Assembly: GCF_006345805.1 (NCBI RefSeq)
Contig: NC_042998.1
Location: forward strand, 88,660,001-88,724,000
Direction: 5' to 3'
Source of the DNA: Octopus sinensis
Lineage: Eukaryota
Length of the DNA stretch: 64,000 nucleotides
The notes beneath the pieces were generated by a model. It had not been told where the DNA came from and ran no database searches. It worked only from the letters and a program-made list of their open reading frames with translations. The first letter of the stretch is position 1, and each line of letters begins with the position of its first letter. Of this stretch, positions 1 to 64,000 are shown one piece after another. A program made the position numbers and the translations under genes.

Positions 1-2794
1 TTTTAGAGATGTTTGATCCAAGATCAATTAACCAGTAATTTTTTTCTGGTGGTTGGACAAACAGTATCTCATAATTACATAGAAGGAAGTCACAGAAACA
101 AAGTTATGTGTGGACAAGGGTTAGAGCAATACTCTTGAATGAAGTCACCTTGTTGACTTTTTCATGACTCAGGAAGCTATATATAATAACTGCATATATG
201 AAATGATGAGGAGATTTGGTAAAAAGCAAGGGGTAAATGTATTAACTTTGTGGTGTAGTTCACAGGCTTGTATGGATTAAATAATCTAATGTAGGAAGTG
301 AAGGTTCACCAAAATTGATTGCAGAAATACTCTGTCTCTCACATTTTATAACTATTCACATGTTCAAAGGCCAAATGATTATAGTGTTCTAATTCTAAAC
401 CACAAAACAGATAATGAAATACAGAAAACACAGGTCCTAATTTTATGTATTTAAAAATTCTCTATTAACCCTAACACTTCAGCTTAATATATATTGCTTG
501 ATTATTAAAGCTTAAGAAATCTTTGTATTAATTTTCATGCATTTTTTTGTTCTTCAATCAGATTCAGTCATTGGACTGTGGTCTTCAAGAATTTTAGTCA
601 ATCATATCAATTCCATTACTTTTCACGTTGGTCTTGTCCAATAGGACATTGGCTTATGGAGAAATACATAAATCCCACAGTATATTTCTGTTTGAATGTA
701 CAACTCCTTGGTGATACAAATATGTTCACGATATATCTGATGGTCAAGATAAACCAATTGATTTAAATAAATCATATTGTCATTAATATTCAAAGTATAC
801 CTTCTTCACAATAATATGTGACTTATTAACAAAAATTTTTTCTGGTATTGAGTCAGATACTGATTTCGTCATGGCCACTATCACAGAGTGGAGAGTTGAC
901 AATATAGCAGACCATAACAACCATTGCAGAAATGCATATCTGCTGCTCATTTGTCTTTCTAGGAATTTTCCATTCAACTAACTGTGAACTGATCGCTTAC
1001 CATTTTGTATGGAGATTAGTTCTTATCCAAGACTATCTTTTATCTTTTACTTTTTTCAGTCGTTAGACTACATCAGTGCTTGGGCACCAATTTCAAGATG
1101 GTGCTTTAAGTACTGAGGTTGACTTGTTCAAATAAAGCTTAAAGGATTTAGTCAAACAAATCAATGCCAGTACTTGTTTTTTCATGCCTGGTACATATTT
1201 CTGTCAGTATCTTTTTTTGCTGAACCACTAAATTACTGGGATGTAAACAAACCAACACCAGTTGTCAAGTGGTGGTGGGGTACAAACACAAAGACACACA
1301 CACACACATGACAGGCTTCTTTCAGCTTCTGTTTACCAAATCCAGTGACAAAGATTTTGTTGGCTTAACTAGCTGTCAAAACTTCTTCAGCATATCAAAA
1401 TACTGTTCAAAATTGACAAGTTAGTCAATAAAAAATGGCTCAATAATTCTATTGACCCATATAGCTGCTCATGTTGTCTTTGTTGGATTCAGTTCTTTTT
1501 TTTTTTTTTTTTTCAAATTATAAATATTTTTTACAATTACAAAATCATGAAATTGTGAAGTTATAAAGATTAAGTAAATCACATGCTATTGTAAAGATTA
1601 TGTAAAAGTTTCGAGTAAATATATTGTGTATTACTGAATATATGATCAACTAAAATCACCTGTTTTTTTTTAGCCATCCTATGTATATGGGACTGTATAG
1701 ATATACACACCAACATGTGCACATTCATACACACACATAATGAATTTTTGCAATTTCCAACAACTAAATTTCACTCGAAAACTATTGGTTGGCTCAAAGT
1801 TATAGTAGAAGACACTTATCTAAAGTGTCATGCTATGGGATTGAACCTAGAACCATATATGGTTGTGAAGCAAACTTCTTAACCACACAGCCATTCCTCT
1901 GTTCATTGAATTTTCTTTTTTTCTTATGTCTAAAACTGATAGGAACCAGATGAATGATTAGGAGGATTTAGGCCTAATTGATTAAAGTTTACATGGAGAG
2001 AAATAAAGTAATTTTCACTGGATACAACTCCTCAGAATAGAAGACTGTGTGTCCTGCTTGGTGCGTGGTTTATTAAATAAAACATTTCTGTAGATTATGG
2101 AAAATCATGATTTTAGTGGATATAAGGTGCCAGTGGAAATGTCTGATGAACAGAACTTGTTTTAGTAATGATGAATAAATTTCAAACACTTGTAACTTTG
2201 TAGAAACAATTCTCAGCCCTCTTTTTGTCTATCCTCCCCTGTCTGTCTGCCTGTCCATCCACCCATCCTCTCTCTCTCTCTCTCTCTCTCACTGTGTGTG
2301 TGCTGTCAGATGAAATCAAGCATCACCTTTTAGCAGAGAAGTATAATGTCTTGTTCTTTCATGAAACTGAGGACCAAAGGCACTGGTGCAACCATGACTG
2401 CAGATATTAGGAACTTTTGTTTGCAGATCTACTGTAGAGAGTCTTGCTAAGCCTTTTTTTCTTCTTTTTCCCTTATTGCTTCATCAAATCTGACTTTGCA
2501 ACCTTTATTCCTTTTATCATAGCCTTCTTCCTATCTTTGGCTTTCATTCATTGTCTTTTCTTATGCTCCTGCAATTATACCATTCACTTCATTGAGATGT
2601 CATTTGATGAGACCTGAAAATAGTATTTTAGGCACCCTCTTTCATAGCTTCCACACATTTCAGCTTGCTACTGACTACAGTCTTGCAGATCCTACCAAAT
2701 AATATTTTATTCAGCTGTCCACTAACATTTTTATTAAAAAGTTTTCATTTTCTATGATAATATTTAATCTGTGATGCTGACTGAAATACACATG

Positions 2795-3713
2795 CAGTGA
2801 TCCCTCATTTATCGCAGTAGATTTTTACTGTACTCAACACGAAAGAAGTTGAAGTAAAATTTGAATGATGATGGTGATGAATTTGCTGCACAGTAGAAAT
2901 GATGATGATGAAGCTGACGGTGGTACCCTTTCCTGGGACACCTCTTCCACCTCTTCTGAAGGTGCAACCATAGTAGTAGCAGCAGGAACTGGCTCTTTTT
3001 TGCGAGGCTGCAAAAACTGTGCTTCTTTTTCCGTTCAAAAAGCATCTTGTAGGGATTCATGACTTCGTTGACCTTGTTGCAAAATTGCACAGAACGAACC
3101 ATATCATCGTCCCATTCCTGTGACCCCTCTTTCAATTCTTTAGCCAGGCTGCAGAGCTTGGCCAGCCATTCTAAAGTCAAGCCAGTTTGGTCGACAATTT
3201 CTTCTGTTTCTTGCTGCGTTTCTTCTTCTTCTTTGCTGGCCGACTTTGTCAAGTCTTCAAGGTGTGCATTGGTTAGCGGCTGGGAGTGGAAGCTTAATAA
3301 CACATTGATGTCTCCTGTGGTCATGTCTGCAAAGCCGTCACCTCCAATGGTCGCAGCCAACTGCAAAGCTTTCTGTACTGTGGAGTGTTGGATTTCGGCA
3401 GGTGTAAATCCCTTGTCGTCATAAATAAACTCGGGCCACAACTGTTCTCAGCTCGCATTAATGGTAGCAGGCTTCATTTCTTGCAATACCTTCTGGATAT
3501 TTTGAAGGCACGTAGCAATTGTGTACTGCCACCAGTATGCCTTCAAGTTAAAATTTTCATCTTCGTCTTCTTGGGCGGCATCCACAGAAGCAACCAGGTT
3601 CGCCAGGACATATTTTAATGGGTTTAATGAAAAATTTTAGATGTTCATATATATATATATATATATTTTAAAAATCCGCGATAGTTGAACCGCGAAGTAG
3701 CGAGGGATCACTA
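2795..3713 (-). mobile_element. Internally deleted Tigger/pogo DNA transposon retaining the transposase C-terminus (TIGD1-like)
   Basis: TIRs: CAGTGATCCCTCATTTATCGCAG at 2795 and CCGCGAAGTAGCGAGGGATCACTA ending about 3713. The minus strand reads ...NFNLKAYWWQYTIATCLQNIQKVLQEMKPATINAS*EQLWPEFIYDDKGFTPAEIQ... (ORF 2809-3441), as in Tigger/TIGD1 C-termini. The N-terminal domains are absent. Confidence 0.85.
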
Positions 3714-4058
3714 GTTAAACCGATATGAAATTTAGAAATATATATATATATATATTGTCATTATCATCATTTTAATGTTCATTTTTCCATTCTTGTATGA
3801 GTTGGACAGAATTTGTTGAAGCAAATTTTTTATGGACATATGCCTTTCTTGTTGCCAACACTTGCCTGTTTCCAATATTTCCCCATGATTAGATTTGTAT
3901 TCACAGAAGACTGGAAATGAAGAACACAGCTTGCATGATGGTGACACAACTATCATGTGATGTCAAAGATATCAAGGCAAGGGAACAGTAATGTACACAC
4001 ACACACACACACACACACACAATCATCATCACCATCCATCATCACCACCACCACCACC

Positions 4059-4059
<1 letters not shown>

Positions 4060-4090
<31 letters not shown>

Positions 4091-4810
4091 TTAACATTTG
4101 TTGTCTATGCTGTCATGGGTTGGACAGTTTGACCAAAGCTGACAAGCTGCACCAGATTTGGCAGTCTGATTTGGCATAGTTTCTATGGCTGGATGCCCTT
4201 CCTCACGCCAACCACTCTGAGAGTGTAATGGGTGCTTTTACATGCTGCCACCATGGGTACCATTTGCATGACACCAATATCTGCCCTGACTGTAATTTTA
4301 CTTGGCTTGATGGGTCTTCTCTTCAAGCATGACATAATGCCAAAGGTCTAGGTCATTGCCTCCATGAGGCCCAACAATCGAAAGGAGCTTTACACATGCC
4401 ATCAACATCAGCCACTTTATTTCTGTGAAGCCCAATGCTTGGAAGGTGCTTTTTATGTGCCTGTTACATGACCCCAGCATCAGCCACAACTATGATTTCA
4501 CTTAGGTTGTCAGGTGTGAAGCCCAAAGTTTGAAGATCATGCTCCACCACCTTGTCTCGTCTTCCCAGGTTTACCTCTACCACAGTTAGAGATCGGCACT
4601 TTTTTACATAGCTGTCCTCATTCATATACATCACATGACCATATCAGCACAGTTGTCTTTCTTGCATTCCACGTCTGATACCTCTTATGCCCAACTTTTA
4701 TCTCAAGGTGTTTATACTCTGTTGAACATGCACACTGACATTGCACACCCAGCGATGCATAGTGGCTTCATTTCTTTGAAGCCTATGGAGGTGAGCTTCT
4801 TTCAGTTTCC
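4060..4810 (-). mobile_element. Degraded RTE LINE 3' fragment (RT C-terminus, 3' UTR, (GAT)n tail)
   Basis: (CAT)n tail at about 4060-4090, then diverged homology to the RTE 3' end at 20611-21500. Confidence 0.7.
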
Positions 4811-5439
4811 TTCTATCAAATACTTTCTGGATATCTGCCTGGATTCATTAACCTTTTACTTTTTGTTTTATCACCTCTATTTCAGCGCAGGTCTTAACCC
4901 CCTCTTAGTTCTGTAAACATAGTTTCCCCAAAATCCCAAAAGAAATATCTCTCTCCCACTTGTGTTCTGTCCTAACACTGGCATTGTCTCTCTCTCTCTC
5001 TCTCTCTCTTTCCCTGTTTCGATAATCACTTGCTTCTCCAATCACTTACCTCCTCCTCCACTATCCCACTCTATATAAACTTGCTCTCTTGGATTCTTAC
5101 TACATTTCAATAACCCCACCAAAAGAATACAAATCCAGCCAGAAGATGTTCAGATAAGGAATCTTGTCTTTTTTCAACTCAGTACATCTATCACCTCTAT
5201 TTCAGTGCAGAACATAATCCCCTCTTAGTTCTGTAAACAGTTTCTGTCTTCCATCTTAAAAACAAACTTAAATTCACATGAATACCCTGTCATCACTCAT
5301 TCATTCATCTATTTACTTTTGTCACATCGTCAGTTAGTCATTTCTCTAATTTTGCCACAGATTGGCTGACCGAATATTCTAAGATTTTTTAAATTCTATC
5401 TATTATTAGTATGCTATTCCTTACATGAGTATTGCTGTT

Positions 5440-6232
5440 TTGCGGTGTCACACCCTAGCAGTTGAGGGAACCTGTGGAAGAGGTAAACCCAGGAATACCT
5501 GGGATGAGGTGGTGAAGCATGACCTTTGAACATTAGGCCTAACCAAGGCAATGACTAGTGACCGAGACCTTTGGAAATATGCTGTGCTTGAGAAGACCCG
5601 GCAAGCCAAGTGAGACCATAAACTGTGCCCTATGCCAGTGGTGTAACCAGTCCACTTATGCATACCTTTTTTTCATTGGACAGTAAACTCTGCTTGTGAA
5701 GACCTGTTGAGGCAAGTGAAATCGAAATCAAATTTGCTGACGTGACTGACGACAGCACTGCCTGACTAGTATCTGTGCTAGTTGAACATTAAGAGCACCA
5801 TCCGAGCATCATCATTGCCAGGGCCACTGACTGGCTCCTATGCCAGTGGCATGTAAAAAGCACCATTCAAGCTTGATCATTACCAGCGTCGCCTTACTGG
5901 CACTTGTGCCAGTAGCACGTGAAACACAACATTCGAGCAAGGTCGTTGTCAGTGCCACTGGACTGGCTCCTGTGAAGGTAGCATGTAAAAAACACCATTC
6001 GAGCGTGGCCGTTGCCAGTACTGCCTGACTGACCCTCGTGCTGGTGGCACGTAAAAGCACCCACTACACTCTCGGAGTGGTTGGTGTTAGGAAGGGCATC
6101 CAGCTATAGAAACTCTGCCAGATCAGATTGGAGCCTGGTGCAGCCACCTGGCTTGCCAGTCCTCAGTCAAACCGTCCAGCCCATGACAGCATGGAAAGCG
6201 AACGTTAAACAATGATGATGATGATGATGATA
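5440..6232 (+). mobile_element. RTE LINE 3' fragment with (GAT)n tail
   Basis: Encodes the GRGKPRNTWDEVVKHDL-type RT tail. It also carries the 3' UTR motif GGAGTGGTTGGTGTTAGGAAGGGCATCCAG and ends GCGAACGTTAAACAATGATGATG. Confidence 0.8.
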
Positions 6233-6305
6233 CATACATGCATGCATGCATGCATACATCCATCCATCCATCCATCCATCCATCCATCCATCCATCCATC
6301 AATCC

Positions 6306-6336
<31 letters not shown>
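6232..6336. repeat. Compound tetranucleotide microsatellite (CATG)n-(CATC)n-(CAAT)n
   Basis: Directly visible after the RTE tail. Confidence 0.95.
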
Positions 6337-6337
<1 letters not shown>

Positions 6338-6559
6338 TTTAATGTCTCCTTTTCTAAGCTTCTATGGGTCTGATAGATTTTGTTGATGCAAATTTTCTAT
6401 GGTTGGCTGCCCTTCCTGTCACCATATTATATATATTGACCTCAAATTTTGTCACAAGGCTACCATGTTCGGGGTAGGGGTAAGCCGATTACATCAACCC
6501 CAGTGCTCTGACCCCAAAAGGATGAAAGACAAAGCTGATCTCAGTGGAATTTGGTGTCT

Positions 6560-6790
6560 TTGTGTCTGGGTCTGTGTGTCCCCCCACCTCCACCACCACC
6601 ATTTGACAACCAGTGTTTGTGTGTTTATGTTCCCATCATTTAGCAGTTCCACAAAAGAGATTGATAGAATAAGTACCAGGCTTAACAAAAATCAAGTGCT
6701 GGGGTCGATTCATTTGACTAAAACTTCTTCAAGGCCGTGCCCCAGCATGGCCGCAGTCTAATGGCTGAAACAAGTAAAAGGTAAAAGGTA
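6560..6790 (+). mobile_element. 3' half of a tRNA-derived SINE
   Basis: Homologous to the 3' half of the SINE at 60237-60646 (TTGACAACC...GATAGAATAAGTAC...CCCCAGCATGGCCGCAGTC...CTGAAACAAGTAAAAG). Confidence 0.75.
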
Positions 6791-6864
6791 TGAGCAAAAT
6801 GCCAGGAAGCATCTAGCATGGCATACTAATGACTCTGCCAGCTTGCTACCTTACCATTTTATAT

Positions 6865-7848
6865 ATTTCATTTCATTTCATTTCATTTCATTTGGGTTTG
6901 AGTCCATGCTCAGGCCAAGTCGAAAACTCCACCCTCAGAGTCTGGTGTGGTTGCCAGGTTGTATTCTCTGCTTAATTTTGACATGTGTAGGAGCGAGTTT
7001 GAGTCAGTTTGTGCTCGTTGTGTATATCCTGGGAGATGAGGTTCATCTCTAATGGTGCTTAAGTATCTATCCAGTTGCAATTTGAATGATTCCACACTGC
7101 ATCCTGATAGATTTCTGACATGTACCGGAATGGAGTTGAACAGTTGTGCTCCTCGAACCAACAGACTTGATTCTCGCAGGGTTTTTGCTGCCTGGCCAGC
7201 CTTTTTGTTGATTGGTGGCAGCTGGCAGCGTCTTCCGTGGCGCAGTGAGTGGTAGGTTTTGATACCAAAGTTTGGCACCTTCTGCTCTATCATTTTCCAA
7301 ATGTATATAATTCGGTATCGCTCAAATCTTCTTTCTATTGAGTACATCCTCAAGGTTTTGAGTCTTTGCCAATAGTCCAGGTCCCTCGTTTCTGAGAAGT
7401 ATGAGGTAAAATTTCTTTGGAGCGATTCTATCTTAGATAGTTGGCCCTTTGTTGTTGGTGACCACAACTGAGAACAGTAGTCAATCCTCGGAAGTATCAT
7501 ACTGTTCCAGAGGGTTTTCATTGTTGAGGTATCTCTTGATTTGAAGGTGCGCAAGATCCACCCGCTGTACTTTCTTGCAGTAAGACAGACTGAGTCAAGT
7601 TGTTCTCTGAATTTTAGGTTGGTTCCCATGTGGATGCCTAAATCTTTCACATACTGTTTTTCCATTATTTGTTGTCCTGATGGGTTTCTGTAGTTTGTTG
7701 TATTTTTCAGATCTTGATCTGTTCCGTAGCGAATTAGTTCAAACTTCTTATCATTGAACAACATGTTGTTTGTTTCCTGCCATTTATATATGGTGGTCAG
7801 GTCCTTTTGTAAGGCCTCTGTATCCACCTCGTCTTTGATTTGTCGAAA
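6865..7848 (-). mobile_element. 5'-truncated CR1-group (L2/Crack/Daphne-like) LINE, RT C-terminal region with (TGAAA)n tail
   Basis: Open 314-aa ORF 6910-7854 with LQKDL..IYKW, KDLGI, KYSGWILRTF, LPRIDYCSQLWSP and IERRFERY motifs. (TTTCA)n at about 6865-6892 is the 3' tail on the minus strand. Confidence 0.9.
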
Positions 7849-8038
7849 AAACAAACTTAAATAACTGCTCCTATTTCCCTTCTATAATATTTTTCCATTT
7901 ATAATACTGTGCATATGTATTTTACATATTTGTGTCAGTTTGAGTTTAATTTTTGTATTTCAGCTTTTATTTTTTGTGAATATAAATTTTATCTGAAATC
8001 CGTAATCTTATCATTAATTTGTAAAATTTCTTTTTCAG

Positions 8039-8085
8039 TGCTTTCCCAATTTTAATATTGGTCACTCCTGACCAGTGTACATGGA
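8039..8085 (+). other. HYCC (FAM126): 5' UTR part of the first coding exon of hyccin
   Basis: Acceptor TTTCTTTTTCAG at 8027-8038 precedes the coding start in the same exon. Confidence 0.65.
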
Positions 8086-8133
8086 ATGATGTCTTCTTTT
8101 AAAGTAATAAAAGAATGGTTGGCTGAATACAAG
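8086..8133 (+). CDS. HYCC (FAM126): Hyccin/FAM126 (PI4KIIIalpha complex subunit), coding exon 1: MMSSFKVIKEWLAEYK
   Basis: Matches the recalled human hyccin N-terminus MFTSEKGVVEEWLSEFK. Donor GTATGT at 8134, phase 0. Confidence 0.85.
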
Positions 8134-9129
8134 GTATGTAAATATTTTTCTTTACCTGTAAAGATTATTAGAATCTGTGTTGTTTAGCCCTGGTCAAATA
8201 AATCAAGAATCAAATGCATTTCAACACTGACTATGTCATCATTTTGGAAGTACAGGATTGTATTATTTAATGTTTCCTTTCTGTTTTTAAAATGGTAGAG
8301 GTTATTTTGATGGAATTTGGTTGGTACTTTTAGCATGTTGCACAGTCACACAGAGGTCTGTTCATTCATCTTTTTTTGGGGTTTTTAGGTTTCATTGGTC
8401 AAGATCTTTCTTTCACCATGGTTAAAATTTGAAGAAGATATTACAACTCAAAAGTGTCAGCTGTTTTAATCAACTAAATCATCTGCATAGATTATAAGAA
8501 AATCTGTATTGTTTAATCTCATTGATTGAAACAGATGGTACCATCCACTTGTAATGTCTTTGCATGGGCAAAAAAAAAAAAAGAAGAAAATTGATAGTTT
8601 TATTCCATTTTATCTTCAAATTTTTTACTTGTTTCATACATGTGGCTCACTGTTTGACAATTTGGGTTTGGGGCCATGGTTTGACCACTATACAAAATTC
8701 ACTCTCTTTCATGTGCCTACCTGCACACCCTCCATGACTTCACATATCTATCAAAGCACCCCCTCCATGCTATCAACCATTGCTCCTGCCCCCTATCTAC
8801 CATAGCACCCCCACCCTATCTACCATAGTCCACCTCCCCACTAGGTTTACCAGTTCCTCTCACCATCACTTGCTACGGTTGCCTCTTCCCCATCTCTAAA
8901 CATCTTCCCTCACATTCTTATGAAATACTCCCATCCCGTCTGTACCACTTATATTCTCCCCACTGTACCTTGTGGGCATATCCTGATGCATCTCCAACAT
9001 CATCTATTTCTCTCTCTCTCACTCTGTCTTTCCATTCTTTCTCTCTAACTCTATCTCTCCATCCTGTCCCTACTAGGGTAGCCAAATATCTCCTCTATAC
9101 TAAGACACCTATCTCTATACCTCAGTTAT

Positions 9130-9820
9130 ACTTTGACCTCTCAACTCGCACAAAGCCATCTCCCTCGATACCACTCCCTCTCTGAGGGGTCTTTGTTTTG
9201 CAAGGTATAAGGTGACCCTGCTGGTGCCACATAAAAAGAGTCCAGTACACTGTAAAGAGGTTGGCATTAGGAAGGGTATCCACCTGTTGAAACCATGCCA
9301 AAGCAGACAACAGAGCCTGCTGCAGTTCTCTGGTTTGCCAGCCCCTGTTAAACCATTCAACCCATGTCAGCATAGAAGGTGGACATTAAATGATGAAGAC
9401 GATGAAAAAGGTTTGATTTTGATGACTCTCTGCTATAGCTACTCACAAAATGTGGATTCTGTTAAGGTACAAAATCCTTAGAGTTTTAGGGGTTAAGAAA
9501 CTAGCATATTGACTTTCAAACCTTTCTGAAAAAACAGCAACAACATCATCATCATCATTGTTTAGCATCTGCTTTCCATGCTGGCATGGGTTGGATGGTT
9601 TGCCTGAGGAATGGCAAGTCAGTAGGCTGCACCAGGCTCCAATCTGATCTGGCAATGTTTCTATAGCTGGATGCCCTTCCTAACGCCAACTAGTCCATGA
9701 GTGTAGTGGGTACTTTTTCTGTGCCACTGGCATGAGAGCTACTCAGGGGGCACTGGCATCAACCACATTCAGATGGTGCTTTTTACATGCCACCAGCATG
9801 GGAGCCAGTCAGGGGTCACT
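9130..9820. mobile_element. Two degraded RTE 3'-UTR/SINE fragments (+ at about 9130-9400, - at about 9540-9820)
   Basis: Both carry the GGAAGGG.ATCCA / AACCCATG..AGCAT motif and (GAT)n or (CAT)n tails. Confidence 0.65.
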
Positions 9821-10758
9821 GAAAACAGTACTGAACTGAAATCAAATGTGAGTTAGAGACTCAGTTTACTAACAACTTCTTGTTTTTTGTTTGTTTAATT
9901 TTGTTTCAATAAAATGCAATTTGTTAATGAGCTCTACCCCTAGTAAGATAGCAATTTGTTACAAGCATCATCTCTTAAAACCCTTGCACTTATCAACGGT
10001 TGGGCAAATTAAGGGTCATAGAATTTAGTATCGTGCATAAATAGACATTGAAAAAGCTATCAGAAGATTTGAGACTCAAAATATATAAACTTGGTTGGCT
10101 ATTTTCACATTTATGATGTTTTTGTGTACAACAAATATCAAACTAGAATATAGGAAAGCATAATTTTTACTGGGTACCAGTCCTGGAAATATTATTGACC
10201 AATGCTTGGTACCCAGAATAGACTTCAATAACACTCAGCTCTATTTTAAATCAGTTCCATTAACTTCAGTAAATTCTTTTGATATCAGTATTATTGTTTG
10301 TCCTACATTATACTCTCTTTCTCTCTCTCTCTCTCTTTCTCTCTCTCTCATTAGTACAGAGTGGGTGGTGAAGTCTGTATAAAGGATGAGAGCTGGTTAG
10401 ATTATTATAGCATCTACTTTGAAGTTGTCCATGTGTGTGGAGGTGTCCAATAAAATAAGTACCAGTAATATAGTGGTAATGGTGTGTGCACACAATTCAA
10501 TCAACTAATACACCTTTTATTCAGTACCAAAAAAAAAAAAAAAAATAATAATAATAAAAAAAAGAGGAACCCTCAGAACAATAACAAAAAATGGAAAATT
10601 GGCTTTATGCCTGGTTGAAATGAATTGTTATTTCCAAATACAGCGTTTGGGTTATAATTATCAGCAAATATTAAAATAATCATCAACCTTCAACCACTTG
10701 TTACCAACACCACTACCACCTCCACAGAGCAAGTACTAGTATTACTACTGCTATAACT

Positions 10759-10802
<44 letters not shown>

Positions 10803-11429
10803 GTATGTATATATCTTGGTGTGTGGGGATATTTTTCTCTATCTTTTAGCATTTTTTTTAGCCTTTATTTCCCTAATCTGAAATCAATATCAGTGACGTG
10901 ATGGTGTGTACTGTAATTGCAAATCATTGCCTTCTAGTATTGCTTATCCTGCTTTCGACTGTTTAATTGATGATGACGGCAACTTCTAGAACAGCTGGCT
11001 AAAAAAAAAAAATAATAATTTATATATTTATCTCGTTTTTTATTTTAAATTACATATGATTCCTATTCTTATGTCTATATATATATATATAATACATGTG
11101 TTTGCATAGTTATGTTCATATAAGTGGAAAGGAAGATGTCTGAGGTTGGTATATGATATATAAATTTTATTTTTTAATTTTTTTTTCCGTTCAATTTTAT
11201 TCTATATCACTTTAAACTTAATGAGTGTGTGTGTGCATATAGACTTAGCTCTTGATCATCACTTTGTCTTGTCCAAGTAAGTGGAGTAAGGTAACCATGA
11301 GATAAATTGTGCCCACCAGTTGAATGCCAGTTGAAGCAGGTGCTGATCATTCATAATAGGATAGAATAGCAATGGTGCTGCTGGATTATTTCCGTATTAG
11401 ACTTGGCCTCTTTCGGTTCGGTTCGGTTT

Positions 11430-12790
11430 GGTTTAGTTTGGTTCAAATTCCACCCGTCTAACGACTGCCCCATCTCAGCTCTCTTTTCCACTCCTTGTCA
11501 CTCCTTCCTCCCCCTGCATCTTCTCCTCCTACACCTCCTATTCTTTCTCCTCTCCTACCTCCTCCTCCCATTAATTGTATATTAGTCTTGCCTTGCTTAT
11601 TTTCCTGATGGTGGTGGTGGTGTTGTTATGTGATGTTATTCTCTTTACATGTGCTGAGCAAATAAATCAAAGGGAGGTCATTGATTGATGAGCTGCAAAC
11701 CAACCAGCCAAGTTGTTTCAAAGAACGTCTGACTACCACCATTCCTCCTAGCCTCCTCCTTTCTCCCCCCTTTCTCTCTCTCTTCCTGTTTCTCTCTTTA
11801 TATGCTTCTCTTTCTTTCCTACTTTCTTGGTCTCTTTTTCTTTTCATCGTCTCTCTTTTGCACTTTGTCATTCCCGTTCTATCTCTCATAGTTCTCTCTC
11901 TCCCCCCTTGCTCTTTCACTCTCTCTTTTTACATTCTTTCTTCCCCTCTGTTACTCATTTTCTCGTTGTCTTCTTCACCTCTCATTTTCCTCCTTACATC
12001 ATTCCTCTTTTAATTTTTCTCAGTATCATTCTCTCCTTCTCCCCATCTCTGCCTTCTCCCTCCTCTCTCTCCTCCTCTCATTCATTTTTATTCACACTTC
12101 CCTCTTCCCATATTCCCTCTTCCTTATTTTCATCCTTCTTCCTCTGTAACATTTTCTTCTCTTTTATTATCTCTCTTCCTCTTTCAGATTCCCCTTTTAT
12201 CTCTCATTTTCATCATCATTTCATTCACCCCTTTCCTCTATCATTCTCCTTCTTCCTCTCTCATTCTCTCTTCCTCTCCCAGTTTCTCTCTGTTTTATAC
12301 TCTCTCTTACCTTCCCACTCTCTGTTCCTTCTTCTCTCTTTCTCATTCTCTTCTTCCGTTCTCATTCTTTCCCTTCTCTCCAGTCCTCTCTCTTCCTCTC
12401 ATTACCATCCCCTCTTTTCTGCTTTCGTCCTCCTCTCCTCTCTCTTTGTCTCGTATTTTTGTCCTCCTACTCCTCATCCCTTCAATTCTTTCTTCTCCTT
12501 TTTTTCCTTCTCTCGTCCATCCTCTGTCTCTTTCATTCTCATTTCTTACCAGTTTCATTTCTGTTCTCACCTGTTCTTTATTATGTCCTTAACAATCTTT
12601 CTCAAGTTCCCTTTCTTTATTTCTGATTCTCTCCTCCTCTCTCACTATGTCACACATCCTACTCTTATTCCCCTCCTAATTCTCCTGTCATTTACATCTC
12701 ATCTATCACCCACTCTTCTCTGATGTTAACTAAAAGTTATCATTGTCTCTCCTCTATTTCTGTCTGTTTCTCTCCTTCATTTCATCTCAT
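11430..12790. repeat. About 1.3 kb cryptic polypyrimidine (CT-rich) low-complexity tract
   Basis: The + strand is almost G-free over long runs. The S/F/L-rich ORFs here are compositional. Confidence 0.9.
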
Positions 12791-12849
12791 ACCATCTTGT
12801 CACAGATATTCTTTCATTTTCCCTTTAACTTTCATTTGATTTATTATCT

Positions 12850-13085
12850 CAGCAAACACTTACCTAAGGTGCCATGGTGCCCCATCCCACCACTTGACAG
12901 TTGCTGTTGGTTTGTTTATGACCCTGTTACTTAGCAGTATGGTAAAAGAGACCAGTAGCATAAGTACTAGACTTAAAAAAAAAAACAAGTACTGAGATTC
13001 ATTTGTTTAACTACATCCTTCAAGATGGTGCCACAAGCATGGTTGTAGTCCAGTGGCCGAAACAAGTAAAAAAATAAAAAAGATA
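12850..13085 (+). mobile_element. SINE 3' fragment
   Basis: Same 3' motif as 60237-60646 (TTGACAG...GAAACAAGTAAAA). Confidence 0.65.
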
Positions 13086-13090
13086 CTTTT

Positions 13091-13504
13091 ACTGGTTTTA
13101 ATCATTAGAGTGTGACCATAGCGGAAAATAGTTTTCAAAGGAGTTTTAGCAAACATAAAACTCTCACCTGTTGTATTCTTGTTTCAATCTGGTACTTGTT
13201 GAACCACTTGTTAAATCATGTAGTCACACAACAATTTTGACTCAAACACTGAATTTTTTTCAAGGGATGTACAACACCCCCAGCATGTATGCTCATATTT
13301 ATCTCTTTAACAGGCTTCTGCTCAATTTCTGCATTATACCCACCCTTATGCATTGAATCTAAGTTCCAAATATGACACTACGTGAACCCTGAGTAAGGCA
13401 TGTGTAAAGGTTGAATGAAATTGGTTGTGTAGTTCTCGAGTTTTAAGGATTCACACAGACACACACACAGACAGACACACATTCTCATTTTTATATATAT
13501 AGAT
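13091..13504 (-). mobile_element. Putative non-autonomous Helitron
   Basis: The minus strand starts TCTATATATATAAAAATGAGAATGTGTGTCTGTC, resembling the 5' end at 31609. The 3' end is degenerate (...AAACCAGT). Confidence 0.5.
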
Positions 13505-15082
13505 TATCCTAATTCATATTACTGGCCTTCTAAAAGTGTTAGTTAGTATGAAGTTGGATAATTAAAATTAGCAGGTGATTTTCCAAATACTTTATGTATG
13601 CAAATAAATTCTTAATTTACTGAAACTTCCTTGAGATGAAGACAAAAAGCAAAAACCTAGCAGCAGTTCTTGACAGCTCTGTAAGAGAAAGGGAGGACAT
13701 TTTCTAAAAATTAATCCTTACTGCATGAGGACTGAACACACTCGGTTTTGTGCATGTGCACTTGAGACATAAGCTTTTTGAAAGTAGAGTACTTCTCCAC
13801 ATTTGAAAGTAGAGACTTCTCCACATTTGATATGGCACAGTATGTGCATTTTATTGTTACTTGTGAGAATTGATTTGCATATAATTAGCATGACACACCA
13901 CCTGCTTGTGAGGCACAAGAATAAATTTCTCACATACTCAGGGAAAGGACAGTCTGATCTTTGTTTGTAGACAACAGTCAACTTTGAATATGTGTTTCAG
14001 GCTATTTGATATCATGAATACTGTTGAACTAAGTCCACTGCCCTGTAAATAAGATTTTTATATCATAGAAAATACTTATATTTTCGACCAACGATAATTT
14101 TCATAATTAAAATAACTTAAAGAAGTTTGGAAAATAACATAAAGGAGTATATACCATGAATTTGCATTACTGAATTAAAGAGAGTTGTACTTAAAGTTGT
14201 CTGCAGGAAATAATCCCTTCCTGGTAATTCTTCTAACATTAATCTTGGCCAGAAATATGCATGACAGTTTTGCTACATCTAAAAATCTGTTTACTAGTCT
14301 GTAACCTTAGACTATATTAATGAACACAGGGTGAAAGAAAAAGAAAAGTATGAGTATGATGAGAGAACTAAGGTAATTGGTGTGAGAAAGAGGTAGAAGA
14401 GATAGTATTGGGAGAGTGAATGACAGTACCAGGAAGCTATATGTGGTTTATTGGTAGGGATATTGCATAGAAAAGCAGCATAAGTGGTGCAATGAGAAAA
14501 GAAAGAATAGAGGGAGAAGAGTAATAGAAAAGGTGGAATGTAAGGGAATGTGATATATGTAAATACTGTCAATTGTCATGGAGTAGTCTAAAGAAGGTTC
14601 TTGTAAAAGTGGTCATTCTGTTTGTCTACCTACCCTCACTGTGGTGCATATGTAGAAATAACTATTACTGTTGTTTTGTCTATGACTAACTCAAGCTTCA
14701 TTATTCTATTGTATACCCTGATTACCTTAATTATATTATTTATCCATTTCTCTGTCAACAATACACCAGATCCACCCTTCCCATTCCTATTAACCTACTT
14801 AGAAGACTTTATACCTTTGTTCCTTACTTCCTTACTGGCTGAAGCTCCATGTCCATATTGTCTCTTAAATACAGCCCAAATCCACAACACATTTGATGGT
14901 GCTCATTTCTGTTATGGTTATCTGTGATTACAAAATGCCAAATTCTCAACTATGTAATACATTAGTGCAGGTTTTTAATTGTGAATCTGTAATAATTTGT
15001 ATAATATGTATATGTATGTTATATATTGGAAACAACATTTAAACACCATTTAAATATATAATTTTTGGTTTCTATATTTCAG

Positions 15083-15187
15083 GCATTATCCGAATCTGAA
15101 ATCCACACATATGCAAATACTCTGCGTCACAATGATGAACTGGTTACTTCTCTATATGAAGTGTTAGAGCAGAGGCCAGGAGTTGAG
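15083..15187 (+). CDS. HYCC (FAM126): Hyccin coding exon 2: ALSESEIHTYANTLRHNDELVTSLYEVLEQRPGVE
   Basis: Acceptor TTTCAG and donor GTAAGA, 105 nt, phase 0/0. Aligns with human [34 protein letters not shown]. Confidence 0.9.
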
Positions 15188-16272
15188 GTAAGATATATAT
15201 TGATGGCTTTATCTCTTGGGTTATTTCCATTAAGTTAGGAAAGTTAAGTAATTTCTGCATTTATTTAATTGTTTTATTGTTTTTCCTTCTTTTATGCTTT
15301 TACTTGTTTCAGTCATTGGACTGTGGCCATTCTGGATAGTTCATGTAATGTGTGAGTCAGAAATTTAATGTTTTATGTCTGTGAAATGTATGCAATAAAT
15401 ACAGATTTGTAATAGCATATGTTTTAATCAATGTGCTGTCTAGACTTGAAACCACAAGCGATTTGAGAAACTGATTGGTTGGTTATGAAGGTTACTGCTT
15501 CAAACATACAAATCAGTTGACCATGCAGGTATGAACATGTAGGGTGAAAGGGATAACATTACCTGAATAGAAATGTGTCATGAGTTACAAAATAGAAAGT
15601 ACACATAGAACAAACCAAAGGGATGATGGTGTGTAATTGAACCCTTTCATGATTAAACATCACAGATTGTAATGATGTAATGCATGATTGTAATGTATGG
15701 AAGAGGTGTTGTATTGCAGATCCATTCATTACATATGAATATGACAAAATGAATAAATAAATATTTACAAGAATGATGATGATGATGTTGATATATTTCA
15801 TGTGAAGGAATGTGAAAGAAAAGGCACTTTAGATACAAGTTGAGATGAAAAATGTTTGACTCTCCAACAAAGAGATGACAGATACTGAAAGACTGTCATT
15901 TTTAAAATGTTGCAAGCTAATGACAAAAAATTCTCTCAAGGCAAGCCTAAATGTCAAATTGTGCTGTGTATGTTACATACTACTTGTCACAATTTTTGTC
16001 TTATAGGAATAGAGATAGTGTACTATAATTTCCTCTCTTCCTTACATTCATCTCTTTATCCTTCTGTCTATCTGTTTATCCAGCCATATGTTCATTCATT
16101 CTGAGATGAGTCTATATGAGTCATTACTCAGAGTTTTCCATTTCCAGCTTTCAGGAGTCACCCAGTGATATATATGCATGCATATGTATGTTCACACACA
16201 CACATCAAAATTAACAGAATGAGATAAAAATCCAAAGCTGTGAAACATTTCAGAACATTTATAAAGAGAAGG

Positions 16273-16319
16273 TCTTACAGCTGTTTCCGGGATAATTTTA
16301 TATATCCCTTCATCGGAGA
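16273..16319 (-). ncRNA. Minimal type I hammerhead ribozyme-like motif (U4C variant), Penelope-type
   Basis: The minus strand reads TCT-CCGATGA-A-GGGATA-tataaaat-TATCCC-G-GAAA-CAGCTG-TA-AGA. It has a 3-bp stem I, a 6-bp stem II, a palindromic stem III and a GUA triplet. Confidence 0.6.
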
Positions 16320-16365
16320 TGGTGTGAGAAAATAGTTAAGCAATAGTTAAGCATGTATATAAATA

Positions 16366-16417
<52 letters not shown>

Positions 16418-16588
16418 TAATCCAAACAAGAAAACAAAAAGACAACAACGCAAGGATGTGGAACAAATAAAGTATTATTGGATGCTCAGGGAAGAAGGGA
16501 AGATATATATATATATATACACACACATACATGTACATGCATATATGAGTACAGGATGTCACCAATGGTCCAAATAACATGAAGTGCA

Positions 16589-16949
16589 CAAACAAGCAAG
16601 GTAAAAATGAGTGAAACACGTAAACGAGAAAAAAATGGAAAACAAGACAAGTTGACACAGAGAAAGGACCCTTTATCAGTTGTTGGCTGTCTATCTACTT
16701 CTCATTTTGAGCAGGGAGCAACTGTTGTTGAAGACTCATCCCTACTTTGACCCTCCATAAATCCTAAATTTTATTTTAGAATTTATGGGAGCAACTGTCT
16801 TTGAAGACTCATTTGTTGTTGAATCTTGAAATGAGGAATAGATAGACAGCTGACACCTGATGAAGAGTCCTTTCTCTGTGTTAAATTGTCCTGTTTTCCA
16901 TTTTTTCTCATTGTTTACATCTTTCACTCATTTTTCTTTCATTTGTTTG
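16589..16949. repeat. Diverged inverted repeat, arms about 120 bp (16589-16707 and 16829-16949), Penelope-LTR-like
   Basis: GAGAAAGGACCCTTTATCAGTTGTTGGCTGTCTATCT mirrors AGATAGACAGCTGACACCTGATGAAGAGTCCTTTCTC. The spacer has a 26-bp direct repeat, GGGAGCAACTGT..TTGAAGACTCAT. Confidence 0.8.
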
Positions 16950-17956
16950 TATATTTCATGTTATTTGCACCGTTGGTGACATCCTGTACCCATATAATCA
17001 TGTATATATACATATATATATATTACATATTATTTACTATTTAATTGAATGTGACATATCCGTTTCCGGGTAAAATATATATATATATATATATAGAGAG
17101 AGAGGAGTTTGTATGATTGTGTATAGAGGGATATATATTATTCAAAGAAATTCCAACTCTGTTTTTTATGTTTTATTTATAATCTTTATAATGTTAATGT
17201 AGAATATAGAATATATAGTATAAATAATATATTTAGTAAAATGAAATGAAGTATTGATTGTCTTATTGAATAGATGAAATATTGAATATAAAATATTAAG
17301 GGACTAGTATACTTTCTTGCATTAAAGCAGTCTTCAAGGTCCCAGGTTGTGACAGGAGTGTTTCAACTGTGGTTGACTGACTGTCTTTTGTACTTTATAT
17401 ATGTTCTTGTGGGCAGCAGTAGTAGTTGTTTAGCTATTTTTAGAAATGATGCCAAACCATTTTTCAATTTTTATTTTTAGAAATGATGATAGCAGTACTT
17501 TTTAGAGATTTTTTTGTTTTGGTTATAGGGATAAGATTTTTAGACCCCAAATAAGATTAATTTAATCATTGTTTGTTAAGCTTGGGTTTGAATTTCTTAA
17601 TAAAGTCCTTAATAAAGTCCGATCGGTCACGTGGGAAGAGAATAGAGAGAAGTAGTGGCAGAGGGACAGAAGAATTAAGGAGGGGCGAGAAAAAATGACA
17701 AGGACACAGTCAAGTGAAAAGTAGAGGGAAAGTGAGTAAGAAGAGATGGCAAAGAAATGTGAGAGAGGGGGATCAAGAGAATGAAGAGTGGAATGAACGA
17801 ATAAGCATGAAAGGGTTGATAGAAATAGAGTTGTACAAGATTTTGTAAAATGTGTACTTACATATAAGAGAACAAAGTGTACATATGCCGCTATATATAT
17901 AAAATACAAAATGGGACAAGAACGCAAAACATCCCGACCACTAGGTGATACAAAAA

Positions 17957-18670
17957 GGGACATCTTGCTTTCATGTGCCCCTTTTTGCTGCATAGGAAGC
18001 ATGTTGGTGGTCTTCATTCTACTGTTATTCGAAGTCTGCTGTCTTCTGGGAGTATTATCTCCTCCGTTATACTATGCAAGTCTTCCAAAGATACCTGCAT
18101 GGTCACTTTGAGGCTATATTCCCACCAATTGGACTTTGGGGTCCTCTTCATCTTGAGGATCTCTACTCCATCCTTCATATCATTCATAATGGATGCTACC
18201 AGCCATTCTTCCTCGATTTCGGTGGGTACTCTTCCAACTCTCACTCTGGCTGCACGTTTGCCACAGTACGTTGGAAGTAGTATCCATTTCTTTGTCCGTA
18301 ACGGCTCCGTGGCGTGGTTTATGGCATCTTCTTCGTTGTCAAATCTTACTTCCACTGAGCCATACTTCTTTCCGCGTGTGTAGAATGTGGTCAATTTTTT
18401 AACATTTTCTCGGCATTCCTCTATTTCTTCTGTTGGGGCTACCACTATTTTGTTTGAGGACGTAGATAACGTTCTGTATACTACCGTCCTCTTTTCTATG
18501 CTTTTCATCAGTTCTTCTGGGTGAGTCAGCTTTAGACCAGTTCCCTCCTTTTTTACAAATTTTCTTCCTTCCTTCCTCTTTCTTGTGTCCATTTCTATTT
18601 CTTGCAATTCCAGGGTGCTGGTATTTATTCCTTGTGTCGTCGCTGCTGTGTAACTTTGTCTATTCTCCAT
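17957..18670 (-). pseudogene. L1/Tx1-like ORF1 (gag-like) relic: RRM-like region plus CCHC zinc knuckle, one premature stop
   Basis: A 218-aa ORF (GSVEVRFDNEEDA, RVRVGRVPTEI) ends at TGA 18014-18016. In-frame readthrough gives RPPT-CFLCSKKGHMKARC-P (C-x2-C-x4-H-x4-C, 17960-18001). Confidence 0.75.
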
Positions 18671-18854
18671 CTTTCTTCACTCCTCCTGTAGATGGGGATT
18701 ATACAGGTGTAAATGAACAAGTGACTGAAATTCAATAATTTACACAATCCAACGAATCTTGGTTCACCCGTGCGGGGAAACCTGCAACAAACATACAATA
18801 TCAGTGTGTAACAATTTGAACTCACATCAAAGAAATCACAACCAACACCCGTTA

Positions 18855-19015
18855 GTGACAATCGTGAGTTGTCGATGAAAAGTAGGCCTTCCTTTGCAGA
18901 AAGCGAACGTTAAACGATGATGATGATATCCTTTATCCAGTGACGAAAAGTCACTGATATCGATATATATTTGCAAAGGAAGGCCTACTTTTCATCGATA
19001 ACTCGTGATTGTCAC
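18855..19015. repeat. 44-bp inverted repeat (18855-18898 and 18972-19015)
   Basis: Three mismatches, all G-U pairs in + strand RNA. The spacer holds an RTE tail snippet and a CAGTGAC-gaaaa-GTCACTG hairpin. Confidence 0.9.
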
Positions 19016-19057
19016 ACACTGATGACGGGTCAATACCCAGAAACTCGAGTCCGTGTG
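19013..19057 (+). ncRNA. Minimal type I hammerhead ribozyme with canonical core (Penelope/retrozyme type)
   Basis: CACACA-CTGATGA-C-GGGT-caat-ACCC-A-GAAA-CTCGAG-TC-CGTGTG. All core nucleotides are present, with a GUC cleavage triplet (cut after 19051) and a palindromic stem III. Confidence 0.75.
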
Positions 19058-19181
19058 TATCATAGGTTGAAGACGGAAAGGATGGTTTCCTTTTGCAAAT
19101 ACTGATAGGGCACAGAAAGTGTGTCAATATGGAAAACGGACGCTAAACGATGATGATGATGATGATGATATATATATATAT

Positions 19182-20610
19182 ATCATCATCATCATCATCG
19201 TTTAGCGTCCGTTTTCCATGCTAGCATGGGTTGGACGGTTCTACTTGGGCCTGTGAAGCCAGAAGGCTTCATCAGGCCCAGTCAAATCTGGCAGTGTTTC
19301 TACGGCTGGATGCCCTTCCTAACGCCAACCACTCCGTGAGTGTAGTGGGTACTTTTTACGTGCCACCCGCACAGGTGCCAGACAGAGCTGGCAAACGGCC
19401 ATGAACGGATGGTGCTTTTTATGTGCCACCGGCACAAGGGCCAGGCGAGGCTGGCAACGGACACAAAACGGGGCGGTGCTGGCAATGGTCGCGAAACGGA
19501 AGGTTCTCTTACATGCCACCAGCACTGGTAACACATCTGCAATTTCCATTGATCGATTTCGATTCTGATCCTCACTTGCCTCAACGGGTCTTCACAAGTA
19601 GAGTTTCGACATGCCACCGGCACTGGTAACACATCTGCAATTTCCATTGATCGATTTCGATTCTGATCCTCACTTGCCTCAACAGGTCTTCACAAGTAGA
19701 GTTTTGTGTCCCAAGAAGGGAAGGTATGCACACGTAGGCTGGCTCCATCCCATGTAGAAAGCCACGGGTTATGGACTCACTTGTCCTGCTGGGTCTTACA
19801 CCTTTTCTACAAATCGAGCAGGGCCATCAACCTGAAGGCGTTTGTGATTTGTCTACCTTCCTACTGATTACGACTTTGGTTTTAGCTAGATTGACTCTGA
19901 GGCCCTTCGATTCTAATCCTTGTTTCCACACCTGAAACTTCTCCTCCAATTCTGATAGCGACTCAGCAATTAGAGCAAGGTCATCAGCATAGAGGAGCTC
20001 CCAAGGGCATCCTGTCTTGAATTCCTCCGTTATTGCCTGGAGAACTATGATAAATAGGAGGGGGCTGAGTACTGAGCCTTGGTGGACCCCTACCTCTACC
20101 CGGAATTCTTCACTGTACTCGTTGCCAACCCTCACCCTACTAGCAGCGTCCCTATACATGGCCCGCACAGCTCTCACTAGCCATTCATCTATCCCTAGTT
20201 TCCTCATTGCCCACCAGATAAGGGATCGGGGGACCCTGTCGAAGGCTTTCTCCATGTCAACAAAAGCCAGGTACAGGGGCTTATCTTTGGCTAGGTATTT
20301 CTCCTGCAGCTGCCTTACCAGGAATATAGCATCAGTAGTACTTTTCCCTGGCACAAACCCAAACTGCATCTCATCTAAACTAACTCTCTCTCTAATTAGT
20401 TGGGCTATGACCCTCTCCGTAACCTTCATCACCTGATCCAACAGCTTGATACCTCTGTAGTTATTTGTATCTAGGGCGTCACCTTTACCTTTGTAGCAGT
20501 TGACTATTATGCTGCTACACCAGTCATTAGGTATGACTCCTTTGTGTATCACCTGATTAACTATACGGGTGACTAGGCTATAGCCGATACTACCAGACAT
20601 TTTGAGCATC
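19182..20610 (-). mobile_element. RTE LINE copy B: 5'-truncated with a 742-bp internal deletion
   Basis: RT ORF 19827-20612 (YADD, FVDMEKAFD). The junction GGTCTT|ACACC at about 19797 corresponds to loss of 21237-21978 in copy A. (CAT)n tail at 19182. Confidence 0.95.
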
Positions 20611-23600
20611 ATATCATCATCATCATTTAGCGTCCGTTTTCCATGCTAGCATGGGTTGGATGGTTCTACTGGGGTCTGTGAAGCCAGAAGGCTTCATCAG
20701 GCCCAGTCAAATCTGGCAGTGTTTCTACGGCTGGATGCCCTTCCTAACGCCAACCACTCCGTGAGTGTAGTGGGTGCTTTTTACGTGCCACCCGCACTGG
20801 TGCCAGACAGAGCTGGCAAACGGCCACGAACGGATGGTGCTTTTTATGTGCCACCGGCACGAGGGCCAGGAGAGGCTGGCAACGGACACGAAACGGGGCG
20901 GTGCTGGCAACGGTCGCGAAACGGAAAGTTCTCTTACATGCCACCGGCACTGGTAACACATCTGCAATTTCCATTGATCGATTTCCATTGATCGATTTCG
21001 ATTCTGATCCTCACTTGCCTCAATGGGTCTTCACAAGCAGAGTTTCGACATGCCACCGGCACTGGTAGCACATCCGCAATTTCCATTGATCGATTTCGAT
21101 TCTGATCCTCACTTGCCTCAACACGTCTTCACAAGTAGAGTTTTGTGTCCCAAGAAGGGAAGGTATGCATACGTAGGCTGGCTCCATCCCATGTAGAAGG
21201 CCACGGGTTGTGGACTCACTTGTCCTGCCGGGTCTTCTCGCGCACAGCACACTTCCAGAGGTCTCGGTCTCTAGTCATTTCCTCAGTGAGACCTAAAGTT
21301 CGAAGGTCGTGCTTCACCACCTCGTCCCAGGTTTTCCTGGGTCTGCCTCTTCCACAGGTTCCCTCAACCGCTAGGGTGTGGCACTTTTTCACACAACTAT
21401 CTTCATCCATTCTCGCCACATGACCATACCAGCGCAAACGTCTCTCTTGCACACCACAACTGATGCTTCTTAGGTCCAGCTTTTCTCTCAAGGTACTTAC
21501 ACTCTGCCGAGTGTGAGTACCGGCATTACACATCCATCGGAGCATACTGGCTTCATTTCTAGCGAGCTTACGCATATCCTCAGCAGTCACGGCCCATGTT
21601 TCACTGCCATGTAGCATGGCTGTTCGTACACACGCATCATACAGTCTGCCTTTCACTCTGTGCGAGAGGCCTTTTGTCACCAGCAGAGGTAAGAGCTCTC
21701 TGAACTTTGCCCAAGCTATTCTTACTCTAGCAGTTACACTTTCAGCACACCCGCCCCCGCTGCTGACTTGGTCACCTAGGTAACGGAAACTATCAACTAT
21801 TTCTAGTTTTTCTCCCTGGAAAGTGACGGAAGTTGGTCTCAGAGCATTTTCAGTGTTTATTGTTCCTGAGCATCTGCCACATACAAAAACCATCTTCCTA
21901 GTTAGCCTTCCTTTGACATTGCTGCATCTCTTATGTGTCCATAGCTTACACTTGGTGCATCTTATAGAGTTTCTACCTACACCTTTTCTACAGATCGAGC
22001 AGGGCCATCTACCTGAAGGTGTTTGTGATTTGTCTACCTTCCTACTGATTACGACTTTGGTTTTAGCTAGATTGACTCTGAGGCCCTTCGATTCTAATCC
22101 TTGTTTCCACACCTGAAACTTCTCCTCCAGTTCTGATAGCGACTCAGCAATTAGAGCAAGGTCATCAGCATAGAGGAGCTCCCAAGGGCATCCTGTCTTG
22201 AATTCCTCCGTTATTGCCTGGAGGACTATGATAAATAGGAGGGGGCTGAGTACTGAGCCTTGGTGGACCCCTACCTCTACCCGGAATTCTTCACTGTACT
22301 CATTTCCAACCCTCACCCTACTAGCGGCGTCCCTATACATGGCCCGCACAGCTCTCACTAACCATTCATCTATCCCTAGTTTTCTCATTGCCCACCAGAT
22401 AAGGGATCGGGGGACCCTGTCGAAGGCTTTCTCCATGTCAACAAAAGCCAGGTACAGGGGCTTATCTTTGGCTAGGTATTTCTCCTGCAGCTGCCTTACC
22501 AGGAATATAGCATCAGTAGTACTTTTCCCTGGCACAAACCCAAACTGCATCTCATCTAAACTAACTCTCTCTCTAATTAGTTGGGCTATGACCCTCTCCG
22601 TAACCTTCATCACCTGGTCCAACAGCTTGATACCTCTGTAGTTATTTGTATCTAGGGCATCACCTTTACCTTTGTAGCAGTTGACTATTATACTGCTACA
22701 CCAGTCATTGGGTATGACCCCTTTGTGTATCACCTGATTAACTATATGGGTGACTAGGCTATAGCCGACACTTCCAGACATTTTGAGCATCTCTGCAGTG
22801 ATTCCTGATGGGCCTGGGGCTTTCCCTGTCTTCATGCTTCTAATTGCCTTAGCTACCACAGAACTATCAACTCGGATAGCTGGTCCCTCTGTTGGGTCAA
22901 CATTCGGCAGACTCTCTTTATCCCATTCATTTTCTTCATTCAGCAACCTTTCATAGTGGCATCTCCAAACCTCTCTCTTTGCATCCTCATTTAGCGCAAG
23001 TGAACCATCTTCCATGCGAACACACTTCTCTCCTACCACATCACGATTCTCTCTCACACACTGTCTTGCAACACGAAACACCTCCAGTCTTTGGTCCTCA
23101 CGGCGCAGAACATTGGCAAATTTTTTCTTATCTGCTTCCCCTCTGGCTAAATAAACCTGTCTCCTAGCTTCTCTTTTGGCAGTCTGATACAATTCCCTGC
23201 TACCCCCATTTTTCCAGACCTTCCAAGCCTGTCTCTTTTCTCTAATAGCCCTGTCTACAATATTGTTCCACCACCACGTTATTCTAGGTCGAGAGGGGAC
23301 TTTGCACCAGCCACAGATCTGGTCAGTGGCTCTCAGCAGGTTGTCCCTTAGAAACGTCCAGCTGTCTTCTACCCCCTGTGATGCTCTATCCCCTTCTACT
23401 TCGTCAGAGGCTTCAAGTAATATGTCCCTAAATCTCTGTCCATTTGCAGGATCTTTAAGCTTCCAGATCCTTCTTCTCCATATTTGTCGTCTTCTGGTTG
23501 TCCTCCTAGTCCTGATCCTAAAGTCACTAACTACCAGTCTATGTTGTGGGGTACATTCTTCACCTGGGAAGGTTTTGGCATTTATAAGCAGCCATCTCTC

Positions 23601-24273
23601 CCTTTGCCTTGTAAGGATGTAGTCAATTTGGCTGGTATGTTGGCCCGATTGGTAAGTGACTAGGTGGCTGGTAGGTTCCTGAAGTTAGTGTTGCAAATCA
23701 TAAGATTATTTGCATCGCAGAACTCCAGCAGCCTGGTTCCCTCCTCGTTGCGGGAGCCATAGCCATAGCCTCCATGTACGCCATGGAAGCCCCCAGCATG
23801 TCGTCCAACGTGACCATTGAAGTCACCAGCCACAAAGATAAGGTCTCTGTCGTTCGTCAATGAGGTAGTCTGCAGTAGAGTGTCATAGAATCGGTCTTTC
23901 TGTCCATCGGGTAGCCCCGACTGAGGAGCATAGGCTGATATAATGGTTGCTAAACTATGATGAAGCACTAATCTAATCTTAAGTATTCTGTCACTTACTC
24001 TGATTACCTCAATTACTTTATCTACCCATTTCTCAGCGATAAGTATACCCACGCCACCAACCCCGTCAGTGTTCCCTGCCCAGAAAATCTTGTACCTGCA
24101 TTCCTTGCCTGTGAGGAACCTAGCTGATCCTCCTCTCCACCTTATTTCTTGCATGCAACATATATCCACACATCTCCGTTCAAGCATCTCGACTATCTCA
24201 CCAGACCTACCTTTCAGAGTGCCAACGTTGAGGGTGCCAACCCTGAGGGTGTGGAAGGCATGGGCTCTAGAGA

Positions 24274-24275
<2 letters not shown>
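20611..24275 (-). mobile_element. RTE-clade LINE copy A: near-complete APE endonuclease + RT ORF with one frameshift, plus 3' UTR and tail
   Basis: APE motifs TLNVGT, MQE, SAYAP and GDFNGHVG (23660-24277). A 1-nt deletion at about 23676 (AGGAACCT) is followed by a stop-free frame through SQIDYIL and PQHRLVV to the RT (YADD) and the stop at 21216. Confidence 0.95.
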
Positions 24276-24318
<43 letters not shown>

Positions 24319-24340
24319 TATATACATATATATACATATA

Positions 24341-24403
<63 letters not shown>

Positions 24404-25231
24404 TGGGCAAAGTTCAGAAAGCTCCTACCCCTACTGGCAACAAAAGGTCTCTCCCTCAGAGCGAAAGGTAGATTGTATGATGCATGTGTGCGAACTGTCA
24501 TGCTTCACGGTAATGAAACATGGGCAGTGACTGCAGAGGACATGCGTAGACTTGAAAGAAATGAAGCTAGCATGATCCGCTGGATGTGTAGTGTCAGTGT
24601 GCACGCAAGACAGAGTGTAAGCATCCTAAGAGAAATGCTGGATATAAGAAGCATCAGATGTGTGCAAGAGCGACGCTTGCGATGGTATGGTCATGTGCTG
24701 CAGATGGATGAAGAGAGATGTGTGAAGAAGTGCCACTCCCAAACAGTTGAAGGTATCAGGGGGAGAGGTAGACCCAGGAAGACATGGGATGAGGTAGTCA
24801 AGCATGACCTCAGAGCATTGGGCCTCACTGAGGCAATGGCGAAAGACCGAGATCTCTGGAGATATGCTGTGACTGCAAAGACCCGGGATGCTTTCTGCAG
24901 CAATTCCACATACCCCCTACCCATTCAAAGTACCCCGGATCCCCAAAGTACCCCGGACCCAGTTTCCCCCGTGCCGCTGGCACGTTAAAAGCTCGAACCG
25001 ATCGCGACCAATGCTGGACCCCCCGGCCCCTGTGCAGGTGGCACGTAAAAAGCACCCAATCCACTCACGGAGTGGTTGGCGTTAGGAAGGGCATCCAGCC
25101 GTAGAAACTCTGCCAAATCAGACTGGAGCCTGGAGCGGCCCCTGGCTTCCCAGACCCCGGTCGAACCGTCCAACCCGTGCTAGCGCGGAAAACGGACGTT
25201 AAACGATGATGATGATGATGATGATGATGAT
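24404..25231 (+). mobile_element. RTE LINE copy C, 3' fragment of a different subfamily
   Basis: ORF WAKFRKLLPLL...RWYGHV...GRPRKTWDEVVKHDL, a distinct 3' UTR and a (GAT)n tail. Confidence 0.9.
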
Positions 25232-25334
25232 ATATATATGTATATTATATATATATATATAATATATATATATATATATTATATATATATATTATATATT
25301 ATATATATATATATTATATATACAGATATGTGTG

Positions 25335-25380
<46 letters not shown>

Positions 25381-25739
25381 TATGTGTGTATATATATATG
25401 TGTATATATATAAATGTGTATATATATATATATATATGTATATTAATATATTTATAAATACATGTATGTATATATATATTAATATATTTATAAATACATG
25501 TATGTGTATATATATATATATATATGTATTAATATATTTATAAATGCATGTATATATTAATATATTTATAAATACATGTATGTATATATATATATATAAC
25601 TTAGAATAACTTAGAAAGGTTTTGGCCAGTATTGGCCCAGGCCATGTCTAACTTAATAGCACCACCTGGCGAAGTCTTTCAATTCAGGATTTGGGCACCA
25701 AGGCCCATTCGAAATATATTTATAAATACATGTATATGT

Positions 25740-25945
25740 CTGGCACCTGTGTCGGTGGCACATAAAATCACCCACTACACTCTCGGAGTGGTTGGCGTTA
25801 GGAAGGGCATCCAGCTGTAGAAACTCTGCCAGATCTGACTGGACTGGTGCAGCCTTCGGGCTCCCCAGACCCCAGTTGAACCGTCCAACCCATGCTAGCA
25901 TGGAAAGCGGACGTTAAATGATGATGATGATGATGATGATGATGA
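25740..25945 (+). mobile_element. RTE 3'-UTR/SINE fragment
   Basis: GGAGTGGTTGGCGTTAGGAAGGGCATCCAG...GCGGACGTTAAATGATGAT. Confidence 0.85.
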
Positions 25946-26274
25946 TATATTAATATATTTATAAATATATGTATGTATGTATATATATAATATATTTATA
26001 AATATATGTATATATATATATTAATATATTATAAATACATGTATGTATATATATATATTAATAATTTATAAATACATGTATGTATATATATATATGTATT
26101 AATATATTTATAAATACATGTAGGTATATATATATATATATTAATATATTTATAAATACATGTATGTATATTATATATATATATATATATATTAATATAT
26201 TATAAATACATGTATGTATATATATTTATATGTATATATATATATATATATATTAATATATTTATAAATACATG

Positions 26275-26301
<27 letters not shown>

Positions 26302-26310
<9 letters not shown>

Positions 26311-26472
26311 GTGAAGGGAAGAAATGGAGCTGAACGAAGATTCTACAGAATTCCTTTTATTATTTTCTACACATGTTTCAAAGGCCGCAAATTCGAAACT
26401 TGAGTAGAAAATAATAAAAGGAATTCTGTAGAATCTTTGTTCAGCTCCATTTCTTCCCTTCACTAAATATAT
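26302..26472. repeat. Near-perfect fold-back: 69-bp arms (26302-26370 and 26404-26472) with a 33-nt spacer
   Basis: Direct comparison shows one mismatch (GAACGAAG vs GAACAAAG). Confidence 0.95.
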
Positions 26473-26615
26473 TAAACTCAATTATCCGCGCTGAGGCACG
26501 GTTGCGACACCCCATGGTCGTAACTTCAACCGTGTTTTTCTGTTGTGATTTTTGCTACCCAGGTATCGGTTAAATTTTGAATAATCCGTAACAAGATAAC
26601 TCATTTATCCATTTC

Positions 26616-26654
<39 letters not shown>

Positions 26655-26844
26655 AATATATTTATAAATACATGTATATATATATATTAATATATTTATA
26701 AATACATGTATATATATATATCTATATATTAATATATTTATAAATACATGTATATATATATATTAATATATTTATAAATACATGTATGTATATATATTTA
26801 TATGTATATATATATATAAAACTATACATAAATATATGTATACT

Positions 26845-27245
26845 CTCTCTTTCCTCTTTTACTTGTTTTAGTTATTTAACTGTGGCCATACTGGAGCACC
26901 ACCTTTAGTCGAGCAAATCGACCCCAGGACTTATTCTTTGTAAGCCTAGTACTTATTCTATCGTTCTCTTTTGCCCAACCGCTAAGTTACGGAGTACGCA
27001 AACACACCAGCATCGGTTGTCAAGCAATGTTGGTTGGACAAACACAGACATAGAAACAGACACACACACATATTATATATACAATGGGCTTCTTTCAGTT
27101 TTCGTCTACCATATCCACTCAGAAGGCTTTGGTTGGCCCGAGGCTATAGTAGAAGACACTTGCACAAGATGCCACGCAGTTTGACTGAACCCGGAACCAT
27201 GTGGTTGGTAAGCAAGCTACTTACCACACAGCCACTCCTATGCCT
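26845..27245 (-). mobile_element. tRNA-derived SINE, same family as 60237-60646
   Basis: The reverse complement gives GCATAGGAGTGGCTGTGTGGTAAGTAGCTTG...CCGGGTTCAGTC... and the shared 3' end. Confidence 0.85.
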
Positions 27246-27527
27246 ATATATATAACTATATATAAATATATGTATATATATATATATATAGTTGTTTTTG
27301 AGTATACATTGTCTGGGAGACTCTTCTAACAGTTGAAGAAATAGCTAAGTTTTTGGCTGCTATTTCTAAAAGTTCGGTATGTGGTAAAGCAAAATTTTTT
27401 TTGCTGAACCCTAATTATATAAAGTAATGTTTAAATTTACCATAAATGGTCCTTTTACATACTGAACACTGCTTGGTGAAATTATTAATTACTAATTAAT
27501 TAATTAATTTTGCCTTTTATTATTATT

Positions 27528-27574
<47 letters not shown>

Positions 27575-27599
27575 ATATATGTATGCATATATGTATATA

Positions 27600-27765
27600 T
27601 ACACTCACGGAGTGGTTGGCGTTAGGAAGGGCATCCAGCCGTAGAAACACTGCCAGATCTGACTGGGCCTGATGAAGCCTTCCAGCTTCACAGACCCCAG
27701 TTGAACCGTCCAACCCATGCTAGCATGGAGAACGGACGCTAAATGATGATGATGATGATGATGAT
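27600..27765 (+). mobile_element. RTE 3'-end fragment
   Basis: Close match to the 3' terminal 165 bp of copies A and B, with a (GAT)n tail. Confidence 0.85.
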
Positions 27766-27844
27766 GTATATGTGTATATATATAATATATATATATATGT
27801 TAATATATTTATAAATACATGTATGTATATATATTTATATGTAT

Positions 27845-27893
<49 letters not shown>

Positions 27894-28064
27894 TATATGT
27901 ATGTATATGTGTATATATATATGTATATGTGTGTATATATATATATACGTATATTTTTTTTGATTTTTATCTAGTTTCAGCTCACAAGCTGTGGCCATGC
28001 TGGGGCACCGCCATTTGGTGTTGCTACATGATTTTACTTCACGAATGCTTTTTAGCAATTGCCA

Positions 28065-29665
28065 TTTGGTGCATGAGAGAGTTCAATGCAGCTGCCCTCA
28101 TCTGCACCTCCTGCCGTGAAGTTGGTTCATCTGGGACGCCTGACAAGAAGAGATTCAGTTTTATTTTAAAACCATCTGCATCCACCCCATGCAGGTCTCT
28201 TAGGTTCTTTGGGAGGATATTGAAGAGCTGTGGACCTCAGAAGCCCAGGCTATCACAGGATCTTGTACTACATCTTGATGGCAAATTTGGAGTCCTTGGC
28301 ACTATGCAGTGGTGCCCAGTACTGGCATTTGTGTAACTCTTGATGCCAAAGTTTGGGACAAGTCCTTCTAGGATCTTCCAGATGTATATTATGGCATATC
28401 TTTCTCGCTTACACTCTAAGGAATAGAATCTCAATCTCTTGAGTCTTTCCCAATAGCTTATATGCTGCACAGAGGCTATCATCTTCGTGTAGCTTCGTTG
28501 GATCGCCTCAAGTTCTGTGATTAACTTGACACTGGATGGTGACCATAGCTGAGAGCAATAGTCAAAGTGGCTTAGGACAAGTGTCCTCCAGAGGACCATC
28601 ATGGTTTCCTGGTCTCTTGTTCTAAAGGTTCTAAGAATCCATCCAGTCAGCTGCCTACATTTCATTGCCAATTTAGCAACATGCACATGAAAGGTTGCAT
28701 CATCACTCATGTAAATACCCAGGTCTCACACTGATTGTGCCTCTGGGATTGCAGTCCCTCCAGGTCCAGTGTATTTATTGGGTATTGCATTTAGTTTTGC
28801 ATGCTGATAGCATAAAGCTTGAAACTTTTCAGCATTGAACTGCACGCTATTCTTTTCAGCCCACTTGTATATTTTGTCCAGCTCACATTGCAGGTGCTTA
28901 TTGTCTTCAGGGTTCTGTATTGCCTGTGAAACTTTTGTATCATCTGCATAACTTGTGATCGTGGCTCTCTGCGTGGCTGAGGGCATGTCTGAGAGGGCCA
29001 TTATGAACAGTAGTGGTCCCAAAACAGTGCTTTGCGGAACACCGCTCACTATTTGCGTGTTAATGGAAGTGGCCCCATTGGCTACTTCCACCTGACTTCT
29101 ATCCTTCAGAAAGTCATGAAGCCATTCTCCCAATTTTCCAACTATGCCAAGATCACGCAGTTTGTGACATATCATTCCATGATCAACTTTATCAAAGGCC
29201 TTTGCAAAGTCGAGATATATGACTTCCACATTTGAGTGGTTGAGCAGTCGTTTCAGCACCCAGTCATAGTGTTGTAGGAGCTGAGTTAAGCAGCTTCTTC
29301 CTGGTCAGAAACCATGTTGAGTGTTAGGCAGCAAGTCATTTTCTTCAAGGAAGGTGATTAGTTTCCTTCTGACTATTCGTTCCATGACCTTGCTGATGTG
29401 TGAGGTCAGAGAGATAGGTCTGTAGTTCTTGGCCTCCGCTCTGCTACCTCCTTTATGAATAGGGCTTATTTTACCTTCCTTCAGTTTTCTTGGAAGTTTG
29501 CCAGTTGCAAGCAAGGAAGCTCTGAAAGAGGAACTGCAGTGGTCTTGCTAGGACTCTCTTACATACTTTTAGAAGGATCACTGGGAATCCATCGGGGCCA
29601 GTGGCTGAGTTTGTTTTCATTTCATCAATAGCCTTTATTACATCATCTTCCTTTATATTGGAAGA
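28065..29665 (-). mobile_element. CR1-group LINE RT fragment, frameshifted
   Basis: Successive ORFs contain ATGPDGFP, NYRPISLTSHISKVMERIV, YLDFAKAFDKVDH, SGVPQSTVLGPLLF, YADDTK and FDYCSQLWSP. Confidence 0.92.
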
Positions 29666-29748
29666 CGATGTAATATGTGTATATCTATATGTATATGTGT
29701 GTATATATATATATATGTATATGTGTATATACATATATATATATATAT

Positions 29749-30037
29749 GTGGAGACGCAATGGCCCAGTGGTTAGGTCGTAGGATCGCCGTTTCGATCCC
29801 CAGACCAGGCGTTGTGAGTGTTTATTGAGCAAAAACACCTAAAGCTCCACGAGGCTCCGGCAGGGGATGGTGGCGATCTCTGCCGTACTCTTTCGCTACA
29901 ACTTTCTCTCACTCTTTCTTCTGTTGGCCTGCTCGCTTAGCCAGTGGGGGTGGCGTCATTTGAAGGCTAAAACAATGCGAAGCGCATTGTGACCAGCGAT
30001 GTGTAGCAACATCTGATAGCCTGGTCAATCACGGTGA
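29749..30037 (+). mobile_element. tRNA-derived SINE, second family
   Basis: A-box-like TGGCCCAGTGG and B-box-like GTTTCGATCCC. A homologue lies on the minus strand at 46845-47150. Confidence 0.8.
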
Positions 30038-30142
30038 TATATATATATATATATATGTATATGTGTATATATATATATGTAATATATATATATATATGTA
30101 TATGTGTATATATATATGTATATGTGTATATATATATATATA

Positions 30143-30175
<33 letters not shown>

Positions 30176-30244
30176 TATATGTATATGTGTATATATATAT
30201 ATGTATATGTGTATATATATATGTATATGTGTATATATATATGC

Positions 30245-30291
<47 letters not shown>

Positions 30292-30292
<1 letters not shown>

Positions 30293-32003
30293 CTCTTATT
30301 ATAAAAGGCAGATTTTATCTGCCTCCCTTTGGGAGTTATAGAAATCTACAATATAGGATTTCTTCAATTACAATTTACCTAGCATTTTTAAGAGTAGAAT
30401 GCATCGTGTCATGCCAGGTCCAGTTTTTTAAATTTAAACTCCAATTAAGCAAAATTTACAGAAAACTCACATTCTGGTGTGTGTGTCAAATGCTTTTCTT
30501 AGTCTGGTTTACACCACACGCAAACGCACACACACAGTGTGCAACGAATAAAATGAAAGTAAATAGCGACAGAGTGATTTGAGGAAGACTAAACTGAAAG
30601 TATTTAGACCACTACTCAAAAAATAAAAAAACACAGCAAACAGAAACAAATAAATACATAACCATTTACTCCTCACACAATTTCTTCAATTAGAATTTAC
30701 CTAAGATTTTTCAGAGTACTTCAGTGGGTGATGCCATAAAAAATTTCTTTCAATTTTGCCACCAATTAAGACAAAATTCGAGAAAACTCAATATTTTAAC
30801 ATATCACTCCGAAAGCATTGATGTACATGTGTGCGTGCGTGAGTGTGTGTGTGTCATTCCTCACACACACGCATACACATATATATACAACTACATACAA
30901 CTACATACACCTACAACTACATACAAACACGTGTGTGTTTGTTATTAGTAAAAAAGGCGCCAAAACTCAACTCACTTATCATTCCAACACATTTGCAAAG
31001 ACACACGGACGGACAGAAAAGGTAAATTGGTTTTTATTTTACTCTGTATATATTTTATTATATAATATTATATATAGATATCATCATCATCATCATCATC
31101 ATCATTTAGCGTCCGTTTTCCATGCTAGCATGGGTTGGACGGTTCAACTGGGGTCTGGGGAGCCCGAAGGCTGCACCAGGCCAGTCAGATCTGGCAGTGT
31201 TTCTACAGCTGGATGCCCTTCCTAACGCCAAATATATAATTGCAGTATGAAACAGTGTTTATGTATAAACAGACGACACTTATATATAGTTACCAAGCCG
31301 CCCGAATTTACCTATTCATATTTAAATGAGAATATCAGAGCAAATCTCTTTAGTACATTCGTGAAAACACGTATTATACTTCGTAAACACTTCAACTACA
31401 GTTTTGTACAAAAATCGAAGTGTAATTTTAATTCCGTGAATTATGGGAGATTTTTTTCCGAAATTTGTTCCTATTGTGTTTTCAAAATTTGTAATTCTGA
31501 CAAAAAATGGATACGAATTTCATTATATCAAGTAGCGAGTCAGAATTCGAAGGATTTTCTACTGAAGACCTTCATAAATCTAACTCTATGACTGAAAAAA
31601 AAAAAGCATCTTTATATAAGAGTGAAGTTGTGTGTCTGTCTACTACGATTTAGATTCCTAACTACTCCCACATTTTGCGGTGCAGTTTAACCAAAAGCGG
31701 GTATCTTATAGTCGTGATTCATATCGAGCCCTTCTGGGTATTAGCGTGCGTCTATGATGAGTCTACGATTTAAAAAAATTTACCATCATGTTTTTCCATT
31801 TTAATGCATTTTTTTTGCTTTTATATAAGGGATGTAACTCTCTAAAAATATCTACGATGTGTCAACGATTTAAAAAAAAATTTACCTGAATTTTTTTTCA
31901 ATTTTTAATGCATTTTTTTGCTATTTTTTGGCTATAACTCTCTAAAAATGCTTATATAGTTATTTCCCTTACAAACCCGAGCAACGCCGGGCGATACTGC
32001 TAG
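30292..32003 (+). mobile_element. Composite non-autonomous Helitron (outer 5' TC at 30292, inner 5' TC at 31609, shared 3' hairpin + CTAG)
   Basis: Inserted between A30291 and T32004. The 3' end is CCCGAGCAACGCCGGG (hairpin 31976-31991), 8 nt, then CTAG. The two starts are TCTCTTATTATAAAAGG and TCTTTATATAAGAGTG. Confidence 0.7.
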
Positions 32004-32004
32004 T

Positions 32005-32184
32005 GCATATATATATACACATATGCATATATATATACACATATGCATATATATATATACACATATACATATATATATACACATATACATATATATATAT
32101 ATACACATATACATATATATATATATATCACCGTGATTGACCAGGCTATCAGATGTTGCTACACATCGCTGGTCACAATGCGCT
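32005..32184 (-). repeat. Inverted copy of 29981-30037 plus its patterned microsatellite
   Basis: 32128-32184 is the exact reverse complement of 29981-30037 (57 bp). Confidence 0.95.
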
Positions 32185-32300
32185 AGATATGAAAATTGAC
32201 AAAGTATAGTACAACAGTTTTGCGATGGAATGGTGAATCTACTTTCTCATTCTCAGAAAATGAAACGTTTTGGACTCACGACACATTTAAATAATAGCAA

Positions 32301-32373
<73 letters not shown>

Positions 32374-32496
32374 GAGATAGTTGCTATTATTTAAATGTGT
32401 TGTGAGTCCAAAACGTTTCTTTTTCTGAGAATGAGAAAGTAGATTCACCATTCCATCGCAAAACTGTTGTACTATACTTTGTCAATTTTCATATCT
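32185..32496. repeat. 124-bp inverted repeat (32185-32308 and 32373-32496) around (CT)n(AT)n
   Basis: Two mismatches by eye. Confidence 0.95.
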
Positions 32497-32627
32497 TGGC
32501 ATCTGAATCAGTTGGATATACAATAGCCTGACCAAAAGTACCGGCTATTGCAAGCAAAAATTAATATTGAAAAAAAAAATGCTTTTGACCAAATTTGGAC
32601 ATACAATAGATTACCAATAACAATGAT
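32378..32627. mobile_element. Shorter copy of the putative MITE at 62302-62697
   Basis: Shares TTTCATATCTTGGCATCTGAA.CAG.TGGA...CGGCTATTGCAAG...CCAAATTTGGACATA with the 62-63 kb copies. Confidence 0.55.
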
Positions 32628-33399
32628 ATATATATATATATACATATATATATGCATAAATTCTATTTGAGTGAAGAAATGAATGAAATATTGTAAATAG
32701 AATTATGAGCTTTCACTGAATATTGACTACAGAAAATAGTCTCATATTAGGGCATTTAAGTGCCTGTAATGGAGACACCAACACAGCCACTCTTTTTTTC
32801 CTGTTAAGTTTGGGGGAAATATGATTTCTTTGTGGTAAATGTGTAAACCTGTGCAAATTCTGTGTGAATTAGGAAATTTTGGCAATTTAAAAATAAATTA
32901 TTAGCCTTCACCACTTTCCAATCCCTTGGTTTGGGGTTCACTTCCACTGCATGACTCCTTGGGCAGCTGTGTTCTATTATAGTGCTGGACTGACCAAAGC
33001 CCTGTAAGTAGATTTGGTAGTCAGAAATTTATAGAAGTTCACCACACAAACGCACATACACACCGCACAAACATATGTATCTATATATGTATGTGTGTGT
33101 GTAGTGATATTGTGTAATTGTTGTAAACCAGTCACCAGTGGTATTTGTTTCCAACCTCCTGTGTTCAGCCTTGCAAAAATATTACCTTATTTGGAAACAG
33201 GCAAGGGTTGGCAAGAGGAAGGGCATCTGTCTAGAAAATCTGCTTCAGCAAATTCCATTGGACTTATGTGAGTATGCAAAAGTGGAAGTTAAATGATGAT
33301 GATGATGATATGTTGTTAGATTTGTATATTTCAATGTATATTAATCATATATTAATCAAAGATTTGGATACATATATTTAATTTACTTATTTTCTGCAG

Positions 33400-33534
33400 A
33401 TTTTAGATCCTATATGTCACCAGTTATTTGAATTCTTTCGGTCTAAAGAATTAGAACTACAACGCTTCACTTTTGAATTCATTCCTACATTGACATGGCT
33501 ATATTTGTCAATGGTGACAAGCAATGAGAAAAAG
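33400..33534 (+). CDS. HYCC (FAM126): Hyccin coding exon 3: ILDPICHQLFEFFRSKELELQRFTFEFIPTLTWLYLSMVTSNEKK
   Basis: Acceptor TTTTCTGCAG and donor GTATGT, 135 nt, phase 0/0. Strong match to human [36 protein letters not shown]. Confidence 0.95.
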
Positions 33535-35659
33535 GTATGTATAATATTCAATTTTCAAAAAAAACAAAACAAAAAAAACCCCCCCGATACTTTTACCTTT
33601 GTATAAATTATGTACAATGATGATACAACATTTTTTTTTACCCTATGAGAACATGTACTGTTGCTTAATGAAATATCTCAAACACTGAATATATCATGCA
33701 TGCATTGGCCATGTTTGGGCTATTAAGAAAAAAACCCCATAAGAATTGTTTCTTTCACAAAGTTAGATAGAACTTAAGGATTTGTTTTTATGTTGTCTAC
33801 AGCCTAAATTTCCTTTATACAAGAGAACTTTATTTCCAGTCTCTGTAATCACCATTTTTAAGTGATTATTTTCACTCTCAGTGATTTATTTATCTAATTG
33901 ATTTGAGACATTTGTTCTTTATCTCTTGATACATTTCCTGTCTTTCTGAAGATGATGTTCATGTGAACATTGTCAAACTTCCTCATTGGGACATTAATGC
34001 CTATAGCTTTTACCACTGACTTAAATTGCTTCAGCTTTTATATACAGATTATTTGAGACCAATTTATCTTTCTCAGATGATTTCTATTTAACCTTGTAGA
34101 CATTGAGGTTGAAAGATTGGCAAGCTTCTTTTTCACATTGGGTGGTGTGGTTGCTGAGCTACATATTTGTTTTGACCAGATACATTATTAATTCTATGTT
34201 GTGTTACTGTCTGAGAAAATTGTAATAATCACACTTACACTCTGGATGAATTCCACATTATTTGTGAAGCAAAGTTCCTGTATATTGTAACCTGTGGTTG
34301 AAAAGCAGGCCATTTGTTCTGTGAACTGCATACTTTTGAAGTTAAACAGACTATGCCTGCCTGTGTTCATGCTGTGTTGTTTCTGTGAGTATGTTGCACT
34401 CTTGTTATAGGAAAATGGGGAGGTTGAAGCCACCAAATAGGTATTCTGGTTAACCCTGGCCGATACTTCTTTCATTAAAAAATTTTTGTGTCATGATTTC
34501 ATGCATCTGATGGGTGAGATATCAAGTTACTATGACATGTTACAGTATATGTACTGTGAGTGAGTTACAGATGGAGTTTAACTTCTCTGTAGTTATGAAT
34601 CTGATATATTTTCTTTTGAATGTGCCCCTATCAGTGCTGTGCATTTAAAAAAATCTTTTAGTCTTTAAGAGGTAAGGGTAGTACTTATAGCCTTTTTTTA
34701 GGGTTCCTGAAACTCACCAGAGGGTGGGAAGAAAGCATCCTTAAGCCAGAGACCAGGCCTAATCGCTTGCAACAGAGTAGATTCTGATAGAAACGCTCTA
34801 GAGCCAGGTGGTAGTTATTAAATCTATCACTCAAATAGGCTAATGTTGGGTTTGACCTCAGAACACAAAGAAATGGAATAAATACCACAAAACATCTTCC
34901 TGACACTTTCCTTGCTACTTTTTTTAGTGACCCTAAAAAATGAAAGGTAGAATTGTCTTCACCTAGATTTGAATTCAGAATGTAAGGTGCCAGTGATTCT
35001 CAAGCTCTTGTAACTCAGTGTTTCTTTTAAATCAAATGGAATTTTTACAAATGTGCAAAAAGAAGAAAAAAATAAAAACAAAAGCAGATTATTTTGATCA
35101 AACAGAAGCTAATTTTGTGCAGTGGTTTGTCATCAGTCATGTTTCTGCTCTCTTAACATATCTTACTAATATTCTAAACCTGATAAAGTTTTTTTTAATG
35201 CATTTTACCTGATCTACATACTTTATTTCTAAAACTAGTTATAACCTTCTCTCATAGCAACCTGCTAACATTTACCAGTCCTCTGTGTAAACTCACAATA
35301 ACCTCTGTTCCCCAAGAGTGCACTACCATTCAGCTTGAGAACCAGTGCTCCAGCAATCCTACCTAGTCACTGCTTTGATTGTATATGGCAAAGTCTCAAA
35401 AGAATAGTATGATCTTTGGATATTTAAGAATACAAATAGTGTTTGATATGAAATCATGTTTGCAGTGATCATCCTGGGTTGTAGATAATCCATTGTGTCT
35501 AGGTTATTTACTGACCTGTTCCCTGAACCAAATACAAAACGTTTCTGTGTTGTTCTCTTGCCATGTCTTACCTCACAGCGAAGCATGCTACCTGTTCCAT
35601 TTCTCTGAGAAACATCCTCATTTGAGTTTATATATCTATTAAATCGATACATAGACATC

Positions 35660-36740
35660 ATTTGAGTCTATGTATCTATTAAAGACTTACACTAGGCCCT
35701 CTCATAATGCAAGCCACTTAAGGCAGCAATTTTCTTCTGGCATGGTCAGCTTGACATATTTCTTTCTGTTCCTGTTCAAGTGATCCTCATGCATTCTAAG
35801 TCTTCTCGAAATGTCTGGCATTAGGTGTTCTTAGGTAGAGTCTTTTCCTGTTTGCTTACTTTTGGTGTCCATGTCATTAGTTCCTTTGCATGCCAAGTGA
35901 CTAGCAAGTGCAAAATGTAACCTGCCAGGTGAAAGTGATGTAGTACCACAATGTTTAGAAGTCTTTGGTATTTGCTATAGAAAAGGATTTTCTCATTTGT
36001 AATCCTTGAAGAACTTCTGTAAGCATCATTATTTGAATATGTACAACTTCTTGGCTACCTTCACTGACATTTTCCCTGTTTTACTGTCATATAGAACCAT
36101 TGGTGGAACTGTTGTACTATATAGTTGACCCTTCACATCAGTAGAAATACCTTTTGTTGCTCAGATTTGATGCATAAGCTAGAATAAGGCCCATGCTTGG
36201 CTGGTTCAGATGTTCATATCACTTTCTGTTCTTTCATCAATACTAATCACAGTTTCCATGAAGGAAAAATTGCCTACATTTTCCAGTCTCTTATCTAATG
36301 AAGACAGAAGGTTATGCTGGGATATTAATCTGTATCACTGATCTTTTCACAGGCAGTTCTGAGTCTGATATTTTATTCTTTGTTCTTTGAGTTTGGCAGT
36401 TAGTTCTTGCAGCCCAGCTCTTGTTATTTATTACCTGTTGTTTGATGCCATTAGCAAAGGCCAACTCACAAAACTTTTCCATACCCTTCCAATGCATTCT
36501 TGCAGCACTTTCATCAGTTATCTTCTTCACAAAGCCAACTGCTTGCAGAAAGAGAACAAGAGAATGTAGCTCTGATGAATGCCAATAATGATGTTAAAGT
36601 GTCTGTCTTAACACAGCAGCTACAGTCCTTGTACTTGTTCTTGAGAGTGTTGTGATAAGCTTGAGTGATCTTCTATAGTGATTGCCTATGGATGCTGTCA
36701 AAGTTGAAGTCCATGAAGATGACTGAGAAGGCCTGCTAGA
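35660..36740 (-). mobile_element. Ancient, highly degraded RTE-like RT relic
   Basis: Minus-strand frames give IFMDFNFDSIHRQSL (cf. FIDFEKAFDSVHR) and GMEKFCELAFANGI (cf. LEDLDFADDL) among many stops. Confidence 0.5.
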
Positions 36741-38045
36741 ACTCTGTGTTGTTGGCTACTGTTTCTCACTGAAAATTTGCTCAGTATGTATGTATACATG
36801 CATGTATACATAGATGTATGCACACACACACATTTACATTTATATACTTGTAATAGTTATTGAGATCAGGTCAAGATATTATACTGTAATGATAAAAAGT
36901 ATTTCATTGGATTTTTAAATATTGAATGCTCCTTCTTTTCTTTTGATTTATGACCTTGCTTAGTTATTTTTCTCTCTTTGTGTATGCATATGTAGTCTCT
37001 CTCTCTCTTTCTCTCTTGATATATATATATATATATATATTTAAACATACACAAATGTGTGCATATATATATATACAGAGAGAGAGAGAGGGAGAGAGTA
37101 TGTGTGAGAGAGAGAGAAACAAATTAAGCTACCTACTATGGTAATTGCCCAATTCATAACTGTTTTATATAGTAGCTGAATATTCTCTGTTACTGATTGG
37201 ATAGAAAAAACTGGAGACAACTATCCGAGGAGTGCCTAACAAACCATGAAAAAGGGTATTAGGAGACTTCCCTCTATCATAATTCCAGACATCTAAAGTA
37301 CAGAAGGGATGTGTTTATATTCTTATTTTTCTCACAGTTAGGCTTTCTAATTTATATGTATTTTAGGACTTCTGATCTATGCTGTGTTGTGCATAAAATA
37401 TATATTATTTAATTAACGATGAACTGTCAAAAGCACAAATATGCAAATTACCATATTTGAAGGCTGTACAAGCAGTTAAACTCACCCTGCAATTTCACCA
37501 GTTCATATTCAGGAGAAAAATGTTTTTAGTACATTAAATCATGTAATATAGGGTCTACTTTGCATATAGGACCCAGGGTGATTTTTATGAGACATTTTTT
37601 TGAAAAGAGTGCATCTTATATACCATCAAATATAGTATGCTACTCACTACAGTGATTGTTTTAATTCATGACTGTTTCTTGTAACTGCTAAATATTTTAT
37701 GTTATTAGTTGGGGAGGGAAACCAGGTACATCTTCTGGCAATCAGTCTACAAACCATAGGTTTTCTTCTATGCTGTTTCCCCACCATTTTTTAAATGTCT
37801 TCATCCACCAGTCCATATTGCTTTTGTGAATGGTGTCATCTCATAATCAACCTTCTGTGGATGCTGGACTGCTTGCAGTTCTCCTCCTTCTTTAAGAACT
37901 CAATGGTGACGTGTTGCATCTGCTTGGAACCCATAATTTGCCTGCAATAGAGAACAGACAAAGAGTTACCAACACATGCAATTTAAATGACCTGTGTCAG
38001 TTAATAGAAAATTTATTCCCACTTTTGCATTATTTTCTGTACACC

Positions 38046-38080
<35 letters not shown>

Positions 38081-38579
38081 GCTTCAGAGTTTCAGCCAGC
38101 TAAAACACTTACACATACACAAGTGTCTGTATGTGTATATGGTGCATTATCACCACCGTTTTTATCGCCTCTACAGCAAGACACTTGTGCTTGTCTCTCT
38201 GTCATAATTTTGCCTTTCAGTACCTGTCATAAAACCACCTTGCCCCCTCTCTTGTATACTCTCCCACTCAGTTGATAGGGCCTATTCACTGTAAAGTTGT
38301 TGGCATTAGGGAAGGCATCCAGCAGCAGCAGAAACCAACCTTAGGCTGACATTAGACCTTGATGCAGTCCTGCAGCTCATCAGATTCTTTCTAACAAGCA
38401 AAATGCCCTCTCTTGTAGCCTACCCTCACCTGTTTCTAAGTAGTATTTACTCATGGTCAGAAATGATTCCATAGGGGACCGAAAATGTAGGACTCTACTT
38501 GCATAATGCTGACCCTCATTAACAACTATCACTTGATGTCAAGACAAGAAGGCACTAATACACACATTTCTATGTGCAC

Positions 38580-38645
38580 ACATATACACACACAACACAC
38601 AGATACACACACACACACACATAAATATATACTTTCATGCATATA

Positions 38646-38705
<60 letters not shown>

Positions 38706-38785
38706 TCTACATGCATGCATATATCTATTTATCTATCTATCTATATCAATCTGTCTATCTATCAATCTATCTATCTATCTATCTA

Positions 38786-38839
<54 letters not shown>

Positions 38840-38879
38840 CATACATATATATATATATATTATATATATATATATATAT

Positions 38880-38915
<36 letters not shown>
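38580..38915. repeat. Compound microsatellite (CA)n/(TG)n/(TA)n/(TATC)n
   Basis: Directly visible. Confidence 0.95.
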
Positions 38916-38929
38916 TGTGAAGGTGCATG

Positions 38930-39235
38930 ACTTAGGGTATTTACCTATTTGGCTATGTTGATATGGTCGTGATTTCAATTCCTGGTGGTACGTTGTCTCC
39001 TTGAGGAAGACACTTTATTGTACATAGCTGCAGTCCACTAATCTACCAAAAATGAGTTGTACCTGTAACTCAAAGGGTCAGCCATGTCACATTCTGTGTG
39101 ATGCTGAATATCCCTGAGAACTACATTAAGAGTATGCATGTCTGGGAATTGCTCAGCCACTTGCATGTTAAATTCATGTGCAGGCTGCTCCGTTGATCGA
39201 ATCAACCGGAACAGTTGCTGTTATAATCAATGTAG
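38930..39235 (+). mobile_element. Older copy of the SINE family at 51277-51601
   Basis: CCTTGAGGAAGACACTTTAT...AAAAATGAGTTGTAC...AAAGGGTCAGCC is shared, with CpG decay. Confidence 0.75.
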
Positions 39236-39329
39236 TACCATTGTATATTATATATGTGCATATACACAGGGTTCAATGAACAAACTGTCATCTAAATTAT
39301 GCAAAAATGAAAATAACACTGAAAATAAT

Positions 39330-39725
39330 GCAGGAGTGGCTGTGTGGTAAGAAGCTTACTTCCCAACCACATGGTTCCAGGTTCAGTCCCACAGCGTGGC
39401 TCCTTCGGCAAGTGTCTTCTACTATAGCCTCAGGTCAACCAAAGCCTTGTGAGTGGATTTGGTAGATGGAAACTGAAAGAAGCCCATTGTGTATATATAT
39501 GTGCGTGTGTGTATATGTTTGTGTCTGTTTGCCCACCCCCCACCACCACCACCATCGGTTGACAACCGATGCTGGTATGTTTACATCTCCCATAACTTAG
39601 CAATTTGGTAAAACAGTCTGATAGGAAAAGCACTAGGCTTACAAAGAATGAGTCCTGGGGTTAATTTGTTTGACTAAAAGCAGCAGTGCCCCAGCATGGC
39701 CACAGTCAAAAGACTGAAACAAATA
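39330..39725 (+). mobile_element. tRNA-derived SINE (60237 family)
   Basis: GCAGGAGTGGCTGTGTGGTAAG...GTGAGTGGATTTGGTAGATGGAAACTGAAAGAAGCC...GACTGAAACAAATAAAA. Confidence 0.85.
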
Positions 39726-39798
39726 AAAGCGTATCTCATTTTAACAGATATATTTACCAAAATTACATAAAAATATCTTGAAATACTAATGAGTAAAT

Positions 39799-40292
39799 TT
39801 ATTCTATAAAATTGCCAGTAGCTTAAACCACAGCCTCCAGATTACTCCAGAATCTCTTGCAATTCTTCTGAACAGTTTCCTTGTTTAAGTTGGTGAATGC
39901 TGTCATAATCCTTACCTTCAATTCATCTTTGATGTTACAAGGAGTTTTGTTGGTCTCTCACTCAACTGCGCCCCACACATAATAATCAAAGGAGGTTGCA
40001 GTCTGGTGAATTAGGTGGCCAGAAGTTAAAGGTGATGTGGTCACAGAAATTATCTGACAGCCATGACTGGGTTCTCCTGCTTATGCGGCATGGTGCAAAA
40101 TCTGTTGCTAGGTATAAGGTCTTTCAGTAGCCACCCTCTTGACTCAGAGCAGCACTACCTCCTCCAGGCACTTGATGTAGACCTCTGTGTTGAGTCTGAG
40201 GTTGTGTGGGAAGATGAATGGAGGCATAATGTTGCCATCTAGTGATCACTCCAAACACTATGATGTTGATTGGATCTTTGATTTTCATCACT
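39799..40292 (-). mobile_element. Degraded maT-type (DD37D) mariner transposase C-terminal half
   Basis: Reconstructed DFAPCRISRRTQSWLSDNFCDHITFNFWPPNSPDCN(PL)DYYVWGAVE has 37 residues between the second and third Asp. It ends GNFIE*. Confidence 0.8.
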
Positions 40293-40550
40293 CTCGGTGC
40301 ATGTCCTCAGATTGACACCCAAACACTTTGAAATGTTTGTATTGGAGCTTCTGGCACGAGTATTAAGCAGTACAGCATGTCGTTTCCAAATTTCAGGCAG
40401 AGTGAATTGTGTCATGGTGCTGTTTTTCTCTCAGACGGTGCCCAACTGACCCTACTATACTGTATAGTTGATAAAATCAAAAACAAACAATGCACATACA
40501 AAATTAAAAATATAAAATGGCATCACATGCTTTATATGTATATATATATA

Positions 40551-41060
40551 TATCATCATCATCATCATCATCATCATCATTTAGCGTCCGTTTTCCATGC
40601 TAGCATGGGTTGGACGGTTCAACTGGGGTCTGGGGAGCCCGAAGGCTGCACCAGGCCAGTCAGATCTGGCAGTGTTTCTACAGCTGGATGCCCTTCCTAA
40701 CGCCAACCACTCCGAGAGTGTAGTGGGTGATTTTATGTGCCACCGACACAGTGCCAGACGAGGCTGGCGAACGGCCACGCTCGGATGGTGTTTTTATGTG
40801 CCACCGACACAGTGCCAGACGAGGCTGGCAGACGGCCACGCTCGGATGGTGTTTTTATGTGCCACCGACACAGGTGCCAGATGAGGCTGGCAGGTGCCAG
40901 ACGAGGCTGGCAGACGGCCACGCTCGGATGGTGTTTTTATGTGCCACCGACACAGGTGCCAGATGAGGCTGGCGGACGGCCACGATCGGATGGTGTTTGT
41001 TACGTCCCCAAAGCACGGAGGCCAGTCTATGCGGTACTGGCTACGGCCACGTTCGGATGA
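40551..41060 (-). mobile_element. RTE 3'-UTR element with an internally amplified unit of about 60 bp
   Basis: (CAT)n tail at 40551. The unit TTTATGTGCCACCGACACAG(G)TGCCAGACGAGGCTGGC..ACGGCCACGCTCGGATGGTG occurs 4-5 times. Confidence 0.9.
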
Positions 41061-42476
41061 TTTTCTTATATATATATATATATATATATGTATACTTATA
41101 TACGCATGTATGTCTTTATATGTATGTATGCCTTGTGAGTGAAATTTATTTTGTTTCATTCAAAAAATTTTTGTTAGCCTGTGTGTATAGAAGACATTTG
41201 CCAAATGTACCATGCAGTGGGATTGATCCCAAAACCATGTGGTTGCAAAGTGAACTTTATTACCACACAGCCATGCCCACTCCTTAATACACACATACAC
41301 ACAATTGTACTTCCAAATATATATATATGCCAGGTTTACTATGCAGGTATATCTACTTGTGTGTATTAGTCTTATTAAATGCTTTGCATTATGTATGTAA
41401 GTGACCAGCTTCATATACTGAACAGCTGAATGTGTTGTATCATTTGAGGTGTAATCTCATTGCCAATTTGAGTCAAAAAGGAAAAAAAAAACCAAAACAA
41501 AAGACAAATCAATTGAACACATTTGATGTTGTGTTTCATCCATGATTTCAGACTTAACATCTTTTACAAAGGCAATACCATTATATTACTGTTATAATAC
41601 AGGAGTTTATGAGGTGTTAGCAAATCTATAGATATATTAGAAAATCATGTTAGAAGTGAGGTGGGTGGTTTTTATTTATTTTTTAATTTTTTTTTTGATG
41701 CCACTGGCAACGTAGAAGCTTTTCTATAAGCTATAATTACGTGGTTACGTTTTAATCAGCTGTAATCAGATTTAATGAGAATTAGTTTCAGTGTTGACCT
41801 ATCAATACCTATAATGTTCATACTTAATCCAAAAAGCGAGCATTGATCAAACGACTGTTATTAGTTCACTTATGTAAATATTGACCTCTGTTACTTAGCA
41901 GCTTACGCTGTTTATTTGTTGTCGACTTCAGTTGATCTCACCTCTTAAACTTTCTGTCTTTTTTTTTTTATTATTTAAAAATAAGTTTTAATCTTGATTT
42001 TGTGTATTCAAATGTTAGAAAAGTATATAATGAGCTTATTTATCATCATCACATGTTTCAAATCAGGTTAGCTTGGTTTGAATAAGGGATAAGAATTTAA
42101 ATTTATATTTTTGTTCATTATTAATATTATTATTATTATAATTGTTAATTCCTAGTTTTTAATTTTAATTTTTAAAAATATTTTTATCAATTCTCAAGTT
42201 ATAATATATTTTTAAAAAATCTAAGGTGCTTTGTGAAGAGAAATACTTAGCAGTGTGTAGTGTATATAATCAGATCAGATTTTGAAATATTTCAGAAATG
42301 GAAATTATAAATTTAATTAAAGATCTAAATTCAAATTAATAAACATAGGTTATTTATTTATTTTTTTTAATTGCTTTAAATTTAATTCAGATTCATGTTT
42401 GAATTATCAGTTAAGTTATTTCTTTAGTGTAATTTTTAGTTAAAACAAGGTATTTTTTATCCATACGAAATTTCAA

Positions 42477-42508
<32 letters not shown>

Positions 42509-45500
42509 CACATGCACGTGTGTGTGTTTGCGGACACGTATATGTATGTATATGCGATGTAAATGTAATGGACAATAAAAGAACAACAGAAGAGGAACAA
42601 AGTTTGACAAATAAGGTGTTTGTGGTGTGTGTATATATGTATGTAAAATGGATGTTCCCACCCTTGCTTTGAATGGATATAAAACATTTCCATACTGCTT
42701 TGGTCTTCATAATTTTATATATGAAGCATTATGTTCTGTATATTTTCTAGTTTGCTTGAAGCAGAATAAAGAAAAATAAATGGAAAAAAAAATTTTTTTT
42801 CTCTTATGGAACTTTCATGAGGTATCAAAATTTTAGTCGTTCAACTGTGACTTGGTCACTCATAGTTTTACTGAGTTTATGTAGAACTGTACCAGTGACC
42901 AGGACACAGATGTATGACAAAAATTTTGTCATTTTATGAATGAATTTATTGTGAACTTAATAACAGCTTTCCTGTGTTTATGAAGTGGCTCTTTCAGTTG
43001 CTTCAGTTTCTACTCACCATCTCAAATCAAATTACCTGTGTGACAAGTACAACTTTGGAAACTTTTAAATCTTTAATTCAGTTCATAATATATTTTTCTG
43101 TTTCTTTTGTTTCCTATCCTTTTCATACTTCTTTGCTTATCTACCATTCTAAATTCTGATGTGAAATATTAACCTAGCATTTCAAGTTTTACTTGAACTT
43201 TCTCAGCCATATCAACAAAAATTTTAATCAGTCTTAGGTTATTAACATATTCATGGTTTTCAGGTTTTGTTTTACCTCTGTTCAAATTTTGGCTTCCTAT
43301 GTTAAAAGATGAGCCTATAGTCTGAGGCTACAGTGTTTCATACCAGAGTAGACACCAGTATATTGATTTTAGGACATCAACTAATAAATCATGTAATTAA
43401 ATATGTGTTTTTTAGAAACCCGATGAAAGAACTTTGATTCAGAGATCACTCATGCATATGAATTGATAGTGTGTTGTTGAAAAATTCATTTTCTTGGTAG
43501 ATCAACCCACATTATTGAGTGATTCTGGCAATACTACTAGGAAGCTGTGTATCAGAAATTATAGGTATAATTAATTCATTCAGGTGCTTAATTTAGTTTT
43601 CCAAGAGTTCTATGGTCAAAAGTGTTCCAGTCATAACCATTGTCTTTTATTTAAATGGTGTAGTTAAGACTACATTAGCCAATATACCCTACATGTTTTT
43701 AAAGAAAATAGGTTGTGGAGATTGGACAGTTATTTCTAATAAGTCAAGCCACGACATAGAGGTTCTCTTTACAAACAAGAGTAGGTTGTTGTAGTTTAGC
43801 TTGAAATCAGCTTTGATTCAGCAGATGTATGATTGAGAAGTGTTCTATCCATGTCAGTCCTATACTTACACTTTTCTCTTGGCGAAGTGTACCCTGGACT
43901 ACATTTTTGGGTCTTTGATTTGCTACGTCAGAAGATATTATTGGTTTCTTTTTAACTTGGCACAATTTAATGTTTTGGAAAGGGAAGATATAAGGAGTGT
44001 GGTGCTCATAATTTGTCCAACAGTAACTGTGGTATGAAAAAATGTGAAATAGATTCAATCAGTGATGGAAGCTGTAATGACTACAGTATATATTTGGTTG
44101 AGGTTGAGCTTAGAGTATTATTGATTGTTATTAGCGAAGGAGGAAACCTCAACTTGGTTGTTTGTTGTGTTTCAAACAGCTGCCCAATTCCTTTTAAACT
44201 ACACTCTTAACATTTCCAAAAGAAAAAAAAAATTGGATATGTACCCCTAGATGGACAATGTCTGAAATCAAACATTGATTACAACAGTAATTGGTTTAGT
44301 TTATTGTATTGATCTTAGAAGAATAAAGCAAAGCAAAAAAGTTCTCCACCTTGACTGCATTTGAACCTAGAACAAGAAAATAATGAACTCGTTACAATAC
44401 TTAGTAGTTTTGGCCTCATTTCTGTGCTAAATATTTAACAGTGTTAAGCCAGCTTCATACTTTTATATTCCGTGTTTAAATCCCATTAAACCTGTCTTTA
44501 CCTTTCATTCCTTCAGGATTGACAAAACAACTACTATATCCTGTAGCACCAAACTAATTACCTACATCTCTTTCTTTTAACAAAATTGACCTTGTGCCTA
44601 TGTAAGAAATCATTATCACCATCTTTGTTGTCATCACCGTCATCATTATCATCTCTTTACAAGGTTTTACTGTTGTTTGTTTTGAGCTGATTAAACTGGA
44701 GTCATCTTGGTGTATTTGATACAATAGCTTTTCAAGAACATAATAGAAGCTGCATCGGCTGTGCAACATTTTGTGTTTTGTTTCTACAATTCATTGTTGC
44801 CCATTTGGACTAATGCCATTTTTCTATATCTAGAATATCCAGTTTTTCTTTAGTGTATCACTCAAACTTCTTTGTGACAGTAGGCAATGGTTGGTATTAG
44901 AACATGAAGCCACTACTCTACTAATAATGATAATGCTTTTATGTAGTTAGCTAAGAGTGAAATGTTAGCTACAAGTTAGCTGTGACTCTATAGTTTAGTA
45001 GTGTTAGTCGATCTCTGAAAAGAAGTTAGTATTGGAGTGCTAAGTGACTTCTATTCTAGTATTGGTATACTAGGATATTATGAGTCAAACCAGCCAAGAA
45101 GTCATTTGGTGATAACTGTTGTCACCAGTACATTGTCTGTTACAGTGAAACCCTAGTCCTGTTCAACCCTTGTTGAAAAGAACTAAAATTAAGTGTTACA
45201 GCTGTGACCACCCTATCTTTTTGTATTTCATGACTACATGTACTAATGTGTTCTTCACTTTTTTAATATGGTACTCTAAGTTGAAGGGATTTGGCTGCCA
45301 TTTCTAGCAGGTTGAAAGAACCACCTAAAAGTTTTCATTATTGGCTTGTGCATTGTAGTTTTGACAAAGGTAATTAACATACAGTGAACAAGTTCACCTA
45401 TCTGTATGTAACTAGATATTACAAGTTGGTATAGCTGAACACTCTATGTAGCTGGAACACTGTAAGAATGATGAGTGTTTGAATCACTTGCTGTATGTAT

Positions 45501-46179
45501 ATCAGTTCTACTTGTGGGTTTAGACGAGGCAATGGAAACTGATCCTGTGAATTATTATGCAGAAACTGAATCTTCTGTTGTGACTATGCCTCCAGTAGGG
45601 TTGTGGGGACAAAGAAAAGAAAAACAACAAAAACAAAAATAAAAACAATACAGACTAAATAATGGGTTTTTGTGAACCTAGCTGGATATGAGTATGGTGC
45701 ATTATGTATAGAACAGTAACATGTCTAAAATAGGAACTTCTTGATTAAAGGCATAAAGGTAACATAGGAAATAGTACTGGCTCCCTATGTAACAGTGGGT
45801 TGTTGAGTTCAATACTGGTGGTGAAGATATTAGAGAGCATAGAATCCTGGGAAATGTTGACTGAAAAGTTTAAAGGATGTTTGATACTGACGGATACTAG
45901 GAGATTCTCTCCCAAAATATAACAGTTATTCTTTACATATGCAAGTCAGCAGGGTTTGTTCTGAACCCTATTTTCTTAACAATGAACTTGCTGGCCACCT
46001 CTTAGCAAAGCGCATCCTTGGGGGAACTGTGCTGGCCAAAATGAGTGGGATGCTGGACCACAACACAGATGGGTCCCAATACACTTCCATATTAATCTGA
46101 ATGATAAAATAAAATAGAGTATCCATATGATTTTTTCTTCATTTTTATTATGATGAGTTTTATTATGTTATATATATAT

Positions 46180-46805
46180 ATGAGACCCCTGACAATATGC
46201 TGTGTGTGAGAAGGCTCGTCAGGTCAAGTGAAATCATAGTTGTGGCCATTGCCAGTGCTATGTAAATGGCACCCATGAATCGTAGTTGTGGTCGTTGACC
46301 CATTACACCCCTGGAATGGTTGGTATTAGGAAGGGCACCCAGCTGTAGAAATCATGTCAAATCAGACTGGAACCTGGTGCAGCTCTCTGGCTTATCAGCT
46401 CCAGTCAAATCATCTAACCCATACCAGTTAAATGATGGTGATGATAATGATGACGACGACGATGGTGATGATTACTATATTATATATAATATTATATATT
46501 GTATCATGTATAATATCATATAATAGTATATATCATATAAGCCGAGCAAAATCACAGTCATGGTAGATACCGGTGTCATGCAAATGGCACCCATGCTAAT
46601 GGTACATAAATGCACCCCGGTGTCATGTAAAAGCACCCATTACACTCTTGGGGTGGTTGGTGTTAGGAAGGGCATCAAGCTGTAGAAAACCTTGCCAAAT
46701 CAGACTGGAGCCTGATGCAGCCTTCCAGCATGCCAGCCTGGTCAAACCGTCTAAGCCATGCCAGCATGGACAACAACAATTAAATGATGATGATGATGAT
46801 GATGA
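46180..46805 (+). mobile_element. Degraded RTE 3'-UTR fragments, two tails in tandem
   Basis: Two GGTTGG..TTAGGAAGGGCA modules, each followed by (GAT)n. Confidence 0.7.
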
Positions 46806-46844
46806 ATATTATGTATAATATATATTATATCCTATAAAGTATTA

Positions 46845-47150
46845 TCACCGTGACCGACCGGGCTATCAGATGTTGCTACACATTGCTGGTCACAATGCGC
46901 TTCGCATTGTTTTAGCCTTCAAATGACACCACCCCGCTGGCTAAGCAAGCAGGCCAACAGAAGAAAGAATGAGAGAAAGTTGTGGTGAAAGAGTACAGCA
47001 GGGATCACCACCACCCCCTGCTGGAGCCACGTGGAGCTTTAGGTGCTTTCGCTCAATAAACACTCACAAGGCCCAGTCTGGGAATCGAAACCACGATCCT
47101 ACAACCGTGAGTCTGCTGCCCTAACCACTGGGCCATTGTGCCTCCACATT
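46845..47150 (-). mobile_element. SINE of the 29749 family
   Basis: TCACCGTGACCGACCGGGCTATCAGATGTTGCTACACAT... is the reverse complement of the 29749 family 3' end. Confidence 0.85.
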
Positions 47151-49023
47151 AAGTATTATATACAATATTATTATATTAAACTTGGAGATTCTTCAATCTT
47201 TATAGTTACCTCATGAGAAATACTGGACTATCAGCAGAACTTGTAGGTAACACATTATAAGGAACATTTCAGAAAAGCTACTAGAAGAGCTATGGTACAT
47301 GGCTGGCAGAGGAATACTTTGTATGGACTGAGGATAGAGTATTGAATGGGGATAACAGTAAAAGAGGCACTAGTCATAAAACTTTTGCTAGGGAGTTAAT
47401 TGCTATTTAGCAATCTTTTACTGAGTTTTTTTTTTTTTTGTGCACACAGGAGCAAAACCATACTACATGCTCTCATGCAATGTTTGAGCATTTTTTTCTT
47501 GTGAAGTTATGTTGAACAGATGTCAGTTGGATGTAGAACTGAACTAGCTATCAAGTGAGTCTATTGTGAAGGGTTCCACATTACTCTCCTTTAATAGGCA
47601 GGCATTTCCCTATGTCTGGTGTGTGTATAGTGAAAGAGGTTGTGCGATGACCAAAGCTGAAAAGATCAAATACAGATATTGTCCCTGTTGGTAAGCCCTC
47701 ATTTTCAAAAAAGAAATTAGGGGTGAAGAGAGAAGTGCTCTCCTGTAGTGAAATTTTCAAATAGTAGGAACTTTGGTGAAAATGGATAGAGTGAATAGAA
47801 CTACTATAAGCACACATTTTTTGGTCAGAGAGCGACAGTTGGGAGAGGGCAAGTGCCTTTAGTGGTCTTATTTACAGTCTCTCCTGTATCAGGAGCACTG
47901 TATCATCCATGTATTATGTATACTATGTATATTTTTCATTTCATTTCTCCTCTATTTTTTCCTTTTCATCTGATTTAATATAAATCTCTCTCACATTTAA
48001 ATATGACTTTGTAAAATCCTGTGATCTATGCCCCCATATGAAATAAAAGATATGATGAGGCGGAGGAGGATGATTATAATAATAATAATAATAATAATGA
48101 TAAAAATAGTCCTCATCATCATTATTCAATTGTTAGTAAATTGATGAACACAATGTTTTAAAAATATGAGTCTTGTTTCTGGTATAAATTGATGAGAATT
48201 TATCAAACAATAAACGAATAAATGAAACTGTACACAAAGAAATATCAGGTTTCAGTTGATTTTGGGTTGCCATGTTCTAGTTGTTTTGTTGTTTTTTTTT
48301 TTGTTTTTATATCTATATAATATGGTCATAATAAAAATTGATCGGTGCATTGGTTTGATCACCAGAGTTAACTGAGTGCAGTTTAGTCAAAGACAAGGCC
48401 TTTCTCAGTTTCAAAAACAAGCAGCACCTGTCCACTTGCTCATCCTAAGAAATGCAGGTTAGATGATATTGAATGCAGTCTAAAGTGAAATGCTTTGGCA
48501 TTAACATTGACTTGGGCACATGTCTGAAAAAGATGTAGAAGCAGGATATGACTAAGTTAACTTGGTCTACATGGTGTTTCCAACACCTGTCTGTGGGGAA
48601 AACAATGGACAGAAAAATATTAATATTAGTGGTGGTGGTAGTAGTAGTAGTAGTAATAGTAGTAGTAGTAGTAGCGGTAGTGGTGGTGGTGGTGGCAGTA
48701 GTAGTTTTTGTTAGTTTAGTTGTAGTTATTGTTCTCAGCTACTTTACACTGCACATAGTTATAGATTATTTAGATTATTACTGTCAGAAATCAATAAATA
48801 ATAACAACCCTGTCTTGATGCATTTGTTATGCACACTATATCATGTATTGAAAAATACATCTAGACACGCCCACACACACATACACACAAACACCTCTCC
48901 CTCTCTCTCTCTCACACACACTCACACTCACACACACACAATGCTGAAATAAAATTTCTCAGGATAAGAAATATTTCATGTGTGGTGGATTTAGAAAGAA
49001 CTTGATGAACAAGGTAATATATA

Positions 49024-49058
<35 letters not shown>

Positions 49059-49067
49059 TATATATAT

Positions 49068-49103
<36 letters not shown>

Positions 49104-49358
49104 ACCTGCTAATGTAACAAAAGAAATGTTAAGCTAGTATCAATAAAACTTGCTGGGACACACCCTCTTTTAACCTTCAGTTAATAAAGGTTTAGTCAGT
49201 GTATTTTAATTTAATATGCTTTTGCATGTAGTATACATGTGGGTGTATGGAGCAATTTGTTGTCAAGAAGTAGCTAGATATGGTTGATGCATGCATATAT
49301 GTATGTATGTGTATATATGCATGTATGTATATATGTATCTATACATATGTGTGTATGA

Positions 49359-49391
<33 letters not shown>

Positions 49392-49869
49392 ATATATAAT
49401 AATAAAAATAATAATAATAATAAAGGTGGCTAAATGCAATATAAAACCAAAAAGGAAAAGTTCAGTTGTCACTAATAGTAACTGAGGGTGCAGGGTAGCA
49501 CCTATATTGCTAGAAACAAGAGTCTAAGACCCTTATATCCACGAAAGGCATATGCTGTGTATTGACAGGGGAGATAACTACCTACAGCGAACAATATCAC
49601 TATACTAGCAAGCTAGTTTTGCTTGGACTTAAAGCTTGTCAGTTGTGACTACTCCATTGCTGTTGGTTAAATCTTACCTGTCAGTATTTAGTATTTACCA
49701 TCTGAATGAATAGCTGATTCAGCAAAATAGCAATGTGAAAATTATAAAAAAGTGACTGTGGATATATATACATACACCCAGCAGGCTAGCTTCTGTGAAA
49801 CCGTCCAACACATGCCAGCATGGAAAATTGACATTGAACAATGATGATTATTTATGTATATATATAAGA

Positions 49870-50816
<947 letters not shown>

Positions 50817-51276
50817 GCATACATATACACATATAGTTATAAGGCTAGTTATATATAGAGGTGGGAGGTTATATGCAGTATTGTGACATTCTGCTCTTTC
50901 CCAAAGGGCATTGACACAGCTACAGGGGTTGGTATGAAATCATGCTTTGTCATTTTTTGTATTAGTATTTTATTTATTTATTGTCATTATGATGCTTTTA
51001 CTATTTCATTATCATCATCACTGTCATTACTACCTTTACTTCTGTTTGTTTTTGGAAATGGCTAAGCGAGAAGAGTGCCATGTAAAATACTTCACAATAT
51101 TATTTTGGGGCTTCTTTGTTTTGAGTTCAAATCATTCAGTTGCCAATTTTCTCTGTCATCTTTCTTGGCTTAGTATATGACAAAAAGTACCATAACATAC
51201 TGCAAAACCCTCTCATAACTGATTTTACATCTAATCAGTAGAAGTTATTTGGCAGCATTACTAGAGCACCCTTCTA

Positions 51277-51601
51277 GAAGAAGACTCCGCCGGTTACGAC
51301 GACGAGGGTCCCAGCTGATACGATCAACGGAACAGCTTGCTCGTGAAATTAACGTGCAAATGGCTGAGCATTCCACAGACACGTGTACCCTTAACGTAGT
51401 TCTCGGGGATAATCAGTGTGACACAGAGAGTGACAAGGCTGACCCTTTGAAATACAAGTACAACTCATTTTTGCCAGCTGAGTGGACTGGAGCAACGTGA
51501 AATAAAGTGTCTTGCTCAAGGACACAACGCGTCGCCGGGAATCGAACTCACAACCTTACGATCATGAGCCGAATGCCCTAACCACTAAGCCACGCGCCCT
51601 C
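51277..51601 (-). mobile_element. Young full-length tRNA-derived SINE with a perfect 17-bp TSD
   Basis: ACTAGAGCACCCTTCTA at 51260-51276 and 51602-51618. The minus strand starts GAGGGCGCGTGGCTTAGTGG (A box), has GAGTTCGATTCCC (B box) and ends in (TTC)n. Confidence 0.95.
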
Positions 51602-53059
51602 ACTAGAGCACCCTTCTACACTTGTGTCAGTGTTCATTTCAATTTCTCTTTATTCTGAGTTCAGATGCTGCTGTATTGGAAAACCATCTGGGATTAAGAA
51701 GTCATGTAGTTGAATTAATTCAACCTGTAGTAATCCTTTCCTGAAAATGTGTAGCTTTGTCTCAGTGTCATTATTAATAAAACTCACTAAGTTGAAACAA
51801 CAATGATGGACAAGATCAAATACTTTGCTGCATTTGGTTTTGGGTTTCATACTTTTTAGTATAAATATTTCTGTTGCTGATTTAGATTTCTCTTATTCTT
51901 CAAGATGATAGAATAAGTTGAAATATTCTTAAGCGCATCATTTACTTAGGCCTTCTGCATCTTTCGTAAAGACACTAATAAAAAAGCAAAGCAAACACAT
52001 TATTAGTATTGTCTATAAAATCAGGTTTGTTTTCAAGATGAGATCATTTCATGTCACTCATATGCATCAAGTACATCTCTTACTCTCTCCATCCACGACA
52101 CCTGTCTCTCCCCTTTGTCTCATCTCTCTTAAGGCAAAGATTTTATCATCATCTTTTGATTGTCTGTGTTCCATGTTGGTGTGGGTTGGATAACTTGACA
52201 GGTCTGAGGGCTGCATCATGCTCTATTGTCTGCTTTGGCATGGTTTCTACAACTAGATGCCCTTCCTAATACCAACCACTTTACAGAGTGCACAGGGTGA
52301 TTTTTTTCATGGCACCAACACTAGTGAGGCTGCTATGAAGCTTATAAGACCAAGATCTCCTTTTGTTAAGTGGGGCTACGATCAAGAGGGAGGTGGCTTT
52401 ATGCTTTGTGATGTTAACTTAAAGTATGTGAGAAGGAGGCCATAACAGGACAAGTTTCTTACATTCTTCTATAACATGGTCGCTCATATTATAGAATAAT
52501 GGATAGGAATTACTAGGGTGGAGCTGAAAAGAGAGAGGAAAAGAGTGGTGATGAAGTGTTAGGTTTGAGTGTCAAGGTACAAGATATATAGAGGTGAATG
52601 GGGACAAGAGAACATAGAGTGTGTTGTGGTAGAGGTTTCAAGAGTATATGGGGAGGGTGAAAGATGGTTAGAAATAGAAATTAGGTAAGAGAGATGAATG
52701 TAATAAATGAAGAACAAATGTTGTAGGATAATACAATGGAGGGGAGATAGGGAAGAATAGGTGATGACTTAGAGATTGATTAGTGTTGAGAGATGGATGT
52801 AGTGTTTGGTGAATAAGGGATGGAGTGGAGTGATGTTATTAATGATACTCGAGTTGGGCAAGTTAAGTAAGAGTAAGAAATAACTGATGCTACAGAAAAG
52901 AGTGAAGAACAGTAGAATAATAATAATGGTACAGTAGACAGGGAAAGGATGAGAGATAATGTATAGTTGGGTAGGTTGAAAAAATGTGAGGGGAGAGACA
53001 GGTGTAATGGATGGGGAGAGTAAGAGATGTATGGTGGTAAAGAAGATGAGATAATTTGG

Positions 53060-55180
53060 TGGCACAGCTATCCGAATTGACTGTACTTTGGTAGATAAAG
53101 TAATTAAGAGTATGAAGACAGGGAAAACCCCCAGCCCATCAGGAATCACCAAAGAGATGCTCAAAATATCTGGTAGTGTCAGCTATAGCCTAGTCACCCA
53201 TATAGAAATCAGATGATACACGAAGTAGTCATGCCTAATGACTGGTGTAGCAGCATAATAGTCAACTGCTACAAAGGTAAAAGTGACACTTTAGATACAA
53301 ATAATTACAGAGGTATCAAGTTGTTGGATCAGGTAATGAAGGTCATGGAGAAGGTCATAGCCCAACTAATTAGGGAGAGAGTCAGTTTAGATGAGATGCA
53401 GTTTGGGTTCGTGCCAGGGAAAAGCTGGTAAGACAGCTGCAGGAGAAATACTTAGCCAAAGATAAACCTCTGTACCTGGCTTTCTTTGACACGGAGAAAG
53501 CCTTTGACAAGGTCCCCCTCCCGATCCCTTATCTGGTGGTCAATGAGGAAACTAGGGATATATGAATGGTTTGTGAGAGCTGTGCAAGCCATGTACAGGG
53601 TCGCTGTCAGTAAGGTGAGGGTTGGCAATGAGTACAGTGAAGAATTCCGGGTAGAGGTAGAGATCAACCAAGGTTCAGTCCTCAGCTCCCTCCTATTTAT
53701 CATAGTCCTTCAGGCAATAACAGAGCAATTTAAGACAGGATGCTCCAGGAAGACCTTCTATGCTGATGACCTTGCTTTAATTGCTGAGTCACTCTCAGAA
53801 CTAGAGGAGAAGTTTCAGGTGTGGAAGCAAGGATTAAAATTGAAGGGCCTTAGAGTCAATCTAGCTAAAACCAAAGTCCTAATAAGTAGGAAGGCAGACA
53901 AACTTCAAATTCCTTCAGGTAGATGGCCCTGATCGATCTGTAGAAAAGGTGCTGGTAGAAACTCTATAAGATGTACCCAGTGTAAGCTATGGACACATAA
54001 GAGGTGCAGCAATATCAAAGGAAGGCTAACTGGGAAGATAGTTTTTGTATGTGGCAGATGCTTTGGAGCAATAAACTAGAAGTAGTTGATAGCTTCCATT
54101 ACCTGGGTGACCAAGTCAGTAGCGGGGGTGGGTGCTCTGAAAGTGTAGCTGCTAGAATAAAAATAGCCTGGGCAAAGTTCAGAGAGCTCTTACCTCTGCT
54201 GGTGACAAAGGGCCTCTCACTCAGAGTAAAAGGTAGACTGTATGACGCGTGTGTACAAACAGCCATGCTACATGGCAGTGAAACATGGGCTGTAACTGCT
54301 GAGGACATGCGTAAGCTTGCAAAGAATGAAGCCAGTATGCTCCGAAGGATGTGTAATGTCAGTGTGCATACACGACAGAGTGTAAGTACCTTGAGAGAAA
54401 AGTTGGACTTAAGAAGCATCAGATGTGGCATGCAAGAGAGACGACTGCGCTGGTATGGTCATGTGGTGAGAATGGATGAAGATAGCTGTGTGAAAAAGTG
54501 CCACACCCTAGTGGTTGAGGGAACCTGTGGAAGAGGTAGACCCAGGAAGACCAGGGTTAAGGTGGTGAAGCACGACCTTTGAACATTAGGCCTCACCGAG
54601 GCAATGACTAGTGACTGGGACCTTTGGAAATATGCTGTGCTTGAGAAGACATGGCAAGCCAAGTGAGACCATAACCCATGACCTATGCCAGGGGTTTAAC
54701 CAGCCCACTTATGCATCCCTTTCCTTCATTGGACACTAAACTCTGCTTGCGAAGACCTGTCGAGGCAAGTGAAATCAAAATTGAAATCAAATTCGATTAC
54801 TGGCAAATTTGATTATTGCTTGTGGAGTGCTAAGAGCACCATCCGAGTGTGATCGTTGCCATAGCAGCTGACTGGCTTCCATGCGGTGGCATGTAAAAGC
54901 ACCATTTGAGCGTGATCGTTCCCAGCAACACTTTACTGGCGTGAAAAAATATTCAAGCGTTGCCAGTGCCGCTGGACTGACTCCTGTGCAGGTGACACAT
55001 AAAAGCACCCACTACACTCTTGGAGTGGTTGGTGTTAGGAAGGGCATCCAGCTGTAGAAACTCTGCCAGATCAGATTGGAGCCTGGCGCAGCCATCTGGT
55101 TCGCCAGTCCTCACCCAAATCGTCTAACCCATGCCAGCATGGAAAGCGGACATTAAACGTTGATGATGATGATGATGATG
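53060..55180 (+). mobile_element. Degraded RTE LINE (RT, 3' UTR, tail) with small deletions
   Basis: ORFs 53213-53431, 53486-53932 and 54004-54582 are homologous to the copy A RT. Confidence 0.92.
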
Positions 55181-55239
55181 ATATATATACATTCACACAC
55201 ACACACACACGCACATATACATACATATTATGCTTCCAG

Positions 55240-56260
55240 AATCTGTTTCAAGGAGATGAGTAGGTCTCCTCAAGAACCACACATTGTCAGTCACCCTGTC
55301 CTTTTTCATCTTCACAATAAGTTTCAAGGTCCTGAGATGTACCTTCACCACTTCATTCCATATCTTCCTTGGTCTCTTTAGTTTGCTAACTGCATCTATA
55401 TTATCTGATCACCACTTCATTATACAGTTGTCCTCATCCATAAGCATCAGATTTCTGTACCAGTACAGTCTTCTTGCATACAACATCTGATTCCTTTTAT
55501 GTCTAATTTTTCTCTCAATACATTTGTACTTTGTTGATGATGCACTTTTACATTGCAGATTCAAAAGAATATGCTAGCTTCTTCATTCCACTCTTCTCAA
55601 ACCCTCTGCAATCAAGGCTCATGTCTCACTACCATGTAGTATTGCAGTTCTGACACAAGCACTATTCAATTGGCCCTTCACCATGATGGAAAAGACCTTT
55701 GTTGCCAGTAGTGGTGGTAGCTCCCTAGCAACCATATCCCTTGTTAATTACATCACCTAAATAATAATGCTATTGACTGCTTCTAGTGAACCATCCAGCT
55801 ATATTAGACAATGTATTTCTGGTGTGCTCATAGTATATATTACTACAATGTGTTATCTTATACGAAGTTTACTTTCTCTGATAGTTCTGTGATTCCACTA
55901 CAACTGTTGCATGTCCATAGATTACCCTAGATGCAACATATGGAGTTTATACCTACTCCTTTACAGCTTATCAAGGAAAGACAACAGGGTCCTATTTTCT
56001 TGCCTACTTACAAAAGCCACAGGCTTGCTAAGTTTACCTTGAGGTAATCTCAATTCTAGTTTTAGCTTCCATGCCTGGAATTTCCTCTCTAATTTCACTT
56101 TAAATTCAGGCATATGAGATAGATCTTTGGCTTTTGGAAGTTCCTGTAGACAGTCAGTCTTAAACTCCTCTGTGATAGCCTATAAGACTATGACGAAGTG
56201 AAGAGAACTGAGGACTGAGCCTTGTCAAGGAAATTGTTGTTGACTATCAGTAAATATTGC
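55240..56260 (-). mobile_element. Older RTE RT relic, tail-to-tail with the 53-55 kb copy
   Basis: Reverse-complement homology, e.g. CAAGGCTCAGTCCTCAGTTCTCTTCACTTCGTCATAGTC and TTATGGATGAGGACAACTGTATA. Confidence 0.7.
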
Positions 56261-56269
56261 TGCATCTTT

Positions 56270-57040
56270 GTAGGTGTGGCTGTGTAGGCACAGGTATGCC
56301 TGTACAGTATGAAGTTTGCTTCTCAATCACATGGTTCTAGGTTCAGTCCATCTGCATAGCACTTCAGGCATGTGTCTTCTATATAGCTCCAGGCTGACCA
56401 AAACCTTGCAAGTGGACCTAGTGGACAGAGAGTAAAAGAAACCTATATATGTGTGTGTGTTTGCCCCCACCATCACTACTTGACTACCAGTGTTGGTTTG
56501 TTTTCATTCCCATAATTTAGTGGTTCAGCAAAAGAGACTGATAGAATGAGTACCAGGCTTTAAAAACATCTTACTGGGCATTGATTTATACAATTAAACC
56601 TTTCAAGTTAGTACCTTAACATGGCTACAGTTCAATGCCTGAAACAAGTAAAAGATAAAAGATACTTTGTACAACCCTCAAAAGCCTTTCATCTATACCT
56701 AGTTTATCCTTAGTAACTCCCAAATTATTGGCTATGACACCCTGTCATGTCTTCTCAAAGTTAACGAATGCCAGGTATAGCACTCTTTTACTCTTTCATT
56801 TGTTTCAATCATTTGACTGCGACCATGCTGGAACACTGCATTTTAGTCGAACAAATTGACCCCAGGACTTATACTTTGTAAGCTTAGTACTTATTCTTTC
56901 GGTCTCTTTTGCCAAACCACTAAGTTATGGGGCACAGACACAAAAACACACACATACAACAGGCTTTTTTCAGTTTCTGTCTACTAAATCCACTCACATA
57001 TAGTAAGCAAGCTACTTACCATGCAGCCACTCCTGTGCCT
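56270..57040. mobile_element. Two degraded SINEs of the 60237 family in opposite orientations (+ about 56270-56670, - about 56760-57040)
   Basis: Diverged head and 3' motifs of the family are recognisable. Confidence 0.65.
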
Positions 57041-58254
57041 TAGTTTACTTTTAGCCAAGTATTTCTCCTGCAGTTCCTTCACCTGGAAAAGTGCATATAT
57101 GTATGGTCCTTCATCTAGACAAGTAGATAAAGTGCATCTCATTTAAGTGTAGTCTGTCATGGATCAATTGTGTGTGACTCTGGCCTTCATAACCTTGTCC
57201 TGTAGTTTGATACTTCTTAATTTCCTCTCTTCTAAAGTATCTCCTTTCTAAAGTATCTCCTTTGTTAGTGAAGGTTTGTGATCTAATGCTTAGGGTGTTG
57301 CGTTTCATGATTGCAAGATCATGGTTTTGATTCCCAGACCAGCTGTGTTGCTTTCTTGAGCAAAACACTTCATTTCATATCACTCCAGTCCACTCAGCTG
57401 TAAATAGTTAACCTTGCAACAGATTGGTGTACAAGCATGAATTGGTGATTCAGGAAAATCATCTGAACAGAGGTCTCAATGAACTACATTTTGTATTCAG
57501 TGGTTAAAAGGATGACTTGGACAACCCATACTTTGAATCCTGACTGGTTGGGATTGTTTGTTCAACCACATTGAAGGATGACGATGATTTGCAGCAGTTT
57601 GTATAAGTAATGGACTTCTTTCTATAGCACTCATCTTAGAAAACACAGAGCTATGGAATGATTTATTAGCTGGGAACATCAACATATTTCACTGATATAA
57701 TACAAAGACATGCAATATAAATATTCACACACATACACACACATGTATGTTTATATATATATATATATATATATATATGTAATTGTTTTCCCAAATATAA
57801 TTGCACTGAGGTGCCAATGAAGCTATAGGGTAATACTCAGGTGGTCAGTTATGAGTCTAGTGCATCTTATAACAGAAACAGCTGTAAGCTAATTAGGCAA
57901 TCATTTATTCCTTTGTTATCTCAGTTTCTTTACATACACATACTCCTGTCTTCGTATTTTGTTTTTCTGTAAATTTCAACTTATATAAGGCGCAGATTGT
58001 GGGTTTGATTCCCATACCAGGCATTGGATTGTGTTCTTGAGCAAAGCACTTCATTTTACGTTGCTCTGCAATCATTTTGACATCTGACATGAGGCACCTA
58101 TTACACCTGTACAGGTAATGTCGATCTGATGGAGGGAGCGAGCTTATGTCTACACAAACATTTTTGATCTCTATAAACAAATCATCTGTATGGTTGTTCA
58201 GTAAGAAATTGTTGAACCCTCACATTTTCTAACAACGGGAGAGCCCGTCATATA

Positions 58255-58329
<75 letters not shown>

Positions 58330-60236
58330 ATATTAGGAAGTATAACTCCAAACTTACAGGGAAAAATTCAAATTTCACAATATAAATATAATACATATAT
58401 ATAAATTAGAGAAAAACCACTATTATGCAATTCAAACAATGATTGACATAAACCCAATCATAAATAACAAATAAAATATATTTTAAAACATATAACTAGA
58501 TCACAAAAAGTACAAAAATGAATAAATATTATATAATATATAATAAGTAATAAGTAATTGCATAATAGTGGCTTTTCTCTAATTTATATATATTATATAT
58601 ATATACACACACACATACATATATGTACACATACACACAAATATATAGCTTCACACATATATACAAACATACTCACACACACATATATGTATATATATCT
58701 AACTATATGGCTTCCATATAGTTTCCATCAACCAATTCCATTCACAAAGCATTGGTCATTCTCATGCTCCACCAGAAGACACTTGCCCAAAGTACTTTGC
58801 AACAAGACAGAACTTGAGACTACTTGTTCATAAAGCAAACCACATAGACATATTAATCATAAGCTTTATGTTCTATGGGAAAAATGAGAAGTTTCAATGG
58901 TGATTTGTTAGCTGTATAAATAATATGTAATGTCTTTGAATATGAATCAAAACCATTTTGCTAATTCAACTTGCTGAAAGTTTCTCTCATTAGCAACTCG
59001 TTTAATTTTCTTTTTTGTCTTTGTTTTAAAATATAAATCTTCAAAAATATATAAATAGGATTTTAGATTAATTTTTTTTTACTTTCATTTTGTCTCTTGT
59101 TGAACTTAGAGATTAAGTAGTGCATATGCTTACAAAATAATGAAATATGTTTATCACCTTTTTTTATTATATATTTTTATGTTTAAACTGTTTTAGTAAA
59201 AATTCCACGTGATTAACATGGATTATATGAAAAAGTCAGATGGGAGCATATGTTATATATATATGTGTGTATGTGTGTTTATGTATATCCCTTATTTAAT
59301 TCTTAATCAGCTTTCTGGAGATGACCCCTCAGAGCTTAAGTTAGCTTTATGTTGATTTGATTCATAATCGTTATCTGTTAGAAACTGTTTAACAAGAAGA
59401 TAAAAAACTATATATATAAAAATTAATACAAAAACTACAACAACAACAATAAAATTAGATAATCTCTGGGGATGAAAACCTTAAATGATCTATAAATACT
59501 TATTGTTAGTGCCACACTCTTGTCTTGTCTTATAAAATGCCACAATGATTAAGGATTATTAACATACATGGTCTTATGAAACCAAATTAATTTTCGCTGT
59601 TCTTTTTATTTTAATTTTCTTTTCTCTTTTTTCAAATAGAATTTTAAATTGGAGCAGAAATAAATCTGGCAATTTCATTGTAATTTAATTTGCTTCCTTT
59701 CTATAATTTTTCCTTTTTTTCTTTACATAATTTCTCAGTGAATTGTTTTCATGTAATTATGCATCTGTGTATGTATATGTATATATGCTCACTCACTGAT
59801 CTTGCTAAATACATAATTTAAGCAATCAAGTATACATGAATATGATTTATCAGTTTTAATTCATTATATTTAGTAAATTGAATATAATCTCAATAAATAT
59901 AATTAGCCTAATATTATATACTTGTGAGATTTAATTATTTTACGAGGATGAGGTAGGATTTATGAGTGAATATCATAAAATCTTTTCACTGCATGTATAT
60001 TTTTAGCCATTGCTTGTAAAGAGAAACTGGTCAGGGAACTAGTTTTGTACACATCCATATAACATATATATGATGTTAGATGATGGTGATGTCATGGAAA
60101 TATATATACATATATATGGAGCCTGGTGCAGCCTTCATGGCTTACCAGACCCCAGTCAAACCGTCCAACCCATGCTAGCATGGAAAACGGGCATTAAATG
60201 ATGATGATGAGGATGATATATATATATATATATATA

Positions 60237-60645
60237 GGCGCAGGAGTGGCTGTGTGGTAAGTAGCTTGTTTACCAACCACATGGTTCCGGGTTCAGTCCC
60301 ACTGCGTGGCACCTTGGGCAAGTGTCTTCTGCTGTAGCCTCGGGCTGACCAAAGCCTTGTGAGTGGATTTGGTAGACGGAAACTGAAAGAAGCCTGTCGT
60401 ATATATGTATATATATGCGTGTGTGTGTTTGTGTGTCTGTGTTTGTCCCCCTAGCATTGCTTGACAACCAATGCTGGTGTGTTTACGTCCCCCGTTACTT
60501 AGCGATTTGGCAAAAGGGACCGATAGAATAAGTACTGGGCTTACAAAAGAATAAGTCCCGGGGTCGAGTTGCTCGATTAAAGGCGGTGCTCCAGCATGCC
60601 CGCAGTCAAAAGACTGAAACAAGTAAAAGAGTAAAGAATAAAGAG

Positions 60646-60646
<1 letters not shown>
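60237..60646 (+). mobile_element. Full-length tRNA-derived SINE, the best-preserved copy of the commonest family here
   Basis: Head GGCGCAGGAGTGGCTGTGTGGTAAG...GGTTCAGTCCC, central GTGAGTGGATTTGGTAGACGGAAACTGAAAGAAGCC and a (TAAAAGAG)-like tail. Confidence 0.9.
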
Positions 60647-60693
<47 letters not shown>

Positions 60694-61145
60694 ATTACAC
60701 ACACACACATCATCATCATCATCATTATCATTGCTTAATATCTGCCTTCCATGCTGGCATGGGTGGGACAGTTTGACAGGAGTCAGCCAGGCAGAATCCT
60801 GCACCAGATTTCTGCAACTGATCTTTACAGCTGGATGCCCTTCCAACCACTCAGCAGAGTGGACTTAGTGCTTTTTACATGGCACAAGCACAAGTGAGGT
60901 CAGTTTTTGGTAATGTTTTTACAGCTGGATGCCCTTCCAAATGCCAACCATTCAGCAGAGTGGACTGGGTGCTTTTTAAGTGGCACGTGCATTGACTGTG
61001 TCACCAAGTAACTTTGCAAGACAAAAGTCTTTTAAGAGGGGTGGGGATATTGAAGGAAGTGATATGTCAGCTGATGAAAGGTTATAGTGAGACAAAGAGA
61101 CAGAAACAGGTGTCTTGCTGTAAAAGAGGTATGAGGTTATCTGAC

Positions 61146-61188
<43 letters not shown>

Positions 61189-61611
61189 AATGAAGACAGA
61201 AATAGGTGTACTGCTACAATGGAAATACATGGTTACCCATCCTGAGGGTTGTGCAGGAGAAGGAGAGAGAGAGGGGGGGACAGCAGGATAGAGATGGTGG
61301 CCAAAGTGCCAGGCATACTCAAAAAGGATGGGGATCAGAATATAAATGGGATGGTTGAGTAAAGGAAAAGAGAGGTATAGATGGTGACAAGTGCCAGGGC
61401 ATACCCTACTGTTACCACAAGGTATGATCAACAAAAAAATTCTCCATCTGGTGAGAGATAAATATTATTTAATAAGCACAGTATATATTATGAGCTACTA
61501 ATAGTTTTATGTGATGAAAAAGACTCAGACAACATTTTATAATACATCTGGTGCCTTCACAAGATCCTTAGGCTTTATTCCCTTGGCATAACAAGCTAAA
61601 CATATATATAC

Positions 61612-61843
61612 AGTCATAAAATACAGGAATCCACTTGTGGGAGTCATAAGGAATCCACTTGTGGGATTCAACATGCTATAAAGAACAGCTAGGTTCTATA
61701 TTTTATTTTTTAATTTTTTCATTTCGTTCCTGTCGAATTTTATCCCTAATTTTGTGGTTATAGAACCTAGCTGTTCTTCCTAATGTGTTGAATCCCATGA
61801 GTGGATTCCTTATGTGTTTAAATGTATACTGTATTTTATGACT
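61612..61843. repeat. Imperfect fold-back element of about 230 bp
   Basis: AAGAACAGCTAGGTTCTATA pairs with TATAGAACCTAGCTGTTCTT, GGAATCCACTTGTGGGATTCAACA with TGTTGAATCCCATGAGTGGATTCC, and AGTCATAAAATACAG with CTGTATTTTATGACT. Confidence 0.85.
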
Positions 61844-62127
61844 AATACATAGTCTGTGGACTAAATTTTTATGTTAGGCCACTGGAAATGAAAATTTCTA
61901 TTAATTTCCATTTCCCTTTGATATGATTAAGTATATATATATATATATATATATAATGCTTGATGATGATGTTGTCAGCACAAACACACACACATCTCTC
62001 TTAATCTTCAACAGACTGGAGCCTGGTGCAGCTCTCCAGCTTGCCAGCTCTGGTCAAACCATTCAACCCATACCACAATGGACAACAGACATTAAATGAT
62101 GATGATGACGATATGTATGTGTGTGTG

Positions 62128-62169
<42 letters not shown>

Positions 62170-62181
<12 letters not shown>

Positions 62182-63243
62182 TAAATTAGAGACAAAACCA
62201 CTATTATGCAAATCAAACAAAGAAAGACTTAATCCAATACATAAATTAATTTATATTATTTAGAAATTTAACAATTATTATTAATATCCACAATATATAT
62301 ATTGTTGCTATTATGAAAAAGTGTCTTAAGTCCAAAATGTTGTTTCTTCAGAAAATGAAAAAAACAGTTTGACAATTCCATTTCTTTTTACATTAACAAC
62401 AGTATCAGCTTAACGATAAAACTTTGTTGGGTACATAAAATCGTAACTCCATGCATGTATGATATTTTCAGTCAGAAGTATTTTTGCAAAACTGTCGTAT
62501 GTGGAATTTACAGCACTTTTGATAAATGCTAAACTGTTGTACCAAACTTTGACAATTTCATATCTTGGCATCTGAAGCAGCTGGAGATACAATAATTTCA
62601 TCAAAAGAATCGGCTATTGCAAGTAAAATTAAATATTGAAAAAAAAAACGCATTTGGCCAAATTTGGACATATGATAGTTTAACATTATAGCAATGAATA
62701 TATATATATATATTATATATATATATTATATTAATTAGAGACAAAACCACTATTATGCAAATCAAACAAAGAAAGACTTAATCCAATACATAAATTAATT
62801 TATATTATTTAGAAATTTAACAATTATTATTAATATCCACAATATATATATTGTTGCTATTATGAAAAAGTGTCTTAAGTCCAAAATGTTGTTTCTTCAG
62901 AAAATGAAAAAAACAGTTTGACAATTCCATTTCTTTTTACATTAACAACAGTATCAGCTTAACGATAAAACTTTGTTGGGTACATAAAATCGTAACTCCA
63001 TGCATGTATGATATTTTCAGTCAGAAGTATTTTTGCAAAACTGTCGTATGTGGAATTTACAGCACTTTTGATAAATGCTAAACTGTTGTACCAAACTTTG
63101 ACAATTTCATATCTTGGCATCTGAAGCAGCTGGAGATACAATAATTTCATCAAAAGAATCGGCTATTGCAAGTAAAATTAAATATTGAAAAAAAAAACGC
63201 ATTTGGCCAAATTTGGACATATGATAGTTTAACATTATAGCAA

Positions 63244-63246
<3 letters not shown>
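62170..63246. repeat. Near-identical tandem duplication with a 549-bp period, bounded by (TA)n
   Basis: Identical 64-aa ORFs at 62410 and 62959 (offset 549). Differences are seen only near the microsatellite edges. Confidence 0.95.
62302..62697. mobile_element. Putative MITE of about 390 bp with short TIRs, in a TA context (second copy about 62851-63246)
   Basis: Starts GTTGCTATTATG and ends CATTATAGCAATGA (reverse complement TCATTGCTATAATG). Confidence 0.5.
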
Positions 63247-63274
<28 letters not shown>

Positions 63275-63278
<4 letters not shown>

Positions 63279-64000
63279 CTCTTGTGGAATTTCTCCCCAC
63301 TTTTCATGCAACAATCGAAACAATTCATCTTTAGATTTAGGTTTCTGTCAAATTTTTCATATAACTCTATCTAGTTTGCTCCAAAGATTGTCAATTGGGT
63401 TCATGTCAGGAGATTGGCTCGGCCATGGAAGCTTTTTGATCCCATTTTCAGTCAGCCATTGTTGATTCCTTTCTGCTGTTTGACATGGAGCCCCATCTTC
63501 CATGAAAAAATACTCATTTTTTGTTATTTTATCGTGAGAATACGTCGGAAGTAGTTCTTGCTTAAGTATTTCGATGTATTTTTCAGAGTTTATGGTTCCA
63601 ACACATTCAATCAGCTCATTGCTGGTGACAGCTCCCCACACCATTACAGAGATACCGCCATGTTTCACAGTTGGTTGAAGTCGTTTCAAATCAAATTCTT
63701 GATTGGGAAACCCCCAGACCCAAACACGTCCACTGTCTGAAAATAATGCAAATCTGGATTCATCTGAAAAAGTCACTCTATCCTAAAATAAACTGGATTT
63801 TTCTGACATTTCCTTGGCCCATTTCTTTCTTTTCATGATATTAATTGGTTGAAGGAGAGGTTTTCTTCTAGCTGCTCATCCATAATACCGAAGCTTATGC
63901 AGATATGTAACACACATTCTTGGACTAACTTCTAGCTGTTTTGCAATGTCAGAAGCTAAAACAGTCTCCAGTTCATGTAGTGATGATGGTGGAGGATATC
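63275..64000 (-). mobile_element. Tc1-like transposase relic running off the window
   Basis: FSDESRF, PTVKHGGISVMVWG, FMEDGAPC and WPSQSPDMNPIDNLW (ORF 63357-63776). The upstream frame has AARRKPLL with stops. Confidence 0.9.

What the first reader, a model, noticed from the sequence alone, without database searches (positions are those of the whole stretch)
19013..19057. Canonical hammerhead ribozyme core on the sense strand of a hyccin intron
Seen: CTGATGA (19019-19025), a GGGT/ACCC stem II, GAAA, the palindrome CTCGAG, a GUC triplet, and CACAC/GTGTG stem I with one junction mismatch that could be CpG decay. Established: minimal type I hammerheads with palindromic stem III occur in Penelope-like elements and retrozymes and cleave efficiently only as dimers. 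Inference: this is a fairly intact Penelope/retrozyme-type ribozyme inside the host pre-mRNA. If active, it would cut the 18-kb intron co-transcriptionally.
Basis: partly seen in the sequence, partly recalled or inferred. Interest (0 to 1): 0.7.

Follow-up and report, generated by a model that had tools for sequence, protein, structure and literature searches.

The report
Solitary hammerhead ribozyme motif in intron
A real but lone and probably disabled copy of a small self-cutting RNA motif, of the kind carried by Penelope-like and retrozyme mobile elements, lies inside an intron of the hyccin gene; this is ordinary genomic debris for an invertebrate-type genome, not a new regulator.

Summary
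All invariant hammerhead core bases are present in type I order. Helix I has 6 positions, helix II 4 bp, and helix III is an 8-nt palindrome, ACUCGAGU.

It is not chance. The expectation is 1e-4 to 3e-3 per window. A model built from three published active retrozyme hammerheads ranks it first in the window (21.4 bits). A eukaryote-like metagenome contig, L005, carries a structurally intact hammerhead that is 30/32 identical, with the same C..A flank and the same CUCGAG helix III but a different, fully paired helix I. Rfam scores the window motif only 11.8 bits (threshold 34), but it also misses the intact relatives.

It is probably inactive here:
- the 1.1/2.1 pair is broken;
- monomeric helix III is unstable;
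- no second copy exists in 64 kb for dimer formation;
- its 5' half is locked in a 53-bp inverted repeat (-105 kcal/mol) with a mutilated mirror copy.

No tandem array and no Penelope-type ORF were found among the ORFs scanned.

Verdict: a new member of a known kind, of low interest.

The parts
19005..19063 (+). Whole hammerhead-like motif, including the closing stem (GUGAU 19005-19009 / AUCAU 19059-19063) and internal loop 1 (UGU 19010-19012 / U 19058)
   Evidence: Read; pairs listed; own covariance model R1 matches 19012-19058 at 21.4 bits, E about 7e-4, top hit of the window
19013..19018 (+). Helix I, 5' strand (CACACA, positions 2.6-2.1); A19018 is unpaired with C19052
19019..19025 (+). 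Core box CUGAUGA (C3-A9)
   Evidence: exact pattern match
19026..19039 (+). Helix II: C19026/A19039 non-pair, GGGU/ACCC stem, CAAU loop
   Evidence: the same C..A flank and stem occur in the intact relative L005
19040..19043 (+). Core GAAA (G12 A13 A14 A15.1)
19043..19050 (+). Helix III: the 8-nt palindrome ACUCGAGU. As a monomer it gives 2 bp plus a UCGA loop with no predicted stability. As a self-duplex it gives -10.7 kcal/mol
19051..19052 (+). Predicted cleavage site, after C17 of the GUC triplet
   Evidence: Position follows from the hammerhead numbering; cleavage itself not tested
19052..19057 (+). Helix I, 3' strand (CGUGUG, positions 1.1-1.6)
18846..18898 (+). Arm A of an inverted repeat. 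It is the complement of arm B and, on the minus strand, a mutilated mirror of the 5' half of the motif (it lacks the 7 nt ACACUGA)
   Evidence: I1: 53 nt, 87% complementary; alignment; hairpin of -105 kcal/mol, z = -12.4
18972..19030 (+). Arm B of the inverted repeat. It contains the closing stem, the helix I 5' strand, CUGAUGA and the start of helix II
19050..19101 (+). Arm C: an imperfect complement of arm B (18968-19022), so helix I continues as a roughly 50-nt rod with the ribozyme core at its tip
   Evidence: Local alignment score 39 against a shuffle mean of 17.8 (sd 3.5), 0 of 300 shuffles as good, I7
18899..18930 (+). Extremely 5'-truncated 3' end, with (GAT)n tail, of the window's abundant SINE-like repeat, inserted in the loop between arms A and B
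   Evidence: (D3)
19129..19170 (+). A second truncated SINE-like tail, bounding the unique hammerhead-bearing stretch on the right
15188..33399 (+). Hyccin intron 2 (18,212 nt, GT..AG), which holds the motif in sense orientation

Best explanation
This is a solitary, stranded copy of a type I hammerhead ribozyme of the sort carried by Penelope-like elements and their non-autonomous derivatives, the non-LTR retrozymes.

In a working element, transcripts carry two or more copies. The palindromic helix III (ACUCGAGU) of two copies pairs to build a stable dimeric ribozyme. Each core then cuts after GUC and releases unit-length RNA for circularisation and reverse transcription. This mechanism is taken from the literature and is inferred here, not shown.

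The hyccin copy arrived as part of a small head-to-head (inverted) insertion and has since decayed (inferred):
- its mirror copy lost 7 nt of the core region;
- the innermost helix I pair is broken;
- a SINE tail landed in the hairpin loop;
- no partner copy remains.

In the hyccin pre-mRNA the upstream arm pairs with helix I and the CUGAUGA box before the 3' half is transcribed. The ribozyme fold is therefore not expected to form, and the sequence is most likely removed with the intron without cutting it (inferred from folding, not tested).
For: - All invariant core bases are present in the correct type I topology.
- The architecture equals that of published self-cleaving retrozyme hammerheads: helix I of 6, helix II of 4 bp, GAAAC, a 6-nt palindrome, GUC. 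Examples are mussel CUGAUGA-GUCU..AGAC-GAAA-CGCGCG-UC and axolotl Ax353, which has a U/U non-pair at 10.1/11.1 (PMC7229834).
- A covariance model built only from those three published sequences ranks the motif first in 128 kb, at 21.4 bits and E about 7e-4, in the canonical register.
- The chance expectation is 1e-4 to 3e-3 per window.
- L005, an AT-rich eukaryote-like metagenome contig with a tRNA-like head, carries AACUCU-CUGAUGA-C-GGGU-GAAA-ACCC-A-GAAA-CUCGAG-UA-AGAGU. It is 30/32 identical to the window motif over the core, helix II and helix III, while its helix I is entirely different yet paired.
- L007 shows the same genomic architecture: a hammerhead in one arm of a 350-nt palindrome with a mutated mirror copy in the other arm. 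This fits published descriptions of dual opposite-strand min-hammerheads 100-700 bp apart (PMC4209133) and of inverted truncated copies next to PLE pseudo-LTRs (PMC8557442).
- Dispersed monomers are common: in Xenopus about 44% of retrozyme copies overlap introns (bioRxiv 10.64898/2026.07.22.740005).
- Evidence for inactivity: the hammerhead fold is -9.5 kcal/mol against an MFE of -16.5. Helix I and closing-stem pair probabilities are 0.000 once arm A is included. The A/B hairpin is -105 kcal/mol. Monomer helix III is 0.0 kcal/mol against -10.7 for the self-duplex. There is no second motif in the window and no tandem repeat.
Against: - The family evidence rests mainly on one metagenomic contig of unknown organism. 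No other copy could be sought in the source genome, because no eukaryotic genome collection was available.
- The unique 18930-19128 stretch has no other copy in the window.
- No PLE ORF lies nearby. The neighbouring reverse transcriptases are LINE-type, with an APE endonuclease.
- Rfam Hammerhead_1 gives only 11.8 bits against a threshold of 34.
- The A/B similarity stops inside the motif, so the inverted-copy story is not proven. The 7-nt difference could be an insertion that created CUGA rather than a deletion in the mirror copy.
- Secondary-structure energies ignore tertiary loop-loop contacts, proteins and co-transcriptional kinetics, so inactivity is inferred, not shown.
- C/A non-pairs can form protonated wobble pairs, so the helix I defect may be mild.
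Confidence: 0.72

Rival explanations
1. Chance look-alike. A (CA)n/(TG)n-flanked hairpin tip in AT-rich, repeat-laden intron DNA happens to spell the hammerhead boxes.
For: - At genome scale, 4 to 126 such matches are expected by chance.
- The Rfam score is far below threshold and falls in a shifted register.
- Helix I is made of dinucleotide repeats and prefers a slipped register.
- The mirror arm lacks exactly ACACUGA, so the CUGA box might be a 7-nt insertion.
- There is no other copy in the window.
Against: - L005 shares 8 further positions beyond the 20 specified in the search pattern (the C and A flanks and UCGAGU). That is about 1.5e-5 per hit by chance, and L005 forms a perfect helix I of different sequence.
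- The independent model R1 gives E about 7e-4.
- Only 1 of 719 decoy cores matched.
- The motif is 53% G+C with 3 CpGs in 45 nt, in a window of 37% G+C and CpG o/e 0.34.
Confidence: 0.05
2. Active intronic ribozyme. The motif self-cleaves in hyccin pre-mRNA, perhaps gated by the upstream hairpin, and so affects hyccin expression.
For: - The core is intact.
- The C/A flank is shared with an intact relative, so it is not necessarily a defect.
- An axolotl retrozyme hammerhead with a U/U non-pair at the same place still cleaves.
- It lies in sense orientation in the intron.
- By my own recollection, not checked here, intronic hammerheads are known in amniotes (HH9/HH10).
Against: - The 1.1/2.1 pair is broken. 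By my recollection of Werner and Uhlenbeck 1995, whose text was not obtainable, innermost mismatches strongly reduce the chemical step.
- There is no partner copy for dimerisation, and monomer helix III is unstable.
- The 5' half is sequestered by arm A.
- PLE-type minimal hammerheads show no detectable monomer cleavage and only low dimer cleavage in vitro.
- Retrozyme copies are depleted from introns, which suggests that active ones are selected against there.
Confidence: 0.08
3. Still-functional unit of a mobile element. The self-paired stretch 18968-19101 (arm B, ribozyme tip, arm C) is a short retrozyme-like unit that is transcribed and processed together with copies elsewhere, so the hammerhead works for the element and not for hyccin.
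For: - The B/C rod is significant, with z about 6.
- Retrozyme RNAs are small and highly self-paired, and consensus lengths down to 51 bp are reported.
- A weak degenerate repeat of the motif lies 83 nt downstream, at 19093-19126, with p about 0.003.
Against: - There is only one complete motif and no tandem array. A single unit cannot release itself by two cuts.
- It has the helix I junction defect.
- It is interrupted and bounded by SINE tail insertions.
Confidence: 0.1

Closest known systems
Type I hammerheads of metazoan non-LTR retrozymes (Cervera and de la Pena 2020, PMC7229834), especially mussel Mg353 and axolotl Ax353
   Same: - Same order of parts and same helix sizes.
- GAAAC followed by a 6-nt palindrome and then a UH triplet.
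- Mussel helix III (ACGCGCGU) has the same form as ACUCGAGU.
- Axolotl Ax353 also has a non-pair (U/U) at 10.1/11.1 and needs a dimer.
- Helix I continues into a self-paired rod.
   Different: - Here there is a single copy, not a 150-450-bp tandem repeat.
- The 1.1/2.1 pair is broken.
- No evidence of circular RNA.
- It is embedded in an inverted repeat.
Minimal hammerheads in pseudo-LTRs of Penelope-like elements (Cervera and de la Pena 2014, PMC4209133)
   Same: - An extra or unpaired nucleotide between A9 and the first G-C pair of helix II.
- A palindromic 15.2-16.2 segment.
- Mostly dispersed single motifs.
- Pairs of motifs on opposite strands 100-700 bp apart.
- Low intrinsic activity.
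   Different: - No PLE ORF (RT plus GIY-YIG) among the ORFs scanned in the window.
- Helix II is short (4 bp, against 6-8).
- There is also an extra A on the 3' side, before G12.
- Helix III is of the canonical short type rather than absent.
Intronic hammerheads HH9/HH10 of amniotes (Rfam RF02275, RF02277; recalled from memory, not tested here)
   Same: A type I hammerhead in sense orientation in an intron of a protein-coding gene.
   Different: - Those are conserved across species and fold as stable monomers.
- Here conservation is untestable with these tools.
- The motif carries a helix defect and a competing hairpin.
Metagenomic motif L005 577-621
   Same: 30/32 identical over CUGAUGA-C-GGGU..ACCC-A-GAAA-CUCGAG-U; the R1 score is 21.1 bits against 21.4 for the window motif.
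   Different: - L005 has a fully paired 5-bp helix I of unrelated sequence, a GAAA loop 2 and a GUA cleavage triplet.
- Its flanks are unrelated.
- It has no inverted partner.

Membership tests
Hammerhead ribozyme, type I | Invariant core: C3 U4 G5 A6 N7 G8 A9, G12 A13 A14, the A15.1-U16.1 pair, and H17 (not G) | tested here: met
   CUGAUGA 19019-25, GAAA 19040-43, U19050, C19051
Hammerhead ribozyme, type I | Three helices around the core, with helix I open and helices II and III capped | tested here: inconclusive
   - The topology is correct.
- Helix I has 5 of 6 pairs, with 1.1/2.1 unpaired.
- Helix II has 4 bp plus a C/A non-pair.
- Helix III has only 2 bp as a monomer.
- The hammerhead fold is not the predicted MFE.
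Hammerhead ribozyme, type I | Reaches the Rfam RF00163 gathering score (34 bits) | tested here: not met
   11.8 bits, E = 2.8, in a shifted register; no hit at gathering threshold. The structurally intact relatives L005 and L007 are also missed, so this test has low power for this variant.
Hammerhead ribozyme, type I | Site-specific self-cleavage after H17 | not testable with these tools
   Needs in vitro transcription or mapping of RNA ends.
Non-LTR retrozyme | Head-to-tail tandem repeats (about 150-450 bp), each with a type I hammerhead | tested here: not met
   One motif only in 64 kb. TRF finds no array covering it. There is only a weak degenerate echo at 19093-19126.
Non-LTR retrozyme | Unit RNA that is highly self-paired, with helix I extending into a rod | tested here: met
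   Arms B and C, 18968-19022 / 19050-19101, z about 6; MFE of 18968-19101 is -47.9 kcal/mol.
Non-LTR retrozyme | Expressed as small circular RNA | not testable with these tools
   No transcriptome data available.
Penelope-like element (pseudo-LTR hammerhead) | ORF with a telomerase-like RT and a GIY-YIG endonuclease, flanked by repeats that carry the hammerhead | tested here: not met
   Pfam on 18 of the larger ORFs found only RVT_1 with an APE endonuclease (LINE type), DDE_3 and a weak CCHC. No GIY-YIG was found. ORFs under 90 aa were not scanned.
Penelope-like element (pseudo-LTR hammerhead) | Inverted, truncated partner copy forming an inverted repeat next to the hammerhead-bearing repeat | tested here: inconclusive
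   The A/B inverted repeat includes the 5' half of the motif. Similarity ends inside the motif and does not continue outward (score 21 against a null of 20.6). The same layout is clear in L007.
Penelope-like element (pseudo-LTR hammerhead) | Extra nucleotide between A9 and G10.1; palindromic 15.2-16.2 | tested here: met
   C19026 precedes GGGU; CUCGAG is palindromic. Both features are listed as family traits in PMC4209133.

The most novel reading that the evidence does not exclude
The layout A9-C-[GGGU..ACCC]-A-G12, with one unpaired nucleotide on each side of helix II, may be a conserved and catalytically competent hammerhead variant. It is shared by the hyccin motif and by L005, and current Rfam models cannot see it. 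The hyccin copy might then retain residual self-cleavage gated by the upstream hairpin, so that cutting occurs only when arm A is unavailable.
Probability: 0.12. Interest if true: 0.5.

Novelty: new member of a known kind. Interest (0 to 1): 0.22.

Why it matters
It matters little for hyccin biology. Dispersed single hammerhead motifs from Penelope-like elements and retrozymes are common in invertebrate and lower-vertebrate genomes, and many lie in introns.

Two modest points are useful:
- Rfam hammerhead models miss this variant class even when it is structurally intact, so genome annotations under-count such motifs.
- The locus shows how a ribozyme copy can be silenced by an inverted partner copy that pairs with its 5' half.

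If the motif did cleave, it would be an invertebrate counterpart of the amniote intronic hammerheads. However, by my own recollection (Dye, Gromak and Proudfoot 2006, not checked here), cutting an intron co-transcriptionally need not prevent splicing.

Tried and rejected
- **Rfam.** Searches at gathering threshold and at E <= 10 gave only a sub-threshold, mis-registered Hammerhead_1 hit. The C/D-box snoRNA hits at 18911-19006 are artefacts of the GAT repeat.
- **Paralogues through proteins.** The gag-like ORF 18017-18676(-) and the spliced hyccin N-terminus found nothing. The protein collection seems to lack metazoan sequences, so orthologous introns could not be fetched.
- **Exact-pattern scans.** The 33-nt pattern in metagenomes found nothing. 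The 26-nt pattern and the arm sequence in prokaryotic genomes found nothing. Two patterns in viral contigs found nothing. Only the 26-nt pattern in metagenomes succeeded.
- **CpG decay as the cause of both non-pairs.** Both are C/A at CpA sites, which was attractive. It was rejected for A19039 because L005 has the same A. It remains possible for A19018; alternatively, C19052 derives from U, since published retrozyme hammerheads have A2.1-U1.1.
- **The second model hit at 51371-51423(-).** It lacks G8 and GAA, and its flanks are unrelated. It is treated as unproven.
- **Similarity of the mirror copy beyond arm A.** Not significant.
- **L001, L003 and L004.** They match the pattern but do not fold as type I three-way junctions.
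- **Werner and Uhlenbeck 1995.** The paper could not be read.

Full report
**Observation.**

The sequence at 19013-19057 reads CACACA CUGAUGA C-GGGU-CAAU-ACCC-A GAAA CUCGAG UC CGUGUG. In hammerhead numbering this gives:
- C3-A9;
- a helix II of GGGU/ACCC;
- G12-A14;
- A15.1-U16.1 closing the 8-nt palindrome ACUCGAGU;
- C17, followed by the helix I 3' strand.

Beyond helix I there is an asymmetric internal loop (UGU/U) and a 5-bp closing stem, 19005-19009/19059-19063.

The host gene is hyccin. Three exons at 8086-8133, 15083-15187 and 33400-33534 splice in frame and score 84.5 bits against Pfam Hyccin. The motif is on the sense strand, 3.8 kb into the 18,212-nt intron 2.

**Is it more than chance?**

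- A first-order Markov model of the window predicts 3e-3 matches per window for a descriptor just permissive enough to admit the motif. It predicts 1e-4 if the 15.2-16.2 segment must be palindromic. At the scale of a 2.7-Gb genome these become about 126 and about 4.
- On the real sequence, 719 decoy cores with the same base composition produced one match in total and none with a palindromic helix III.
- A relaxed descriptor finds no other candidate on either strand.
- The motif is a G+C-rich, CpG-dense island: 53% G+C and 3 CpG in 45 nt, in a window with 37% G+C and CpG o/e 0.34.

**Family tests.**

Rfam finds nothing at gathering threshold. When only 73 nt are searched, Hammerhead_1 appears at 11.8 bits (threshold 34) in a shifted register.

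I built a covariance model from three published, experimentally self-cleaving retrozyme hammerheads: coral Amil224, mussel Mg353 and axolotl Ax353 (PMC7229834 supplement). With filters off, the motif is the top hit of the window, at 21.4 bits and E about 7e-4, in the canonical register.

The published sequences have the same build:
- mussel has CUGAUGA-GUCU-UUUGU-AGAC-GAAA-CGCGCG-UC;
- axolotl Ax353 has a U/U non-pair at 10.1/11.1.

**A relative elsewhere.**

A scan of metagenome contigs with CTGATGANGGGTNNNNACCCNGAAAC returned seven loci.

L005 is an AT-rich contig with a tRNA-like head and no long ORFs. It carries AACUCU CUGAUGA C-GGGU-GAAA-ACCC-A GAAA CUCGAG UA AGAGU.
- The unspecified positions agree with the window motif: C, A and UCGAGU, giving 30/32 identity.
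- Helix I is a different sequence with five perfect pairs, and loop 2 differs.
- It scores 21.1 bits with my model.
- The Rfam hammerhead models do not detect it, even in an 81-nt search.

Two conclusions follow. The hyccin motif belongs to a real hammerhead sequence family, and the C..A flank of helix II is a shared trait rather than decay. The Rfam negative is therefore weak evidence.

L002, L006 and L007 are one locus seen three times. It carries CCAGCUC CUGAUGA U-GGGU-GUCA-ACCC-C GAAA CAUG UA GAGCUG and a second hammerhead 1.7 kb away on the same strand.

**Context in the window.**

The 5' half of the motif, up to ACGGGU, is the right arm of an inverted repeat. The arms are 18846-18898 and 18972-19030, 53 nt at 87% complementarity, and the complementarity resumes after a 7-nt bulge, ACACUGA.
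- As RNA this hairpin is -105 kcal/mol, with z = -12.4.
- Read on the minus strand, the left arm is a mirror of the 5' half of the motif that lacks those 7 nt.
- Beyond it the similarity is not significant.
- The loop holds an extremely 5'-truncated tail of the window's abundant (GAT)n-tailed SINE-like repeat. Another such tail bounds the unique region at 19129.

The same layout is plain in L007: a 350-nt near-perfect palindrome with an intact hammerhead in one arm and a mutated mirror (CAGAUGA) in the other.

The layout also matches published descriptions:
- dual minimal hammerheads on opposite strands 100-700 bp apart (PMC4209133);
- inverted truncated copies adjoining PLE pseudo-LTRs (PMC8557442).

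Helix I also continues into an imperfect rod with 19050-19101, with z about 6. That is expected for a type I motif in a self-paired retrozyme-like RNA.

There is no tandem array. No GIY-YIG or PLE-type ORF was found among the ORFs scanned. The neighbouring reverse transcriptases belong to LINEs with an APE endonuclease. The unique 18930-19128 stretch has no second copy in the window.

**Is it likely to work?**

- In isolation the hammerhead fold is -9.5 kcal/mol against an MFE of -16.5 kcal/mol. The MFE uses a slipped (CA)n/(UG)n register that pairs C3.
- With arm A present, the pair probabilities of helix I and the closing stem are 0.000. Arm A is transcribed first.
- Monomeric helix III has no predicted stability, while the palindrome self-duplex is -10.7 kcal/mol. 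A second copy would therefore be needed, and none exists within 64 kb.
- PLE-type minimal hammerheads show no detectable monomer cleavage and only low dimer cleavage in vitro. Amphibian retrozyme hammerheads need dimers, whereas most invertebrate ones cleave as monomers.

These are inferences.

**Comparison and novelty.**

The motif works like, and most probably descends from, the hammerheads of Penelope-like elements and non-LTR retrozymes.
- It meets the core and topology criteria of the type I hammerhead.
- It fails the Rfam score and the tandem-repeat criterion of retrozymes.
- It lacks a PLE ORF nearby.

It is best called a solitary derivative copy.

Such monomers are common. In Xenopus about 44% of retrozyme copies overlap introns, although they are depleted there after normalising for feature size. 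A cephalopod genome has 235 Rfam-level Hammerhead_1 loci (PMC6962438). The source organism of this window was not identified.

**Verdict.**

- The motif is a new member of a known kind and of low interest.
- The most novel reading still open is that the C..A-flanked helix II is an active variant invisible to Rfam and that this copy keeps hairpin-gated activity. I put that at about 0.12.

Noticed in passing
window 19182-19400 (-), and at least 11 other places, e.g. 6191, 9579, 20644, 25185, 25900, 27725, 31123, 40598, 55139, 60180: An abundant SINE-like repeat that ends ...GCTAGCATGGAAAACGGACGCTAAACG(ATG)n. Two tail-only fragments, at 18899-18930 and 19129-19170, flank the hammerhead region. 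A tail-to-tail pair forms a perfect 38-nt palindrome at 19129-19219.
   Followed up: partly
window 51371-51423 (-): A weaker hammerhead-like string: GUCACA CUGAUUA UCCC..GGGU A CACGUG UC UGUGG. G8 is replaced, GAA is missing, and helix III is the palindrome ACACGUGU. My model gives it 16 bits, E about 0.03. Its flanks are unrelated to the 19-kb locus. It could be a second decayed relic or chance.
   Followed up: partly
window 18017-18676 (-), continuing to about 17950: A 220-aa open frame followed, after a stop, by a CCHC zinc knuckle (zf-CCHC 18.5 bits, just under the cut-off). This is a gag- or ORF1-like remnant, 170 nt from arm A and antisense to the motif. It has no relatives in the protein collection.
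   Followed up: partly
window 21219-24346 (-): A nearly intact LINE ORF2: an 822-aa frame with RVT_1 (111.9 bits) preceded by an APE-type endonuclease frame. Further RT fragments lie at 19830-20645(-), 28729-29304(-) and 53456-53929(+).
   Followed up: partly
window 63360-63782 (-): Remnant of a DDE_3 (Tc1/mariner-type) transposase.
   Followed up: no
window 62359-62613 and 62908-63162: Identical ORF strings 549 nt apart, which indicates a recent local duplication.
   Followed up: no
window 19348-19471 and 19511-19704: Two short tandem duplications (63 nt x2 at 79% identity, 98 nt x2 at 97%) just downstream of the SINE-like copy.
   Followed up: no
L007 12360-12710 (also L002 and L006): A 350-nt near-perfect palindrome with an intact type I hammerhead in one arm and a mutated mirror copy (CAGAUGA, disrupted helix II) in the other. 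A second hammerhead lies 1.7 kb away on the same strand, and there is no long ORF.
   Followed up: partly
L003 2135-2160 and L004 7593-7618: CUGAUGA..GAAAC boxes around a GGGU/ACCC hairpin sit at the tip of a long perfect hairpin whose 5' and 3' flanks pair with each other. This is not a three-way junction, so it is hammerhead-like boxes in a different fold.
   Followed up: no
L005 577-621, L007 12608-12652 and 10935-10976: Rfam release 15 hammerhead models do not report these structurally intact type I motifs (short palindromic helix III, extra nucleotide at helix II) at gathering threshold. For L005 there is no report even at E <= 10 on 81 nt.
   Followed up: yes
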